NCBI GenBank assembly: GCA_000708835.1
Contig: DF236956.1
Span: 1-64,000 of the forward strand
DNA length: 64,000 nt
Direction: 5' to 3'
DNA from: Klebsormidium nitens
Lineage: Eukaryota > Plantae > Klebsormidiophyceae
This document shows, piece by piece, positions 1 to 64,000 of the stretch. Position 1 is the first letter of the stretch, and each line of letters starts with the position of its first letter. The notes beneath the pieces were generated by a model, which searched no databases, was not told the origin of the DNA, and was given only the letters and a program-made list of their open reading frames with translations. Both the position numbers and the translations under genes were made by a program.

Positions 1-1680
1 GGGGGGAATGCGTCCCAAGGAGACTGCGCAACAGGCGGCATTTTGGACTGCCCACCTTGCTCGTTCGCGCCTTCCGCGCCCTGCTGCTGCTCATTGCCCT
101 GCGACTGCTCATTCTGCCGCTGCTGGTCGTGGTTCTGCGCGCCTGCTCCGTTCTGCGCGTCTGCTCCCTGCTCTCCAGTCCCATTCTGCGCATTGGGGCC
201 CTGAGCCGCCAATGCCATTGCGCCTTCTGGCGTTGTGCCAGCTGCCATTGTCCGTTGGCGCTGCGGGGAGATGACAAGCTGGGGAGGGGAGCTGGTTGTC
301 AGCTCTGAGGATAGGCTCAAAGAGAGGTGGCCGCCAAAGTGGTGGCACTTTGGAAATGAGAAGGGGGAATGTTCCCCCTTTCGTTGTCTTGGGCTTCCTG
401 TCCCAGGGCTTCCTGTCCTGGGCTTTCCTGTCCTGGCTGGCAAGGATAAGGATGAGCCATGTGAAGGAATCTTTGGCTTGGCCAAGTGTGTGGCCCAGCG
501 TTGACAGAATGGTCGACGCACAAGCTTAATGCAGGATCGTCAATGTCCTTGCACAGCAGCTTGCTAGTCTTGGTTGTTGGGCCAAAGTTGTCAATGTGAC
601 ATTGCTGCATGCTCGAGCATAAGCAAGTCAAGCTTGCTCGAGCAGCCTTCTCTGATTGCTGGTGGACAGCCAGAGGGTCTGTTCCCTCTGGACCTCCAGC
701 AGCTGGGATGCTGCCAACTAGGCTGGAAAATCCAGTGAGGTTGGATGGACTGGCAGGGGAATCTGCCGGACCATTATCATCCGAACTAGCATGGGTTGTT
801 GAACTGGAGCCAGTGGGCCTGGGTGTCCNNNNNNNNNNNNNNNNNNNNAGGCACGGGGGGGAATGCATCCCACTGAGACTGTGCAACCAGTGGCACTTGG
901 GACTGCCCACCTTGCTCATTGACGCCTTCCGCGCCCGGCTGCTGCTCATTGCTCTGCGGCTGTGCATCCTGCCGCTGCTGGTCATGGTTCTGCGCGCCTG
1001 TTCCATTCTGCGCGTCTGCTCCCTGCTCTCCTGTCCCGTTCTGCGCATTGGGGCTCTGAGCCGCCAATGCCATTGCGCCTTTTGTCGTTGCGCCAGCTGC
1101 CATTGTTCGTTGGCGCTGTGGGGAGATAACAAGCTGTTGAGGAGGGCTGTGAGCGGGCTCCAAGGCCAAGCTCAAAAGGGAGGTGGCCGCCAAGGTGGTG
1201 GCACTTTGGAAATGTGAAGGGGGAATGTTCCCCCTTTCGTGGCTTTGGGCTTCCTGTCCCAGGGCTTCCTGTCCTGGGCTTTCCTGTCCTGGCTGGCAAG
1301 GATAAGGATGGGCCATGTGAAGGAATCTTTGGCTTGGCCAAGTGTGTGGCCCAGCGTCGACTGAATCGACGCACAAGCTCAATGCAGGATCGTCAATGTT
1401 CTTGCACAGCAGCTTGCTAGTCTTGGTTGTTGGGCCAAAGTTGTCAATGTGACATTGCTGCATGCTCGAGCATAAGCAAGTCAAGCTTGCTCGAGCAGCC
1501 TTCTCTGATTGCTGGTGGACAGCCAGAGGGTCTGTTCCCTCTGGACCTCCAGCAGCTGGGATGCTGCCAACTAGGCTGGACAATCCAGTGAGGTTGGATG
1601 GACTGGCAGAGGAATCTGCCGGACCGTTATCATCCGAACTAGCATGGTTTGTTGAACTGGAGCCAGTGGGCCTGGGTGTT
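1..1680. repeat. Direct tandem duplication, unit ~830-850 bp (copies ~1-828 and ~849-1680) separated by a 20-N gap
   Basis: Identical anchors such as CATGCTCGAGCATAAGCAAGTCAAGC at 609 and 1462 (offset 853). The copies are near-identical close to 588-828/1441-1680 and more diverged at 1-350/850-1200. Each carries a minus-strand Gln/Gly/Ala-rich ORF of unknown identity. Confidence 0.9.
829..848. other. Assembly gap (20 N)
   Basis: Run of N. Confidence 1.
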
Positions 1681-2057
1681 CTGGCTGTCATTCTGGCCAC
1701 CTGGATGGCTTGTTCTTCTGGGGACAAGGATTGAAATCCAAAATCATAACCGCGCGGATCCTTCTTCAGTATGGCTTGGAAATCCGGATGGGGATTTTTA
1801 TAGCTGTTTGGATTTGGATCTGCAGGTGGGGTCCGGGGACTTCCGATCCACTGTGGATCAGCCGGATCCTTCCAATATTCATATTTTGTATGGTATTTAT
1901 TTGTTATGATTTGGGGGCAATTTATCCAGTTCTTCTAGTTCTTTTGTCATCTTTATGCTTCGTTTGTGCGCTTCAGCCTCATCTTTTGCACGTTGAGCGT
2001 CGGTTCTAAGTTGATCTTTTGGTATGTGATACAAAAATTGCGGCGCTTCCGCTTTTG

Positions 2058-2564
2058 CTATTTCCAATGATCGAAAAGTTTCAGACTCTCGGAATAGTTG
2101 ATTGTTTTTCCTTCACCCCCCCTCGCATTGGAGCGGAATTTCTCAATTTCCTCGGTTGGACGAAAACTTAATGGCATGTCGGGGTTGCGCCGGAGAAATT
2201 GCGTTTCAGTGCGTTGGCGGGAGTATTTCTTCTCTACGCGTTTGCGTTCGCGTTTCTTAGTGACGGTGGCGGGTTCAGGGCTAGGTAGCTTACGATGTAC
2301 CTTTTTGCGCCTTGCGGCTTTTGCTTGAGCTTGATCATGTAGCTTATTTTCGGTTATTTCCATGTCAAATTCAAATTGTTCTTCCTTATCTTGTTTTTCA
2401 ATTTCCCGCGCTCGGTCATCTTTGATGTGAGTTGGCAAAGGGTTTTCGGAGGCAATGTCCTTAGAACTTGCGGGACTTGACCCGCGAGATGAGTATGCAT
2501 TGGAGATTTGATGACGTTGCTTGTATTCTTTCCATAGCTCCTTCTTAACTGTTGCTACTATCTT
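2058..2564 (-). CDS. Basic/charged ORF overlapping the gag 3' end in the +1 frame; not a recognisable pol
   Basis: The frame is open from 2564 to the stop at 2058 (KIVATVKKELWKEYKQRHQ...KLFDHWK*) and overlaps the last 20 nt of gag. No D(S/T)G protease, RT or integrase motif is seen. Confidence 0.5.
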   Translation of the reverse strand, partial: KIVATVKKELWKEYKQRHQISNAYSSRGSSPASSKDIASENPLPTHIKDDRAREIEKQDKEEQFEFDMEITENKLHDQAQAKAARRKKVHRKLPSPEPATVTKKRERKRVEKKYSRQRTETQFLRRNPDMPLSFRPTEEIEKFRSNARGGEGKTINYSESLKLFDHWK

Positions 2565-3972
2565 TTATTCCTCGATTGCTCCTTCGGCTATGTGTTGCGG
2601 CGGAGCTTCGAGTTGTTGGGTTTCGTTGCCGGGTGGCTAATTCCGGATGTAAGTGCACACATTGGGATGAGTCATGAGTGTTGAGCCGATGATATGTGCA
2701 CCATGGCTTGCCGGGAATGCGTTGATTGATGGGTCCATTGGCAACGGGCTTAGTTGGGCATTGAGCGGCTTGGTGCCCAACTTGGCCGCACCGAAAGCAT
2801 GGTCCGGGTTGAAATGAAGTGGGAGTGTTTTGTGCGGTTTTAGCACTCGTTTTATTAGTAGGCACCCTACAAGTATGGGCCGAATGGCCTAATCGTCCAC
2901 AATTTGTACATCTTGAAACCCCTCTTATTTTGGGTCTAGTGTCGCGTTTGGGATGGGTGGTACTAGTAGAACTATTATTATTAATAACCTTAGGATTCAA
3001 CAATCGTTCTTGGTTTATTACTTTCTCAAGCTTCTCAGCTTCAGCTCTTATTAGTTCTACGGTCCATGTACTAATATCCTCGTATTGAAACTGTAATTTA
3101 GTTCTTAACTTGGATTGTATACTCCATGGCAATGCGTTGAGTAGCTTCTCAGCCGCTTGCGTTTGAGGTTGCTTTAAATCTAATGCTAACTTAGACATAC
3201 GCTGACTAGCTGTTGTAATAGACTCATTGTCTTCAACCTTGAAATCTCCATATGCTTGAATCTTCGCCGCCGAGTCCTTTGGGTACGCCTGCAAAAGTCG
3301 AGCCCAAAGTTCAGTGACCGGGTCTCCTAAGAAGTTAGTAACTTTAGGAGGTTCAATTGGCAAGGTTGGCCTAGCATTAGTTCCTCGTTCTTCAACCGTT
3401 TGTGCATCCCAAGCCGTGATAGCTTGTTGCGCAGTTGCTTTGTCTCTGAGATAATTTGATTGCAACGACTCATTGTGTGTGGCTAACTCTTCTTCTTTTT
3501 CGGTTAGCAAAGTGAGATAAGTATCATGAGCTGCCCCACCGGTCTTTGACATAATTACGTGGAATTTGTCGGTGGTTGTTAGCCTATCAAAACCGGCTTG
3601 CAACTTATGAGTGGCTTCCCATGCGGCGTATGTAGACCGCAAATTGTCTAAAGTGACAGAGGATTTAGGTTCTCCCGTGAACTTTTGACTAAACGAATCA
3701 AGTTCCTTAAGCGCCATTGTGAAAGTGGTGGCGGCTTCGGAGTCCGCAGTGTCTAAGCCTTCGGATATGGTTGAGGCTTGAGTGATGGCGGATGTCTCAC
3801 CTCGTGTACTTCTAGGTCTCCGATTGGACCACTGGACAAGGGGTAGCCCTGGCCCGTCGGTCCTGTAAGCAGAACGCTGGGCGTAAGGATTCTGAAGATC
3901 GCTGCGGAGATTGTATCCTGCTTCAGAATCTGAGTTGGACATGGATTCTCTGATTTTTGAAAGGATGTCCAA
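2545..3972 (-). mobile_element. gag: Retrotransposon Gag-like ORF (475 aa) with zinc knuckles
   Basis: Intronless AT-richer ORF with two CX2CX4HX4C knuckles (CTNCGRLGHSAHTC, CFRCGQVGHQAAQC) and a CX2HX4HX4C variant (CTYHRLNTHDSSQC). Confidence 0.85.
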
Positions 3973-4579
3973 AGTAACTGTCCACTGATTGGACTTTTGG
4001 CAGACTGTCTGCCCTAGCTTGTCTTTCCAAGCTACGAAAAATGTTCGGATCCTACTGCAGGCTTTTAATAAGGCTGCCAGCAGGGACTACTTTCCAGCAC
4101 TGTCCTTCCTTTGACCTTCCAACGTACGCTGAAAGGGATGATGCGGACTGACGATGGCTGTCACCTGTAACTATGGTGTCTACTGTATAACTACTGGGGT
4201 CTTATCTAATCCGAACGCAGGGGGTGGGTACTCTCCCCCTGGGCTTGCCAGTTGCGAATGTCCTTCCAAGATTCCCTCTTCTGGACAGACGCCTAGTGAG
4301 CTAACTGGACTCTATCTGCTGTTACACACAGGCTCTGACAATTTCAGAGCTTCAATGTCCAGACGGACCTGACAAAGGGTTACGGCAATGTCAGGGGCAA
4401 ACCACAAAATCCTTGTCCAGTGGGGTGATTTCCACTGAGACAAGAGACGACACTTGCTTGTTCAAGCAATGCCTCTGGTCCTGGTACCTGCGCAGTCGAC
4501 AAATGGCAGCCGGATGCAATAAAAGAAACACTCTTCAGTCCAACTAATTGTAGCTTCGGGTAATTTGGGCTTAATCCCA

Positions 4580-5345
4580 NNNNNNNNNNNNNNNNNNNNN
4601 NNNNNNNNNNNNNNNNNNNNNNNNNNNNNNNNNNNNNNNNNNNNNNNNNNNNNNNNNNNNNNNNNNNNNNNNNNNNNNNNNNNNNNNNNNNNNNNNNNNN
4701 NNNNNNNNNNNNNNNNNNNNNNNNNNNNNNNNNNNNNNNNNNNNNNNNNNNNNNNNNNNNNNNNNNNNNNNNNNNNNNNNNNNNNNNNNNNNNNNNNNNN
4801 NNNNNNNNNNNNNNNNNNNNNNNNNNNNNNNNNNNNNNNNNNNNNNNNNNNNNNNNNNNNNNNNNNNNNNNNNNNNNNNNNNNNNNNNNNNNNNNNNNNN
4901 NNNNNNNNNNNNNNNNNNNNNNNNNNNNNNNNNNNNNNNNNNNNNNNNNNNNNNNNNNNNNNNNNNNNNNNNNNNNNNNNNNNNNNNNNNNNNNNNNNNN
5001 NNNNNNNNNNNNNNNNNNNNNNNNNNNNNNNNNNNNNNNNNNNNNNNNNNNNNNNNNNNNNNNNNNNNNNNNNNNNNNNNNNNNNNNNNNNNNNNNNNNN
5101 NNNNNNNNNNNNNNNNNNNNNNNNNNNNNNNNNNNNNNNNNNNNNNNNNNNNNNNNNNNNNNNNNNNNNNNNNNNNNNNNNNNNNNNNNNNNNNNNNNNN
5201 NNNNNNNNNNNNNNNNNNNNNNNNNNNNNNNNNNNNNNNNNNNNNNNNNNNNNNNNNNNNNNNNNNNNNNNNNNNNNNNNNNNNNNNNNNNNNNNNNNNN
5301 NNNNNNNNNNNNNNNNNNNNNNNNNNNNNNNNNNNNNNNNNNNNN
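4580..5345. other. Assembly gap (766 N)
   Basis: Run of N. Confidence 1.
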
Positions 5346-6044
5346 CTCACAACCAGCTCGAAGCTGGGTTACGTCCGGCGGGAACGTTCGAAAACGTACC
5401 CGGTTTCAATCGTTGGAACCTTCCGTGCAATAATTGGATTGTGGATAACATTCTGGACCAATGGATGTCCAGCACGATGTGACTGGTCCACAGCCAATGC
5501 GTGTCGAGTCTACGAGGTTACGGTTAGGTGCGCTAACTATGTCGGCTTAAGCTAACTTACTTTACTAAGTACTACACGTCATGCCACGCGTCTCATGCTG
5601 ATTCGTTAGGCGACGCGTTACGCCAGCGACGCGCTACGTTGTGACACGCGATCGATCGGACTCGGAAGCACGCCTGCGATCAGCTCCGGTCCTCGGGGCC
5701 CACAATACTCCAAATCAAACATCATGGACCCTTTCGATTCTTGAAGTGCCCTCGCGAAGTACAAAGGCTTACACATGTGCATACAGTTTGCAGGACGCGA
5801 CTTTACAACAACCTCTTAGAGCAGCTGCCGAGTTAGGTTGGTGCCCGGTTGGTGTATCAGTGATTGCCGTCCCAAAACGTGATATCAATTTCTTGAACAA
5901 CATTCAAGCAATGTTTGCGCATCGGCCGCTGCCTTGCATGCATAGGCACACTCCTCTCTCCACACAATTCACTATGCACAACGACCGTCATTCAACTCGT
6001 GCCCCCGGTTCCATCCTAAACCGTCAACGCCTTCCCTCCCCTCG

Positions 6045-9000
6045 TTACCAAACCGGCGCGTATACCCTGAATTGCCCCCCCGCGTGCAACATTCCGAACA
6101 TGTACAGCAGGCTGTTCGTCAACCGGTTGCTTCCGGTCGCGGGCAGCGCGGAGTTCCACAGCGCCTTGACGAACGCGGTCGCCACGTCATTTGGGGGAAC
6201 CCCGAGCGCGAGCACCGCGTTCATGGCGACCAGGCCGACCCGCTCGTCGGCAACTAGGTTGGGCTGCAGGCTGGTGCCGTCCAGGTCGTAGCTGAGGCCG
6301 TAGTTCTTGACGCCCTCAGCTGTACGAGAGGGTTAAGGAACGGGTCAGTGTCGAGGTAAACGTTGAGGAAAGCGGTGACGAAAGGGAAGAAAGATGTTCC
6401 AGGGACGTGAAGCGCGGACAGCCGTATCGTCGCCTTACGAATGACGATGAAGCTCGATGATCAGCTTAGGACGTAACGGAACGCAAGAGATCTAAGAAAA
6501 GGATGGTCGGAGCGTTAGGTTCTATGAAACGGTGGGTCCGTCCGGAAGATTGGCAACTTGATGGGCTTGCTTCGTTGATTGTTTGGTAAATCCAGATTAA
6601 TGGATCGTTAGGTTTGATGCGAGTGTTGGTCCATCGCCCATCTCACTTATGGGCGAGCTTGAGTGAGACGCCATGTCTCTATGTTGAGGCACCACGTTGG
6701 TATAAGCCCACGAATCGTCTGATGCACGCCGAGAGAACCGCCATGAATTCAAGGACTTGACAGAATCGCAAACGCCTTGACATAAAGACTTCGTCGTACG
6801 GTTCAAGAATGGTTGCCTTATGGCTGACCGCGAGAGCGCATTTGCTACGACAGATCATTTGGATTCAACCAGATGCGTCTGTTTGAAAGAAAGGGTGTTC
6901 GCGCAGCACCCGCCATCTGAAAGCCAAGACGTCACGGAATGACGAAAGACGCAAGCATGACGTCATCGAGGCTCACCGAAGAAGAAGGCGAGCAGCTCCG
7001 AGCAGCGCGTCACCTCCCAGGCGTCCGCTTTCAGCCCGAGCCAGGCCACGTCCAACTGCGCGCGCACAGGATTGATGTCAGCACATATTAAAGCAAACAG
7101 TGTCAGCTTTCCCAGGCGTGGAGCACAAGGCAAGGAATTGACACAGTCCTGTCGGTCGGCAAGGCAACGTCCGTCCGCCTGACTCTGACTTGCGCGCTCA
7201 AATGACGAAATGTTTTCCCAGAGTCGGATGCAACTGAATTTGATCCTCGAACGGGAAGGAAAGGTTCTTCGTCGACCGAGGTGAAGAAGAGGCAAGCATT
7301 ATTCAGCCAGCTTCTGTGGTTCGGCTGCGAGTTCTGCGGTTCTACTCAGGAAAAAAGAAACGGAACGGCATGGAGCAACCTTTACCCGTCTCCAAGAAAA
7401 TTACTCGGAGCATTTTCCTAACAAAGAGAGAGTCGAGCGATAAGACGCTCACGGCTATGTTGGCCCCCGTCTGATAAGCGAGTGGCCCGAACACCGGTTT
7501 GCTGGCGCCCTGTGCCGGCATCGCCGTTCCGTTCAGGTAGCTCAACTCCGGCGGAAGGCCGGAAGCCGTGGAAAACGAGTTCCTGCAATGCAGGACGCCG
7601 TGTTAGGTTCCGCTCGCATCAGGGCCATAGAGTCTCATGTCAGTAGAAATCGCATTCAGGGTAAAAGATGACCGCCTCAAGAAACGACCATCTGCACCGA
7701 CCTGCGAATGTGAGCCGTTGTGAGTCTGGCCTTGGAGTAAGAGTTTAAACCTTCCTCTTTTGGCCAAATGCTCGGGAGTTGATCTGGAGCCGGTGACCCG
7801 CCTAAAAGTCTCCGGTTGCTGTCTAAGCTCACTGCCAGATTGCAGTCTGAGGCCTTAGAGACTGGAATCAATCAGTACTTGGTTTTGCCCAAGGAACGCA
7901 CGAATCACAGCTCTCGCAATCATGGTTCTTTCTCGTCAGTCATGGATTACCCAGACTTCTCGCCTTTGTAAGACATTTCGTCAGCTAAAAGTTTAAATCC
8001 GACATTCTCATACGATTGGTTCGCCTGGTAGGAGAACAGGACTCCGCAGTCCCGATCCTAAGTTTCACTTTTCGGAATGCAGAGTCAGAATTCTAAAGGC
8101 GGGGCGGCTAATTCAAATCCTTTTTGGAAGTCCTCTTCAAGAGCGAGACAATATTTTCTGGCAGGGTTTGTCATGACGTAGCTTCGCCGTTTCCTAGTAT
8201 CTAAATTGCACCGAGAGAATGTCTCAGTGAATGTCAGAGAATGTCAGAGAATGTCAGACGCCGGTTAGACGCACCAACGACAGTCAGAACTCTCACGCTC
8301 TCAGAACACTCCAATTTGCATCGAAGGCCGGAATCTCACTTCAGGAAGTCTCTGCTGCTTTTTGAGACCAACGCCAAGAACCGGTTCTTCCCCCCGCCGA
8401 ACCGTCCGGGCACCCATCGGGACCAGAGGTCGTAAAACACGGGCGTCTGGTAAGCGGTCGCCGTGTACTGGGAACTGCAAGCGGGAATTGCGGGGCTGTG
8501 TGAGTCACTAATCGCGGTTTGGATCTTAAGAAGTATGATTGAGACGAGTCGAGAGTGGAGAATCAAAAGCAAGGAAGCCATGTGCGGAAAAGAACGTTGC
8601 AAGGAGAGTTTCTTGGTCGCTTTCAGTATGAAATTGCCATCTCCACTCCCTTGCCGAGCTCCTTGTACCGTGATCCTTGACACAGAAATGTGCGGAACGT
8701 TCCTAGGCAGAATCCATGTAATCTAAAGCAGTCACGCTTACGTCAAAAGCGCTATTACCTAGCCCAGTAGATTGACCCACATTTAAGTGTTTGCAAATCT
8801 CTTCAGGTTCGGCGACACGCGAAGATTGTGTCTGTTGGGAAGCGCACAGAAGAATAGATTCATAGATAAGACGACGGAAAACGGGGGCGCGTACCCGGCC
8901 GCGGTCGGCTTGTAGGTCACGAGGTTTGGGGTTTGGGACGCGAACATGCTGGTCTCGGGCGTCGCGCTGCCGACGATCCCCGCGATCTGTTCGCGGTACA

Positions 9001-11450
9001 GCATGTTGCTCAGGATATTCTGCGCCCACCGGCGGTAGTCGCCGGACGCGTCCGGACCTGCAGGTTTGAGGATGTGGTTAGTCTTAACCTGATGTTTTTG
9101 CTGTACGTTTGGGGACTTCGTAAGGCTGCTCGCGGAACAGCATGCTGCTCAGAATGTTCTGGGCGCACCGGCGGCAGTCGCCGGACGCGTCCGGACCTGC
9201 AGGGTCAGGAATCAGATTAGGGTGTTAACCCATTATTCAGTGCGTGCCGTCTTCTGGGTTGATTGAAGATGGTTTCGGGCCAATCAGCTGCAGTTGAGAA
9301 GCGAATGGGCCTGCAGGTTACATGCTCGAGAGGGTTAACCGCAACGAACCACGTTTGGTTCGTTAATTGAAGGAGATCAGCCCTGGAGGGTCAAGCAAAC
9401 AGTACCGGTTTGATAGTGGAAAAGTTGGGCTTGGAAATCTGGAACGGAGGCATCCAAGGAGGCATCTGGGCCTACACGGCGAAGGACTCCGGTCGAATCC
9501 AAGCGAGTATCGAGGTTGCTGAAACGACAGGCTTATTTGACCTGTTTTTTTCTATATTGTCACAGATTCCGACCGGATTCTTGTTGCATAGAGAAGGTGA
9601 AATTGCGTTGCGAAATGGGTCACGGCGTTAAACACCGGGAAAGCGCGCAGCGCACCTGTAATCTGCCACCGTCCCGCCGCGAAGAGGAGTGACGTCACGA
9701 AGTACTCTTCCGCCAGCGGAGTCGGAACTCCGTCGACGACCGCCCCGGACTTGGTCATCTGCAGGGAGGCAGAGGAACCGTTCCGCTTGAGGGCCCAGAG
9801 GCGGAACCAGGAGCAATTGAAGGAGCACGAACTAGGAAAAGCTTTGACGATTTTCCGACAATTACGGAACGGAGCTCTCGGCAGCTCCGCCGGAAAGACC
9901 GAAGCAAGTTGTGGTCGGAAGGGACCCTCGCTGCTTACGAAGAAGTGAGCGATACCCTATTCGGAACACCGTTCCGCGGAATGGGCTAGGAAACGGAAAC
10001 CGGAAGCCGGAAAAGGAACTAGTGCCCACCGTGGATGCGAAGAAGCCGGCGTGCTGATTGGGCGGCTGGATCATCATGTTCGCGCGCGTCCAGCCCCACA
10101 GCTGGTCAAACTGCTTCCGCGCGCTGCAAAACGGAACGGAACGGGGCGGAACGCGTCGGTCAACGTTTCGGAAAGCAAGGAGCTGCTTTTTGACCTGAGC
10201 CCGGGCTGTGGCGGCTTTTAAAAACCCTGCAAGGGGCGCTTTCTGAAAAGCTGAGTCGTAAGCGTGATAGAAAGTGGAGAATTAGATTCCTCCTTGCATT
10301 CCAAAACGCAGCCGTGTCCCAACATCGTTTCTCGCGCATGCACGAGCATCTTTCCTTTCGAAATCAAAAGTAGAGAGCAGCACAAGCTGCAAGATTTTCA
10401 GGACGTACGTCCCCCCGATAAACTCCTCGCTGTAGAAGCTGACAGAAGAATGTATTCACACAGAAAGTGTTCCGCCCGGCCCTACCCCATTTGCAGAGCA
10501 AACATCATGCCGTAGCTCATCCCAAGTGACGTCACGTAGCCCGTCACGGGGTCCTGGATGACTGCTGACGTGTCGTCCACCTGGAAGAACAGCCGCGTGG
10601 CGGGGCCGCCCAGAAACGTGGCGTTGTACAGGCCGTCGATCTTGGGCTGCACCAGGGTGGGGTCCTGCGGGGCGGGGGAAGACAACCGGGGTATTTCAGT
10701 ATTAGCTGAAAAACCGCAAGTCTTTTGTCTCTTGTGGCTCATGTGATGTCTCTTCATGTATAGTAAGCTCCTCGCCTAACACTAAAACCGTAACCCTCAA
10801 ATACACCCGCTCCGCACCCGTACCCAAACTAAACCCCCCAAACTAACCCCACACGTCCCAGGGCTGCTTGGCTTACTTTCTCAAAAGCTTATTTTACCTA
10901 AAAATGAAGTCTGCTGATGTGGGTCTCTTGACAAGCGAGAAGAGAGTCATGAAGAAGCAAGCTTTCTGATCAAACCTGACCGGGAAGTCTCCTTCTGAAA
11001 CAACTAAAGACTGGCCAATTGTCGAAGAAGTTTTCGGCGTGTTCTGGAAGTTCCCAGTGGTCGAACACGCGCAGACTGTTCAAAAGCATGTCCAGATCCT
11101 CTGCCCTTTGAGAAATTCGCTTTGTGAAATCTGATCAGACTATTTAAGCCGCTCTATTGGAAACGGTTTCACTGCTTGAAAAGAGTCCGGTTCCCCTTCT
11201 ATACTTACTGGACATTGGCAAGGGCTAAGGTGGGAGCTTAGAGAGCGCAACAATCTGTTGCAGCTCCAACTCACAACTCCCGTCCCCTTCAAATTTAGGT
11301 TCCGTCTTCCTTGTCTATTTACAATCAACGAGCAAAGGCCTTACTTATAGCTGAATACAGAAAGCGGAGAAATGATAGGAGCTCACGATTCCGGCTTCCT
11401 GGAAGAGGTTCCGGTACTGCCCGGTTCCGAAGGCGCCGTAGACGAAGGGC
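6045..11450 (-). other. GH8-like (alpha/alpha)6 domain exons (13-21), Rex/xylanase-like, catalytic residues substituted
   Basis: Collinear GH8 blocks: GAFGTGQYRNLFQEAG, TSLGMSYGMM, FDQLWGW, PTPLAEEYFVTSLLFAAGRW, TAYQTPVFYDLW, SGLPPE, LAYQTGANIALDVAW, GLVAMNA, FVKALWN, LLYMFGMLHAGGQFRVY. Confidence 0.85.
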
Positions 11451-14400
11451 GGCTGCAGAACTTTGCCCATGACGGACATAAAGATCATGCCAAAGATGAC
11501 CGCACCAGTAACCATCATCATTAACGGCATCTTGTAAGCCCTGCAAGAGAAAAATTTCGCACGTTGGAATTAACCGCGCCGTTAACTATCATTATCAAAA
11601 GGCACTTTGTACTCCTGCGAGGGGCGAATCTGACGTTGGATGACTCAAACGGTTTTCTTCCAATAGAATCTGCTTTTGAATAGCCGGCACTTTCCAAGGG
11701 GAGTGAATACCAGAACTATTTTGTCCTCAATAAGTGAGCCGCTTTGAAATTTGTAGGCGACAAGTCAGGTATGTGCGAATGCTGATTCATATGAAACACC
11801 CGGAGACCGATTCCGGACATTTTTCTGGTCTGCTCTTGCCGGCACCTACAAAGAACACCTTGCGCTACGTGAACCGTTGATCCCGCAGCAAGACCCATCG
11901 GACGGCCAGATCGGACCCATATGTAATTTTCTCACCATGTGGGCAGTCGGTTGATCTCCGCGAGCGTGCAGCGCGTTGTGGGCCAAAGATTGACCAGCAC
12001 GAACAATGCGAACGTCAGCGACCCGGCAACGCTGAACCCGCTGCGCTTTGGAGTCGTGATCTGCAGAAGCGAGAAGAGTTTTCAGTCTTTGGGAGCCTAA
12101 TGAACTTAATGTGCTGGGTGTCCGAGTGTGAGGTCGCTTGATATCGGCTGAAAGACACAACTCTGTAACTTCCATAAATGCAACATTTTCTCTTGCGTTG
12201 AGTTTCGACCCATATCAGAGGAGGCACTCTGAGTCAAGGCCCGATGAGAAGGCAGTCCCCTTTGTTATGAAAGACTCTCATCACGAATGACCAAGGAAAA
12301 CGGTCATTGTAGACGGAAGCAGAAACGAACCGGGATCCAATAAGAACGAATCAGACGTTGTTGAAGGCGCACACAGCGACCCCTAACCTGTAAAGGAATC
12401 CATATGGAGTGAACGGAACCGGAATACAACGCATCCTCACCTCGATGAAGAGGTTGGCGCACGCGACGACCCATGTGTGTCTAAATGAAATCCGTTTGGT
12501 GTAAGCCGAACAAGGAAGGACGCATTCACATCTCGTAGAATCGATTAGCGCACGCGACGACCAAGACTTTCCTTTCAGACAAAGCGGAAACGGAAACAGA
12601 AACGGTCTGCGGAAGGGACGCATTCCCACCTCGACGAAGAGGTTGGCGCACTCTAAAACCAACTCTGTCCATGCGAAGCCGAAACGGAAACGGAATGCGG
12701 AAGGGACGCGTTCCCACCCCGATGAAGAGATTGGCGCACGCGACGACCATGAACTTCCGTTCAGACGGAGCGGAAACGGAAATGGAAACGGAAACGGAAA
12801 CGGAATACGAAAGGGACACATTCCCACCTCGATGAAGAGGTTGGCGCACGCGACGACCATGGCGACGAGCAGCATGATGCAGGCAACTAGGTTGGGCAGC
12901 TCCAGCATGGGCCGGATGCCCGTCTTGTGGTCGCCCCACTTCATCCCGCGGCCGCGCACCGCGATGTACGTCGCCTCGATCGTGCCTGCGGGGTTTTGCC
13001 AGGGTTTTAGATTCAAAAGCTAGCTGTTTACGGGGAGTTCACTATGGATCGAAAATCGATCGGAAACGAAAATGCGTGCGAAAGGCTTCGTTTACTAGGA
13101 GCTGTAGTCGCTTCAATCCGGTCGGCTAAGGATTCTGCCTTGCCAATCATTGGTATTGGACGGGAGAACCACTCGGAGCGGAAGTACTCGATGTCCTGTT
13201 CGAGATGCGAGAACGAGACCTTCTGTTGACTCGGTTATTCTTGAGAACTTGCAATCTGTCGCCATTCCTTTTTTGTCCTCAGATAAGCCAAGCTGCGCGC
13301 AGCTGGAGCAAAAAGGTTGGGTGCACTTGTTCCGCATTTTCTTTAGATGCGGGCAGCATCTTTCGAGAACGAGTGAAGTACGAGCAGAAACAGGGGTTTG
13401 GATACAAAGCTCTGGTGTACCGTGACCTTCTGAAAACTGGGGGCCATAGAAAAAGCATATGCGTCGTCTCACCAACGATGGTGGTCCATGCGAAACCGAA
13501 CCAGGCTTGCATGGACCGGTAGATGTCTTTGGCCACCGTCCCGTTCTTGAAGAGGACGTAACACGCGACGCCAAACATGAAGAGGCGCACCGCCTGCAAC
13601 ACGAACAAAGAGACGTCTATGATAACGTTTGAGCATGTCACATTCCTGCATACGTCCGCAGAAGGACGTCTTCTGGCGGCCGCAGAGCAGTCTTTCCTCT
13701 GCGTAACAAAAGTAATCGCACAGCAAGATAGATATAATATGGAGAGGCAGAATCATTCCAAAGATTCAGAAATTCGAGGTAGAACCGAAGAAGGAGGGGT
13801 TCCAACGCAAGCCAGCTGACTCAGCTGTTCTGAGGAAAGTTTCTTGATCTTCATAATCAATCAAAAAGGAGATTGTCACCGAGAATCTGACGCGATCAGT
13901 CGTTTTGCACAGCTGCCTTACCTGGTAGCATGCGAGAGTGATGACCAGGATCGCCCCCGTCGAGAACTTGCCCCCGATCGCAAAGAACTTGAGCGGTGAC
14001 ACGTCACCCACGCAGTAAATGATGGCCATGACGTACATTGCCACCGCCTCGAGGGCCCCAAGCGGGTACAGCGTCTGCGGAGGGATACGGCGTGAGGCTT
14101 GTGGGCGATAAAATCCGTACCCAGATTCGATCGAATTCGGTAGGGACACCCTTGGGGCATTAAGCGCCTAATTGTTTATTGGACACAAGGTGCTGTCCAG
14201 GTGTCGCCGTAGTGATTCTTAAGCGGATTTTGGCTTCTCTTTTTCAAAGACATGAACCCCATATTACTATATTTGGATTGGCCACAGAGCCCATGCGACC
14301 AGCCTATCTGTTTTTCTTTTGGATTATTCAGCTTGTTTGGCACAAGAGCAAACGCATGACAAGCTTTAGCCTCAGAGGGCGCGAGGATCCATTATCATTT

Positions 14401-17400
14401 TCACTGCACAGGTGACATGCACAAGAAATTCTTGCAGTCTTTCTACTTCGGGCGTCATCAAAAGGGTCAAAACCACACTCATAAGCCAAGGTTCCTTTCT
14501 GGGTATGGTTGCAAACGGGCATCGCGTATGCACCATGTCGAAGAAGATGATGGTGTGGAAGATCCGCAGGATCGTGCTCTTCCGCCGCGCGTCGCGGAAA
14601 TGGTGCCCCGTGTCCTCCGGACAGATGGGCTTCGCCGCCTCCTTCGGTGCGTACCGAGCCAACGTCAGCTTCTTGTCGGCCTGTACGGAACAAAGTCCCT
14701 GATTTACTGTGTGGTCAACGCACCAAGCGCGGGCTTCTTTTCAACACCTCGGCATAGAGGTGCTGATTCAGCTTGTATTAGGTGCACAAGAGTCCGCCTC
14801 TGATCGACCTGTTTAAAGGAGGCTCGCTAGCGCCTCGTGATGAGTTTAGGCCAGGAATACCTTGCTAGATTTATTTCGCTGCTTTTATCACCGCTTCATT
14901 CTACAGGACAAGAGAAAAGGAAGAGCCCTGACGCCTTGCGAGAGCATCCTTTGGAAATTTTTGTCAAGGAAAAAGGAAGAGGCCACACGAAGAAGGAAAG
15001 AACGTGAAGGTGAAAGACAGAGGTAGCGCAGTGCCTGATTGTGATGCTTCTGAATCATTTTATCGGACACTTTCTGCTAAAGCGTCTGTCCAGCTGAAAG
15101 TCCTTTAAAATTTCTTAGGGCAGGAAACCCCCAGACTCTAAAGGTGGGAGCGGTAGAAAAACCAAAGCGACTCTCCTTGGACGCCTCACCTGTTGCCGCA
15201 GCGGCGGGTTGAGAAACCGCCGCGAGATGCCGAGCCAGGTGCGTCCATACTCTAGCCAGAACATCTGGACCGACCTGCGGGACAAGGACTGAGAATTGTC
15301 GAGGAGCTGACGCCAAACGAGGGCTGGACTCACATGAGCTTCAGGCCAAGACGAGTTATATCCAAAGCTCACTTCCTTCCTTGTAGTTCCCGCTCTCGTC
15401 TTACTGGACCTGTGTGATCGCCTACGCAGAACTGCGAGAAGCCATAAGTTTGGTCCAATGAGCCTATTCCCCCCTATTCCTTTCAAACGTACTCTCGACT
15501 CAGACTCTTCGAGGAGTTGCTTCTGTTGGTGAACCCCCTCATCCGATGTCACTCTGTTTTCCTGCCGCTTAAACGGAGTCGGTGCAAGCTCCTCCATCCA
15601 GTCCCAAACTATTGAAATTTCCTCGTCTACGGGACAAGCAATATTTGCCAATGCTCCGAAAACTCACTCTTAACCCATTTCTTGACTCACCCGATGACCC
15701 ATCGCTTCCGCTCGTCCATGGTCTCCCCGACCGTCTCGCGCGCGTGCCCCGACGCTAGGTTGATGTTCAGATACGCGCCCTTCCAGCCGAAGCTGTGCAG
15801 CTTGTTGGCCGTCGCCGCGTCCTCCGTCAGGCAGCCGTAGATGAAGCCCAGGCCGTCATCAAGGGCTGGAAATGAGAGTTGGTAATTAGCCAGTGATGTT
15901 GATCCGGATTTCAGCCGAAGCTGTGCAGCTCATTGTCCGTCGCCGCGCCCTCCTCGTTAGGCAGCCATTGATGAAGCCCAAGCCGTCATCAAGGGCTGGA
16001 AATGGGAGTTAGTATTCAGGCGCTGATAGTGATTGATTTTAAGCCGAAGCTGTGCAGCTCATTGTCGGTCGCCGCGTCCTCCTCGTTAGGCAGCCATAGA
16101 TGAAGCCCAGGCCGTCATCAAGGGCTGGAAATGAGAGTTAGTGTTCAGGCGCTGATATTCATCGAATTTTCAGTCGAAGCTGTGCAGTTTGTTGGCCGTG
16201 GGTGCCTCTTCGGTCAGGCAGACGTAGATGAAGCCCAGGCCGTCATCGAGGGCTGAGAATGAAAAGTTGCAATTGAGTTTGATTGAAGTCTACCTTCGTC
16301 CAGAGTTGATATTGATGCGCACGTGGCTGATAAAGTGCACACAGTTTCTGCTTTGTTAACAGGTCAATAAATGGAGCCTGATAGGATCATCTGCAGATCT
16401 CCGTTGAGCAGTAAGTAGTAGGTCGAGCTGAGAACCTTTTAAAATAGAAGGCAGGGACTAAGTTTGTGATCGTTAGTCAGGCTTAAATCTGGGCCGACTG
16501 CTAGATATTTGTAAGTAGGGAAAGACGAGGCTAGTCTGCCCGACCTCAGCCATGCTTATTTGCATCCGCGGTCGATCATTTTCAAGTGGAACATGCAGTC
16601 TGGCAGATGACGTCACGTTTTCCGTGCCTTACCTGGCTTGAAGAAGACCGCGTTCGTTCCGGCGAACGACGCCATACCGATGCCGTCCCTTCCGGCCTGG
16701 ATGCTGGAGAAGAAGACTCCGTTGCTCTGGTACAGCGGATCGTCGGAACCCTGCGACTCCTCGATGTTGCTGAACGTCTGGGGGGTCTGAACGAAGCCGA
16801 CCTGGGGGGGGTGGAAGAGCGGCGTGAGAAACGCTACTCAACTTTCATACTTCGGGGGTTTCAAGGACCCTGATTCAACTCAAATGCATTCACAGAAGGT
16901 AGAAAAGGAATGAGCCGTTTGTCTCCAAGTGGGCTGTGAAGAGTCGTCTCGATTCGCAAAGAAGGGCGCTGCCCTGTTTTGGATGTGCCACGCAGGGGCT
17001 AAGAACCAACGCACAAATACTTCATAAGAGCGAAACTTGGGTCGTATGCACTCCCTTGAGCACTCTTTTCAGCGGCCGACGTCACGCATGACGTCAGCGT
17101 GACGTATCTCACCTTCCAGTCGGGCAGCCATGCCTCCTTTTCGACGTCGTACTGGTAGAAGAGCGGCATGATGCGCTGCAAAAAGTCCGGCTTGGGCTCC
17201 ATGTCGACGTCGAAGAAGGCCAGGAACTGGGCGGACGTGCCTGCGTTCGACGTCGAAGATCCAAATCACGCTTGCTGTCACTTGAGCCAATCCGCTTGGA
17301 GGATGCTGCTACTGCGAATCAGGCGGATGGGCTGTGCAGATTGCCGGCCCAGATAACAATTGCGGCGTCTGCTTCAAGGGGTGCAGATTGTATTCCGCGC

Positions 17401-20400
17401 GAGAAAAAGGTAAATAATATGCCGTGCTTTAAAGTTCACACGAAAGAGACTTTTGGGGTCCCCTTACTTCCATGACCATAATAGGTCAGCTTTTGAGAAG
17501 AAGCAGAAGCAACCACAAAGCGAGCTTTCGGTATGTGCAAGTATAGGACCAGGCAACCTCGGCTTATCCGCATGGAATGAGCGCCCAAACCAACTTTTCA
17601 ACACCAATCTAAAAGCTCGGCTTACCGGCGTTGTAAATGGCGTTCTCCAGATTCCCCGTCTTGAAGTGGCTCTCCTTGCCCTTCATCCGGCTAATGATGC
17701 TCACTTTCGGAAGCCTTTTTTTCGGGTCCACGAAATTCACAATTACCATGCCCCCCGGCGCGGTGTGCCGTCGGGGCACCAAGTGCCCGGGGATCTTTAT
17801 CCGGTTAGGCTTTAACCCTTCCAAAACCTTGATGACCATGGACTCGAGCTCCGCCCCGAGCGTCGAGACGCCGTACGCGCCGTTGGCGCGCTTGCCGAGG
17901 TACCCGTCGTCCAGGATCTGCGGAAACCAGCGTGGTTAAGGAACGGGTTTACGGGTAGCTTTGGTTTCAGCTTCGGATTGGGGAGGGGTTTGCACACACT
18001 TTTTGGTTTGTTTATGCGGTAGGTTTGTGGCCAGTGGGATGTAGCTTGTGAGGTGGGTTAACAGGAAGCTTAGAAGCGAACGAGGTACCCGTCGTCCAGG
18101 ATCTGCGGGAAAACCAGCGTGGTTTAGGACCGGGTTTGTGAGTTGGTTCTTGGTGTGGTGTTTGGGCGGTCTTGAAGGTTCTGCGGTAAGTTTGTGGGCA
18201 GGTTCATGTAGGTTGTGAGGTGGGGATTACGGGCAGGTTAGACGCGAACAAGATACCTGCACGGAACTCGGCGTGGTTAGCCAACGGGTTTAAAGGCAGT
18301 CTTGAGTTGGTAAAGGGGTGAGTCTGTGCCAAGTCGTGCATTGGTTATGAGCTCGGCAGCTTGGATGTTTACGAGGCACTCATCGTCCAGAATACGAAGG
18401 AAGTAAAGGAGTTTTAGGGCTGGCTTAAGGAGTGTGTTTCTGAGCAGTTTGGCAAAAGTGTCAAAAACTTGGGTTGCCTCTGTTAAGGCTTGCCTGCAAA
18501 CCGTATCGGCCACGTCGCGCGTCTCAAGCACAAGTGATATTTTAATCAGAATTCTGGTAAACAGTCGCTTTCAATCGTGAACTAGAACGAGTAGCCTAGC
18601 AAGAAAGAAAAGCATGGGGTCCCCTCCTTCAAGGCCGCTCGTATCGTCCCTACTGGACAAAAACTCACGGCAAGCTCCGTGTGACCTTTAAACCACATTC
18701 ACGAAACGTCCAGACTACAGCCCTTGGCAACGCCAAGGTGTCGATTCTACGGTCCAAGTCGAGAGGCCCTGTTTGAGAAGTCTGCCCACCTTGATGTGCA
18801 GTTTGTGCTTGGGGTAGTCCATCTGCAGGGCCTTCTCGAGCGGGCCCCGCAGCTCTTCCACGGGCTCCAAGTAGTGGCAGAAGCAGATGTCAACCTCGGG
18901 CCAATCGTCCTTCTCAAATGTGGGGTACATCCCTCTGCAAAGAGCGTATACTGTGTAGTTGTAGAAAAGCTCACTGGTTCGTTACAAATATTTTCTCGTT
19001 GAGGAACCCAGAACACATGACGCCTGGGGATGTAGATCAGCCAACATGCCTGAAGCAAGCTAGTGACCGTCTTTGACTTTCTACAGCACCCTTTCCATAA
19101 TTGCAGGAGGCATGATCTCAGAAGCCAGTTCAAGGTGCTGAAGATTCAACTCGTTTGGGAAAAAATATGTTACTTGCAATACAGCCGCACGCGGGAAGGT
19201 TTTGTCGTATCGTATCGTCTATCGAGAAGCGCATGCGAATCAAGAGAGACTCCTGCATTGAAGTTTCATGGCTGAAGAAACTAGAGAGGGTTCGAAGGGC
19301 GCCCCCCACCTGAGCGTGATATCGTTGCGCTCCGTAGCGTACCAGAAGTTGAAGAAGAAGCAGATCCCGAGCAGCCAGCTTACGAGCTCGCTCACAAAGA
19401 ACATGCTGCTCACAATCACGTTCGCGTATGCGAGTGACAGCGTGTAAAAGTACCACGGACCCAGCACTAGAAACACCAGATACGTTGGCCGGAACACGTA
19501 TTTGATGATCGGCCGAATCGTAGCCCTCGATGCAGTGATCGGCTCGTTGGCCGCCAGCCCGAGCCGCGCCCTTATGTCCTCCGCCGTCGGCTTGCGGGAG
19601 ATGTCGAGGAAAGCTTGCGGCCCGCTCTTTGCGGCCTGGTTGCGGATCTTCGCCGGGTTTATGCCAAAGGGTTGCGGGGTTTTGGCGGGGGCTGCCTGCC
19701 GACCAATCAATGGCAGGGGTGTCGTTTCGGCTGAAGAGTTTTGCCCCCCGTTCGGACTGCCCCTTGGTGGGGGGGTAACGTTTCCTGCGAGTTCAGCCCC
19801 CTGGTCCGAACCTGTGCTTTCGTACGCCACCAGGTGCTGTCCGGGCCAGTCCGAAATGAGCAGCCTCTGAGGACCGTTCTCAACGCCGAGCGGAGACTTC
19901 TTTCCGATCTGGGTGCTCGTTTCTTGCCCAGGACTATACTCCAGTTCGGGCACTTCTCTGATTGTCCCCAGTGCTGCGCTCTGCCGAGAACCGGTTAGGG
20001 GCTGAGACTCCGCCGCCGGTTCCTCATCGTCTGGCTCCGTCACATAGCTTATGGACGACGCCGCCGATGCCGGCGTTTCATTGTGCGGCAGCTCCTGAAC
20101 GACGGGCGATCCCTCCAGGTTAGCCTCTAACCCGGCCCCCTCAATCCCGTTTTCTGCTCGCCCATTTTCCTCCGAATCAGCTCCAGCTTTGGCCCCGTAA
20201 AATCCATTCCCGGCATGGCCCGTCGTTTTCGGACCTCCCTCGCGCACGACGGATGTCCGCACGCGCACCGGTCGCAGCTTGGACAGGTCAAAGCCGTCCG
20301 GTTCCTCCTCGTTGCGCGGTGTGAATACGGGCGTGTTTGAGGAAGAGTAAATGTGGTCGTCTTCCGCGGGCGGAGAGCGGAGCACTCGGTTGGTGTCCAA

Positions 20401-20460
20401 GCGCGGGGGCCCGTGGCCCTCGCTCTGCTTCTTGCTGATCAGACTCGAGAGGAAGCCCAT
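6045..20460 (-). CDS. Cellulose-synthase-like GT2 fused to a C-terminal GH8-like domain; 21 exons, 1386 aa
   Basis: Exons (high to low): 20460-19310, 18934-18790, 17917-17626, 17240-17113, 16801-16633, 15865-15691, 15274-15190, 14680-14534, 14074-13922, 13593-13473, 12985-12828, 12060-11936, 11540-11387, 10664-10486, 10123-10030, 9758-9656, 9057-8895, 8474-8340, 7582-7453, 7055-6977, 6319-6045. All introns are GT-AG with matching phases; the sum is 4161 nt (1387 codons, no internal stop). GT2 motifs in order: PEVD..HYLEP, DYP, ILDDG, KTGN, DVD, QTPQ, GTN, TED, ERKRW. About 7 predicted TM helices, then the GH8 domain. Confidence 0.9.
9130..9203 (-). repeat. Intronic copy of the exon-17 acceptor plus the exon 5' end
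   Basis: Near copy of 8991-9063 (…GCCGGACGCGTCCGGACCTGCAGG) with an intact CAG acceptor. Confidence 0.9.
12352..12815 (-). repeat. About five intronic copies of the exon-11 3' end and donor, interleaved with a (GGAAAC)n-like microsatellite
   Basis: Motif CCCACCTCGATGAAGAGGTTGGCGCACGCGACGACC recurs near 12432, 12522, 12620 and 12708, with a degenerate copy near 12352. Confidence 0.85.
14440..14505 (-). pseudogene. nad3: Short mitochondrial nad3-derived insertion (NUMT) in intron 8 of the GT2-GH8 gene
   Basis: 14442-14483 (-) encodes YECGFDPFDDARSR, the conserved plant/algal Nad3 loop. It is AT-rich and flanked by non-nad3 sequence. Confidence 0.75.
15913..16262 (-). repeat. Three tandem pseudo-exon copies (~130-bp period) of the exon-6 acceptor and TED-coding segment
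   Basis: Copies at ~15913-16010, 16042-16140 and 16172-16262 of GCCGAAGCTGTGCAGC…ATGAAGCCCAGGCCGTCATCAAGGGCTG, all with an intact YAG acceptor. Confidence 0.9.
18083..18400 (-). repeat. Intronic copies of the exon-3 acceptor (ILDDG-coding start)
   Basis: GAGGTACCCGTCGTCCAGGATCTGCGG at 17897 and 18083; degenerate copies near 18250 and 18370-18395. Confidence 0.8.
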
Positions 20461-20840
20461 CTTGTTTGAGGCTTTACCAGCTCTTTTGCCAAGGCCCGTA
20501 CATTGCAGAATGTATGAGGAGGTTCTAGCACAGCAGCTCCTTTGCTAGGGAAGGAACACTAGCAAAAGGCCATTGAGTACGGGCAGTGTTTTACCAGCTT
20601 CCTTCCTTTTGTTTTCGGCAGATTCATGCAGAAATGCGGCTATTCCACCAGCTCTCCTTCTTAAGGCACACCCGTCCGAGTAAAACGACCTGCGTTATTC
20701 CCAGGACTTCCGTGCAATTTGTCGCTGCGAAAGTTGGAGCTGAGCTCTCAGTACTCGCGAAGAGCCTGCAAGACTGTAAAGTCACACCGAGTGGCTGGAG
20801 CTACCTCCGCCTGGCCTGGCAGGGTCTGCAGCTGCGGTGC

Positions 20841-21940
20841 TAGATTTGTATGAGGGCCTTTGCGGTGTGCACCTCGGATGTTGCCAGCTCGTCGAGCTCA
20901 GCCTGCGGGAATTCCACTCTCATGAGCTCAATAGGGGATTAGTTCCTCAAGGGATGCGGTAGTCAGGGCCACCTGAAGCAAGGGCATTAGGTAGCCTAAA
21001 ACAGAGCCGCAGAAAGACCTGAATCTTGCAGCGGCGAGGGAATGATTGATATGCTGGCAAATTGCAGAATGTACAGCTACTCTAGCTGCAGTGGCTGGGA
21101 TTTGCGTACCTACTAGGTAGCTGAAAACAGATAGGTATACAATGGGTGCAAGCTGGTGGACGGGGTGCTTTGGGAGCAAGCTCCGACCCGTACACCGGTG
21201 ACATGCAAGCGCCTCACAGGTTCTTTCCAAGGTCCGGTATCCTATTTCAATGTCATTTTCATTGACGGAGCCTTGCATCCTGAAATATTGAATGTGGCGC
21301 GCGCGGAAAAGTTCCAGCTGTTCAGCATCGTCGATGTGGTGGTTGCTATCTTGATCGGACGGACTCAAGAGGTTTAGTAATCTGCGGAGCCTGAGCCTGA
21401 GGGGTGTCGTCACCTCCCGTGTGTCAGATAGAACGTTCACGACCGAGCATGACGTTTGCGCGGGGCGGGAGCTGCGGAGCAACCACTCCCCAGGGTTTCC
21501 AAGGGACTTTTGTCCCGGCCGGCTGGCTGCCGACACCCCCCCGGTTCTGTCGGCTCGGTAGTCGGCAGTTGGCTTTACCGGCCGGCTGAGCCCAGCAATT
21601 GCCTGCCTTTTCTGCCGGCCAACCAGCCGGCGGGGTGCCTTCGGCACCGGCCGGGGTCTAGTCTCGGCCGGCCAGGTCCAGGTTCTCTTGCCGGCTGTGG
21701 GAAACCCTGCCAACTCCCGCCACTGCAAAGCCCTGAAGCCCCGGCTAGCTGCATGATCGGGCACTCCAACTCCACCATCATGGTTGGAAAGTGGAAGCTC
21801 GTCCTTTGAAGTTTATCAGCTGCATTCCTTGGCATTGATGAGCAATATTCGTGTATTTGGGACGCACATTGTCTCTCTGCGTTCCTTGCGCATCCTGATT
21901 CGGCGTCTTGGACAATTCGAAACTCCTGGTCTATCACCTA
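20841..21940 (-). CDS. Possible small spliced gene of unknown function
   Basis: Candidate exons with good splice sites, e.g. ~21381-21208 (…DDAEQLELFRARHIQYFRMQGSVNENDIEIGYRTLERT) and ~20903-20841 (AELDELATSEVHTAKALIQI*). No family recognised and the 5' end is unresolved. Confidence 0.35.
21491..21709. mobile_element. hAT-type MITE, copy 1 (~219 bp)
   Basis: TIRs CAGGGTTTCC…/…TGGGAAACCCTG; homologous over its length to 31702-31919. The flanking 8-mers are an imperfect TSD (CCACTCCC/CCAACTCC). Confidence 0.85.
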
Positions 21941-22965
21941 CACTCACTGGGTTGTATCTCGAGGATGGCATTTCTGAGCTGATCAGCTTGGGGGCAGTCT
22001 TATCACAAGGTGAGACGGACTGCATTTGGAAGAGTGGTCGCCGGATCTTGCTGCTTTTGCAGTTTCATTGGTGTCGGGGGCTCGCTATGCCTTTCGCAAT
22101 TCACCACGTTGAATCCGAGGGTTGCAAGACCATGAGATCGCTCTGTGCATAAGAGACAGCTAGATTACATGGGCCGTGGTTCCAAATTGCCGTATTCTTA
22201 GATGATTTCACCCCCCGGCCTCCATTCTTCTTGTACCAGTAATGCCCACTTGGGGCACATGATTTTCACCTCAATCTTCAATCGGCAGCGTTTTCCTGAG
22301 TTAGAAACGTGCTCTGGTACTCGTACTACCAGGTCTAACTCAGTTTGCTCACTGCCTTCTGTGGCCGAGTTTCATTTCCCCCCCTTTTTCCTCTTGTGGG
22401 GCATAAGTCATGGAGGACATTTGGAATTTTCCAGTAAAGAAACAAATGTACGATACTTTCGTATACTTATACTTTTTCCTATGTCGGTGGGACTTGCTTC
22501 CCTCGAGGTGATCAAGTACCTTGAAAGTGTCATGGATGTCACATAGTTAAGTCTGATCTCTTCACAAAAGACTTGCCCCTTGGGGTTTGAGAAAGGCGAT
22601 GCATCTGATATTATGCGTGTTTATTATTGCCCGATCAAAGCTGCCTTGTGTTTCAAATCTCCCTGTTTCTTGCAACGCGGAATGTCTACCCATTCGCGAC
22701 CTTATTTTTTTCTCTCAATGCAGGGCGTGTGCTTGGCATCTTCACAAATGGACACCCCCATCGCTCAGAGTTGGGCGATGCATCTTGCTTCTGAAAATAG
22801 AAACGGTGATTGTCCAAGCCCTGTCCAGCGCTGTTGTAAGTGACGGGCTTGGTTAGATTAGTGTAAAAGCTTCCACAGTGAACAGGCTCAGAAGCAGATT
22901 TTGGGGTTGAACGCAAGCCCACGGTTCGGAGCAAACCCCACATCCAGCAAAGCCCTTCTTTGAGA

Positions 22966-25900
22966 ATGTCTGAATTCCAAAGCCGACCAGCGGCCGATTC
23001 CTGGGATGCACAGGGGCCCCTGAGCCAACTAGACTGGGAACAGTTGATGCAATCCCCAAAGGAGAACACCAGCGTGCGCAAGCGCAACCGGCCAACCAGC
23101 TTCGACGTCGTGTCATTACAGTTTCCGGATGGGGGAAGCCAGTTCTCCTGGCCCGAGCAGTCATTGATTGGGGCAGGAGGGGACAATTTGGGGCAGCTCC
23201 TGGAGGGAGGAATTGATGCCTCTGGGCAATTGTTTGGGGGGTACGGCGAGCGGGTTGAATCGTTTCTGGCAGAAAGTTCGGACAGCGCAGCGGGAAACCC
23301 TAAAGCACTCACGTCCACATCGGAGAGCTCAGGACCGTTCACGGGGTTTGGGTCCTTCGGCGATGCGGCTAATTCTGCGCGCCAGACTTTGGACCCCCTT
23401 CCCCCAACGTCCGCGCCAGCTGTCGTGCCATTCAGCCGCCAGGTGTCGGACCCCCTGCCCAAGCCCTCACCAGCTGCCGCACAGCTGGCGCCGTCCCGCT
23501 CACAAAAAGTGATCTCCAAGTCAATGACCACAGAGGAGATTCACAAGGCGTACGCTCAGAGCTGGGGGGGCGCCCTCAAGGCCGGTCCCACCGGGGGGAC
23601 AACCATACAGAGACAGCCCTTGCAGGAGAAGCCCCCCGAAAAGTTGAAGCGCGAAGGGAGCAAGTCTGAGAGGTCAGCGAACGCCGCCAAGGCGCAAGCA
23701 GCGAGTATCATACGAGATCTGTTCCGGCGGCCGGGGGCGAAACGGCAGGCGGTGCCCCTTGAAGGGGGGCAGATTGGGGTCTTGGAACGGGGGTTCAGCC
23801 AGCTGTCGGCACAGCCAGTTCACCCCCCCGCTCGAAAGTCTCCCCCTTTTGGCGCCACCCCTGTTACATCTGGGTCCTCAGGGGAGAACGCTGTGTCCCC
23901 TGCAGGCTCGCAGAGCACGTCTTTCCCTCCTCAGGAGCCCCGTCCGGTCTTAAACACGCAAGCTGTGCCGCCCAGGGGATTGGGTGGAGCGCCAAGTGGC
24001 GGCGCGGGAGGGGTTGGAGTTCGGAGAGTGCCGAGGAGCCCGCCAGCCCCCGCGCCTAGTTCCGCAACCGACCTGGCTTCCCTGCAGCAAGAGGCCCAGG
24101 CGCTGCTCGCAGCGATGGGGGGGTCCGCCAGGCAGACAAAGGCCCCCCCTCCTGAGGCTAAACTTCCATCAAAGCCCGCAACATCGGCAGGGAAATCGGG
24201 CTCCAATTTCCAGAACAGGGGGTTCACAGATGATTCCCACGAGTGCCCCCTGCTGCGCGCGGTGCAGGTCGCGGGGTGCCAGGTGGCGCTTGCGTGTCCG
24301 GTTACGCTCGACGCCGGCCTTTTGGCTTATGATGCTTGGCAAAAGATCTCGGACGGGTGCCCGAACCCGCCGGAGGAGCTGCGGGTTCTGGGGAGGCAGG
24401 CGTCGTTGAATGTGTCGGGGTTGGACGATCTTGACAGCTTGGACTGGTTGCTGACGTCAGAGACTGGGGAGAAGGGGCTGGGGGACAGCGGGGGTGCTGC
24501 AGGTGAGGGCAAGAAAGAGAGTTTGTCAGGCATGCTGTTTATCAGCTTTCAAAATGCCTTGTGTGAATATATTCTGTGCTCCACAACAATCGCCCAATTT
24601 GTTTTTGTTGGCAGTGGTTTGGAGTGTGTGCTGCGCGAGTTTCGATGTAAGGGCCAGGTTGTTTCTGACATGCATATTGCAGGAAGTGCCCCCCTCTCTA
24701 ACATGCAGCTGCATATTGGCGGCATCTGATCTTGTAGAACCCTCTTCATAGCGCACTCAAGTGCCCATCTATGTGCTTGCTGTCATCGAGCTTGCAAGTC
24801 TCTTCACTTGAAAGAAAACCCCCCTGTGCCGCCTGTCCTCATTTTCTTCTTCGACGACGTCCGTTCATATGCATTCAGCAGACCATCCAATTCAGTTTTG
24901 GTTCCTTGCCAGGTGCTGTGCCAGACTTTGGTGCGGACTCCAGTCTCTGGGGCCAAGGTTTCTCGGACCTGCTCGCGGACGTTGGGAGGAGCGCCCGAGA
25001 GCCTCGAGCTGCGGGGCCAAGCACACAGTCAGCCGCTCCGGCGAAGTCAGCCGCAGGTGATTGACTTGGTTCTTCCCCACAAGTGCTTTTAGACGAAAAC
25101 CCGGCACTGCAGATTACGGAAATATTCTCTAATTGCAGAAAAGAGCATGAATCCCGACGGGGTTTTCCGGTTTCTTTCGACCCCTCTAGCCCGTCCAAGA
25201 GGAGTAGTTGCCGAATTGCTTGACTGAAGAATCGGGGCGCAATGGATTCTCCGCTCAAAACCTTCAGTACTCCTGGAATACTAGGTGCGCGATACCTGGA
25301 CACTATCAATTAGTTCTTTGACTCGAGTAGTGCTCGAAAGGTTTCTCCCACCTTTGAAGAGTGGGCGTCAAGGATTGACGGACGTTACTCAAAGTTGCTC
25401 GTTGCGACAAGGGTTTGTCCATTGACGTTGTCGAAAGGCAACGTCATCGGGGGTCTCTGCACGGTTCCACCCTAGATGTACGTGAATCACCTACGACTAG
25501 CTCAAACCCAGACAACTTCTGAGCACTGCTTATTGCACGTCACCCAAACAGGTCAGCAATTTCTATCGCAGACCCCGCCAAACCGTCCCCGACCCATCCG
25601 CTGCACCACCTGTGGGCGCAACTAGAGCCGGCGCAAGTTTCCGAGCCGCGGTTCCAGCCGTTCCGGGCGGCGTACCGGGAGGAGGTCCGCCGGTTGCGCG
25701 TCTGGGCGGCGACCTTCCTGGGCGAGGCGCTGCTGCCAGCGGTCGCCGAAACGCACTTCGTCTCGTGCAACACGGTGCCTAACTTGGGCGACCGGCACGT
25801 GCGGTGAGGCTTTAGTCTCAAGACTTCTACGACGTTGAAATTTGCTTTTTTGGCTTCCAAGGCAACCTTCCTGGGCGAGGCGCTGCTGCCGGCGGTCGCC

Positions 25901-28900
25901 GAGAGACACTTTCGTCTCGTGCAGCACGCTGCCCAACTTAGGCGATTGGCGCGTCCGGTGAGGCTTAAGTCACAGAGCTTCGCGAAATTGGAGTTTACTG
26001 GGTGAGGTTGCTGCCTCCTTCGCTGAGAGGCACTTCTTCGCGTGCGACTCGCTGCCGAACTTAGGCGATCGGCACGTGCGGTGAGGCTTTAGTGACAGAC
26101 TAACTGCGACGTCGGAGCTTCCTTTCTTTGGGTTTCTAAGGCGACCTTACTGGGTGAGGCGCTGCTGCCCGCAGTCGCCGAAACGCACTTCTTTGCGTGC
26201 AACGTGCTGCCGAACGTAGGCGACCGGCACGTGCGGTGAGGCTCACGAATCCTTCTTTTACGACATTGATTTAGAGATTTCAAAGTCTTTTTTGACTTTA
26301 AAGGCGACCTTACTGGGTGAGGTGTTGCTGCCGGCGGTCGCAGAGACGCACTTCCCCTTGTGCAACGAGTTGCCGAACTTGGACGACCGTATGTGCGGTG
26401 AAATCCATTTTTTCAGGTTCTCCCGAGCTAATTGGGGTTTGCACAACGACATTTCTGAGAGAGGTGTTACGAAAAGCAGTCGCTGAGGCACACATCTTCT
26501 CGTGCATTATGCTGCCAAACTTGAGCGAGAACCAGGATTCTGTTGATTTTCGGCCCCATCTCCTTTCCCTTCTTGCCACTGACCCGTATAAGCAATCAAG
26601 CCACCCGGATGCACGGACGTAACCTGCATAAGCACGCTTTGGCAATCGCCACGGCACATCGGTGTTAGGAATATCTTTATAAGCCGGACCGTTGCTGACG
26701 TCAACACGCTCTGATTGACGTTATCGCCTTTGCCCATCACAGGATGATGCGCACCAAGGGCAGGCTGTGAAGCGCGTTCATGGCGCACTCACTTCTGACG
26801 GCGAGCCCTACCGACGTCTATTTGCTGACGTCACCACGGCCTAGTACTGACATCATCGCCCTTATTGCTTGCAGGATGATGCTCACCAAGGGCATGCTCT
26901 GGAGCGCCTTCGTGACCCACAGCCTGGTCACGGCGAGCCCTGCCGACATTTACTTTGCGCGGCACGACGGCCCCCAGGCGTACCGCGGGACCAACCCCGC
27001 GGGGCTGGACAACATGACGAGCGGCATGCAGCGCAAGTGCAAAAACATGTGCTTCGTAGCGGAAGATCTCAAGGTGGGTTACGGAGGGTTTGGAGGTTTG
27101 AGATCATAGATTGCGCGGTTTTGGGTTCCGCACTTTTCCGAGGTTTGCGTGGCTGGAACTTTTGCTTGAAGGGTTGAGGGGTCCACCGTCGCTGGAAGAT
27201 AGTCATTGTGCAATTGGAGTGGAGGGTACCCTGTAACGGAAGCGGAGTGAAAAGTTACGGCTCCAAATTTGCCTACCGCAGTGGATGCATGAAGAAGCCA
27301 ATGTTGTCCTTCCTCTTATACCTCTTACTCTTTGGCGCGATATGGGCGATTATCCCAAACTTGCCACCTGTCGCCACAGGACGAGTCCACGTACGGCCCC
27401 GAGATCTTCCGCACGTACGGCGCCCTCCACAAATCGGTCGGCCTCACTCAACCCCCGCCCCCCCCCGGTTACGCGTGCCAGCAGATCACCTTCCCGGATT
27501 TAACCGACCCCAAACCCGGTCCCGTTAACCTAAACGACCCCCCGGAGGAGCTGATCGAGTTCGACGAGCCTCAAGTGATGACCAAGTGTTCGCCGACTGG
27601 CGGCATCTCGCCGTGGGGCATGTTTTGGTTAAATAAGAACCGGTTGTTGAGTACCGGGAAGGGGTTGAGGGACGCTGGCGAGCGCGCGCGCGGCGCGCTG
27701 CAGGGGCTGTTTGAGCGCACGATCGATGCCCACGTGGACAAGTTTGACGTCATGGCGACGGGGGCGGCGCCGGCGCTGGACAGGTGTGGGGATGGCTGCA
27801 TTCTTTTCTGGATTGAGTCCGCGTCGTTCAGGCTCTGTTTCTAGGGTTACTAGGAACAATTTACCAACGGTCTTTTGAAACCGTGCTTGAAAACTCGGAT
27901 TTTTACCTATGCTTAATCCGACTCCTCGACATTGCCTGCTCCGCGCCTGTACCCACCCAAACCCTCAAAAGTAATATTAGCCGTCCCAAGTTGGCAATTA
28001 TACTCTTCTACCGGTTACAATCTCTCAAATGAAGACCCATTCTTCCAGGTACCTCTCATGCGCCCGCTTCGACTGCGCTTGACGGGCCTACCGCTTACAA
28101 TCTCCAACTAAAACACTTTTCTCTCCCAGGTACCTCTACGCGCTTTTCGATCGCGGGTTGATGGTCAGTAACCAAACTAAAGATTTATTTGCCCAGGTAC
28201 CTTTCGTATGCGCGCTTCGATTGCGGGTTAATGGTGGGTATGGGCCTGGCGTTCTGCGCGTTCGGGCAGTCCCTCGCAGACGCCGGGCGCTGGGAGCCGA
28301 CTGTCGATGACGTGGAGCAGCTGTTCGAGGAGACTGCGACAGCGATGGAGCTTGCGGGAAACGTTGTCCGTATTACGAGTGATCTGCGGTGAGTAGAAGT
28401 ATTTTTACCTTTCCCTGCCCTTCTTGCGTTTGGTTTCCTCTTTCATTCTGCATGAGAGATTCGTTCAGGTTGACCATCCGTGTTTCTTTGGTCGCTTCTT
28501 CCAGAAGCTAACGTTATGGAGAGGGCCATGAGCTGGAAGCTCGATCTTGTGCGCTTCATGGGCCGACCTTTCCTCGAGGAAGTTTCGATATCTTGCTTCG
28601 CTTTCTTCGTCGTCAACACTTTTGTCTCAATTGCCTTTTCGTTCTTTTTAGCTTGTCTGTGGAGTTCGACCCCCTTCCTGTTCATTGTTTTTGGCTTCTT
28701 TGTGAGAATTGACCGCACTGGATGGCAAGGATTCGTTGGTTGAACTGTGAACCTGCATCTCGCTGTCTCTATTTGTTGAACGTCCATTGCTTGGTCCGTA
28801 TAGGGTAAGCTTCTCAGAAACGGCCGCAGCGCAGAGATTTCTGCTTCAAAGCCCCAGATCATTTTAAGCAGATGAACGGGGAGGCTTGGTCTGTATCGAG

Positions 28901-29612
28901 ATTTGCGTCGACCCTTTTATCATTCACTGGGTCGAGAGTGGGTGAATGTTCCGCTTGTGCACGTCATGAAGCCCTCGGCCAACTGTCAACTAAGAATAGG
29001 ATCCGCTTGGTAGATTACCTTGCCTCACTCACTTTCAGGGCGCACTAACCGACGCCCCACATTTTGCATTCGTCTTTTAACGCATGCTTTTAGCAACACC
29101 ATCAGGCATTAGCAACAGCGAAACTGCAAAGGAGCTACCTCGTCAACGGACTCAGGTACTCGCGTACAATGACGAACAGACCTTCTTCTCCCAGGATGTA
29201 CACGGTCGAAGTGGTGCACCTCCTACCGAACGCTCGCAACCTGGCAGGCGGCAAATGCAGCATTGCAAACAATAACTTCTCCATACGACCTGCTCATCTG
29301 CAAAAGCTGACCAAAAGACACTCTCTTCCTTACAGGACGTACCAAGCCGATCTGGTGCAGCTCCGGCCGAACGCGGTCGCGATCCGCATGCGCGAGGCGC
29401 ACTGCAGCCACAAGGAGGCGCTCGACTTCCTCGTCGAGCGCGCGGCGCGCGACATCGAGGCGCTCGGCGCCGAGATCAAGGCACACGCAGCTAAGGACCC
29501 GTTTGCGCACGCGTGCTGGCGGTTGCCCTTCGAGCTCTGCCGCGTCGGTGTGGCGATGTTCACGGTGCTTGGTGCGGAGGGCCGGGCTAAGGAGCTGTTC
29601 GAACTGGGTTAA
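22966..29612 (+). CDS. Low-complexity N-terminus plus a degenerate class I (microbial-type) terpene-synthase-like domain; 7 exons, ~994 aa
   Basis: Exons 22966-24502, 24913-25056, 25572-25803, 26875-27073, 27380-27783, 28197-28388, 29336-29612 are phase-compatible (2985 nt); an upstream exon is not excluded. TPS-like blocks: CNTVPNLGDRHVRMMLTKGMLWSAF, YLSYARFDCG, ITSDLRTYQAD…NAVAIRMREAHCSHKEALDFLV. Gene model confidence is higher than the family call. Confidence 0.6.
25860..26525 (+). repeat. Five tandem intronic copies (~125-160 bp period) of the exon-3 3' end, four retaining the donor
   Basis: GGCGAGGCGCTGCTGCC…GGCGACCGGCACGTGCG|GTGAGG recurs, with donors near 25957, 26081, 26236 and 26397. 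Confidence 0.9.
28040..28170 (+). repeat. Two intronic copies of the exon-6 acceptor of the TPS-like gene
   Basis: CCAGGTACCTCT…GCGC…TTCGA at ~28045 and ~28125 versus the true acceptor at 28195-28196. Similar acceptor copies lie at 26740-26830 and 29190-29250. Confidence 0.8.
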
Positions 29613-29735
29613 GGAGCTCGTTGACCTGGGTAAGGAGCTTCCTAAAAAGGGTTAAGGAGATGTCTGGAACGCGTTAAGGCGCTATTTGAAGCGGGTTAGG
29701 GAGCTATTTGAAACGCGTCAAGAAGGAGCTTTTTC
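29584..29735 (+). repeat. Short degenerate tandem repeat (~25-30 bp unit) derived from the last codons and stop of the TPS-like gene
   Basis: TAAGGAGCT…GGGT units repeated about 6 times across and after the stop codon. Confidence 0.7.
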
Positions 29736-31701
29736 GACGGCTTAAGAAGCTCGTGGGGACGAGCTAAGGAGCTTGTTGTCAATGTTGAATTGGGTGGTTG
29801 AGTTGGCTCGGCTTATGTGGAGCTTGACTGGAGGACAAATTCCTGGGTACTGCATAGGGTGTTTGTAAGATCCCGTACCTCCTTTACTATTGAGCGAAAC
29901 ATTCTTAGAGTGGATAGGGGGCTGGCGCGAACTCACCGAGCGTGGGTGTGCCATTTGAAGAGGGATTTTGGCACCATAATGCGTATGGTGCAAGATCGGG
30001 AATCGTCTGTTGGAGGTTGACACTTCATCTTTCATAATGTAGAAGTGGAAGGTTTAGGAGTGGGGTTGTATGAAATGTGGTTTTTAAAAGTGAAGGATAC
30101 GCGAGTCGTATGTACAAGGGTTACAGCTAGCTTGGCTACGTATGCGGCATCGTTTAACGTGTATGTAGTCAAGTGTCCCGCACAGTTGTCTAGCTTGGCG
30201 CAATGCCAAGATGGTTCCATTCTGATCAACCAACTTTTCTGTAAGTCCATCACTCAAAGCATCCAATTACGCTTTGTGAGACTGGGGTCAATACATTTCA
30301 TGTTGTGGCCAATCCAATCTGGTTGTCAGTAGCATCCTACAAGCCGCATGCCATTGCGGTGACAGGCTTGTTTTGCTATAGTAGCTAGCTTTTGTAACGC
30401 ATGTCTCTAATTATGGTCGTTTAAAGGCAGCCTGAGTTAGAGTTAAGGGATACACGTACTCATTCAAAGGTAGTAACCGTCGCTTTAAGTAATTTGCCAG
30501 TGCGCCCCCCGCGTAGATAACAACAGCAAAAAACATCAAGTTTGTGACATGTATCTAGGGACTCTTATCCAACATTGAAAGCTTATTTTGGTCCATGCAA
30601 CATGATGTGTGAAATGATGTGCGTAATGTGTTGATTCTCTACCAATGATACATTGAAGTTGCACATGATCTTCCAGGCAACTGAAACTACATGGTCCGAG
30701 ATCGGATGGCTGCAGATATCATTAACAATGTTGTGTATGGAACGATGGCTTTCATATCAAGCTAGGAAATCGTATTCGAAATTGGGCGGCGTACAATGAC
30801 GTACGGTTAGATTTTTGCGAGCTCTGATCCCTTTAGATGGCAATAAAGATTAGCTGAAGCTATTCAGAGCAAGGAGCTATAGCCAAGTTTATTCATGTAC
30901 GTATGCAGAGGAGCAAAGCAGCATAAGGTAAAGTAGACTAGAGATAGAGAACAATTTGTATACTACTATCATGCCTATCGTGGCCGCGAACGGACTCTAA
31001 GCCAAACGGACGGACTTTATTGACATGAGGTTTCAACCGTTGCCATGAACGAAACAACTACTTGGAGATGGTCACTCGTCTCTAATTTCTAAACATGAAT
31101 GATCAGATCATAGATACCAATTCTAGACGTCTTGAATTAGAACATAGTTGGGGCCGGTTTACCGGGTATGTACCATTATAGTAGGCAAAGCAGGCAAACT
31201 TAGCGGATTTAGACTGCCGTATTCATGCAAATTTCAAAGCCTGATTCTGAGGAGTCAGATATTCACATGTTGAAGAGCCAAGTGACGTCAGTTTGCCCTG
31301 CCTTCACCGAAGAGGAACAATTCGCTAAAGGCTCCCGGGGGTTTTTAATATTCTACCGGCATATCATCGCGCTACCCCGGGTGCTTGTTTTGGGTTCTTT
31401 GTGCCCCCGGGTAATTAATATACCCAGTTGAGCAGCCCGGTTCTGTACCCGGACTCGAACAGCTCGTCGATGGCCCGAAATTCTCTGAAAGCCCATGCAT
31501 ATGCCGCCCATCGCCGCGCCGACGCGGAACTGCAACCTTGCATACGTCACCGAATAAACACAGGTGGCAACGTCCAATCAGAAGGTCGAATTGAGATTGC
31601 CCCAATAAGGGTCCAGTCACAGGTGCATGCAACCCGAAGCAGCATTGCAAACTTGCGCACAAGGAATCTCACGCGAGCACGATTCTTCATCACGAGCTTC
31701 C

Positions 31702-31919
31702 CAGGGTTTCCCACGGACTTTTGTCCCGGCCGGCCAGCTGCCGGCGCCCCCCCGGTTCAGCCGGCTCGGTAGTCGGTCCTTGGCTGTACCGGCCAGCTGA
31801 GACTAGAGAGTGCCCGCAGTTTCTGCCGGCTAGCAGCCGGCTGGGTGCCTTCGGCACCGGCCGGAGTCCCATCTCGGCCGGCCAGGTCCAGGTTCTCTTG
31901 CCGGCTGTGGGAAACCCTG
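31702..31919. mobile_element. hAT-type MITE, copy 2 (218 bp), intact ends
   Basis: Perfect 13-bp TIR CAGGGTTTCCCAC/GTGGGAAACCCTG and exact 8-bp TSD GAGCTTCC (31694-31701 and 31920-31927). Confidence 0.92.
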
Positions 31920-32053
31920 GAGCTTCCTTCTCCTTCAATCGGTGCGTGCCCAGTCGTTCTCTCGCCCCCATTGCGCAAGTCAGCTCCAATTTCCCAAACT
32001 GAGAAGCTGAGCAATCGAGGAAGCCTCTCTTTCCTGCAGCATCGACAGCCACC

Positions 32054-34267
32054 ATGGATTCCTTGAAGAACCTCGCACATAAGGCCAAGGACAAGCTGAC
32101 CCCCGGCTCGCGCAGCAGTGACGAGCAGGGAGACTATGATAAGCAGCAGGGCACGGTGAGTTGCTTCGAACCCTTCATGTCCCATTCGTATCATGCTCTT
32201 TATGTTTGCTCAATGACCATGTCATGCATCCAAGAATCCCCAAATAAGGGGGTTCACTGGTGACAGCGCAACGCAATTGACGAAATCAATCTGTGTGGTG
32301 ATTCCTTTTTCAGACTCCTTTCAAGTTTAATCTCTGTTGGTGGCATTGGGAGCTGTTGATTGGCCTCAAGCGAAGGGCGACTGATATGAACGTCCAGATT
32401 CACAATCTGCCGACTGTCTTGGATCATGATGCATGCAGCACTCAATCTAAGACTTTCTAAGAAGTCACAGCTCCATCTAATTGGACATACGAGAGTCTTT
32501 TCAGCCCTTCGCTATGGAGCAATGCTGAATGCTTGACCTTCAGCATTTGCAACCGCCCCTTGCATTCATTTCGAAGAGCTTTTATTATGCTTGAGGAAGC
32601 CTTGAGGTCCAAGTCCCTCTTTGATGCAACTGAAAGAAGAAGGGTAACTCCTTCAGTTCTTAGTCTGGTCTCTCACTTGAATACGAGGAAGATGGGATTA
32701 ACATTATTGATTCTCTGATTTGCTCTACAATTGTGGGACTGCACAAGTGATCCCCATTGTAAGAGTATGAAGGTGCTGTTTCCTGCTTGATCATTGAAAA
32801 TGTGAAGTCCTGGCAGCCAGCTTTGCCAAAGACTGACAAACATTTTCCAGCAAAGGGAACAACAGATCGATCCTTTTTGCAAGTACTCGCATTTGTGCTC
32901 ACTTAATTTTGAATCACATTGCCTGAATTCAAACGTTCTTGAAAGTTCAGAACATATGTCATGACTTTTCTTCCATCTTTTCTAACTTCCAGCACCCATC
33001 AATGTGAAACTTTGCATGAAACTTTGCGGCAGGACCGTGATGACATCATCTCAAACTCTGTTGCATACAATGCAACAGCTTATTCACCAAAGTGTACTGA
33101 CTTTGAGTTCCTTCACAAGACTGCATCCTGGCATAAGATCCAGGCAACAGAGTGACTGCTTGGGCCTTTACTCCATTGGCTCCTAACTTTTCTTTGACGC
33201 AGCCTCAATAAATTCCACTTGTCTCGCCCACCCAATGAAATCAATGGAGATAACTCTCAAACTTTTGTTTTGCCAATCTCCGGATAAGACCCTATCTTGC
33301 TCTACTTGTGCAGGTTCCAACTGCTTGAACAGTAACCAGAGTCTGAGAGCTAGGTTTTGAGCTCACTAGTCTCTGAGGTCTGAAATACCGAGACATTGCT
33401 TCTATTTCAACTTTGAATTCATGACTCTGTCCTTGATACATTGACATCTAAACCAGTTTTTGTTTGTCGCAGGGCACTGGATATGGCAGCACCAACACTG
33501 GGTACCAGGGCACCCGCACCGACAGCGACACTGGCTATGGCAGCAAGACGACCGGTTATGGCGGTGACGACACCGGCTATGGCAGCAAGACAACCGGCTA
33601 TGCCGGCAGTGACGACACCGGTTATGGCAGCAAGACAACTGGCTATGGCGGCAGTGATGACTCCGCTTATGGCAAAAAGACCACCGGCTATGGCGGTGAC
33701 GACACCACGGCCACCGGTTATGGCGGCAGGACTACCGGCTCTGGTGGCGACGACACGACCGGTTATGGCGGCAGGACCACAGGTTATGGTGCTGACACCG
33801 ACGTTGGAGTCGGTGGCCGAGGCAGGAACGTCGACATCGACTCTGACATCGGCATCCCGTCAAAGTACGCAGGGTCCGACTCCGTGACTGGCGGCGACGA
33901 CACCGGCAGCGGCTATGGCACCAGGAAGACCGGCTATGGGGGCGACGACAACACCGACACCGGCTATGGCAGCAAGAAGACCGGTTATGGCGGCAGTGAC
34001 GACACCGGCTATGGCAGCAAGGGCTCTGGATACGGGGGCGATGACAACACTGGCACTGGTTATGGCGGCAGGACCACCGCTTATGGTGCTGACACTGAGA
34101 CCGGCCGTAGCGGCCGCGGCAATGCTGACGTCGATTCTGACATTGGCATCCCCGAGAAGTATGGAGGGTCTGACACTGTTCCTGGGGCCCAGTATGGTGG
34201 CAGTGGAGGCAGGCGGGGAGCGGGGGGATATGGTCGTGATGACGACACCACCGGTGATGACTATTGA
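32054..34267 (+). CDS. Gly/Thr/Asp-rich hydrophilin, dehydrin/LEA-like; 2 exons, 298 aa
   Basis: Exons 32054-32155 and 33473-34267 (phase 0). N-terminal LAHKAKDKLTPG resembles the dehydrin K-segment core; many TGYG(S/G)(K/R/D) repeats; no Cys or Trp. Confidence 0.75.
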
Positions 34268-35630
34268 ATAGGAATTTTGACCCTTGTCAAAAGACCCGTG
34301 CAGTATGTTTGTGTACATAGTTCAAGGATTCTTGAGAACTGAAGTGTCTTAAGTTTTTAACCATGTTTGGTCATGATAGACTCTATGAAAATACTAACCT
34401 TGTATGATGGTATGAGTAACCGTCCAGAAGGATTTTCGAAGGATCGAGCTGTTCTGGCCAGGTCTAAGCGAGCTACAAGAACAGTTCCTGGTCGGTGAAT
34501 TGCTCACAGGCTGGCCGCATGGGGCTTGGAGGTAGGACCAGGGCTGTTGTAGTCCTCAAAATGGACACAATGGACGTACTTTTAGCAAGGCATTGCCTTG
34601 AACTTGTCAGGTTTTGGTCAAGCTAATATTGATAAGGTTTTTCGTTTTGAGTTTTTTTCGTTTTTTCGTTGTTTCTTCACATATCGATCTGCATGTCTTC
34701 AAAGACACTTGTGTGCTGACTTCTGATAGAGAATTACTGAATTCAAGATACACCAATTGGCAATTTGCTGTGTTGGCCCTATGTGACGATTCAACATGAT
34801 GAATTGGCGCGAACGCAATGGTAGATTCCAGAGTATACTAGATGGATTGGACGTGAATCAAAACAAGCGCGAGTCAACATGAAAAGATACACGATCAGTC
34901 TAACGTAAGTTGTCGATCGCGTGAGTTGTAGCATGCATGTGTAAGCCGAGCCTGGACAATAACATGAAACTGCGCACGTATGTAATATATGCATGGCGTG
35001 ATCCATCATGTGCGCGCGGCAGCTTGGTGTAGGCCGTTGAGCTAGGCAACTGATATGTATGTCGATGGCAGGTGATTGGGCCGTGCAACTAAACGTGTGT
35101 CCAAGGCCGTGCATGCACATATAAGGTAGCAGGCTCGTGATCGGTTTTATGACTCTACTCAATCTGGCAATGATCCATGTGATTGATTGTTTCATCTGTG
35201 CGATATGTCCGACAATAGATTTGGGTGACGGTCGAACTTGAGCAGGCTGGCCCCGGCCAGCCCGTGCATTGAGACACGGATTCAGTATATATTGTTGCAA
35301 CGACTTCGTACATATGGCATCCGGCCTAAATAGAACTTGGCTGGCGAATGACGCTGCTATCCCCAAAAATAGTGTTTGACCAAACTTCCGGCCACAGCTT
35401 GCACACTGTGTGGACCTACCTATGATACTAATGTACCAATGCTTGCTTCAATACTCTGGACGGCGAAACCTGGCCCAACGCACGATTGCTTTCCGCTGTA
35501 ATTGCGTCTAGCATGAACTTTTTATATCAGTCCGCAACTCGAGAGACCGTTTTGGAAGCCTGCTGCGCGACTCTGGATCTTGCGGTCTGGAGGTAATCTG
35601 GAGGGATATCTGGATAAAGCTTGCTGGTAT

Positions 35631-38600
35631 CTAGTTGCGGGCACGCTTAACTGACTTCGCTTGCATTTGCCTTCGTAATGGGGGGCCTTGCGGCGCTGGA
35701 TCATTTGACGGAGCTCCCCCGGCTTCCCTCCCAACAATGCTGGACACATACGCCTCTGCGCGCTTGATGATCTGCAATGAAGCAAGACTACCATTTTTGG
35801 GCCTGAAACCTCGACGCTGGTGATTTCGTCTACAAGGCGCAGAGGACAGCCTAGCCCGGCTCGACAGCCCGGTTCTGCGTCAGTCTGACGAGACGCAGCA
35901 ACACTCGGCGGGCGCAAGGATACAGATCACTTCAAAGAAACAGTGCACGACTGCAAATGGGGAGTGATCTGTAATAACAGCACCCGAAGGCACATGTTTT
36001 TGGCCTGGACGCTGCCGTTGGGCTCCGGAGCAGTCTACGATAAGTACATCTTGTCTTAAAACCTTTCAGCGGCTTCCCGTGAACGCACGCACGTACCGCA
36101 ACGTACGCAACAACGGACAGCTTACGAAGCAGAACAAAGTCAATTCCAGAGCATGCCGAGTCAAATTGTTCACCAATGATGAGAAAACAGTCCGCCGGCC
36201 TCACCTCGGCCGACGCTCCGGCCCACGCTCCCACCGCCGCCGCCTTCTCCTTCAGGTGCCGCAGGTACGTACCGTTCACGTTTCCGGACACCACGGTCAC
36301 CTCGGACGCAGCTCCGCGTCCGAAGCCGCACTGCTCGTCGCGCGGCAGCCGCCGCACGTTCGCGAGCGCGACGACCGAGCCGCGGAATCCGTCCAGCGGA
36401 ACGAAGGCGTCCGCCGGAAGGCTGACGTCCAGGGCCAGGATCACGGGCAGCCGGTCAGGTTCCGGCGGAGTTCCGTCCGCGTCTGGCGGAATCTCGTCCG
36501 GTAGGATGCCGTAGCAGTCCCCCTCGAGGGAGCCGTCGGTGACGAAGAGCCATTGCTGGCGGCGGGCCCCGGCGGGGCGCGGGGCGGTGCAAAGGAGGAC
36601 GTATGCGGCGGTGTCGAACTCGCTGGTAGGGAAGAGTGGGCGAAAGAGTTTCGACGCCGAACGGGGAAGGCAAAAGGTGCTTATGCGGTACTTTGTGGAG
36701 GTTTGAAAGCGACGGTGTGAAGGAAACCAACGGCTGCACCAAGTTGTTGGAAAGCCAGTAAAGAAGACATTGATATGAGAAGGTCGGAAGCGGTAACTGA
36801 CGATCATCATACGCTGTGCCGTGCGCCACTGCTTGCCAAAGGTCGATTCGGTGAGGTCCTTTGCCTCGACTTGCGTACACATTTTTTCGAAGCCACCACC
36901 TGCTTAAATGACGTGCAGATCAAAGTGCGCCCATTCTGAAGCTTGCGCGTCTGGTCTGTGGACGCTCTTGCTACATCGGGTCCTCTCGATGGATGGCAGA
37001 AAGCAAACGGAAAACACAGAGAGTACCGTACTGCTATTCAATTTCGGCAAAAAATAAACAGTTATCTGGCCTGCCGAAAATTTCAGAAAACACTTTGAGG
37101 CAATCATGATTCGATAATGGCTATTTTAGCAGGTAACCATTGGTCTGCCGAAAGGATAGAAACTTTCATAATTAATTATTAGGCGTCGAAGGTGCTGAAA
37201 TCAATTAGCAGTACGGTATATCGTCTCACCTTCCGACGGGTGTTTCGTCGAGGGTGGAGAGGCGGACCGCCTCTCGGGGATGGTACGTGTACCTGGGAGC
37301 GCCGAGAGAACTAGAAGCGTTTCCACTGAGCTTCAAAAGACTCGGCGCTGCGCTGGACTGCATTTACGACTGGTGAGAGAACAGGAATACAATAGCCAGT
37401 CACGACACCAACCGAGACGGAGTTGGTGACAAGTTTCATGTTATCTATTCGCGCTCGCTTGTTGTGTCAGCATCTTAGGGCTGAACCGCTTTTCCGATCA
37501 AAGATGGCTTTTGCGAAGTCTGTTCTTAACGGCGGCCACTGAAGCAAGCCGGCAGCATCACAGGTCTAGTCGAGAGCGCTCACGTCATATGCTTGACTGC
37601 TGACGTAGGCACCCGCTGCCACTTCGTCCGCGGGCTCGAGTTCATGAGGATCGGGCCGCCGCCCGGGGGACCGGACCCTTTCGCCTTGGAAACGAGGTTG
37701 GTGATCAGGTAAAGCGCACCCTCGGCGAGATCTTGTATCTGGCAATGGAACGGGTTTCGAGAAGCTCAGAGACACGTTAGCGCCGGTTATACTTGTGCAG
37801 AGTCCGGACACTGAAGAGGCCTGGATTATGCAAGACAGAGTTTGAGACGGTGTGAATGCATCCCCTCCCAGCTTGGGACGGTCTAAATGCGTCCGCAAGG
37901 AGTGTCGCAGATTTGGTTGGTACGAACGCGGCACAGACTTTCTAGATTCTCCGGACGGTGTCTGCAACGGCTGTTGCGTGTTTGGACGGCGTAATCGCGT
38001 CCAGATTGCGGACCCCACCCACCTGCTCGTCACTGGGCCGCCAGATCGTGATGATGGCTTCCCCGTTCTGGCTGCGCAAAGGGGACCGTACGAGGCTTGT
38101 CACGCCCAAACTGCAAAAGCAGACTGGTAGCATGCTCAGAAGCCCGCTATTCTCAAGGGGACTGGGTGCTTTCAAACGACTCCGAGAAGAACGAAGAAGA
38201 AGAGGGCCTGACGACGTCCGGTCTGTCCGTGTCAGGTTGGTAGAAAGCCCATTTAATCGTACATATCTGGTCAAATCTGTTGCAGGGAAAGTATGCCATT
38301 TGGAGAGCATGCATTCGCCCTTGACTTCGCACCAATGGAACTCGCGGCTCTGTGATGCTGTTCGCACTTTACCTTGGGGCAAGCAGCTGTGCTGTCCCGG
38401 TAAGACAGCTGTAACGATCCCCAGTCCTTTCCGCAGGCTCCTTCACACCAAGTAATCAAGCCGGCAACTTTCGAACCAAGTATTCAAACGCCATTCGTGA
38501 GGACAACGTCTCCCCTAGAATCGTGCAACCCTAACACCCCATAGTGCTAAGCGGCTGTCATTGGTCCGAGAGAAAAAGAATCGCTCACCCCAGCTTGTCG

Positions 38601-41600
38601 GCTTCGTTTGTGTGAATGCCCGCCACGCGCACGCGCAGGTTGGAGCTGACGTCACGCTTCTCGAGGCCCCGCTTCTGAAGCTCCTCGTCGACTGCTGACG
38701 TGTAGTCTGCTTGCATGGTTTCCTACAGAACAATTTTCTTGCGGGGTTCAGCACCGGGAACCGTTTGGATTGTCGCGACGCGTCACACCATCAACTTGCG
38801 GATCCGCGTTTCACCTGTGTGCTCATCAGCCGTCCTCTTGAATACAATCGTTTTCTAAGACTCTGCAATGCTCCCAGTCTGCAGCTTCATCAATCGTTTG
38901 CTTCCGTGAAGTCGATGTGGTTGCCAAAAGATTCCTTTATTCAAGGAATTGGGAGCTGCTGCAACTTCAAGGCCATTCTCTTCTAGTCTAGATTGGCAGC
39001 AGCCTCGCGGGGATACGTTTGGCGCGCGCGCAACGGCGACCTTCACCGACAAAATATTCGCCCTCTTCGACGACCGCTTTCAGGCATTTCTTTAACGTTG
39101 CCGACTGCCGAATAAGTCGCCTTTCGATTTCAACCCTTCTGGCTATTCGAGTGATTTAGGAGTAAATCACCTGAAAAGCCTTAGAAATTTGAAGAGCCCG
39201 CACCTGCTGTTGCTGTTGGAATGCCTGCAGTGCCGATCGCTGGTGTTCGCTCATCCCCTGGAAGACGCCTTCCGGGTCGGCCGCGCTCTCGAGCTCGGCG
39301 TGCAGGCGAGCGCCCTCGCTAGGCCGCGCCTTCTGTGCGGAACCGGAACCGGAGCCGGAACCCTCCATGCGGGCAGCAACTTCTTCTGCCACCGTGGCAC
39401 GGCTGTAAGCGACCGGAGGAAAAGAAGCTTTAAGTCATTGAACAAGGCTAGGATACGGTGCAGGCTAGTACTGATGCTAAAACATTTAGGAGAGAGGGGC
39501 GGTGCCATTCAGGCGCGACCAACCTCGTCTGCAATTGTGCTACGGCCGTGAAGGAAGAAGCAGGGTTCAAGAACTTGACTGCTTTTCAATGGCATGCGGT
39601 GAATGACAAAGGGTCCCCGCAGAGCAGTATTTGTTGCCCGACGGCGCTTTTAGGTTCTGGTTCTAGAATTTCGCAAAAACCCACCCTGCGTTCTTTGCAA
39701 AAGCGCGTCCATGCTAGGCTGGTTCGAAAAGAGCTCAAGAAGCAAAGGATTTCCTCACCTCTCCTCGAAGCGTCTCTTGGCTATATCCTCCGCCTTTGCA
39801 GACCGCATAACGCGTTGACCGCCAGGCAATCTGAAACAAATCAACACTTTCCAGTCGATATCTCCCAAATGAATGCCACCGAAACTTTCCTTGCCAAGCT
39901 GACAATGAAAATCGCTCGTGTCGCCTTCAGAGAGTAAATCATGCACATTGTGGCTTAAGCACATGGACTACTATCCCGGTCTTAAGCAAGTCACAGGTCA
40001 ACTTCAAGTTCCAAAACTCTAAATGTGCCTAACTGATCAGTTTTGAGGACGCAATGTAAGAGTGTCTCACTTTTCCATATACAGCATGGGGTACATTCGC
40101 GTGACCACGACGGCCGTCAGCGGAACGGTGCCCCCTCCCTCCTTGATGCGCTTGAGCGGCACAGCCATTGGGCGGCTCTTGCCTGGGGAGAGGCGAAAAG
40201 AGCATTCCGTCAGCGTCATGGAGTTTGCGAATGACAAGCTTACGTCAGCAGATTTTGTGGAGATTAGGCAGCTCAGACACAAGCAGGCACAGCAGATTTT
40301 TTGAACGGTAAGCAGATTGGCAGGGTTTGTGACAAGCAGATAAGCAGGGTTTGCGTACGAAAATGCGTGTATCAAAAGAATGAGACCTGCTGGGAGCGGC
40401 AGAGATGATTTGTTCTTAATCCTGTTAGGGGTTCCCGACTTCTTTCACAGGTAAGGAAGACTTACAGAAGCCCAACTTCTCGTCCCACCGGCACCTGTGC
40501 GTGCCGTTCATCCGGATAACCAGAGACGACATCGTGCACGCCTGCGATGAAAAGTTCACGGTTCGGTATGGCACGCAATCCACAACTTCAGCTCTGACGT
40601 TTGTAAGGTACTCAAGATCGATTTCCTAAGGTAGTCACCGCAGAAAAGCGGCAGTTGCGTTTGCACTGTATGTCTTGCTAGCACTTCAGGGACCTGGTTG
40701 CATGACAAGGGCACAGAAATGAGTCCGCGAACTATGCCCAGAATTTTTGAGAGCTCCAGATAGACAACATTTAGTAGCGCACAAGGTGAATTGGACATGT
40801 AAATGAGCAACCGTTGCTCGTATGAGAAGGAGCTCACTTCTAGCGGAGGCGCTCCGTCTGCCAAACCCTCGAGAGCAGAACCAAAGACCTGCAGGTCAAG
40901 CCGCATTCGAGTTTTCCTCAGCTGTTCCATTTACTTGGACTATTGAAACAACGAAGGTCTTCACGAAGCCCATCCTGGTGTAATGCGTCAGAATAGAAGC
41001 CCTTGTAAGCGGCTCCTGCGACGACCTTTCTTGCACCGGAGCAAGGAACTACGGTGCTTCTGCTTGGCCTTGTGTTCAGAGTACCCAAGGAGTGATAGAA
41101 GCTTTTATCTGATTTTGCGATTGTTTGCTCACGGGTGCGGCACCTCTGAAAACCTTTGTAACTCTTTAAATCCTCAAAACTCCAACTGGCTTGCATTCAA
41201 CGGAAGAGCAGAAGCAGTCGTTGATTGGCGACGTACCTTGATTTTCTGACCGACCCGCAGCTTCTTTTCGTGCAGAAGGCGCGTGAGGGGCATGTCCAGC
41301 TGCGCAGTCAGCCAGTACCTACACATCCAATATTTGCTTCTGCGATTGGACTCTCATTCTACGGGTAATAAGCTCATACCTGATATAAGCTTGTGAATGA
41401 ATTCTAATGGACGAATGAAAATCGTAAGTGCCTTGCGAGAGTTAACGAGGGAGCCAATGAATTGTGTAGTACGTGGGTACTGATACGTTAAGCACCTTCT
41501 TCAGGACTTTGGCTGTCAGGTTGAGCAGTGGGTTGAGGTCGGGGTCCCAGATAATCAGTAAAGTAGCCCGTTCCTTCCCGTTTTCCTTATGAGGATGTCG

Positions 41601-44600
41601 ATAAAAGTTGGACCATCCAATAGCACTATAATCAGACTTTACAACTCAACTTCGTCACCTAAAATACGCACGCAGGGTCTGACACCTGCCCGGTGCTGTG
41701 AGGTGAATAGGAGAGGCAAGTGTGCTTGGAAAGCCCTAGTGAACGGCGGCAGTCACTCAATCTGGTCTAAGGTAGCGAAATCCCTTGACGTAGAATCCAA
41801 CGTCCTGCATGGTTGGTTTCACGACTGCCCCGCTGTCTCAAAGGTGAGCCCAGTGTATCTCAAATCTCCCCGTGAAGTTGCGAAGTACTAGCGGCTAGAC
41901 GAAGGCGCTCACCAGCCATCCGTCACCTCGACCTTCGCGGGCACGCCCACGCCCTCGTTCCGCCCCTGGTTGTTTTCCGTCCGCTGGCTTCCGTCCGTTC
42001 GTACGCTGGAGGGGGTCTTGTTGGCAGGGGTGCCTGCAACCGTCAATCCCCAGGAACGGACGGCAGAGATGCAGAGCACCATAAGGCGGCTGGGTGGCTG
42101 GTCCTTCTCGCAGATCTGCTTGAGGGCGGACCGCTGGCCCTCCTTGATCTCTCTCTGGTACCTGCGAAGATGTATAGTTCATTTGGAAGGTTCGCTACGT
42201 ATTTACAGAATCGACGAAGACTGACTCTCGATTTGTGGGGACAGTAATGAGGAATAAAGGCGGCACTTCCAGCTAACACTCTTTACAAAGATCGGCCGAG
42301 TCAATTGCGGAAAAATCAAGCCCACCACCGTTATCCTCACTCCACTTAAGTGTGATTGCCCGTGCTCTGCACTATGCTCGACTGAGTTCTGTCCTATTCT
42401 GGACGTAAGAAGACGCATGCACAGCGACGATAGAGGCGACAAGCGGCCTGAAGGAGCGGGCTACTGGTCGCCAGGGAATGACATCAACCGAGAACCTCCT
42501 GGTGGTGGTTCAGCAACTGAGCCGTGCGAATTGAGCATCTCAAATCGCCGCGTTTTCGTCGTACCCACATGCTACCTTCATGAAGAAATTGCGTTCGACT
42601 CTCATATTTGATAGATCTCACCTATACTTTAACTGATCAAAGACGCGCTCCGCAGTGAGCATCCGTCCCGCGCAACGGCCGGGGAAACTCCGCTCGTACC
42701 CCGCCAGCTTCCAGACGATCCACCGGTAGTGATTCTCGACCCAGCTGCAAAGAACCGGACGGTCTAGTCACTCTTTGATCAAGGCATTGTGAAGGGAAGC
42801 GAAAAATCCAGGGTTTGTGAAGCTGCTGATGCAATCACTCCTAGCATCGTACTCATAGGATAGTAACTTGTAAGGAACACTTTCTGGCTTGAGGGAAAAA
42901 TATGAAGTCAAAATGTCACTAAACGCACTTTGTCGAGTTGTCGGCATGGAGAGAAATGAGCATCTATTACGTAAAGGCGCAGAATGTTCTGCATCTCGCA
43001 GGAATATACGAAGGTGTGATTTTCCTAGTAAGTGTTGGAAACATTCAGAGCATCTTTGAGACCATCGAAGCGGGACAGTGCTCACTCGCGAGTCGCGTGC
43101 TTTGCCTCCGCCCCCGCTCTCAGCAGATCTTGACGCATCTCCGGGTGCCCCATGGAGGCTCCAGTTCCGGCGTCGCAGAAGCGGAATGCTGACGCAGAGT
43201 CGCTCGTCATGAGGCGCACCTCAACGGCAACCTTGCTAACCTGGGGCACACGACGTCGCGGCTTAGGGGGCCAATGGAGCGTCTGGATCTAATGTCTACG
43301 GCAGATCAATCTCATTGGCTCTTGAAGAGCGGATTGGCTGCTGGTAGACTAACCCTGCATTGCTTGGAGCTTCACAGCGGTGCAGCTTGTAGTCCTATAT
43401 GCAACCTTGTATTTTGCCAGTTGTTACCTCCTTAAGGTTGGACTTACAAACGGATCAAGGGATCAAGTTAACGAGCAGCAACACGAACCTGAATCGCTTG
43501 AGGTGGCAATCGAGTTGAGATTTTCGCACAGATTGAGCAGCATTAGCGACTCTCCGTATCGGTGAGTGACTGTGAACATTGGGTAAGGAAGATAGATCAC
43601 TCACGTCGCAGTCCCCTCCAGGAGCCTCCCTAAACGCCTCGCGGAGGCTGGGCCGTTTCACACCCCTGTACATGTCGTGCAATTCCTGCAGTGGACCGCC
43701 GGTGTGAAGCGGCGCCGGCGCTGGCTGCTGAGCTGCCGCGATCTGCGGGGTGCCTGGCTGCCCCCCCGTGACGGCATCGCCCGTGTCAAAGCGAAAAGGA
43801 ACGAGCGCGCTCTGTGGGGTGTGCATATCGAAGGCGAAGGGGGGGGCTATGCTTTGGTTAGCGAACGGGGAGTGGGTTTGGCGGAGGTTAGGAGGCGTGG
43901 TCTGCTGGAAAGAGGAAGGGGGCATGGGTAATGGGTGATCCGGTGTGCGAGCAAGGAGGGGCGACTTGAAGGCGGACGGGCCGGGGAGCGGAGATTTGTC
44001 GGGTGGACGTGAGCGGCCACCGGCGAGGGGTCGGGGGGAGTCGAACCTGCCAGAAAAGAGAGCGTCTTATGTGCTGCGAGACGGTGGGCAAAAGGGACGT
44101 CACCATTGCCACGGTCACCTATTCCTCCGTTTCAGTGTAAGCTCATGAAACTAAATTAGCTATGCCATGAGGCGATCTTGAAGACACTCGCCCAGGCTGC
44201 CTAGACGACCACCCTGAGTCACGATGCTGTCCGCTGTCCCGAATGAGAAGCAAGTCTTTTCACTGCAGTCATCCGCACTAGCAGCAGAAGCAATCAATTG
44301 GATTACAAGCTGTGTAAGTCCGTTTCAACACCATCACAAACGTCATGTTCGGACCGAGGACATAGTAGGGGGAGACGGAGGTTGCTCACTTGAGCTTGCG
44401 GGGCTTGTCTCCAATCTGTCTCTCCCCAGGCGTTATTACGCTCCGGTTCCCCAACCCAATCGTCGCGAGCGGCTGCCTCGAGCGCGCTCCTAAACCCTGA
44501 ACCCCCGTCGGCCCGCTCTGGTTCAGCCGCTGCTGAGCCAGAGCGTTCGCACTTCCGCTCCTTAGATGCTGCACGCCGGGGTTTAGGGGTTTCGGATCGC

Positions 44601-47600
44601 TGGCCGCTCGAGGCGCGCCCCCGTCGTCTAGCGCCCAACAGGACAAAGCCCGGTTGAGCTTCTCTTTGTGGAGTTCAGCGCCCGTCTGTCCGTTTCTTGT
44701 CAGCTGAGACGCACCGCCTCTCTGCCCCTGGGCTTGAAACCCCGTTCCGTTGACCCCCCCTTGCACCTCGTCCTCACAATGAGCCCCCGGTCCCTGCCAC
44801 CCCAATCTCAGCGGCTCCCCCGGTTGGACTGCATCTCCCCCCCCGACTCGCTGCCGTTTGGCACCAAAAGAATGTGCACCCTCTTGCCAATTTGCCGCAT
44901 CAGCAAGTGGCGCCCCATCGCCCTGTTGCCAACCTAGTCGGAGAGGCTCGCCGGGCACTTCGCTACCCGCCGCTCCTGCTGATCGGTTCCCCCGGTGAGT
45001 TCTACCGGCTTCACCCCCGGTCACCAGCGGAGCGTCGTCTTCGTCCAAAAGCCGCTTCGCCCAGGCCATCTTCTTCGCATCCACGCCTTGCAATGGCTTC
45101 AGGCCACCTGTCTGAAAACCGCCGCCCCCGAAAGCAGCCGCGTTCGCGCCCCCCTGGAGGTTGAACCCTTCGCCTGGAACCCCGGTCTGGAAGCTGGGCG
45201 ACGTCATGCTGACGTCATCAGGCCCCGGGTTGCCGAAGCCGAGCTCCGCCCCGTCCGTCCCGAAGAACGCCCTGCCCCGCTGCAGCTCTGCGGGCGTGAC
45301 CACGAGCGGCTTGAGGCTGCCGGTTTGAAACGAGATCGAGAACCCGTCTGCCTGCGGCTCTGGGGTTCTGCTGAAATCAGGCTGCTGACCAACGGGAACT
45401 AAAGTTCCGCTGGCTTGCCCGTCCGCTCTCCATCCGCCGGAAGTGTCTACTCCTTGTGGGTCTGTCGGCACATCAAACTCGAATGCCGTCAGCCCTGTCG
45501 TAGCCCCGCCTTGTCCCCCTTGCCGAAGTCCGTAAGCCTCGTTAGCGAACTTCTCCCCCTTCCGAAGAAAAGACTGTCCGTCTGCAAGGCCTCCAACTGT
45601 GCCGGGCTCCGCAGAGAAGCGTCCCAAATCAGACTGCCCCATCTCATCACGCAACAACGCCTGGGCCTTCGCATACGCAGCGCTCGAGAACCCAACCTTC
45701 TTGCCTGAACCGCTCGTAAACCCGAAATCCAAACCCTTCTCAGCTGGCCCCTCCGCACCTGCAAACTCCAAACCCATCGCCCCGCCTACACCACTGGCTC
45801 GCGCGACCCCACGAGTAAACCCCGACGTCAGACCCGCCATTTCAGGTCCCCCGATAGCTTGCGCAAATCCCTGATTGAAGCCTGACGCCAGACCCGTCGC
45901 AAGGCCCTCTCGACCGGCTTGTGCTAAACCCTGCTGGAACCCCTGCAACCCCGACAGCCCCAGTTCCTCCTGCAACAAGCTCTGCGCTTTCTTCCGGGCC
46001 GTTTCCGAGACCCCGACCTTCCTTCCTGACCCGGTAGTAAACCCAAAATCGAAGGCGGGTTCCTCAGCCAGCCCCAGTCCAACATGCGAGTGTTGCGCTT
46101 GCCCGGCCACCTGCTCTTCGGAAAGCCCCCTCCACTCCGCCGCTCCAACTTCATGCGGCAAAGAAGCCTTTGTAGTCACGAAAGCATTGCTTGATTGGCC
46201 GAAGTTCTTCCCTGTCTCTGTCATAAGGCCGAAATCCGAACCCGCTGCCTGAGGGCCGTTCTCAAACCCCATTGGTGCATTTGGTCCACCTGGTCGCCCT
46301 GCCACAACACCCCCTGACTGCACACGCTCTTCTCGCATCAAGTTCTGCGCCTTCCCCCATGCCGCGTCTGAGAACCCAATCTTCGCCCCTAACCCGTTCG
46401 TGAACCCGAAGTCCATCCCTGCCGACGCTTGCCCATTCTCGAACCCTGCCGTCGGGTTAGGTGCGTGCATATTTGCACCGCCCCCCGGGAAAGCACCGTT
46501 TCCTAGCGACGGAAGCTCCTCTTGCAGCAAGTTCTGCGCCCTGGCCCACGACGCGTTAGAGAACCCGACTTTCTTCCTTAACCCGTTTGAGAACCCAAAT
46601 TCGAACCCCTTCTCCCCTCCGCTTTGCGGACCCGCTTTTCCCCCGGCTTCAAAGAGCTCCCTTGGCTTATCATCCTCTAGAACTTCGTCCAACAGGGCGT
46701 GCACCCGCGCCGCCTTCTCCGACCGCTTGCCGGCGTGAGCCTTCCCTGTGCGCAGGTTCTGGAAGCTCATGAAGCCTGGCGCTGCCGACGGCTGGACAAG
46801 CGGCAGACTGGGGTGAATGGGGCCAAAGGAACCAGACCTGAGAAGACTGGTTTCAGGACCGCTAGGCTGAGGGTCTGCTATCGACTGCCAAGGCATGGGT
46901 TCTGTCTGCGGTGGAATTTGGGGCGTGCTCTTCCTGAGGAGAGGACTTTCGAGTCCGAGCTGCTGGTTCAGGAGGGGCGATTGCTGCCCAGCATGCTTGG
47001 AGGGGCCCATGCGGAAGGGAACGGGGGTCTGCTCTCTCTGCGTCAAAGAGCATGGCGAGTTCAGGAACGATTGCGTAGATGTCACATTGGAGATGTGTAA
47101 ACAGACACTGACACCAGCTCTTCAAAGTGCTGCTGTTGATCTCCAGTCCGCGCATGAGGTCAGCATGATTGACAGTAGCTTGATGTGAGCTGCGCTAGAG
47201 ACTCCCCTCCCGACGTCCGGACTTCACGGCTTTGGATCTTGCATAGCTTCCTGCCGCAAACCTCTTCTCATAAAATGGGGAAAAGAGGCTCTGAGTTGAA
47301 AAGACTAGTAGACGCCTGCTGCAAAACTACGTGCTTCAAAAGGAAACATACCTGCGGAGGGTGGACATCCGTGGTCGGCAAAATCAACCCCGCACCACGA
47401 GAGAAGCCCTTGATCTGCGGCGTAACTAAAGATTGCCTGCCTGGCAGAAAGGAGGGCCGCTCAGCCTCCTGCACACAAGGAAAAGAGGTTCAGCTTCTCT
47501 CACAGGCAGTCAGAAGAGTCAGCAAAGGCACACCGTCTCATAGCAAAGTGCGGGAGGTTCGATGAGCACCCTATGCGGAGTCAATCTGTAAGGGTCACCT

Positions 47601-49170
47601 ATCAGCCATCAAATCTTGTATGCCATAAGATGGAACATTTTCTTTGAGACTTTCTGCGTTCCACTGGCAAGTCAGCTGCTCAACTTCAGTGCTGATTGCA
47701 ACAATCCTCTCACTTTCTGTGTCATCTCCGGGCTTGGAAAGTAGTCTGGGGCAGAGTCGGCGGGAGACTTTGACGGCGTGCTTTCGTCCATACGGAAGCA
47801 GGACGGCAGAGACGGGCCATTTCTCAAAGGAGTGCTAGGGTCCTTCTTGGCTCTCGGATCACTGTTTTCCGCACTACTCATTGGCGCTACGAGGAGACTT
47901 AAAGCAGATGGGACAAAAGGTCCCTGCACGGCTGCCTGCGTGGCCTTCCTCTCTGCAAATGCCAGGTCTTGCTGATCGACCTCTAGCTGCGTGTCTCTGG
48001 AAGCTTGTGGCTGGATTTGACGAGCAGTAATGTTTGCTGCTGGGAAAGCATCCTTGACAGGAGTTTGTACATTCAGTCCTGCTGCTGAAGCTTGTGGAGA
48101 TGGCAGATCTTGCAGCCTGATTGCATCACTACCTGTGGGCAGATGTGTTACAGCCCTGCCATGTGTTGCTTCCCAAGAAGATCGGCCGTGGTCTGGGTTT
48201 TGGGACTGGAGGGGTGATGGCACCATGGGGCTGCCAAAGCAATTGGGCTCATGGAAGGTGTCCGTTCGATCTCTGCTTGCATGCTGCAACTTTGCTTGCT
48301 GAAGGCCTTCAGTCTGGCGGACAGCACCCTCCCTTGGAGTTGTTGCTGTCCTTGGGGTGTTATGCACAGGGTGGTCTGCAACAAGGTAGGAAGACAGGAC
48401 CTCACAAGATATTCACAGACAGTGGCGATAGAAATCATGGACACACTCACTGTGATGCACAGAAGAAGAACTTATTTCAAACGACTCAACTGCTGGAGAT
48501 CTATGTGTTGAAAAAGAGAGAACCATCGCTTGTCAGTTTCGTATGCGAGCCGTTTTGTAAGTTTGCACATCGTTCAAGAGATGGTGAAAAAGATTTCAGC
48601 AGTGAGCACAGTCATCATCTTGGAGGTCGACCACAAGCATGCATATCCATTCATCCAAGAGGTCAAATGCAAGCGTGAATAACTTACTATCATCTTCCAC
48701 AGTTTCATCATCAACTCCACAAAGGCCTGGAGGCTCTCTGTCCGCTTGCAACGAGATAGGTCTCTCAACACAGTTGACTGCAAGAGAAAATCCAGTGTGA
48801 GTAAATACTGGCATCTATGGGCACTCACAGGTTGATGATTGCACCAATCAGCACCAGCATAGGACAGTCTGCAAATTTGCCTGGTTGACTTCCTCTCTCA
48901 AGGACTCAAAAAATCCCTCGTTATACGGCAGCATTTCGCTGCTGAATTAGGCAAGACTGTATGCCGCTTCCGGGAGTCAATTGAGCACTCACCAGCTTGA
49001 AGCTCAATCAGCCCTGCCGTTTGTGTATCCTGGTCATCGAAGCAACTAACGACCGAGGGAAGTTGCTCGGCAGGAAGGGACACCGAACTCTCAAGCGAGC
49101 CTCCCTTCTCAAGCAGCCACGTCTTTGAGCCCGGGATCTGTCTGAGATGGTAGACAGGATAGCTGGCCAT
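35631..49170 (-). CDS. BRCA2: BRCA2 homologue (plant type)
   Basis: Start [11 protein letters not shown] (49170); large BRC-repeat exon 47037-44390; helical domain [14 protein letters not shown] (42744-42622); OB1 VEVTDGWY and LRVGQKIK; [14 protein letters not shown]; [17 protein letters not shown]; OB3 SEFDTAAYV…QWLFVTDGS; last exon 35771-35631 [14 protein letters not shown]. Some central exons were not traced in detail. Confidence 0.93.
45045..46606 (-). repeat. BRC repeats (6 clear, 1 degenerate) within the BRCA2 large exon
   Basis: [139 protein letters not shown]; degenerate [23 protein letters not shown]. Confidence 0.85.
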
Positions 49171-49929
49171 TGCGTTGATTAGTTGAAAAGTACAGCCTCA
49201 AGCGCGGGGCAAGCACTGCAACGGACTAACACAGACAGGGTGTATCTCTAGGTAACTCCACCTAGTGCTTGGATAGCCCTGGCCTCTTCGATGGTTCTTC
49301 ACCAAAACTGCTCGAACGCCATTGGCATTGTTCCATATCCCACCATCACGCTGGGCTCACAATCAGCTCCCTCCTCCACCTTCCTTGAACTTGAAGACGA
49401 CCTATGCACAGTGTGTAATTAAAGCACTGGCTTGCCCTGGATGCACCAAAATTTGGTGGCGCGAAATTCATAAATTGGTTTGCAATTTGCAACATCGGAG
49501 GGTCGGGAAGTCAAAGTCGCTGGAAGTACGCGTATCGAACGGCTCAGAAGGCTCTGCTGTATGAAGTGTTCAGCCGCATTTTTGCTCACCCTTGATGTGT
49601 ATGCAGCAGCCTCAATCTCCTTTCTTCGTGCAGTGCCAGAACTCTTGCCAAGTTCTTCAACTTCAACTTCAAGTCCATTCACTCTGCATTCACCACAAGA
49701 GGAGAAACGGCTGAAAGGCAAAGTCTGCCATTGGCATTGGATCTAGGGCTTAGGCAGGGTGGTGTGCAGGGGACGCAAAGGACTGTTCAATCAAAACCGC
49801 TCAACATCTGGTTTTTAGAGCTTCACTACAGCTTCTAACGGTCATCTCAAAAGTAGAGGTGGAGGCCAGCACCCACCAGGCCTGGGGGTGCATTGGGGCA
49901 GTAGGCAAGGTGAAACGCGTGGATTCCAG

Positions 49930-52900
49930 ATGACAATCAATAGAGCTGACGGGCTCATTGAGCTCGGCCATGGCCTTTCTCTGCATGGGCGGACGGTCTT
50001 GCGAATTGAGCTCTTCCTGACAGATACGACGCCAAAGAATGGCTTCGACAGCTGGCAACTAAAACAGGACATACTTTCGTTGATCACAAGAAAGACGAGC
50101 ATTGTGCTCCCAGAAGATGACCTTTCAACAGGTCCAATTCAGAAAGAAGCAAACAGCAAGCTCCCGGTTTGTACAGCCCGCTTGTGTCTTTGGCAGGGAG
50201 CACTTGAAAGGGATGCTGAGAAGCTTATTGTTTCAAAGGTAGAAGGCATAGAGATGAAGTCGCTGAACACCCGCCTACGGTGCTCTATCTCGGTGGATCT
50301 CCAGCAGACTGCCTCAAAGATCTGCTCAGACTGGGAGGCAGCTTTTGGCCGGTCGGCTGATGGTAAGTTTAGTGGGTTTGATTTGCTCTTGGTTTACCTT
50401 GGTACGTACGGTTTGGTTTGTGATGGTTTCATCTATATTTCTGGTGCTGGTGCCCTTGACAACAAAGCGGAACAACTCCTTCGGAGCTTTCCGGGCAACA
50501 TCAAATGCTTATCAGGTCGCCACTTTATTCTGGCGTTCTAAGAAAAGTCACAGCCCTACAGTCTTGCGCTCGCAGTGCAAAGGAGACTCAGTGGCTGAGC
50601 CCGCAACATTCATTGAAAGTTGAGTGGAATAGCCAGGCTCTCATTTTCTATTTCATGGCAAGTTCTTCTAATGCTTGATTCAAAAACTGAAGAGCGCTCG
50701 TTCCGCCATTCCTAGAATGAATGGAATTCCAGATTTAGCATGCTGCGGTTCTGTGTATCGCAGCATACAGTTCCTTGGCCCCTGGGAAGCGGCCAGACAC
50801 ACTCGTCTTGCGGAAGGTCCCATCGCGATGGCTGGGCCAAACTGGAGGGTCAGAAGAGGAGTCTACAAAAAAAGCAAAGGAGATCTTCCATTCGTTCGGG
50901 GAGGTCAGGTAAGCTGAGCTTGCCACAGGTCCTATCTGTGTACTCAAGAGTGTGTGGCATACCGATTCTGCATATGTTCCTTCTGATTCATTAGGCTGAC
51001 CCCTGCTCCTTGTTTGTATTAGGAAGCTGTTTACTGTTGGCGCCAGGGACAAGTGGGAGTTGATAGACAGGGCTTGACTGGGGGGAAACTCATAAACGTT
51101 CGCCAAAGCTTTGGCCAAGTTGCTGACCTTGCATTGCGATCACTCATATAAGCCCCTACCAACCAGCAGTGTACTCCTGGCGCTCCATCCTAGATCCTAC
51201 TTTCTTCGCAACCGACAGAAAGCTCGTCATCAATCATTCTTCTTTTCGAAGTCTCTGTTACTCTCGAGTACACGATTTCCATTTTTCCTTGCAGAAATGT
51301 CCATGTCGAGGGAGGCGCAAAGATTAAGCAGGCCGTCACAGCTGCGAGCAAGGAGGCTATAGCATCATCACTCGAGTGCACTGTCCGGGTGCAGTTCACA
51401 GAAGTTCAAGGGCTCGTAAAAGCGCTAGAGGGGCTGTGCGGACGGGTCATGAGGAAGGTGAGGAAGAAGGGTACACTCTCTGTCGTTGTAACCGGTTGGT
51501 CAGGCGGAGGTTGGGGAAAAAGAACAGTGGGGCTCTGATGCCAGTCGGGGCAAGTGGACAACAGGATTTTGCTAGGATGCTCCGAAAAATGGTTATTCAT
51601 GGAGTCGGTCTGGGTTGTGTGGTCATGAGAGAAGCAAGATAGAAGAGCACACCCGCTTGAGGGTTCTGTCAGAAAGTAGACCCTGGAATTCGGGCGTTCA
51701 AGCAGGCGCTAGGGAGGCCGGGCGACGTTCACGGAACCGGCAAGCACAAGAAAGCAGTGCTTGACTGCTGGATTGCCCCACCAAGTAGATTTCACAAAAA
51801 TCCGACCTGGTAGAGGCCCTAGAGGGAACGCGTGACTATGTTGCGAGAAAACCAACGACAGTGGAAGTAGGGGAAAGCTTCACATTAGCACGATGAAAGG
51901 TTCTAACCCCTTTGTACCTTTCTAGTGCCTCTTGCCTATGCTGACACTATCAGGGTCGTCAACTTTGGACTAGACTAGGAAGAAGCTTTGGTGAGGCTTA
52001 TACAGACTATCTCAGCTGTCCCTAACCCTTTGGTTACCCTCTTCCAGGCTGGCACGACCAAGATCGTCGAGTACGAAGTGAACTGGGACCGCGAGCACTT
52101 CTTCAGCCCGGAGAATTGCGCGCGCAGGGCGGCAGAACTAGAGCGGCGGGAATTGGAGGAGAAGCGGCGCGCCGAGGAGCAGCGGTGGAAGCAGAAGATG
52201 GACGTGCGGCGGGCCGAGACGACACGGCTGCAGAAAGAGCGCGCAGAGCGGGAGCGGCAGGAAAGGTTGAGTAGACAGAACTCCTGGCAGACCATCGGGC
52301 AGACGCTCCCTCTTTTTCTGCTTCCTCTATTTTTGCACCGCAAATTGTCATTGTGGTTCGTTCGGTCCTTCGTGGCTTACTCAAGTAGTTCGGCTTGTCC
52401 TCCGCTTTTCTCTCGGGACACAAGGCTTGCAGAGTTGCAGCCGCAGGTTCAAAGCGCGGAGCAGAAGCGCCGGGATTGATGTGAGATAAACCCCTCCTGT
52501 GTGTTGATTTAGAGCGTTGCCTCCGTTTCTGCAAAGCATTTCGGTTTGTGACGGGAGTGTGCTTTCGTTCTGCTGCAGGGAGGAAGAGCAGCGGCGGAAG
52601 CAGGCCGAGGAGGAGGAGCGGAGAGCGGAAGAGCTGCGCCGGCAGGAGGAGCAGCGGCAGCGTGAACAGGTATGACTGCTGTGTATAAATCCCCCTTTTT
52701 CCAAAGTAATGGGGCTCGACCGTCTTCTTGTGAACTCAGGTTAACGACTCTTTCGGTAGGCGTTGCAAAAGCAGTACACGTTTTTGTTGCTTACTATCCT
52801 TCCCTCGTCTCGGATGGTTCTGACGCCCGCATGAAGCTCTAGGCTGCTTAGAAGTATCACCAAGAGAACGAAAACTTCGAAGTCCCCTCCCTACTCTTCG

Positions 52901-55573
52901 GCATCCCAGCTGATCAGCCCAACATTGCAGATAGACACGCGTGCCTCCCTTGTAGCCTCAGTCGCTACTTACGGCCAATGAAACGTGCCTTTCACATCAT
53001 TGCAGGAAGAGCTGCGGGCGCGCTTGGAACTAGAGCGGCGGCAGCAAGCCGAACTAGAGCGAGAGCTGAGGCGGCAGCGGGAGGAACGGGAAGAACAGGA
53101 GAGGCTGGAGCGAGAGGCGGCTGCAAGAAAGGAAGAGGTAGTAATTCCAGACCCTGATCCTGATACTGCTTCCGTTGACCCAGAGGGCTGGGGTCGAACT
53201 TAACCAATGCTTTGCTTAGCTTGTAGATCACGTACGAAACTGGGTAGGTATCGGCGCGAGAGCTAGTCTTGAGGAAATGGTAGCTATCTAGTTTAGTGTG
53301 TCTCCAAAGCCCCTCGTTGACTCGGATCCTAAGGTTAGACTTGCGGAGGTGAGATTCCATCTCCAAAGTGCCAGAAGTGTGCTTGGCTCTAGAACGTGTA
53401 GCATTTATACACTGCTGAAATTCCGCGTGGGTTCCGCATACTCACCTGTATGATCTGGACAAAGTTTTGGGCGCTCCGAGCGCTCGAGGTTTGAGGAGCG
53501 AGCATGGCGCCAGAGCGCGCGAGCAGGGACGACTGGAGGAGAGAGTCGGTTTTTGACCTTTTCGGGAGGCAGTTCGGGATGCACCGGATATAACAAATGA
53601 AACGAGAAGAAGAAGAAACTTGCGAACACCATCTGAGAGAGTATACCTTTCTGAGATCAGCTGGAGAACGGACAGAAGGACCAATAGAATGTAAACGACC
53701 CCAACCAGAAAGATTCCGCGAACCGTGGAAATCTATGCGATGCGGCTCCTGCAGGAACGGCGGCTGGCCGACGAAGTGCGCCGCCGAGAGGCGGAGGCGG
53801 CCGAGGCGCGCGAGCGCGCGTGCGCGGCGGAACGCCAGCGAGCGGAAGACCGAAAGCGGCGGCTGGAGGAGGCGCTAAGCAAGCGGAGCCTCGAGCAAAG
53901 GTGGGACCCCAAGGATCCTTTGACGCGCACTCGCCTCTTGTTTTTGAACAGATTTGGTCAGTCCTTTGTAACGCGTTGGCAAGTGTCTGCCTCGGTTCTT
54001 GATCGGTTCAGGTCAAGCTTTCTTGGCGTTGTCGCGTGCTTCTGCTTCTGGTTGTTGACCGCTTTGGGCCAGACGTCTCTGGCGTCTTGGCGTCCTTTTC
54101 CTTTTGACCGTTGCCCGTTTTAAGTTGTAACTTGTGTGGCTTTGTGGCGCGCACTTTTGCTCCTGGATTTGTTGATTGCTAGCGGTCGGTCTTGCAGACT
54201 GTGCTTTGATTCCCGACCGCGTTTACGTTGCGGCCGTGTTGTGTCGAAATTTTGACTTCGACTGTCGAAGCTAGTCTGTGGATGTCGACGTATGGCGAGC
54301 TTAGTCTTGTGAGAACGCGCCTGCGCATGAAGTCTGAAGATAAGTCAGACTTCCATCACACCTTGCACACAGTTTGGAAAATATACAGTCAATCACATTG
54401 CACGCTCTTTTGTTCTTGCGGTCTGCTTTGGCCCTCCTGCTTGTTCAGCTACTGCTTTTCTCGTCCCCTTTTTGGTCGTTTGCTCTCCCTCATCCACCTT
54501 CCCCTTTCATTCGCCCCTGTCTCAGTTCAGGAGCACTGTCGAACCCGCCTTGCGTGATTCTCTCTGTTCTGGTGTTTCTGCATCGTCTCTGAGGTGCGCT
54601 CCTTTGGATAGAAGAGGTAGATTTACAAGACCCGCTGAAGCTAGTTCCAAGCACAGGTGGGTCAACGGATAAGCGAATCACAAGCCTGCTAAAGAGTTAT
54701 TCCGTGCACAAATGGGTTGGATGAGATGATCAAGTTGTAAGCACTGCTGAGGTTTATTCCGAGCACAGGTGGGCTATGAGAGGGCCTTTGACTCGGCTTC
54801 TTGCTGGCTTCCCGTTTACACCTCTCATTTGTCTTGTAATCCTTCTTTACTCTTTTAATCCTTCTTTACTCCCTTGGTTTCACCGTGCATCTCGTTCGTG
54901 TCCGGATGATTGCGTCTACAATCTCCATTCAACTGATAATGTAAGAAGTTTGGGCCTGATGAGGACACCCGCCGTGACCTAAGCCTGACGTCACGTCCCT
55001 TATCTGCTGCAGACTGCGGGCCAAGCTGGAGAAACGGATGCCCAGGTGAGGTGACATCAGCGAGCTCCGAACATTGGCGTGAAGGCTTTTAACGTCACGG
55101 CAGCAAGCAGGAGGCCCTCCGCTCTGTTTCTTACATTGCCACGGCGCAGGGGTCTGTATGCGTGTTGTTTGTGGTTTCAATCTACCCGCTAAATTAGTTT
55201 GTATGCTGTCAGCAGAAGCCTAAGGTGCCGGTCTGGTGGGGATGTTGTAGGTTTGCTTTTCTTCTCTACTTCGCATTTAGTTCTTGAAGTTGATCCGTAA
55301 ATCTGCGAAGTTGCTGAGTTCGTAGCAAAGGTTGATCGTGCGAGGCTTGGATCTCTTGAAATCAAAGAAGGCAATGCTTGAACCGTATACGTGTCGATAT
55401 GTCTGGAGGAGGCGCCGTTGTTTGAGATAGCTCTAACGTCACCTTTCCTACCCAAACGTTGATTTAAAGATGGGTACAAGCCAAACCAATCGGAATCCAA
55501 GTCATTTGTGCTCTCTTCTTGCAGGTTCAAGTCAGACATTGATTCGAGGCAGCACTCATCGAATGGCATCTAA
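49930..55573 (+). CDS. AKAP17A/XE7 (plant ZCW7)-like RRM and Glu/Arg coiled-coil protein
   Basis: Spliced blocks LIELGHGLSL…DSWQLKQ, PGKRPDTLVLRKVPSRW…IFHSFGEVRNVHV, CTVRVQF…ALEGLCGRVMRK, YEVNWDREHFF, then E/R-rich exons. Last exons 55013-55045 and 55525-55573 are phase-compatible, but the 3' model is less certain. Confidence 0.75.
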
Positions 55574-57225
55574 TGCTTGCATTCCTCTGACAGATATCAA
55601 TGCTGCACTTCACTCCGTCGGAGACAGAAATGCACGAGTTCGGGTTGCCATCAAGTCGCTAGCTGGCCCTCCTTAATATGATACTCTGCTCATTTAGGCT
55701 AAGAAGCTTAGCTTGTTGTTGCATGTTCCTATAGCTGATTGACAGAGATGCGCATGATTATGCGAGTACAGCTGGCCCAGAACATCGTGTTGTATACCGA
55801 TTTGCGGAGCATCATATTAGCATGATGCATTTTGGCTGCTTTGTGCCATGGAAGGGATCAAAAGAACCGCGGATAAAACTGAATACTCTTTGAAGTTCTG
55901 CTCAAGATGCAATTGGTGAATGACTATCTCCTCCAGTTTAGTAACTCTCGACATGCTTCCAATCAATCTTTGAATAAACACTGGAGTCGATTTAGCGTTG
56001 CGATTCAAAAGCACCGACGAGTCGAATCAGCCGCTCCAAGCGAGTTTTGTAGCGGTGGCAAATCGGCAACGATATATATTAGCTAAACGGAAGCCAGTCC
56101 AGAGTGGGGGCCCGGGGCCCTCTGCAGATATTCAACCTTCATATATTAAACGAAGAAAGACTAGCCAACACTAAAAAGCTTAACCCAAAAATCGAGCTAG
56201 GCTCCGCGCCTGTGCCCCCTTGAAGTACCGGCATGGGCAGGCTAAGATGCGGTATTGGTTACATTGTGGGTGTTAAAATATCGAGTGATTTATGGGTTTA
56301 ATAATATACAGAGGTAGGCAGGCTAGATTGCGTCTGCGTGGGGCGGGCGGCCGGGGACCGGCTCGTGCCAGTGGTCCGACGCGACAGGGTGACTCGTCAC
56401 TCGTGCGGCGCGCTGCCGAACCAATCACAGCCTCGAGAAGACTCAAGAGAGTCAGCACGCGAACTTCGAAGTTCGAAGCACGAATTGTCTGACAAGATCC
56501 TAAAGCTCTGACAGGCGCGTATCGCGGGCTGCTTGAGGGGTCTTGATTCTTGAATTTTGAACCGTGAAAAGTAACCATGCGACTCTGACAACGCTCGTTT
56601 GATTGGTTGAAGCAGATTCTCTTCCCCCAAACATCTGCGATACTACCGGTAATTTGCCGAAAGCCACCAAAATTTGAGTTGACGTCAAGGCAATGGTCAT
56701 CACTTGTCCCGCATCTTTCATCATCATTCAATCATCGTGTGTCAGAAATTTTAGGTAACTTGTTTTCATTTTGCACTGGTTGGAGACTCTACTAGAGTAT
56801 GTACCCGTTGCACGGAAGGTACCCGCTACCGGATTCACGATCCGACGAGCAGCTAAACTCTTTTGCGTGTCTGCCCGGTGATCTGCCTCCGGTGCAATCG
56901 CAACCATTGCATTGGGGTAGTCCATGACAGGGACTATCTTCCGAGGTACACTTAGCGAAACACCAAAGTGACCCTAGGAAGCTACGCCTATAGCGGCCTA
57001 TTGCGGTACCTACCCACTTCGGGTTCGAAGTTTGAAACCGTACGCTCGTCGCTTTCTTCGGGAAACCCATGTGAAACAGCGTAGGCCATTCTTGGAAACC
57101 GCAACGTCATGATGGACATGTCAGAACCGCGGAAGTTGAGTAGGTACACGCGCCGGCTTGCCGCCTGCCAGTGCTGCTTCGAACATTCGGAATGTTCGCC
57201 AACGGTGATTTTAGGCAACTACCTA

Positions 57226-57548
57226 CCGTACGACCAGGGTATGATTCCGAATGCTCAAAAAAAGCAATTAATTTAGCGAATGCGAGCCCAAATTATATAT
57301 TATTTTCCACTTTCCGACCCTAAATCCGAATCGCCTCCAGGTACTCCGGTACCCATGTTTTTGAGGCTTTTAAAGGTGACCCGGTACGTACCGCTCATTC
57401 ATAGGGCCTTTGCAATCACTTTCCGAACGGGATTTAACAATTATTTTCAGTTTCCGAAAAAGCAGAATCCGACTGCTTATCCGGAGTTTCCAACTTTCCG
57501 AATGCAAATAATTATTTATTTATTCGGAATCATACCTTGGTCGTACGG
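57226..57548. mobile_element. Tc1/mariner-type MITE (323 bp)
   Basis: 27-bp TIR CCGTACGACCA(G/A)GGTATGATTCCGAAT with 1 mismatch (57226-57252 and 57522-57548), TA on both flanks, AT-rich interior with recurrent TTCCGA. Confidence 0.85.
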
Positions 57549-57771
57549 TATACCGTACTAGGTATACATAGTAGACTGGACAGCAATGGAGGTACGTAGG
57601 CAGGTAGGGTAGGAGGTAGCCGCTCAAGAAGGTTCTCTATAGCGCTGAGAGCTCCTCGCAATGGCGGTGCATCACTCACTTTCAACGGAACGGCTGCGGA
57701 GAATGACGTCCCCAACACTCTCGCATTGTGGGGGGATGCCTCGTGCTTGCTGACATCACCCGCCGCCTCCA

Positions 57772-60700
57772 ATGGCTCCCTCACGGCGCGTCGCGGCAGC
57801 GGCGGCGGCGCTCCTCCTCTGCATCACGGCCTTGTTGGGCGTCTCCTGTGAGAGCCCCGTCTCAAAGCATCACCAAATTGGCGAGAACTCAAATAGGTAC
57901 GTCGGTGGTGAACAAGGTGTGTCACAAAAAGACGCTTGCACAGGAGGGAGCAGTGTTGGTCCTCGAGAAGAAAGTCAAAGTGATGATTGGGCAGACCCGT
58001 CACTCCCCCTGCGAACGAGACTAAGAAGCGGCATCGAAGGCGAACGGTCACATGGGCAGCCGCCGAAGGTGCGCCAGCTGTCAGAGCGCGCGGCACAGCT
58101 TGTGGCATTGAAGGACAACTTGCTGGAACAGGAGGAGCTCGTTCTGAGCCTCGTGCGGTTATTGGAGACACNNNNNNNNNNNNNNNNNNNNNNNNNNNNN
58201 NNNNNNNNNNNNNNNNNNNNNNNNNNNNNNNNNNNNNNNNNNNNNNNNNNNNNNNNNNNNNNNNNNNNNNNNNNNNNNNNNNNNNNNNNNNNNNNNNNNN
58301 NNNNNNNNNNNNNNNNNNNNNNNNNNNNNNNNNNNNNNNNNNNNNNNNNNNNNNNNNNNNNNNNNNNNNNNNNNNNNNNNNNNNNNNNNNNNNNNNNNNN
58401 NNNNNNNNNNNNNNNNNNNNNNNNNNNNNNNNNNNNNNNNNNNNNNNNNNNNNNNNNNNNNNNNNNNNNNNNNNNNNNNNNNNNNNNNNNNNNNNNNNNN
58501 NNNNNNNNNNNNNNNNNNNNNNNNNNNNNNNNNNNNNNNNNNNNNNNNNNNNNNNNNNNNNNNNNNNNNNNNNNNNNNNNNNNNNNNNNNNNNNNNNNNN
58601 NNNNNNNNNNNNNNNNNNNNNNNNNNNNNNNNNNNNNNNNNNNNNNNNNNNNNNNNNNNNNNNNNNNNNNNNNNNNNNNNNNNNNNNNNNNNNNNNNNNN
58701 NNNNNNNNNNNNNNNNNNNNNNNNNNNNNNNNNNNNNNNNNNNNNNNNNNNNNNNNNNNNNNNNNNNNNNNNNNNNNNNNNNNNNNNNNNNNNNNNNNNN
58801 NNNNNNNNNNNNNNNNNNNNNNNNNNNNNNNNNNNNNNNNNNNNNNNNNNNNNNNNNNNNNNNNNNNNNNNNNNNNNNNNNNNNNNNNNCAGGAGGAGCT
58901 CGTTCTGAGCCTCGTGCGGTTATTGGAGACACAACGAGACCAGATTTCGCGGCTGGTTTCGGACGTGGGCTCCGAGGATTGCTCCTGCCCGTGCCGCCAG
59001 CTGGCGTCGTGGCAGCGAAACAGGGCCCAGGAGAAGAGCTTGCTGATCACACTGCAAGAGCCCACACCAGGCTCTGCTTTAACAAAAGGCCCTGTAATTG
59101 ACGACGTCGCCAACCCAGTTGTGACTCCTCAAGGGGAGCCCTTGGAGATGCCATTGGCGTCGGTAGAACAATCGGCGGCATCTGATGGGGTGGAAAAAGG
59201 GGGTGCGCTGGTGGGCTATCAAGAGCGACTTGTTGTGAGGCCCAGAGTGGCTTGGGCCGACCATTTTCAGCTACTGGCGGCAGTCCAAGTGGGGGCGCAA
59301 GTGACGTGCTTGCACGCGGTGCAACAGGTATGAGTTCAGCTGTTTGGATTGCAATGGACTCGTTTTGAAAATCAGTTGCAGCATTCGCAACCGATTGCAA
59401 TTCTGGAAAATGCATCGGAGAGTACTGAAGTGCACATAGACAGAGCCCTTGATTGATTGCTTTGCTATTCCTTGAAGCCATGCACGGGTTGTCGGCGGTT
59501 TCGAAAGAGAGCTCTCTTACGTGCTGAAAGGACTTTTTACTGGTTTCAAAGGAGTGGTTTTGAGGCAAAATTCTGGTTGAAATATTAGTTCAGCTTTGGG
59601 GAATGATGATTTGCACCCCCCTGTTCTGCCTGCATTTGTCAGCCCCTCTCTAAATTTCAGATACCGTGCCCTTTTAAGCTGATGTGAGCCTGGACGTTGG
59701 AACCTCCTCTCCTTTCACTCTATTTATTTGAGGACATTTTGCGCCTCTGTACGGTTTCAAACTTTTGGTTGCGTCTGGGGCTATTTGTTTTGCAAGTGGC
59801 AAAGAGCTGCTCTCTGAGTCACAATTTACTCATGGAAGAAGAAGATTGCCACTGCCCCAATTTACTCATGGAAGAAGAAGATTGCAATCAATCCAGAGCT
59901 TTGGAATTGCTCCTTGGAGCTGGCAACCCGCCGAGAGTTGAGCAATTTTTCAAGTGACGTTTCAAGGAGACGAGTAAAGCGTGTTGCTGCATTGTGAAAG
60001 CACCACTTTGGGGAGTCATCTTGGAGTTTGAGCACAATTCTGACGTTACTGATACTTCTTTGGTTAACCCAGTCCCAAATACATCAAGATGCTAGAGAAG
60101 ATTTACTGAAATTTCAGCCAGTTGGCGTGCGCTGCCTACCGAACCGATTGCCTAACCCCTGTTCTTTGGCCCCCACACTCCCTCTGCATTTCAGGCCCCT
60201 TTTTGGCAAAGGCCACAAGTCACTGTGTTCCACATTGCAAACCCATCCTTAACCCCCCTTGTAACCCACTTTTTGATCAACTTCTGCAGGAAGGTGAGCA
60301 CTGAAGTTAGTTATGGGCAGTTTGTCACATTCAAGAACAGCCACGGCGCTCTTCAATTCTCATGTTTTATTCTGACCCGTACTCTTCTCACCTTCCTAAC
60401 CGCCCCTCAACCCACTTTAGCAGGTCTTTGAGCGTGCGCTCAGCCACATGCTACATTGCTTTCCATTTTATGCATTCCCAGCCCGAATTATTATCAGCGC
60501 AGAAATCCCTCTGTGACCCACTTTTGAAGTGGGTCAGCAGATTGTCTAGCCACGTTGCAGTCACAGCACAGCAACGATGCCTTCCAGACTAACTCCATTT
60601 CCAAATGTCTCACTGCCAAATCGCTCGAAATTTTCCAAATTACTCACTTTCTACTGCTCATTGAGCTGTTTCAAGTCGACTCAGTAATCATGTTTTGCAC

Positions 60701-63700
60701 CAACTTCCTCTCATGGGATCTCATTTTGACCCACTGTTTGCAAACGTCAGCAGACGGCCTAAGCCACGTCGCTGCTTATGGCAAATAATGCCTCCAGATA
60801 ACCCTCATCCTCAACCCCCTCACTGAAATCTCATCAATCACCTCTCAATCATCCTTTTCAAGTCGACTTGCTAACCATTATTTGACCCACTTCCGGTTTG
60901 CAGGAGATAGAGGATGGCCTCAGCCCATACGTCGCGGTCGGCGACAGCGACGGCGCCCTCCACGTTTTCCAGCCCACCGGACAACTAGTATGTGAACATT
61001 CTTCCGCGGCCCGCTCGCCGGTCACAGCCCTCGTTTCCTTCCCCAAGGGCCCCCTAGAAACGTGGCTGGTTTCCGGACATTCAGACGGCGCGCTCGTACT
61101 ACACTGTCTGGCGGAAGCTGACATTGCGGGGGGGTCCGATGACCCCCCTGGCGCGAAAATCGTTTCCCACGGGAGCTTGCGAGCTGCTGGGGGGGGGTTG
61201 CGGCAGAGCCAAAACGAGCCGGGCGCTTCTGAGGGGGAGGCCAGGTCGCTGGTTGAGAATGAGGCCCTTCTGGGGGGGTCGGAATCCGAGGGCGAGGTCA
61301 AGATTCTGCACATGCTCCGGCGGGGAGGTTCGCAGCTCCTCTTAGCCGCTGACGCGACGGGGGGGTTGGAAATCTTCGACCTTACCGAGCGAAAACGCCT
61401 CGGCATTTTGTACAAGCGCTCGCGCATCCTGGCGTTTCAAAAGCCCCTGACGTCGAGCCGGGTGGTGTTCGTGAGCAAGTCCGGGGTCGGCCGAGTCGAC
61501 CTAACTAGAATGATGATGCACCCGGTGGAGTGCCCCGGGCTCGACGGGATCGTTTTGGAGAGCTTTGCGTTTGACGTGAACGGACGGTCCAAAGGGTATG
61601 GGATCGTCGAGGGGGGCAAGGAGATGGTCGTGGTTAACGTGGGAGGGGACGGGCGGGGCGTCAACTGTCAGCTGCTGGCACGGCGGAAGGGCGCGTTCGA
61701 GGGCGCGACGGCGCTGCAGGCGATCAAAGGTGCGCCACATTTAAATTGAAAGGGGCACACACTCGTGAAACTTTACTGGATTCGTCTCCTTCTGCTTCTG
61801 CGTTTGTTGCCTGAAAGAAAGGGACTATTTTTTGACGGCGCTGCACCGAGACTCCTGTTTTGTTGGAAGTTGCAGACTGGTGATCTTTTACTGGGTTTGT
61901 CTTCTTCTGCTTCCGCGTTTGTTGGTAGGAAGGGAGAGTATCGACTTTTGAGGGTGCGATGATGTCGCAGGCTATCAAAGGTGCACCGAGACCGAAATTC
62001 GTTTGGTGGTCTGCAAGAAAGGTTGCGAAGCGGCGAAAGCTGACCTGGGTCTGTGCTTTCCGGTTTGCATTCTGATTCAAAAAATCTGGCTAGTCAGACT
62101 CACGACTTTGGAGTCTCGATAAACTGCTTCGCTTGCAGGACATTAGGATAAGAAGTCGGCTGGATCGCAAAATGTTGCGAGATGAAGAAGAGCTGACAAT
62201 CCCGTAGTGCGTTGAGGTCTATGACGAGCGCATTCCGCTGTGATCTGAGGACAAACTACGGGGTGCTTCAGACCGACGAATTGGCCGGTCGACAATTGCC
62301 GATCCGTTGATGAGCTTCGAGCTCAGCGTCCCTCGACTTTCCAACAAGAGAAGTGCAGTTCTTTTGGCAAACTAATATGGCCAGTGTGCACGATCCTCTC
62401 TCGGGCACAAAATCGACTCTATTTCTCATACTACCGGAGGTCCGAACAACGATTCTTACGGTCCATTGGATTCTGGTGCGTGCAGGTTACCTGGTAGCGC
62501 GTTCGGAGCACGGCGCTGACGTGTTCAACACGTCACTTCCGAAGTTTGGGGCAGGAAAGGCGGTCTTGGCGCGCCCGCTGTTCACAGTCCCCTCCGCCGA
62601 GATCACCGCGGCCTTCAACTGGCACCCAGGTTAGCCGTCGATATTTTATCCTTTTTATCCTTTTCAAGGGGAAATTGCGGGAAGCCCGACAAGCTTAAAT
62701 TAAAGCGGGGCTTTCAACTGGCACCAAGGTTAGCCGTCTTTCTTCAATCGTGTCTCATCGAGAAGATCGTCGAAGCTCAATAGGAATCAGGGCTTTCAAG
62801 TGGCACCAAGCTTAGCCGTCGATGTTCGTAATATCTTCAGGTAGATTGGCGCAAGCCCAACAGGATCAGTTTGTACCTTAGCGAGAGACCGAAGAAAGTG
62901 AAGCATGGAACAAGAATGAAGAAAGTGTGCAAGCCCGCCTCGCTAAATCGGCAGTGCTCGATTCTGAAGGGGGTTCACACCCTCAACCTGGGATCATCTT
63001 GCGACTGCGACTGAGCAGCTGCCCTTCTTATAGAGAAGCTTTCTTAGGATTCGAGTCGCCGCCTCGCTTGAAGACGCCCCTCTAACGCCCGCCTCCATTT
63101 GTGTGCAGCCTCCTCCCCTCAGGAATCACTCTCCGTCCCGCCCCCCTTCGCAACCAACAAGGACCGTTTGGTCGTCCTCGCCTTTCCGGGGGGGCTCGTT
63201 GGTATGTACCGCTCAGAGCTGCCCCTCCCCCGGGTCCCGAACCTGGCCGCGAGTTTCCCGGGCACCCCTGTCTTCATTGCGATCGTCATGGTGGCTGCCA
63301 CGTGGCAGATTCTCCTGCGCCGGCCCGCCAGGTCAGCGTCCGCCTTTTCCGCCGAGGGTCTCGGGAAGTGGACCGAGGACGACCTCCGCGAGTTCGTCAA
63401 GCAGCACGTCAGTGGCAACCGGGCGGAATCCGGGCGGAACCCGGACAAGTCCGGCCGGAACCCGGACGGAAACCGCAGCTCGGGCTCGTGGCGGGAGTCC
63501 CCCTCGAGCAGCCGCGAGGGGAGCATCGACCGGCCACGTACCCGGGAACGCAGCGTCGAGCGCCCCGGGGGAGAGAGACCCGGGGCGAATCCGCCCCCCC
63601 GGAATGTAGCCGCGGACTTTGCGCGTGCGGGAGAGAAAGAAAACATCCCCCGGGTGCCTGTCAGGCAAGGCTCAGCACGGAAGGAGGACCCGGGGGGGGG

Positions 63701-64000
63701 CCTCCGAGAAACGTGTTGGGGAATCTGCGCCCTGGGGCGACTGGTGTGAATGGGCAACTAGAGTTGGTTCGGACGATGTCGCTCCAACTGCCCCCCCGGC
63801 CGGAAGAGCCCCCCCTCATGCGAACGCAGTCGCTGTCGAGCACCCCCGGCGCGACGCAGCGGGCCGCGAGCATTAACACCGACCTAGACGCGTTTCTCAA
63901 AGAAGCGGGCTTCGGCGATCTGTGCAGGACCGAGGCAACCATGTCCCGGAGCAACAGCATAAACTCGGATTTCAGCATGGAGGCGCTTAACACCACGTCG
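57772..64000 (+). CDS. At1g75140-like membrane protein (signal peptide, beta-propeller-like region, C-terminal TM); 3' end beyond the window
   Basis: Hydrophobic signal peptide; WADHFQLLAAVQV…SPYVAVGDSDGALHVF, QAIKGYLV, DRLVVLAFPGGLVGMYRSELP match the plant family as remembered. Exons 57772-59327 (gap inside), 60904-61729, 62486-62629, 63109 onward. Confidence 0.75.
58172..58889. other. Assembly gap (718 N) whose flanks overlap by 43 bp
   Basis: 58129-58171 is identical to 58890-58932. Confidence 0.95.
62711..62820 (+). repeat. Two intronic copies of the exon end and donor at 62629
   Basis: TTCAACTGGCACC(C/A)AG|GTTAGCCGTC at 62614, 62713 and 62795; the last copy has GT changed to CT. Confidence 0.85.

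Follow-up and report, generated by a model that had tools for sequence, protein, structure and literature searches.

The DNA analysed here, the first 64,000 nucleotides of Klebsormidium nitens contig DF236956.1 (the window), carries on its minus strand, at 6045..20460, a single nuclear gene whose one open reading frame encodes a GT2 synthase, then a membrane region, then a GH8 fold. The frame begins with an ATG at 20460 and ends with the stop codon at 6045-6047, and its 4161 nt of coding sequence specify 1386 amino acids with no internal stop, spread over 21 exons; each of the 20 introns starts with a GT donor and ends in CAG. This model is backed by the joints of RNA contigs, by the open frame itself and by an orthologue sharing the same 20 intron positions. 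Read along the minus strand, on which all features below also lie, the exons are 20460-19310, 18934-18790, 17917-17626, 17240-17113, 16801-16633 and 15865-15691 (exons 1-6), 15274-15190, 14680-14534, 14074-13922, 13593-13473 and 12985-12828 (7-11), 12060-11936, 11540-11387, 10664-10486, 10123-10030 and 9758-9656 (12-16), and 9057-8895, 8474-8340, 7582-7453, 7055-6977 and 6319-6045 (17-21).

Exact confirmation by RNA contigs was obtained for introns 1-16, which in plus-strand coordinates are 18935-19309, 17918-18789, 17241-17625, 16802-17112, 15866-16632 and 15275-15690 (introns 1-6), 14681-15189, 14075-14533, 13594-13921, 12986-13472 and 12061-12827 (7-11), and 11541-11935, 10665-11386, 10124-10485, 9759-10029 and 9058-9655 (12-16). 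All 16, including those leading from the membrane region into the GH8 fold, are spanned by single RNA contigs from three runs, X1 (5060 nt), X3 (5199 nt) and X4 (5196 nt), which are assemblies and not single molecules; shorter contigs came from X2, X5 and X7, and the same splice joints recur across the runs of three studies. Introns 17-20 (8475-8894, 7583-8339, 7056-7452 and 6320-6976) were placed by inference rather than by reads, from canonical sites conserved in the orthologue and from the length of the RNA contigs, and they are backed by the GH8 profile score, which rose from 310 to 338 bits with the corrected exons 17 and 18. A dynamic-programming prediction from splice sites and codon usage recovered the junctions of the middle part that RNA supports; its micro-exons at 18102-18082, 10429-10409 and 9196-9169 are unused in the RNA, and its exon 4 donor and exon 17/18 positions were overruled by the RNA joints and the orthologue.

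The two halves of the protein meet in exon 13 (11387..11540). The codon of Trp950 is split TG|G over exons 12 and 13 (bases 11937, 11936 and 11540), and after the base that completes it exon 13 encodes the last transmembrane helix, TM7, followed by the opening residues of the GH8 fold (GTGQYRNLFQEAG). Its junctions, 11936|11540 and 11387|10664, are found in RNA contigs from X1, X2, X5 and X7, and the exon is 89% identical to that of the orthologue. An earlier note on this DNA had proposed a 1386-residue frame assembled from 21 GT-AG exons, with a Trp codon made up of TG from exon 12 and G from exon 13, and had singled out the junctions 12060/12828, 11936/11540 and 11387/10664; the length was reproduced, with introns 1-16 resting on RNA and 17-20 on the orthologue, all three junctions are present in the contigs, and the split codon is as described. 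Upstream of the ATG, the RNA contigs include a 5' leader of at least about 780 nt (20461..21243), being unspliced from 19310 to 20950 and continuing for ~290 nt more. Within the leader there are six short frames starting at upstream ATGs, and positions 20545-20547 form an in-frame stop; the leader showed no conservation with the orthologue.

A second species has kept the same fusion: its orthologue, found on a metagenome contig (L002), encodes 1395 amino acids in 21 exons, all bounded as CAG|..|GT, with its 20 introns at positions identical to those of the K. nitens gene. Nucleotide identity between the two is 84% in exons and 46% in introns. With dS at about 0.8-1, dN/dS is 0.04 for the GT2 domain, 0.05 for the membrane region and 0.13 for the GH8-fold domain, the last value indicating that this domain, too, is maintained under purifying selection.

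The first ~310 residues (19531..20460) form a fast-evolving region (dN/dS 0.34; the orthologue is 52% identical here) without a recognisable domain; exon 1 gave no Pfam match and has no Cys-rich motif, the RING zinc finger of plant CesA being absent. Two putative helices, TM1 and TM2 (residues 325-372, 19345..19488), were placed by hydropathy and by phmmer against BcsA, in which this region aligns with the helix that stands ahead of the GT domain in the E. coli protein (residues 336-438 against BcsA 215-315). The GT2 catalytic domain follows, at about residues 385-700 in exons 2-7 (15235..18933), and carries the motifs DDG (17903-17911), HFKTGN (17651-17668), DVD (17203-17211), QTPQTF (16772-16789), TED (15819-15827) and ERKRW (15699-15713). 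NCBIfam TIGR03030 (CelA) matches it collinearly over exons 2, 5 and 6, with exon matches summing to ~72 bits against an equivalog cut-off of 699, so the domain is not called as BcsA itself. The alignment to BcsA of PDB entry 4HG6 (E 3e-6) pairs both TED and RW, and the spliced protein, compared with E. coli BcsA by phmmer, gave 58 + 19 bits over residues 336-703, a 74-residue stretch after DDG being the sole insertion. Motif by motif, ILDDG (433-437) is identical in BcsA, FDVDM (539-543) stands opposite FDCDH, and LTEDA (641-645) opposite ITEDA in 4HG6 and VTEDA in E. coli BcsA. In both species the QxxRW signature of the IF2 helix reads ERKRW (680-684), with Arg and Trp kept and Gln replaced by Glu. 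The P-CR and CSR insertions of plant CesA are absent, matches of single exons to Pfam Cellulose_synt stayed below the cut-off, and a search of the ESM Atlas with exon 6 returned generic GT2 clusters only. Judged by these motifs, the domain belongs to the BcsA/CesA superfamily, with the DDG, DxD, TED and RW elements of processive beta-glycan synthesis retained, and the protein would be a working synthase, albeit one with Glu for the Gln of QxxRW and a degenerate FxVTxK loop.

That loop lies in the membrane channel region (11974..14572), which was delimited by hydropathy and by alignment with E. coli BcsA 493-700. Five hydrophobic segments and an IF3-like helix are predicted after the GT domain: TM3 (residues 752-786), TM4 (794-830), IF3 (841-865), TM5 (880-907), TM6 (917-937) and the extra helix TM7 (954-975, 11465-11530), with TM3 and TM4, long segments of 35 and 37 residues, each counted as one helix. 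IF3 carries WxxIxxTxxAxYIA as in BcsA, matching BcsA 589-602, and the gating loop reads RGRGMKWGDHK where BcsA has GKFNVTAKGG, so that FxVTxK is not recognisable. After IF3 come three strongly hydrophobic segments (peaks 2.76, 1.71 and 2.21) against two in BcsA; no PilZ domain was matched, and TM7 and the GH8 fold stand after the last BcsA-like helix. The count of two helices before and five after the catalytic domain, as put forward in the earlier note, fits both the hydropathy and the match of IF3 to BcsA. By inspection, Lys and Arg are concentrated in those loops that the model puts in the cytosol, and R942, R949 and K953 lie in the loop preceding the last helix. N-glycosylation sequons were dropped as a topology indicator because they are too few to be meaningful. 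Hydropathy and analogy thus suggest that the GH8-like domain would face the outer or luminal side.

As for that domain, the last 400 residues make up an entire (alpha/alpha)6 fold of GH8, which belongs to the xylanase/Rex8 clade and not to the BcsZ clade and is complete at residues 985-1384 in exons 13-21 (6054..11437), as identified by hmmsearch and PDB matches. A profile of 32 bacterial GH8 relatives, of which 18 were scanned against Pfam and 18/18 matched PF01270, scored 338.5 bits over residues 974-1384. Single exons gave no match to PF01270 itself; in the PDB their matches, with E-values between 2e-6 and 5e-5, are Rex8A, TtGH8, xylanase Y and one cellulase. Direct phmmer against E. coli BcsZ yielded only 10.5 bits, and against solved structures the clade profile reached E 6e-154 for TtGH8 and E 6e-16 for BcsZ. 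Both the GT2 and the GH8 part named in the earlier note are borne out by profile or alignment matches.

The three positions on which catalysis would depend, with roles assigned after PMC6173055, are Leu in both species. The catalytic acid Glu of helix alpha2 is replaced by Leu1048 (10524-10526; context TSLGMSYG), which aligns with Rex8A E70 and TtGH8 E73; the third conserved Asp by Leu1107 (9714-9716), aligned with Rex D128 and TtGH8 D133, where the motif PAPDGEEYF has become PTPLAEEYF; and the base Asp that closes helix alpha8 in the xylanase/endoglucanase subgroup by Leu1260 (7480-7482), aligned with TtGH8 D281, with FGPLAYQT in place of FxYDAWR. Of 50 columns with conservation of 90% or more among bacterial GH8s, 34 are kept in the alga, including the aromatics Y1052, W1070 and W1123; the 16 that changed cluster in the cleft and include W to S, R to Q and YY to LT, so that the domain may bind glycans differently or no longer at all. 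The fused domain had been taken for a possible hydrolase, and this does not hold, the acid, the base and the third carboxylate all being Leu; it is, as its alignment indicates, a pseudo-hydrolase that selection has maintained without its catalytic carboxylates.

No GT2-GH8 fusion was found in a protein library of 1.84 billion representatives and none is described in the literature searched, in line with the earlier note, which knew of none described in green plants. Exon 21 recovered from the representatives only an 88-residue fragment (P0001) and bacterial GH8s, the 90%-cluster search returned P0001 only, and a degenerate exon-junction pattern used to seek the spliced transcript among metagenome contigs hit 8 loci, all unrelated. 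Since the full-length protein is absent from the public collections searched, the locus may be missing from annotation or mis-modelled in it. A genome scan with a single exon for a GH8 donor gave no match, and in a GH8 tree aligned with 80 bacterial loci the algal pair sits outside all of them on a long branch (2.3 + 0.45 changes per site), for which reason the tree points to no donor. A GT2 or BcsA gene within 2.5 kb was seen for 0/80 of these closest bacterial GH8 genes, so nothing indicates the transfer of a ready-made operon, and an ancestral GT2-GH8 operon was rejected on these grounds. The parts of the fusion may be of bacterial origin, as the earlier note proposed.

On balance, we consider it rather probable that the protein is a synthase bearing, on the outer or luminal side, a non-cutting GH8-like domain at the channel exit, where it handles the chain or a wall polymer. 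The nascent product, a beta-linked glycan, would be pushed through the channel formed by the synthase's own helices, as in BcsA and CesA. Beyond the equivalents of BcsA TM7 and TM8, the extra helix would take the polypeptide once more across the membrane and place the GH8-like domain outside or in the lumen, beside that exit, where, instead of cutting, it would bind or direct the chain as it emerges, or some polymer of the wall, so that this can be passed on, assembled or anchored. With ERKRW and a degenerate gating loop, the product may be something other than ordinary cellulose. A bolder version, in which the gene represents a new class of eukaryotic wall-polymer synthase, its BcsA-like GT2 with ExxRW and no FxVTxK making a non-cellulosic beta-glycan (e.g., xylan-like or mixed-linkage), with the pseudo-xylanase as a dedicated exit chaperone that takes up and orders the chain and a small fusion family in Klebsormidium-like algae, near where land plants arose, strikes us as doubtful.

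A role for the outward domain that has nothing to do with the synthase's own product, as a wall anchor, a sensor or a protein-protein scaffold grouping synthase units, with the fold serving simply as a stable body, is unlikely but deserves weight, because the centre of the cleft is so heavily remodelled, with the W, R and YY replacements added to the three lost carboxylates, and because the very long algal branch in the GH8 tree, taken together with this remodelling, suggests a new function over retained substrate binding. Against it, most of the conserved columns remain, with their aromatics, dN/dS in the domain is low, and the domain begins ~10 residues past the last helix and thus next to the channel exit. 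It is improbable that an even number of helices after the GT domain leaves the GH8-like domain in the cytosol, as a regulatory or substrate-side module in the place of PilZ. The C-terminal domain after TM8 of BcsA is cytosolic, the length of TM3 and TM4 makes another helix count conceivable, and a conserved NGT sequon at 832 falls within a loop that we assign to the cytosol; but IF3 aligns with BcsA IF3, which is necessarily at the cytosolic face, and three separate hydrophobic segments follow it, with the basic residues R942, R949 and K953 ahead of the last. The solved structures of plant CesA, with five helices after the GT domain, also count against a cytosolic position.

Very improbable, in our judgement, is a GH8 domain that still acts as a hydrolase or transglycosylase through other residues, such as the Glu-Glu of LAEEY, and trims or remodels the chain like BcsZ or KORRIGAN. 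In its favour, selection has preserved a complete fold, the cleft has E1109 and E1110 close by, and the position of the base varies between GH8 subfamilies (PMC6173055). However, the acid Glu lost here is invariant across GH8, both Asp are gone as well, the Glu-Glu pair also occurs in active bacterial enzymes and is not the catalytic pair there, and D281N alone costs TtGH8 ~10^4-fold in activity (PMC6173055). That the fusion is an artefact of read-through or chimeric RNA assembly joining neighbouring genes is scarcely credible: the contigs are assemblies and carry a long 5' leader, but the junction codon is split by an intron, the parts are separated by neither a stop nor a start, runs of three studies share the joints, and the 21-exon frame is kept in another species at a dS of about 0.9.

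The cellulose synthases of bacteria, plants and tunicates are each paired with a partner of glycoside-hydrolase fold (BcsZ, KORRIGAN and the GH6 domain, respectively), whose true job is still debated. The reception, ordering and release of the new chain outside the membrane are poorly understood. The parallel to BcsA and BcsZ drawn in the earlier note is only a loose one, since the algal GH8 is not BcsZ-like; the algal GT2 can be aligned to BcsA in every core motif and in IF2 and IF3. BcsZ is a separate GH8-fold protein acting outside the membrane in the same pathway, whereas the algal GH8 is fused and apparently inactive; unlike BcsA, the algal protein lacks PilZ, has ERKRW for QxxRW and a degenerate FxVTxK, and places two helices, not four, before the GT domain. 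Among solved structures, the C-terminal domain comes nearest to GH8 xylanases and reducing-end exo-oligoxylanases, namely TtGH8 (6G00), Rex8A (6SHY), Bacillus halodurans xylanase Y (1WU4) and the P. haloplanktis enzyme (1H12); it is collinear with them throughout the fold and shares many of their residues in core and cleft. Those enzymes, however, are soluble, secreted and active inverting hydrolases with Glu/Asp/Asp, and the algal domain has Leu/Leu/Leu and is tethered to a synthase.

Among algae, the CslP, CslN, CslO and CslQ proteins of streptophytes are GT2s that group with bacterial BcsA/CesA and not with land-plant CesA, and horizontal transfer has been proposed for their origin in the Zygnema genome paper, in which GH8 is mentioned 0 times (PMC9915684). 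A GH8 of bacterial origin has been reported in the nuclear genome of green algae, namely the lichen-forming Trebouxiophyceae (PMC11126685). That enzyme is a separate, secreted and active GH8b lichenase, in contrast to the fused, xylanase/Rex8-type and seemingly inactive domain described here, and a link between the two was rejected for this reason.

The nearest likeness is to the CesA-GH6 protein of tunicates, likewise a eukaryotic, intron-rich, single-chain GT2 with a C-terminal domain of glycoside-hydrolase fold. The tunicate GH6 domain lacks its catalytic Asp, a new role other than hydrolysis has been suggested for it, and a bacterial source has been suggested for the parts of the protein (PMC7464555). 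The two proteins differ in hydrolase family, GH6 against the GH8 (alpha/alpha)6 fold, and in host lineage, which makes the algal fusion an event independent of the tunicate one; they differ also in that the alga has three catalytic positions replaced, all by Leu, and that the tunicate product is known to be cellulose, whereas the algal one would be a beta-linked glycan of some kind. The resemblance is one of convergence, an analogy and not a homology. The gene is expressed and of a size that suits heterologous expression, and its host is a streptophyte alga, a group used for studying the origins of land-plant walls. It would be the second, independent case of a eukaryotic synthase with its partner welded on, hydrolysis given up and selection maintained, and the keeping of the fold after hydrolysis was abandoned would argue that what counts in the fold is chain handling and not catalysis.

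On the minus strand, stop-to-stop translation between 20460 and 6045 yields successive coding segments that carry GT2-like or GH8-like motifs. An earlier note had read them as a single spliced gene of 21 exons encoding 1386 aa, and our corrected model arrives at the same figures (4161 nt, 1386 aa, 21 exons). Exon 1 is found in public RNA runs from this organism, and when RNA contigs were aligned to 9001-15000 and 15001-20950 of the window, single contigs from three runs passed through the locus (X1, 5060 nt; X3, 5199 nt; X4, 5196 nt). The 16 joints in the RNA contigs are all CT..AC on the plus strand, that is, GT..AG on the coding strand, and include the three that the note had singled out for such a check (12060/12828, 11936/11540 and 11387/10664), the last of which, with its neighbors, is also crossed by shorter contigs of X5 and X7, which come from two further studies. 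Translated together, the nine middle exons stay open in a single frame that leads from the membrane region into GTGQYRNLFQEAG...TSLGMSYGMMFALQMG, and the predicted splitting of a Trp codon over exons 12 and 13 was borne out by Trp950, divided TG/G by intron 12. The spliced GT2-GH8 gene is thereby confirmed, with introns 17-20 of the predicted structure placed by comparison with an orthologue only.

This orthologue was reached through the last exon, which had one close match among 1.84 billion protein representatives, an 88-aa fragment (P0001, 82% identity) from a 39.7-kb JGI metagenome contig found in a second sample too. The contig holds the entire orthologous gene (1395 aa), whose 20 introns all sit at matching positions. 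Mapped exon by exon onto this gene (L002), 19 of the 21 exons have the same boundaries with canonical CAG/.../GT sites, and the mapping moved the ends of exons 17 and 18 to their correct sites, which are canonical in both species. Nucleotide identity between the two species is 84% in exons and 46% in introns.

Duplication of exon-intron boundaries is a recurring theme in the fusion gene, since several introns carry copies of them. Intron 5 contains a 129-nt tandem array (15784-16262; 3.7 copies, 84% matches) in which each unit repeats the acceptor of exon 6 together with ~80 nt from the exon's 5' end, and only the 3'-most copy is used in splicing. Intron 11 (12398-12861) has a diverged 77-nt unit in three copies, each combining the final 34 nt of exon 11 with its donor and 43 intronic nt; only the 5'-most donor is used in splicing, and a (CGGAAA)n run (12771-12805) has very high depth in X7. 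The window also has intronic duplicates of the start and acceptor of exon 17 and of exon 3 (9189-9220 and 18082-18102), and the orthologue has such duplicates for exon 17 and exon 21 (L001 5948-6085 and 9767-9829). A splice-aware dynamic programme recovered the middle RNA-supported junctions, got exons 4, 17 and 18 wrong and called three spurious micro-exons, the latter because of these intronic copies. The 5' leader in the RNA contigs (20461-21243) is at least ~780 nt long, with six upstream ATGs opening frames of 4-40 codons, and shows no nucleotide conservation with the 475 nt upstream of the orthologue. Elsewhere in the window, a minus-strand ORF of 475 aa (2545-3972) has two CCHC zinc knuckles and looks like a retrotransposon gag, and repeated ORFs at 317-1727 are similar to it in text. 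Two long, low-complexity ORFs encode a Gly/Tyr/Asp-rich repeat protein with TGYGGDD units (33464-34267, plus strand) and an 899-aa Gly/Phe-rich product with repeated DFGFTxGxGKKVGFS units (44386-47085, minus strand). Runs of N (masked or gap) at ~4580-5340 and 58170-58900 account for the low-GC bins of the composition profile.

As the note had expected of an HMM search, the N-terminal half is a GT2 synthase by its collinear matches to NCBIfam TIGR03030 (CelA, UDP-forming cellulose synthase) in exons 2, 5 and 6, besides weak single-exon matches to Pfam Cellulose_synt and Glycos_transf_2. Exon 6 matches Rhodobacter BcsA (4HG6; E 3e-6) better than plant CesA structures, with TED and the Arg-Trp of QxxRW aligned. 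Against E. coli BcsA (reference sequence from NC_000913.3), residues 336-438 and 513-703 of the spliced protein correspond to BcsA 215-315 and 335-516, taking in WPxVDI, ILDDG, HxKxGN, DxD, QTPxxF, FxG(S/T)xAV, TED, RW and the IF2 helix. Unlike BcsA, the algal protein has the signature ERKRW instead of QxxRW, a 74-aa insert after DDG, and RGRGMKWGDHK in place of the FxVTxK gating loop. Neither a PilZ domain nor the plant zinc finger, P-CR or CSR was found by NCBIfam, the BcsA alignment or Pfam of exon 1. BcsA-like Csl clades have been described in streptophyte algae (PMC9915684). The GT2 domain evolves very slowly (dN/dS 0.04 between the window gene and its orthologue), which suggests that it is an active synthase.

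Hydropathy predicts two helices ahead of the GT domain (aa 325-372) and five segments after it (752-786, 794-830, 880-907, 917-937 and 954-975), in agreement with the 2 + 5 arrangement proposed before. The IF3 helix of E. coli BcsA (WSEIYETVLAWYIA) is matched by an amphipathic stretch at 852-865 (WTTIVGTIEATYIA). In solved structures IF3 lies on the cytosolic face, and in BcsA it is followed by two helices and a cytosolic C-terminus. Because three helices follow IF3 in the algal protein, its C-terminal domain is expected on the outer or luminal side, and the outward orientation claimed for GH8 is therefore probable. On inspection, Lys and Arg are concentrated in the loops assigned to the cytosol. 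The extra helix shares its exon, number 13, with the beginning of GH8.

In the C-terminal half, exon 21 taken by itself aligns with solved GH8 structures at their C-termini (cellulase 22gt, Rex8A, xylanase Y and TtGH8; E 2e-6 to 2e-5), and the GH8 HMM check gave 338.5 bits over aa 974-1384 with a profile of 32 bacterial matches (310 bits before exon correction). All 18 profile members scanned against Pfam contain PF01270, and with the 18-member profile TtGH8 reaches E 6e-154, against ~1e-15 for BcsZ-type structures; direct phmmer of E. coli BcsZ against the algal protein gave 10.5 bits. These scores show a complete GH8 fold and assign it to the xylanase/Rex8 clade rather than to that of BcsZ. 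Of the earlier interpretation, the synthase-GH8 architecture stands and the likeness to BcsZ falls. The reading as a hydrolase has to be abandoned as well. The proton donor (Rex8A Glu70, TtGH8 Glu73) is Leu1048 in the motif TSLGMSYG, the third conserved Asp (Rex Asp128, TtGH8 Asp133) is Leu1107 in PTPLAEEYF, and the catalytic base (TtGH8 Asp281, in YDAWR) is Leu1260 in GPLAYQT, with the three leucines identical in the orthologue. The roles of Glu73 and Asp281 were established in TtGH8, whose D281N variant has ~10^4-fold less activity (PMC6173055). Across 18 bacterial relatives, 50 columns reach a conservation of 90% or more; the alga keeps 34 of them and differs in 16, with changes from W to S, from R to Q and in the RYYDG motif among these. 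The catalytic triad is lost, yet dN/dS between the two species is 0.13 at dS 0.76, which, judged from sequence, makes the domain a maintained pseudo-enzyme.

All GH8-domain relatives found are bacterial, and the algal domain is interrupted by eight introns. In a tree of 78 bacterial and 2 algal domains, the algal pair stands alone on a long branch; path distance puts Chloroflexota rows closest to it, without support, and for that reason no donor can be named. None of 80 bacterial GH8 loci has a GT2/BcsA-like gene within 2.5 kb, so nothing points to the transfer of a ready-made GT2-GH8 operon. Most likely, a processive beta-glycan synthase would form the chain, and the extra seventh helix would place a GH8 cleft that no longer cuts at the mouth of the channel, and this cleft may bind and handle the emerging chain.

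No GT2/TM-like region occurs in the 150 best matches from protein representatives, the long ones being bacterial multidomain GH8 enzymes, and the full-length fusion is in neither of two protein collections searched. The possibility that it had already been described was followed up by a full-text literature search, which found no paper linking GH8 to a synthase fusion in algae. The GH8 reported in lichen algae differs from the fused domain in being a stand-alone, active lichenase of the GH8b type (PMC11126685). The nearest precedent is the tunicate CesA, in which GT2 is followed by a C-terminal GH6 domain without the catalytic Asp (PMC7464555). Given this precedent and the outcome of these searches, the algal gene, with GH8 where the tunicates have GH6, is classed as an independent fusion of a synthase with a dead hydrolase fold from another GH family.

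Follow-up and report, generated by a model that had tools for sequence, protein, structure and literature searches.

A GH8 domain with leucines in place of the catalytic carboxylates at the end of a cellulose-synthase-like gene of Klebsormidium nitens

Cellulose synthesis in bacteria and in plants depends on an accompanying cellulase, such as BcsZ or KORRIGAN, and why it does so is still a matter of debate. A locus of the alga Klebsormidium nitens raises the related question of what a hydrolase-family domain may do beside a synthase once its catalytic acids have been replaced. Within the window, the whole analysed stretch of 64,000 nucleotides, one reading frame on the minus strand encodes a cellulose-synthase-like membrane enzyme with a C-terminal bacterial-type GH8 domain, for which the first-pass annotation had proposed that leucines occupy all three active-site carboxylate positions and that selection maintains the domain in a non-hydrolytic role.

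Gene architecture, transcripts and predicted topology

One transmembrane helix and the complete GH8 domain are encoded by nine minus-strand exons running from 11540 down to 6045, the introns of which are all GT..AG, and further exons of the same frame lie upstream. The features are listed below in the direction of transcription, with the evidence for each.

15866 to 20460, minus strand: rest of the gene, known as open frames (approximate); large first coding exon within the open frame 19243-20544, with the start (MGFLSS...) near 20460 as an estimated coordinate; GT2 core exons with the DVD motif within 17002-17265 and the QTPQ motif within 16616-16837
11936 to 15865, minus strand: seven upstream exons in the same frame (15691-15865, 15190-15274, 14534-14680, 13922-14074, 13473-13593, 12828-12985 and 11936-12060), end of the BcsA-like GT2 core and C-terminal membrane helices; all introns GT..AG; exon 15691-15865 carries the TED and ERKRW motifs
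11387 to 11540, minus strand: transmembrane helix (MPLMMMVTGAVIFGMIFMSVMG), then the GH8 start (GQYRNLF); RNA junctions, hydropathy peak of 2.21, identity to the orthologues L001 and L002
10486 to 10664, minus strand: GH8 exon, VTSLGMSYGMM; Leu CTT at 10524-10526 in the position of the general-acid Glu; RNA, alignment, profile
10030 to 10123, minus strand: GH8 exon, FDQLWGW ... GFFAST; Ser replaces the family Trp of FAW; RNA, alignment
9656 to 9758, minus strand: GH8 exon, PTPLAEEYF; Leu CTG at 9714-9716 in the position of the conserved Asp; RNA, PDB match, alignment
9093 to 9203, minus strand: pseudo-exon within the intron, repeating the 5' part of exon 8895-9057 in degenerate form (direct repeat D5, identity 83%)
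8895 to 9057, minus strand: GH8 exon (GPDASGDYRRWAQNIL...); RNA junctions
8340 to 8474, minus strand: GH8 exon, TATAYQTP; invariant Tyr kept, the family DPS before it reading ATA; RNA, alignment
7453 to 7582, minus strand: GH8 exon, FGPLAYQTGANIA; Leu CTC at 7480-7482 in the position of the general-base Asp; RNA, alignment, profile; the family Arg three residues after the general-base column is Gln in this exon
6977 to 7055, minus strand: GH8 exon (LDVAWLGLKADAWEV...); invariant Asp and Trp of D.AW kept; RNA, alignment
6045 to 6319, minus strand: last GH8 exon; RLTN replaces RYYD, and Glu 6243-6245 stands at a mostly-His column; RNA, alignment
6045 to 6047, minus strand: stop codon TAA, with the 3' UTR extending below

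Spliced RNA contigs from three studies contain every junction of the nine exons with zero differing letters relative to the genome, which bears out the earlier description of an intact nine-exon domain; its frame is open throughout. The pseudo-exon is skipped in RNA, the junction joining 9057 to 9656. One RNA contig of 1917 nt comprises the first two GH8 exons and 1554 nt more upstream; where this extension begins it corresponds to exon 11936-12060, the 3' end of which fits the loose RNA end at 11541. The synthase, as far as the GT2 exons to 15865, and the hydrolase-like domain lie in one reading frame and in one transcript. Counted from the exon with TED and ERKRW to its stop codon, the open frame covers 757 residues across 15 GT..AG introns, with the GH8 domain as the C-terminal 410 residues of the protein, and the gene is a clean case of a bacterial-type domain that gained eight introns within a eukaryotic gene.

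In the synthase part, the exon with the TED motif has BcsA as its best PDB match (4e-7), and for the more upstream region (15866 to 20460) Pfam gives Glycos_transf_2 and Cellulose_synt as weak exon-level matches that do not reach the curated cut-offs. The position of the QxxRW motif reads ERKRW, which casts doubt on the product and the activity of the synthase itself. In BcsA, the GT2 core is followed by four membrane helices, and the C-terminus is cytosolic. The hydropathy plot of the algal protein displays about five hydrophobic stretches after the core, the first two of which are poorly separated and can be read as BcsA TM5 and TM6, while the last directly precedes GH8. Judged by this plot and the analogy with BcsA, the extra helix just before GH8 would put the domain outside the cell, beside the polymer exit.

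The GH8 domain and its catalytic columns

In BLASTP searches, the spliced domain matches GH8 proteins along about 400 residues with E values as low as 7e-77, and a profile of 74 full-length homologues, all seven scanned members of which match PF01270, aligns to it from position 14 to position 394 of the profile's 402 (E = 3e-104). The nearest library homologue, P0018, is 39% identical to the domain and itself matches solved GH8 enzymes at 1e-89 to 1e-107. Scanned one by one against Pfam, the exons, as pieces too short, give no GH8 match, and, taken singly, the third-motif exon has no PDB match; three other single exons match solved GH8 enzymes with E values of 1e-5 to 1e-6. Among these alignments, VTSLGMSYGMM aligns to VRSEGMSYGMM of Rex8A, the Glu of which is Ala in the deposited mutant 6TPP, and PTPLAEEYF aligns to PAPDGEEYF of 6G00. 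By full-length similarity the domain can be assigned to the bacterial Rex/xylanase type of GH8 as a complete domain, and its predicted fold is an (alpha/alpha)6 barrel, given full-length identities of 31-39% to homologues of GH8 enzymes with solved structures.

All known GH8 subfamilies share the acid Glu, and CelA, Rex and BcsZ lose their activity when it is mutated. In the algal gene, the three leucine codons, read on the minus strand as CTT (in YVTSLGMSY), CTG (in VPTPLAEEY) and CTC (in VFGPLAYQT), are present at exactly the coordinates first reported, and the alignment of the 74 homologues places them in the Glu/Asp/Asp columns. The general-acid column, within the motif (S/T)EG(M/Q)SYG, holds Leu versus Glu in 73/74 homologues; the Asp column of PAPDGEEYF holds Leu versus Asp in 72/74; and the general-base column of the D(A/S)(W/Y)R motif, the Asp of which was exchanged for Asn in mutant 6G0N, holds Leu versus Asp in 73/74. 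As had been pointed out, each of these changes needs at least two nucleotide substitutions by the genetic code (GAR to CTN/TTR; GAY to CTN). Glu/Asp/Asp is the conserved catalytic set of Rex8A-type, that is Rex- and xylanase-type, GH8 enzymes (PMC8417218). From the alignment, we infer that the domain has lost the family's acid/base hydrolysis.

The departures extend beyond the carboxylates. Among the 60 columns conserved in at least 90% of the family, the domain keeps 44 and departs at 16, mostly in the catalytic and neighbouring motifs (FAW to FAS, DPSY to ATAY, D..R to L..Q and RYY to RLT), some of which we take to line the active site. The first and last of these changes had already been noticed in the first-pass annotation, as had the retention of the water-holding Tyr of the PSYH motif, which is Tyr in 74/74 homologues and kept here in TAYQTP. 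The Trp replaced by Ser, the Arg replaced by Gln (each conserved in 73/74) and the Tyr-Tyr pair replaced by Leu-Thr (73/74 for each Tyr) presumably contact sugar in active enzymes, and the loss of the residues that hold the sugar at the cleavage site could weaken sugar binding. One acid has been gained: Glu 6243-6245 occupies a column that is His in 57/74 homologues, a residue that in Rex contacts the sugar unit adjoining the site of cleavage. Overall, acids make up 6.6% of the domain versus a family median of 10.9%.

Selection on the domain and competing readings

Two orthologues were found on metagenome contigs; both share the exon structure and have the synthase membrane exons upstream of GH8, on the strand of the GH8 exons. 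All three leucines are present in both orthologues, two of the three codons differing synonymously (CTT versus TTG, CTG versus CTC), and 14 of the 16 departures from conserved family columns are identical in both. The exons align in full, while less than 5% of the intron bases align. At a dS of about 0.77 or more, dN/dS (omega) against the two orthologues is 0.05-0.12, a value that describes one lineage, sampled as the window gene and two related contigs close to each other. A word-index search with the acid-motif exon gave as its sole match a near-identical strain fragment of 68 residues, which also reads VTSLG.

A metagenome scan with the exon of the transmembrane helix and GH8 start found no relative, and a DNA pattern for GMSYGMMFA matched only five intronless GH8 genes, all with Glu/Asp/Asp intact. 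An exhaustive library search with the last exon gave one close fragment cluster of 82% identity; the other matches were canonical GH8 proteins with RYYD kept, bacterial-looking where checked, and a GT2 domain occurred in 0/150 library matches to this exon.

Purifying selection retains a domain without catalytic acids, which argues for a non-hydrolytic function. We consider it probable that the domain is a maintained pseudo-enzyme, very likely with a non-cutting job. This is the direction that had been proposed from the first reading of the locus, which had asked for leucine conservation and dN/dS among orthologues; the correctly spliced RNA, the low omega, the conserved leucines and the alignment confined to exons all support selection for a non-hydrolytic role over decay. 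As a mechanism, the GT2 synthase would extrude the polymer, and the helix before GH8 would hold the domain outside the membrane beside the exit, where it would most likely bind the beta-glucan chain as it emerges or assist in its handling, or else link the synthase to polymers of the wall or to partner synthases. The more specific roles put forward at the outset, as a guide for the chain, an aid to crystallisation or a scaffold, are speculation.

A pure protein scaffold, that is a barrel without carbohydrate binding which oligomerises synthases, anchors a partner or aids folding or trafficking, is a rather unlikely alternative, although several observations speak for it. The replacement of Trp, Arg and Tyr-Tyr, the presumed sugar contacts, by small or aliphatic residues would fit such a function, as would the hydrophobic centre that the leucines give the cleft, and the transmembrane-helix exon before the domain (11387 to 11540) is its most conserved part, with 96% amino-acid identity to the orthologues. 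On the other hand, many family-conserved residues of the cleft region remain (the Tyr, several Trp and Phe, Asn and the Asp of D.AW), and glycan binding is usually retained in the dead glycosidase folds studied so far, YKL-40 among them.

Far less likely is that the domain is still an enzyme, either through other residues (the new Glu, the EE, the Asp of D.AW or another acid that reaches the cleft from a different part of the chain) or by transglycosylation or phosphorolysis. Such an activity would be in line with the gain of Glu at the His column, conserved in all three sequences, and with the retained Tyr, but the acids replaced by leucine are the catalytic set conserved in the nearest enzyme types, and other conserved sugar-contacting residues are gone as well, in a domain with fewer acids overall. 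The EE of LAEE, raised earlier as possible replacement acids, proved to be the family's own conserved pair beside the catalytic Asp (acidic in 100% and 64% of homologues), and since both the EE and the D.AW Asp occur in active enzymes too, they are not substitutes. That the hydrolase part of the fused gene is a decaying relic, drifting with no role of its own, is largely refuted and has next to no chance of being correct, for the loss of all three catalytic residues and several conserved neighbours, the long stem branch of the algal clade in the family tree (1.63 substitutions per site) and introns littered with degenerate exon copies stand against nine in-frame, correctly spliced exons, the low omega and retained family columns, replacement residues that are themselves conserved between lineages despite synonymous codon differences, and complete exons between unalignable introns.

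Related systems and possible significance

A maintained pseudo-enzyme beside a synthase has a counterpart in tunicate CesA, a GT2 synthase with a C-terminal GH6 domain that lacks a catalytic Asp and keeps other signature residues, and for which a bacterial origin with later intron gain has been proposed (PMC7464555). Both are bacterial-type processive GT2 synthases with a C-terminal dead cellulase-family domain in one polypeptide, and a non-cutting role in the alga would parallel that proposed for the dead cellulase domain of the sea-squirt enzyme. The folds differ, however, with GH6 in an animal host there and GH8 in a streptophyte-like alga here, and while the tunicate GH6 domain has lost one catalytic Asp and one of two signatures, the algal GH8 domain has lost three carboxylates and their neighbours; the two fusions look like convergent evolution. 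In a search of the literature, no GH8-cellulose synthase fusion in algae and no GH8 pseudo-enzyme were found described.

The closest solved relatives by sequence are Rex8A (6SHY/6TRH), Bacillus halodurans Rex (1WU4), 6G00 and pXyl (1H12). The algal domain agrees in length and in the order of its motifs with these Rex/xylanase GH8 enzymes, which are, however, soluble, bacterial and equipped with Glu/Asp/Asp, whereas the algal one is Leu/Leu/Leu, fused to a synthase and predicted to be membrane-anchored. BcsZ is likewise a GH8 protein paired with a BcsA-type synthase, and it works on the outer side of the membrane, but in bacterial cellulose synthase operons it is encoded as a protein of its own, periplasmic and active, whereas here the GH8 domain is fused and its catalytic acids are lost. 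Among the PDB matches of P0018 at E <=1e-10, Rex, xylanases and CelA are present and no entry is named BcsZ, which speaks against the fused domain being a captured BcsZ.

A dead glycosidase fold with the same kind of replacement is that of YKL-40/CHI3L1 (GH18), in which the change of the catalytic Glu to Leu turns a chitinase active site into a chitin-binding site (PMC2717817). The retention of the fold as a non-enzyme is shared with the algal domain, but lectins of the YKL-40 type are TIM barrels and secreted soluble animal proteins with no synthase fusion.

Tentatively, and with only a small chance of being right, the leucine-lined, charge-free cleft might be a purpose-built groove for the nascent glucan that controls chain release, alignment or crystallisation. 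Should this be true, the algal domain and the tunicate GH6 case together would mean that polysaccharide synthases have repeatedly acquired cellulase folds to handle their chains and not to cut them, and the groove would bear on why cellulose synthesis needs a 'cellulase' such as BcsZ or KORRIGAN. A dead but selected domain welded to a synthase suggests that an adjoining glycosidase fold can be useful without cutting, and the domain offers a simple test system for the role of such a fold beside a synthase.

GH8 homology and the three leucines

Three lone exons of the minus-strand gene each match solved GH8 enzymes (Rex8A, Bacillus Rex or 'xylanase Y', 6G00 and a cold-adapted xylanase), and the spliced domain retrieves 74 full-length proteins from the library (best E 7e-77), with 31-39% identity across ~400 residues for the best ~fifty and 27% for the weakest. 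Pfam PF01270 is present in all seven of these homologues scanned, and a profile from the homologues covers the domain end to end (E = 3e-104); on these alignments, homology to GH8 is considered firm. The first-pass annotation had proposed that leucine replaces all three active-site carboxylates, which is borne out by the codons CTT (10524-10526), CTG (9714-9716) and CTC (7480-7482) on the minus strand, located in columns that are Glu in 73/74, Asp in 72/74 and Asp in 73/74 homologues. The first column holds the residue that is Ala in 6TPP, a deposited mutant of Rex8A, the third the Asp mutated to Asn in 6G0N, and Glu/Asp/Asp are the conserved catalytic residues in Rex8A-type enzymes (PMC8417218). 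Its reading of the surrounding motifs was equally accurate: the Tyr invariant in all 74 homologues is kept, FAWH has become FAST with Ser for the Trp, and RYYD reads RLTN. In addition, the Arg following the base position is Gln. The domain retains 44 of the 60 family columns conserved to at least 90%, and most of the 16 changed columns (E73L; W116S; A130T, D132L, G133A; D211A, P212T, S213A; D285L, R288Q; Y387L, Y388T, G390S among the motif changes) fall in or beside catalytic-residue motifs, three being conservative or located elsewhere.

The nearest homologues are GH8 proteins that carry modules typically seen in secreted enzymes of bacteria (Big_2, CBM6/35, PA14 or dockerin), and the closest of them has no entry named BcsZ among its strong PDB matches. 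The domain thus looks like a Rex/xylanase-type GH8 by sequence, not a captured operon partner. Five metagenome GH8 genes from a DNA pattern search are all intronless. In the family tree the algal clade has a long stem (1.63 substitutions/site) and a weakly supported sister.

Transcription, splicing and fusion to the synthase

The contig is eukaryotic and alga-like (GC ~0.53), and the minus strand of the gene region reads as short coding blocks with introns between. Contigs from four public RNA runs of three studies, aligned to 5950-11900, leave out eight segments, every one with GT..AG at its ends on the minus strand; as such skips are obtainable only from spliced RNA, the gene is transcribed and spliced.

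Exons defined by RNA contigs
11387-11540, minus strand, helix and GH8 start
10486-10664, minus strand, GH8 exon
10030-10123, minus strand, GH8 exon
9656-9758, minus strand, GH8 exon
8895-9057, minus strand, GH8 exon
8340-8474, minus strand, GH8 exon
7453-7582, minus strand, GH8 exon
6977-7055, minus strand, GH8 exon
6045-6319, minus strand, last GH8 exon

The nine joined exons form a single open frame of a hydrophobic helix, ~410 residues and a TAA stop. RNA contigs and window show zero differing letters, so the three Leu codons are not assembly errors. Intron 10124-10485 is covered by low-depth RNA contigs from two runs, unspliced across 10486 (window 10095-10503), which could represent retention of that one intron or pre-mRNA; read-through would terminate the frame early. 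Degenerate copies of the neighbouring exon-intron junction also occur in the introns, arranged in tandem arrays.

Junction-copy arrays in introns of the window
15781-16274, four copies of ~130 nt each, before the TED exon
12398-12861, four copies, after exon 12828-12985
8987-9220, two copies, before GH8 exon 8895-9057
18012-18356, further array of degenerate junction copies

Similar partial exon copies lie at 2536-2580, 5948-6004 and 9767-9829 of L001, a metagenome contig carrying an orthologue. Such arrays may show that introns of a gene with a bacterial origin were gained or grew through tandem duplication.

Upstream, the frame runs on through seven more GT..AG exons as far as one with a TED motif and ERKRW, which best matches BcsA of Rhodobacter. 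TED is intact, and the GT2 QxxRW signature appears as ERKRW at 15691-15865 (minus strand), its Glu aligned to the first Gln of BcsA QRGRW (4HG6/4P00), unusual for a processive beta-glycan synthase. A 1917-nt RNA contig joins the first two GH8 exons to 1554 nt farther upstream, the first 30 letters of this extension matching the 3' end of exon 11936-12060. In BcsA the GT2 core is followed by four membrane helices and a cytosolic end. Here, the hydropathy plot displays about five hydrophobic stretches after the core, of which the first two, not cleanly separated, may be read as TM5 and TM6 of BcsA; the last is an extra helix immediately before the GH8 domain, which should place this domain on the outer side of the cell membrane.

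A 513-residue ORF (2548-4086, minus strand) a short way past the 3' end of the gene, next to an N run (4580-5345), has two CCHC zinc-knuckle-like motifs and resembles a retroelement gag; the ORF 33452-34264 (plus strand) encodes TGYGSK-like repeats rich in Gly/Tyr.

Orthologues and selection

The sole close relative in the library is a fragment cluster of 88 residues, whose contigs, L001 and L002 from one metagenome, contain the entire orthologous GH8 domain in the same nine exons. Synthase membrane exons lie upstream in both, which makes the GT2-GH8 fusion common to the orthologues. Leu occupies all three sites in both, the acids being absent, with two of the three codons synonymously different from the window (TTG vs CTT, CTC vs CTG); of the 16 departures from the family, both orthologues share 14 with the window. 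A near-identical fragment from a separate assembly likewise reads VTSLG. Over 429 codons, window and orthologues differ by dS ~0.77 and dN ~0.09, and omega, 0.11-0.12 (Nei-Gojobori, LWL85; bootstrap 0.08-0.16) or 0.05 by maximum likelihood, indicates purifying selection. Exon bases are 100% alignable at 76-87% identity, whereas <5% of intron bases align; the helix exon is the most conserved, at 96% amino-acid identity. Judged by sequence, the GH8 domain is a maintained pseudo-enzyme, under purifying selection though the catalytic mechanism of the family is unusable.

A probable non-cutting module of the synthase

Most likely the GH8 barrel is a part of the synthase that faces outward and does not cut; that the domain is dead and maintained is more certain than this whole picture. 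Also lost are several conserved, presumably sugar-contacting residues that neighbour the catalytic ones, which weakens a simple lectin reading. A pure scaffold role is a real rival, of clearly lower probability. Residual or altered catalysis is unlikely. A Glu at 6243-6245 (minus strand), kept in both orthologues, replaces a His of 57/74 homologues that presumably contacts the sugar adjoining the cleavage site in Rex, and is the only conserved acid gain at a position presumed to lie in the substrate cleft; however, the domain is acid-poor (6.6% vs a median of 10.9% in relatives), and the EE of LAEE, the family's own (its two positions carry an acid in 100% and 64% of homologues), adjoins the catalytic Asp in active enzymes and is ruled out as a substitute. 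Decay is essentially excluded: the earlier proposal of selection instead of decay agrees with the 44/60 retained columns, low omega, conserved leucines, and exons that align where introns do not.

BcsA-like 'CslP' synthases have been described in streptophyte algae, in passages that make no mention of a GH8 domain (PMC9915684), and neither a GH8 pseudo-enzyme nor an algal GH8-synthase fusion turned up in literature searches. The reading as a non-cutting module is backed by two precedents, YKL-40, in which a change of Glu to Leu has made a site for chitin binding out of that of a chitinase (PMC2717817), and tunicate CesA, with a fused GH6 domain lacking the catalytic Asp and retaining other signature residues (PMC7464555). 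The algal gene shares with tunicate CesA the design of a synthase fused to a dead hydrolase, but uses another fold, with the active site removed far more thoroughly. The task of such a module would be to bind the emerging chain or steer it, or to tether the synthase to wall polymers or partner synthases.
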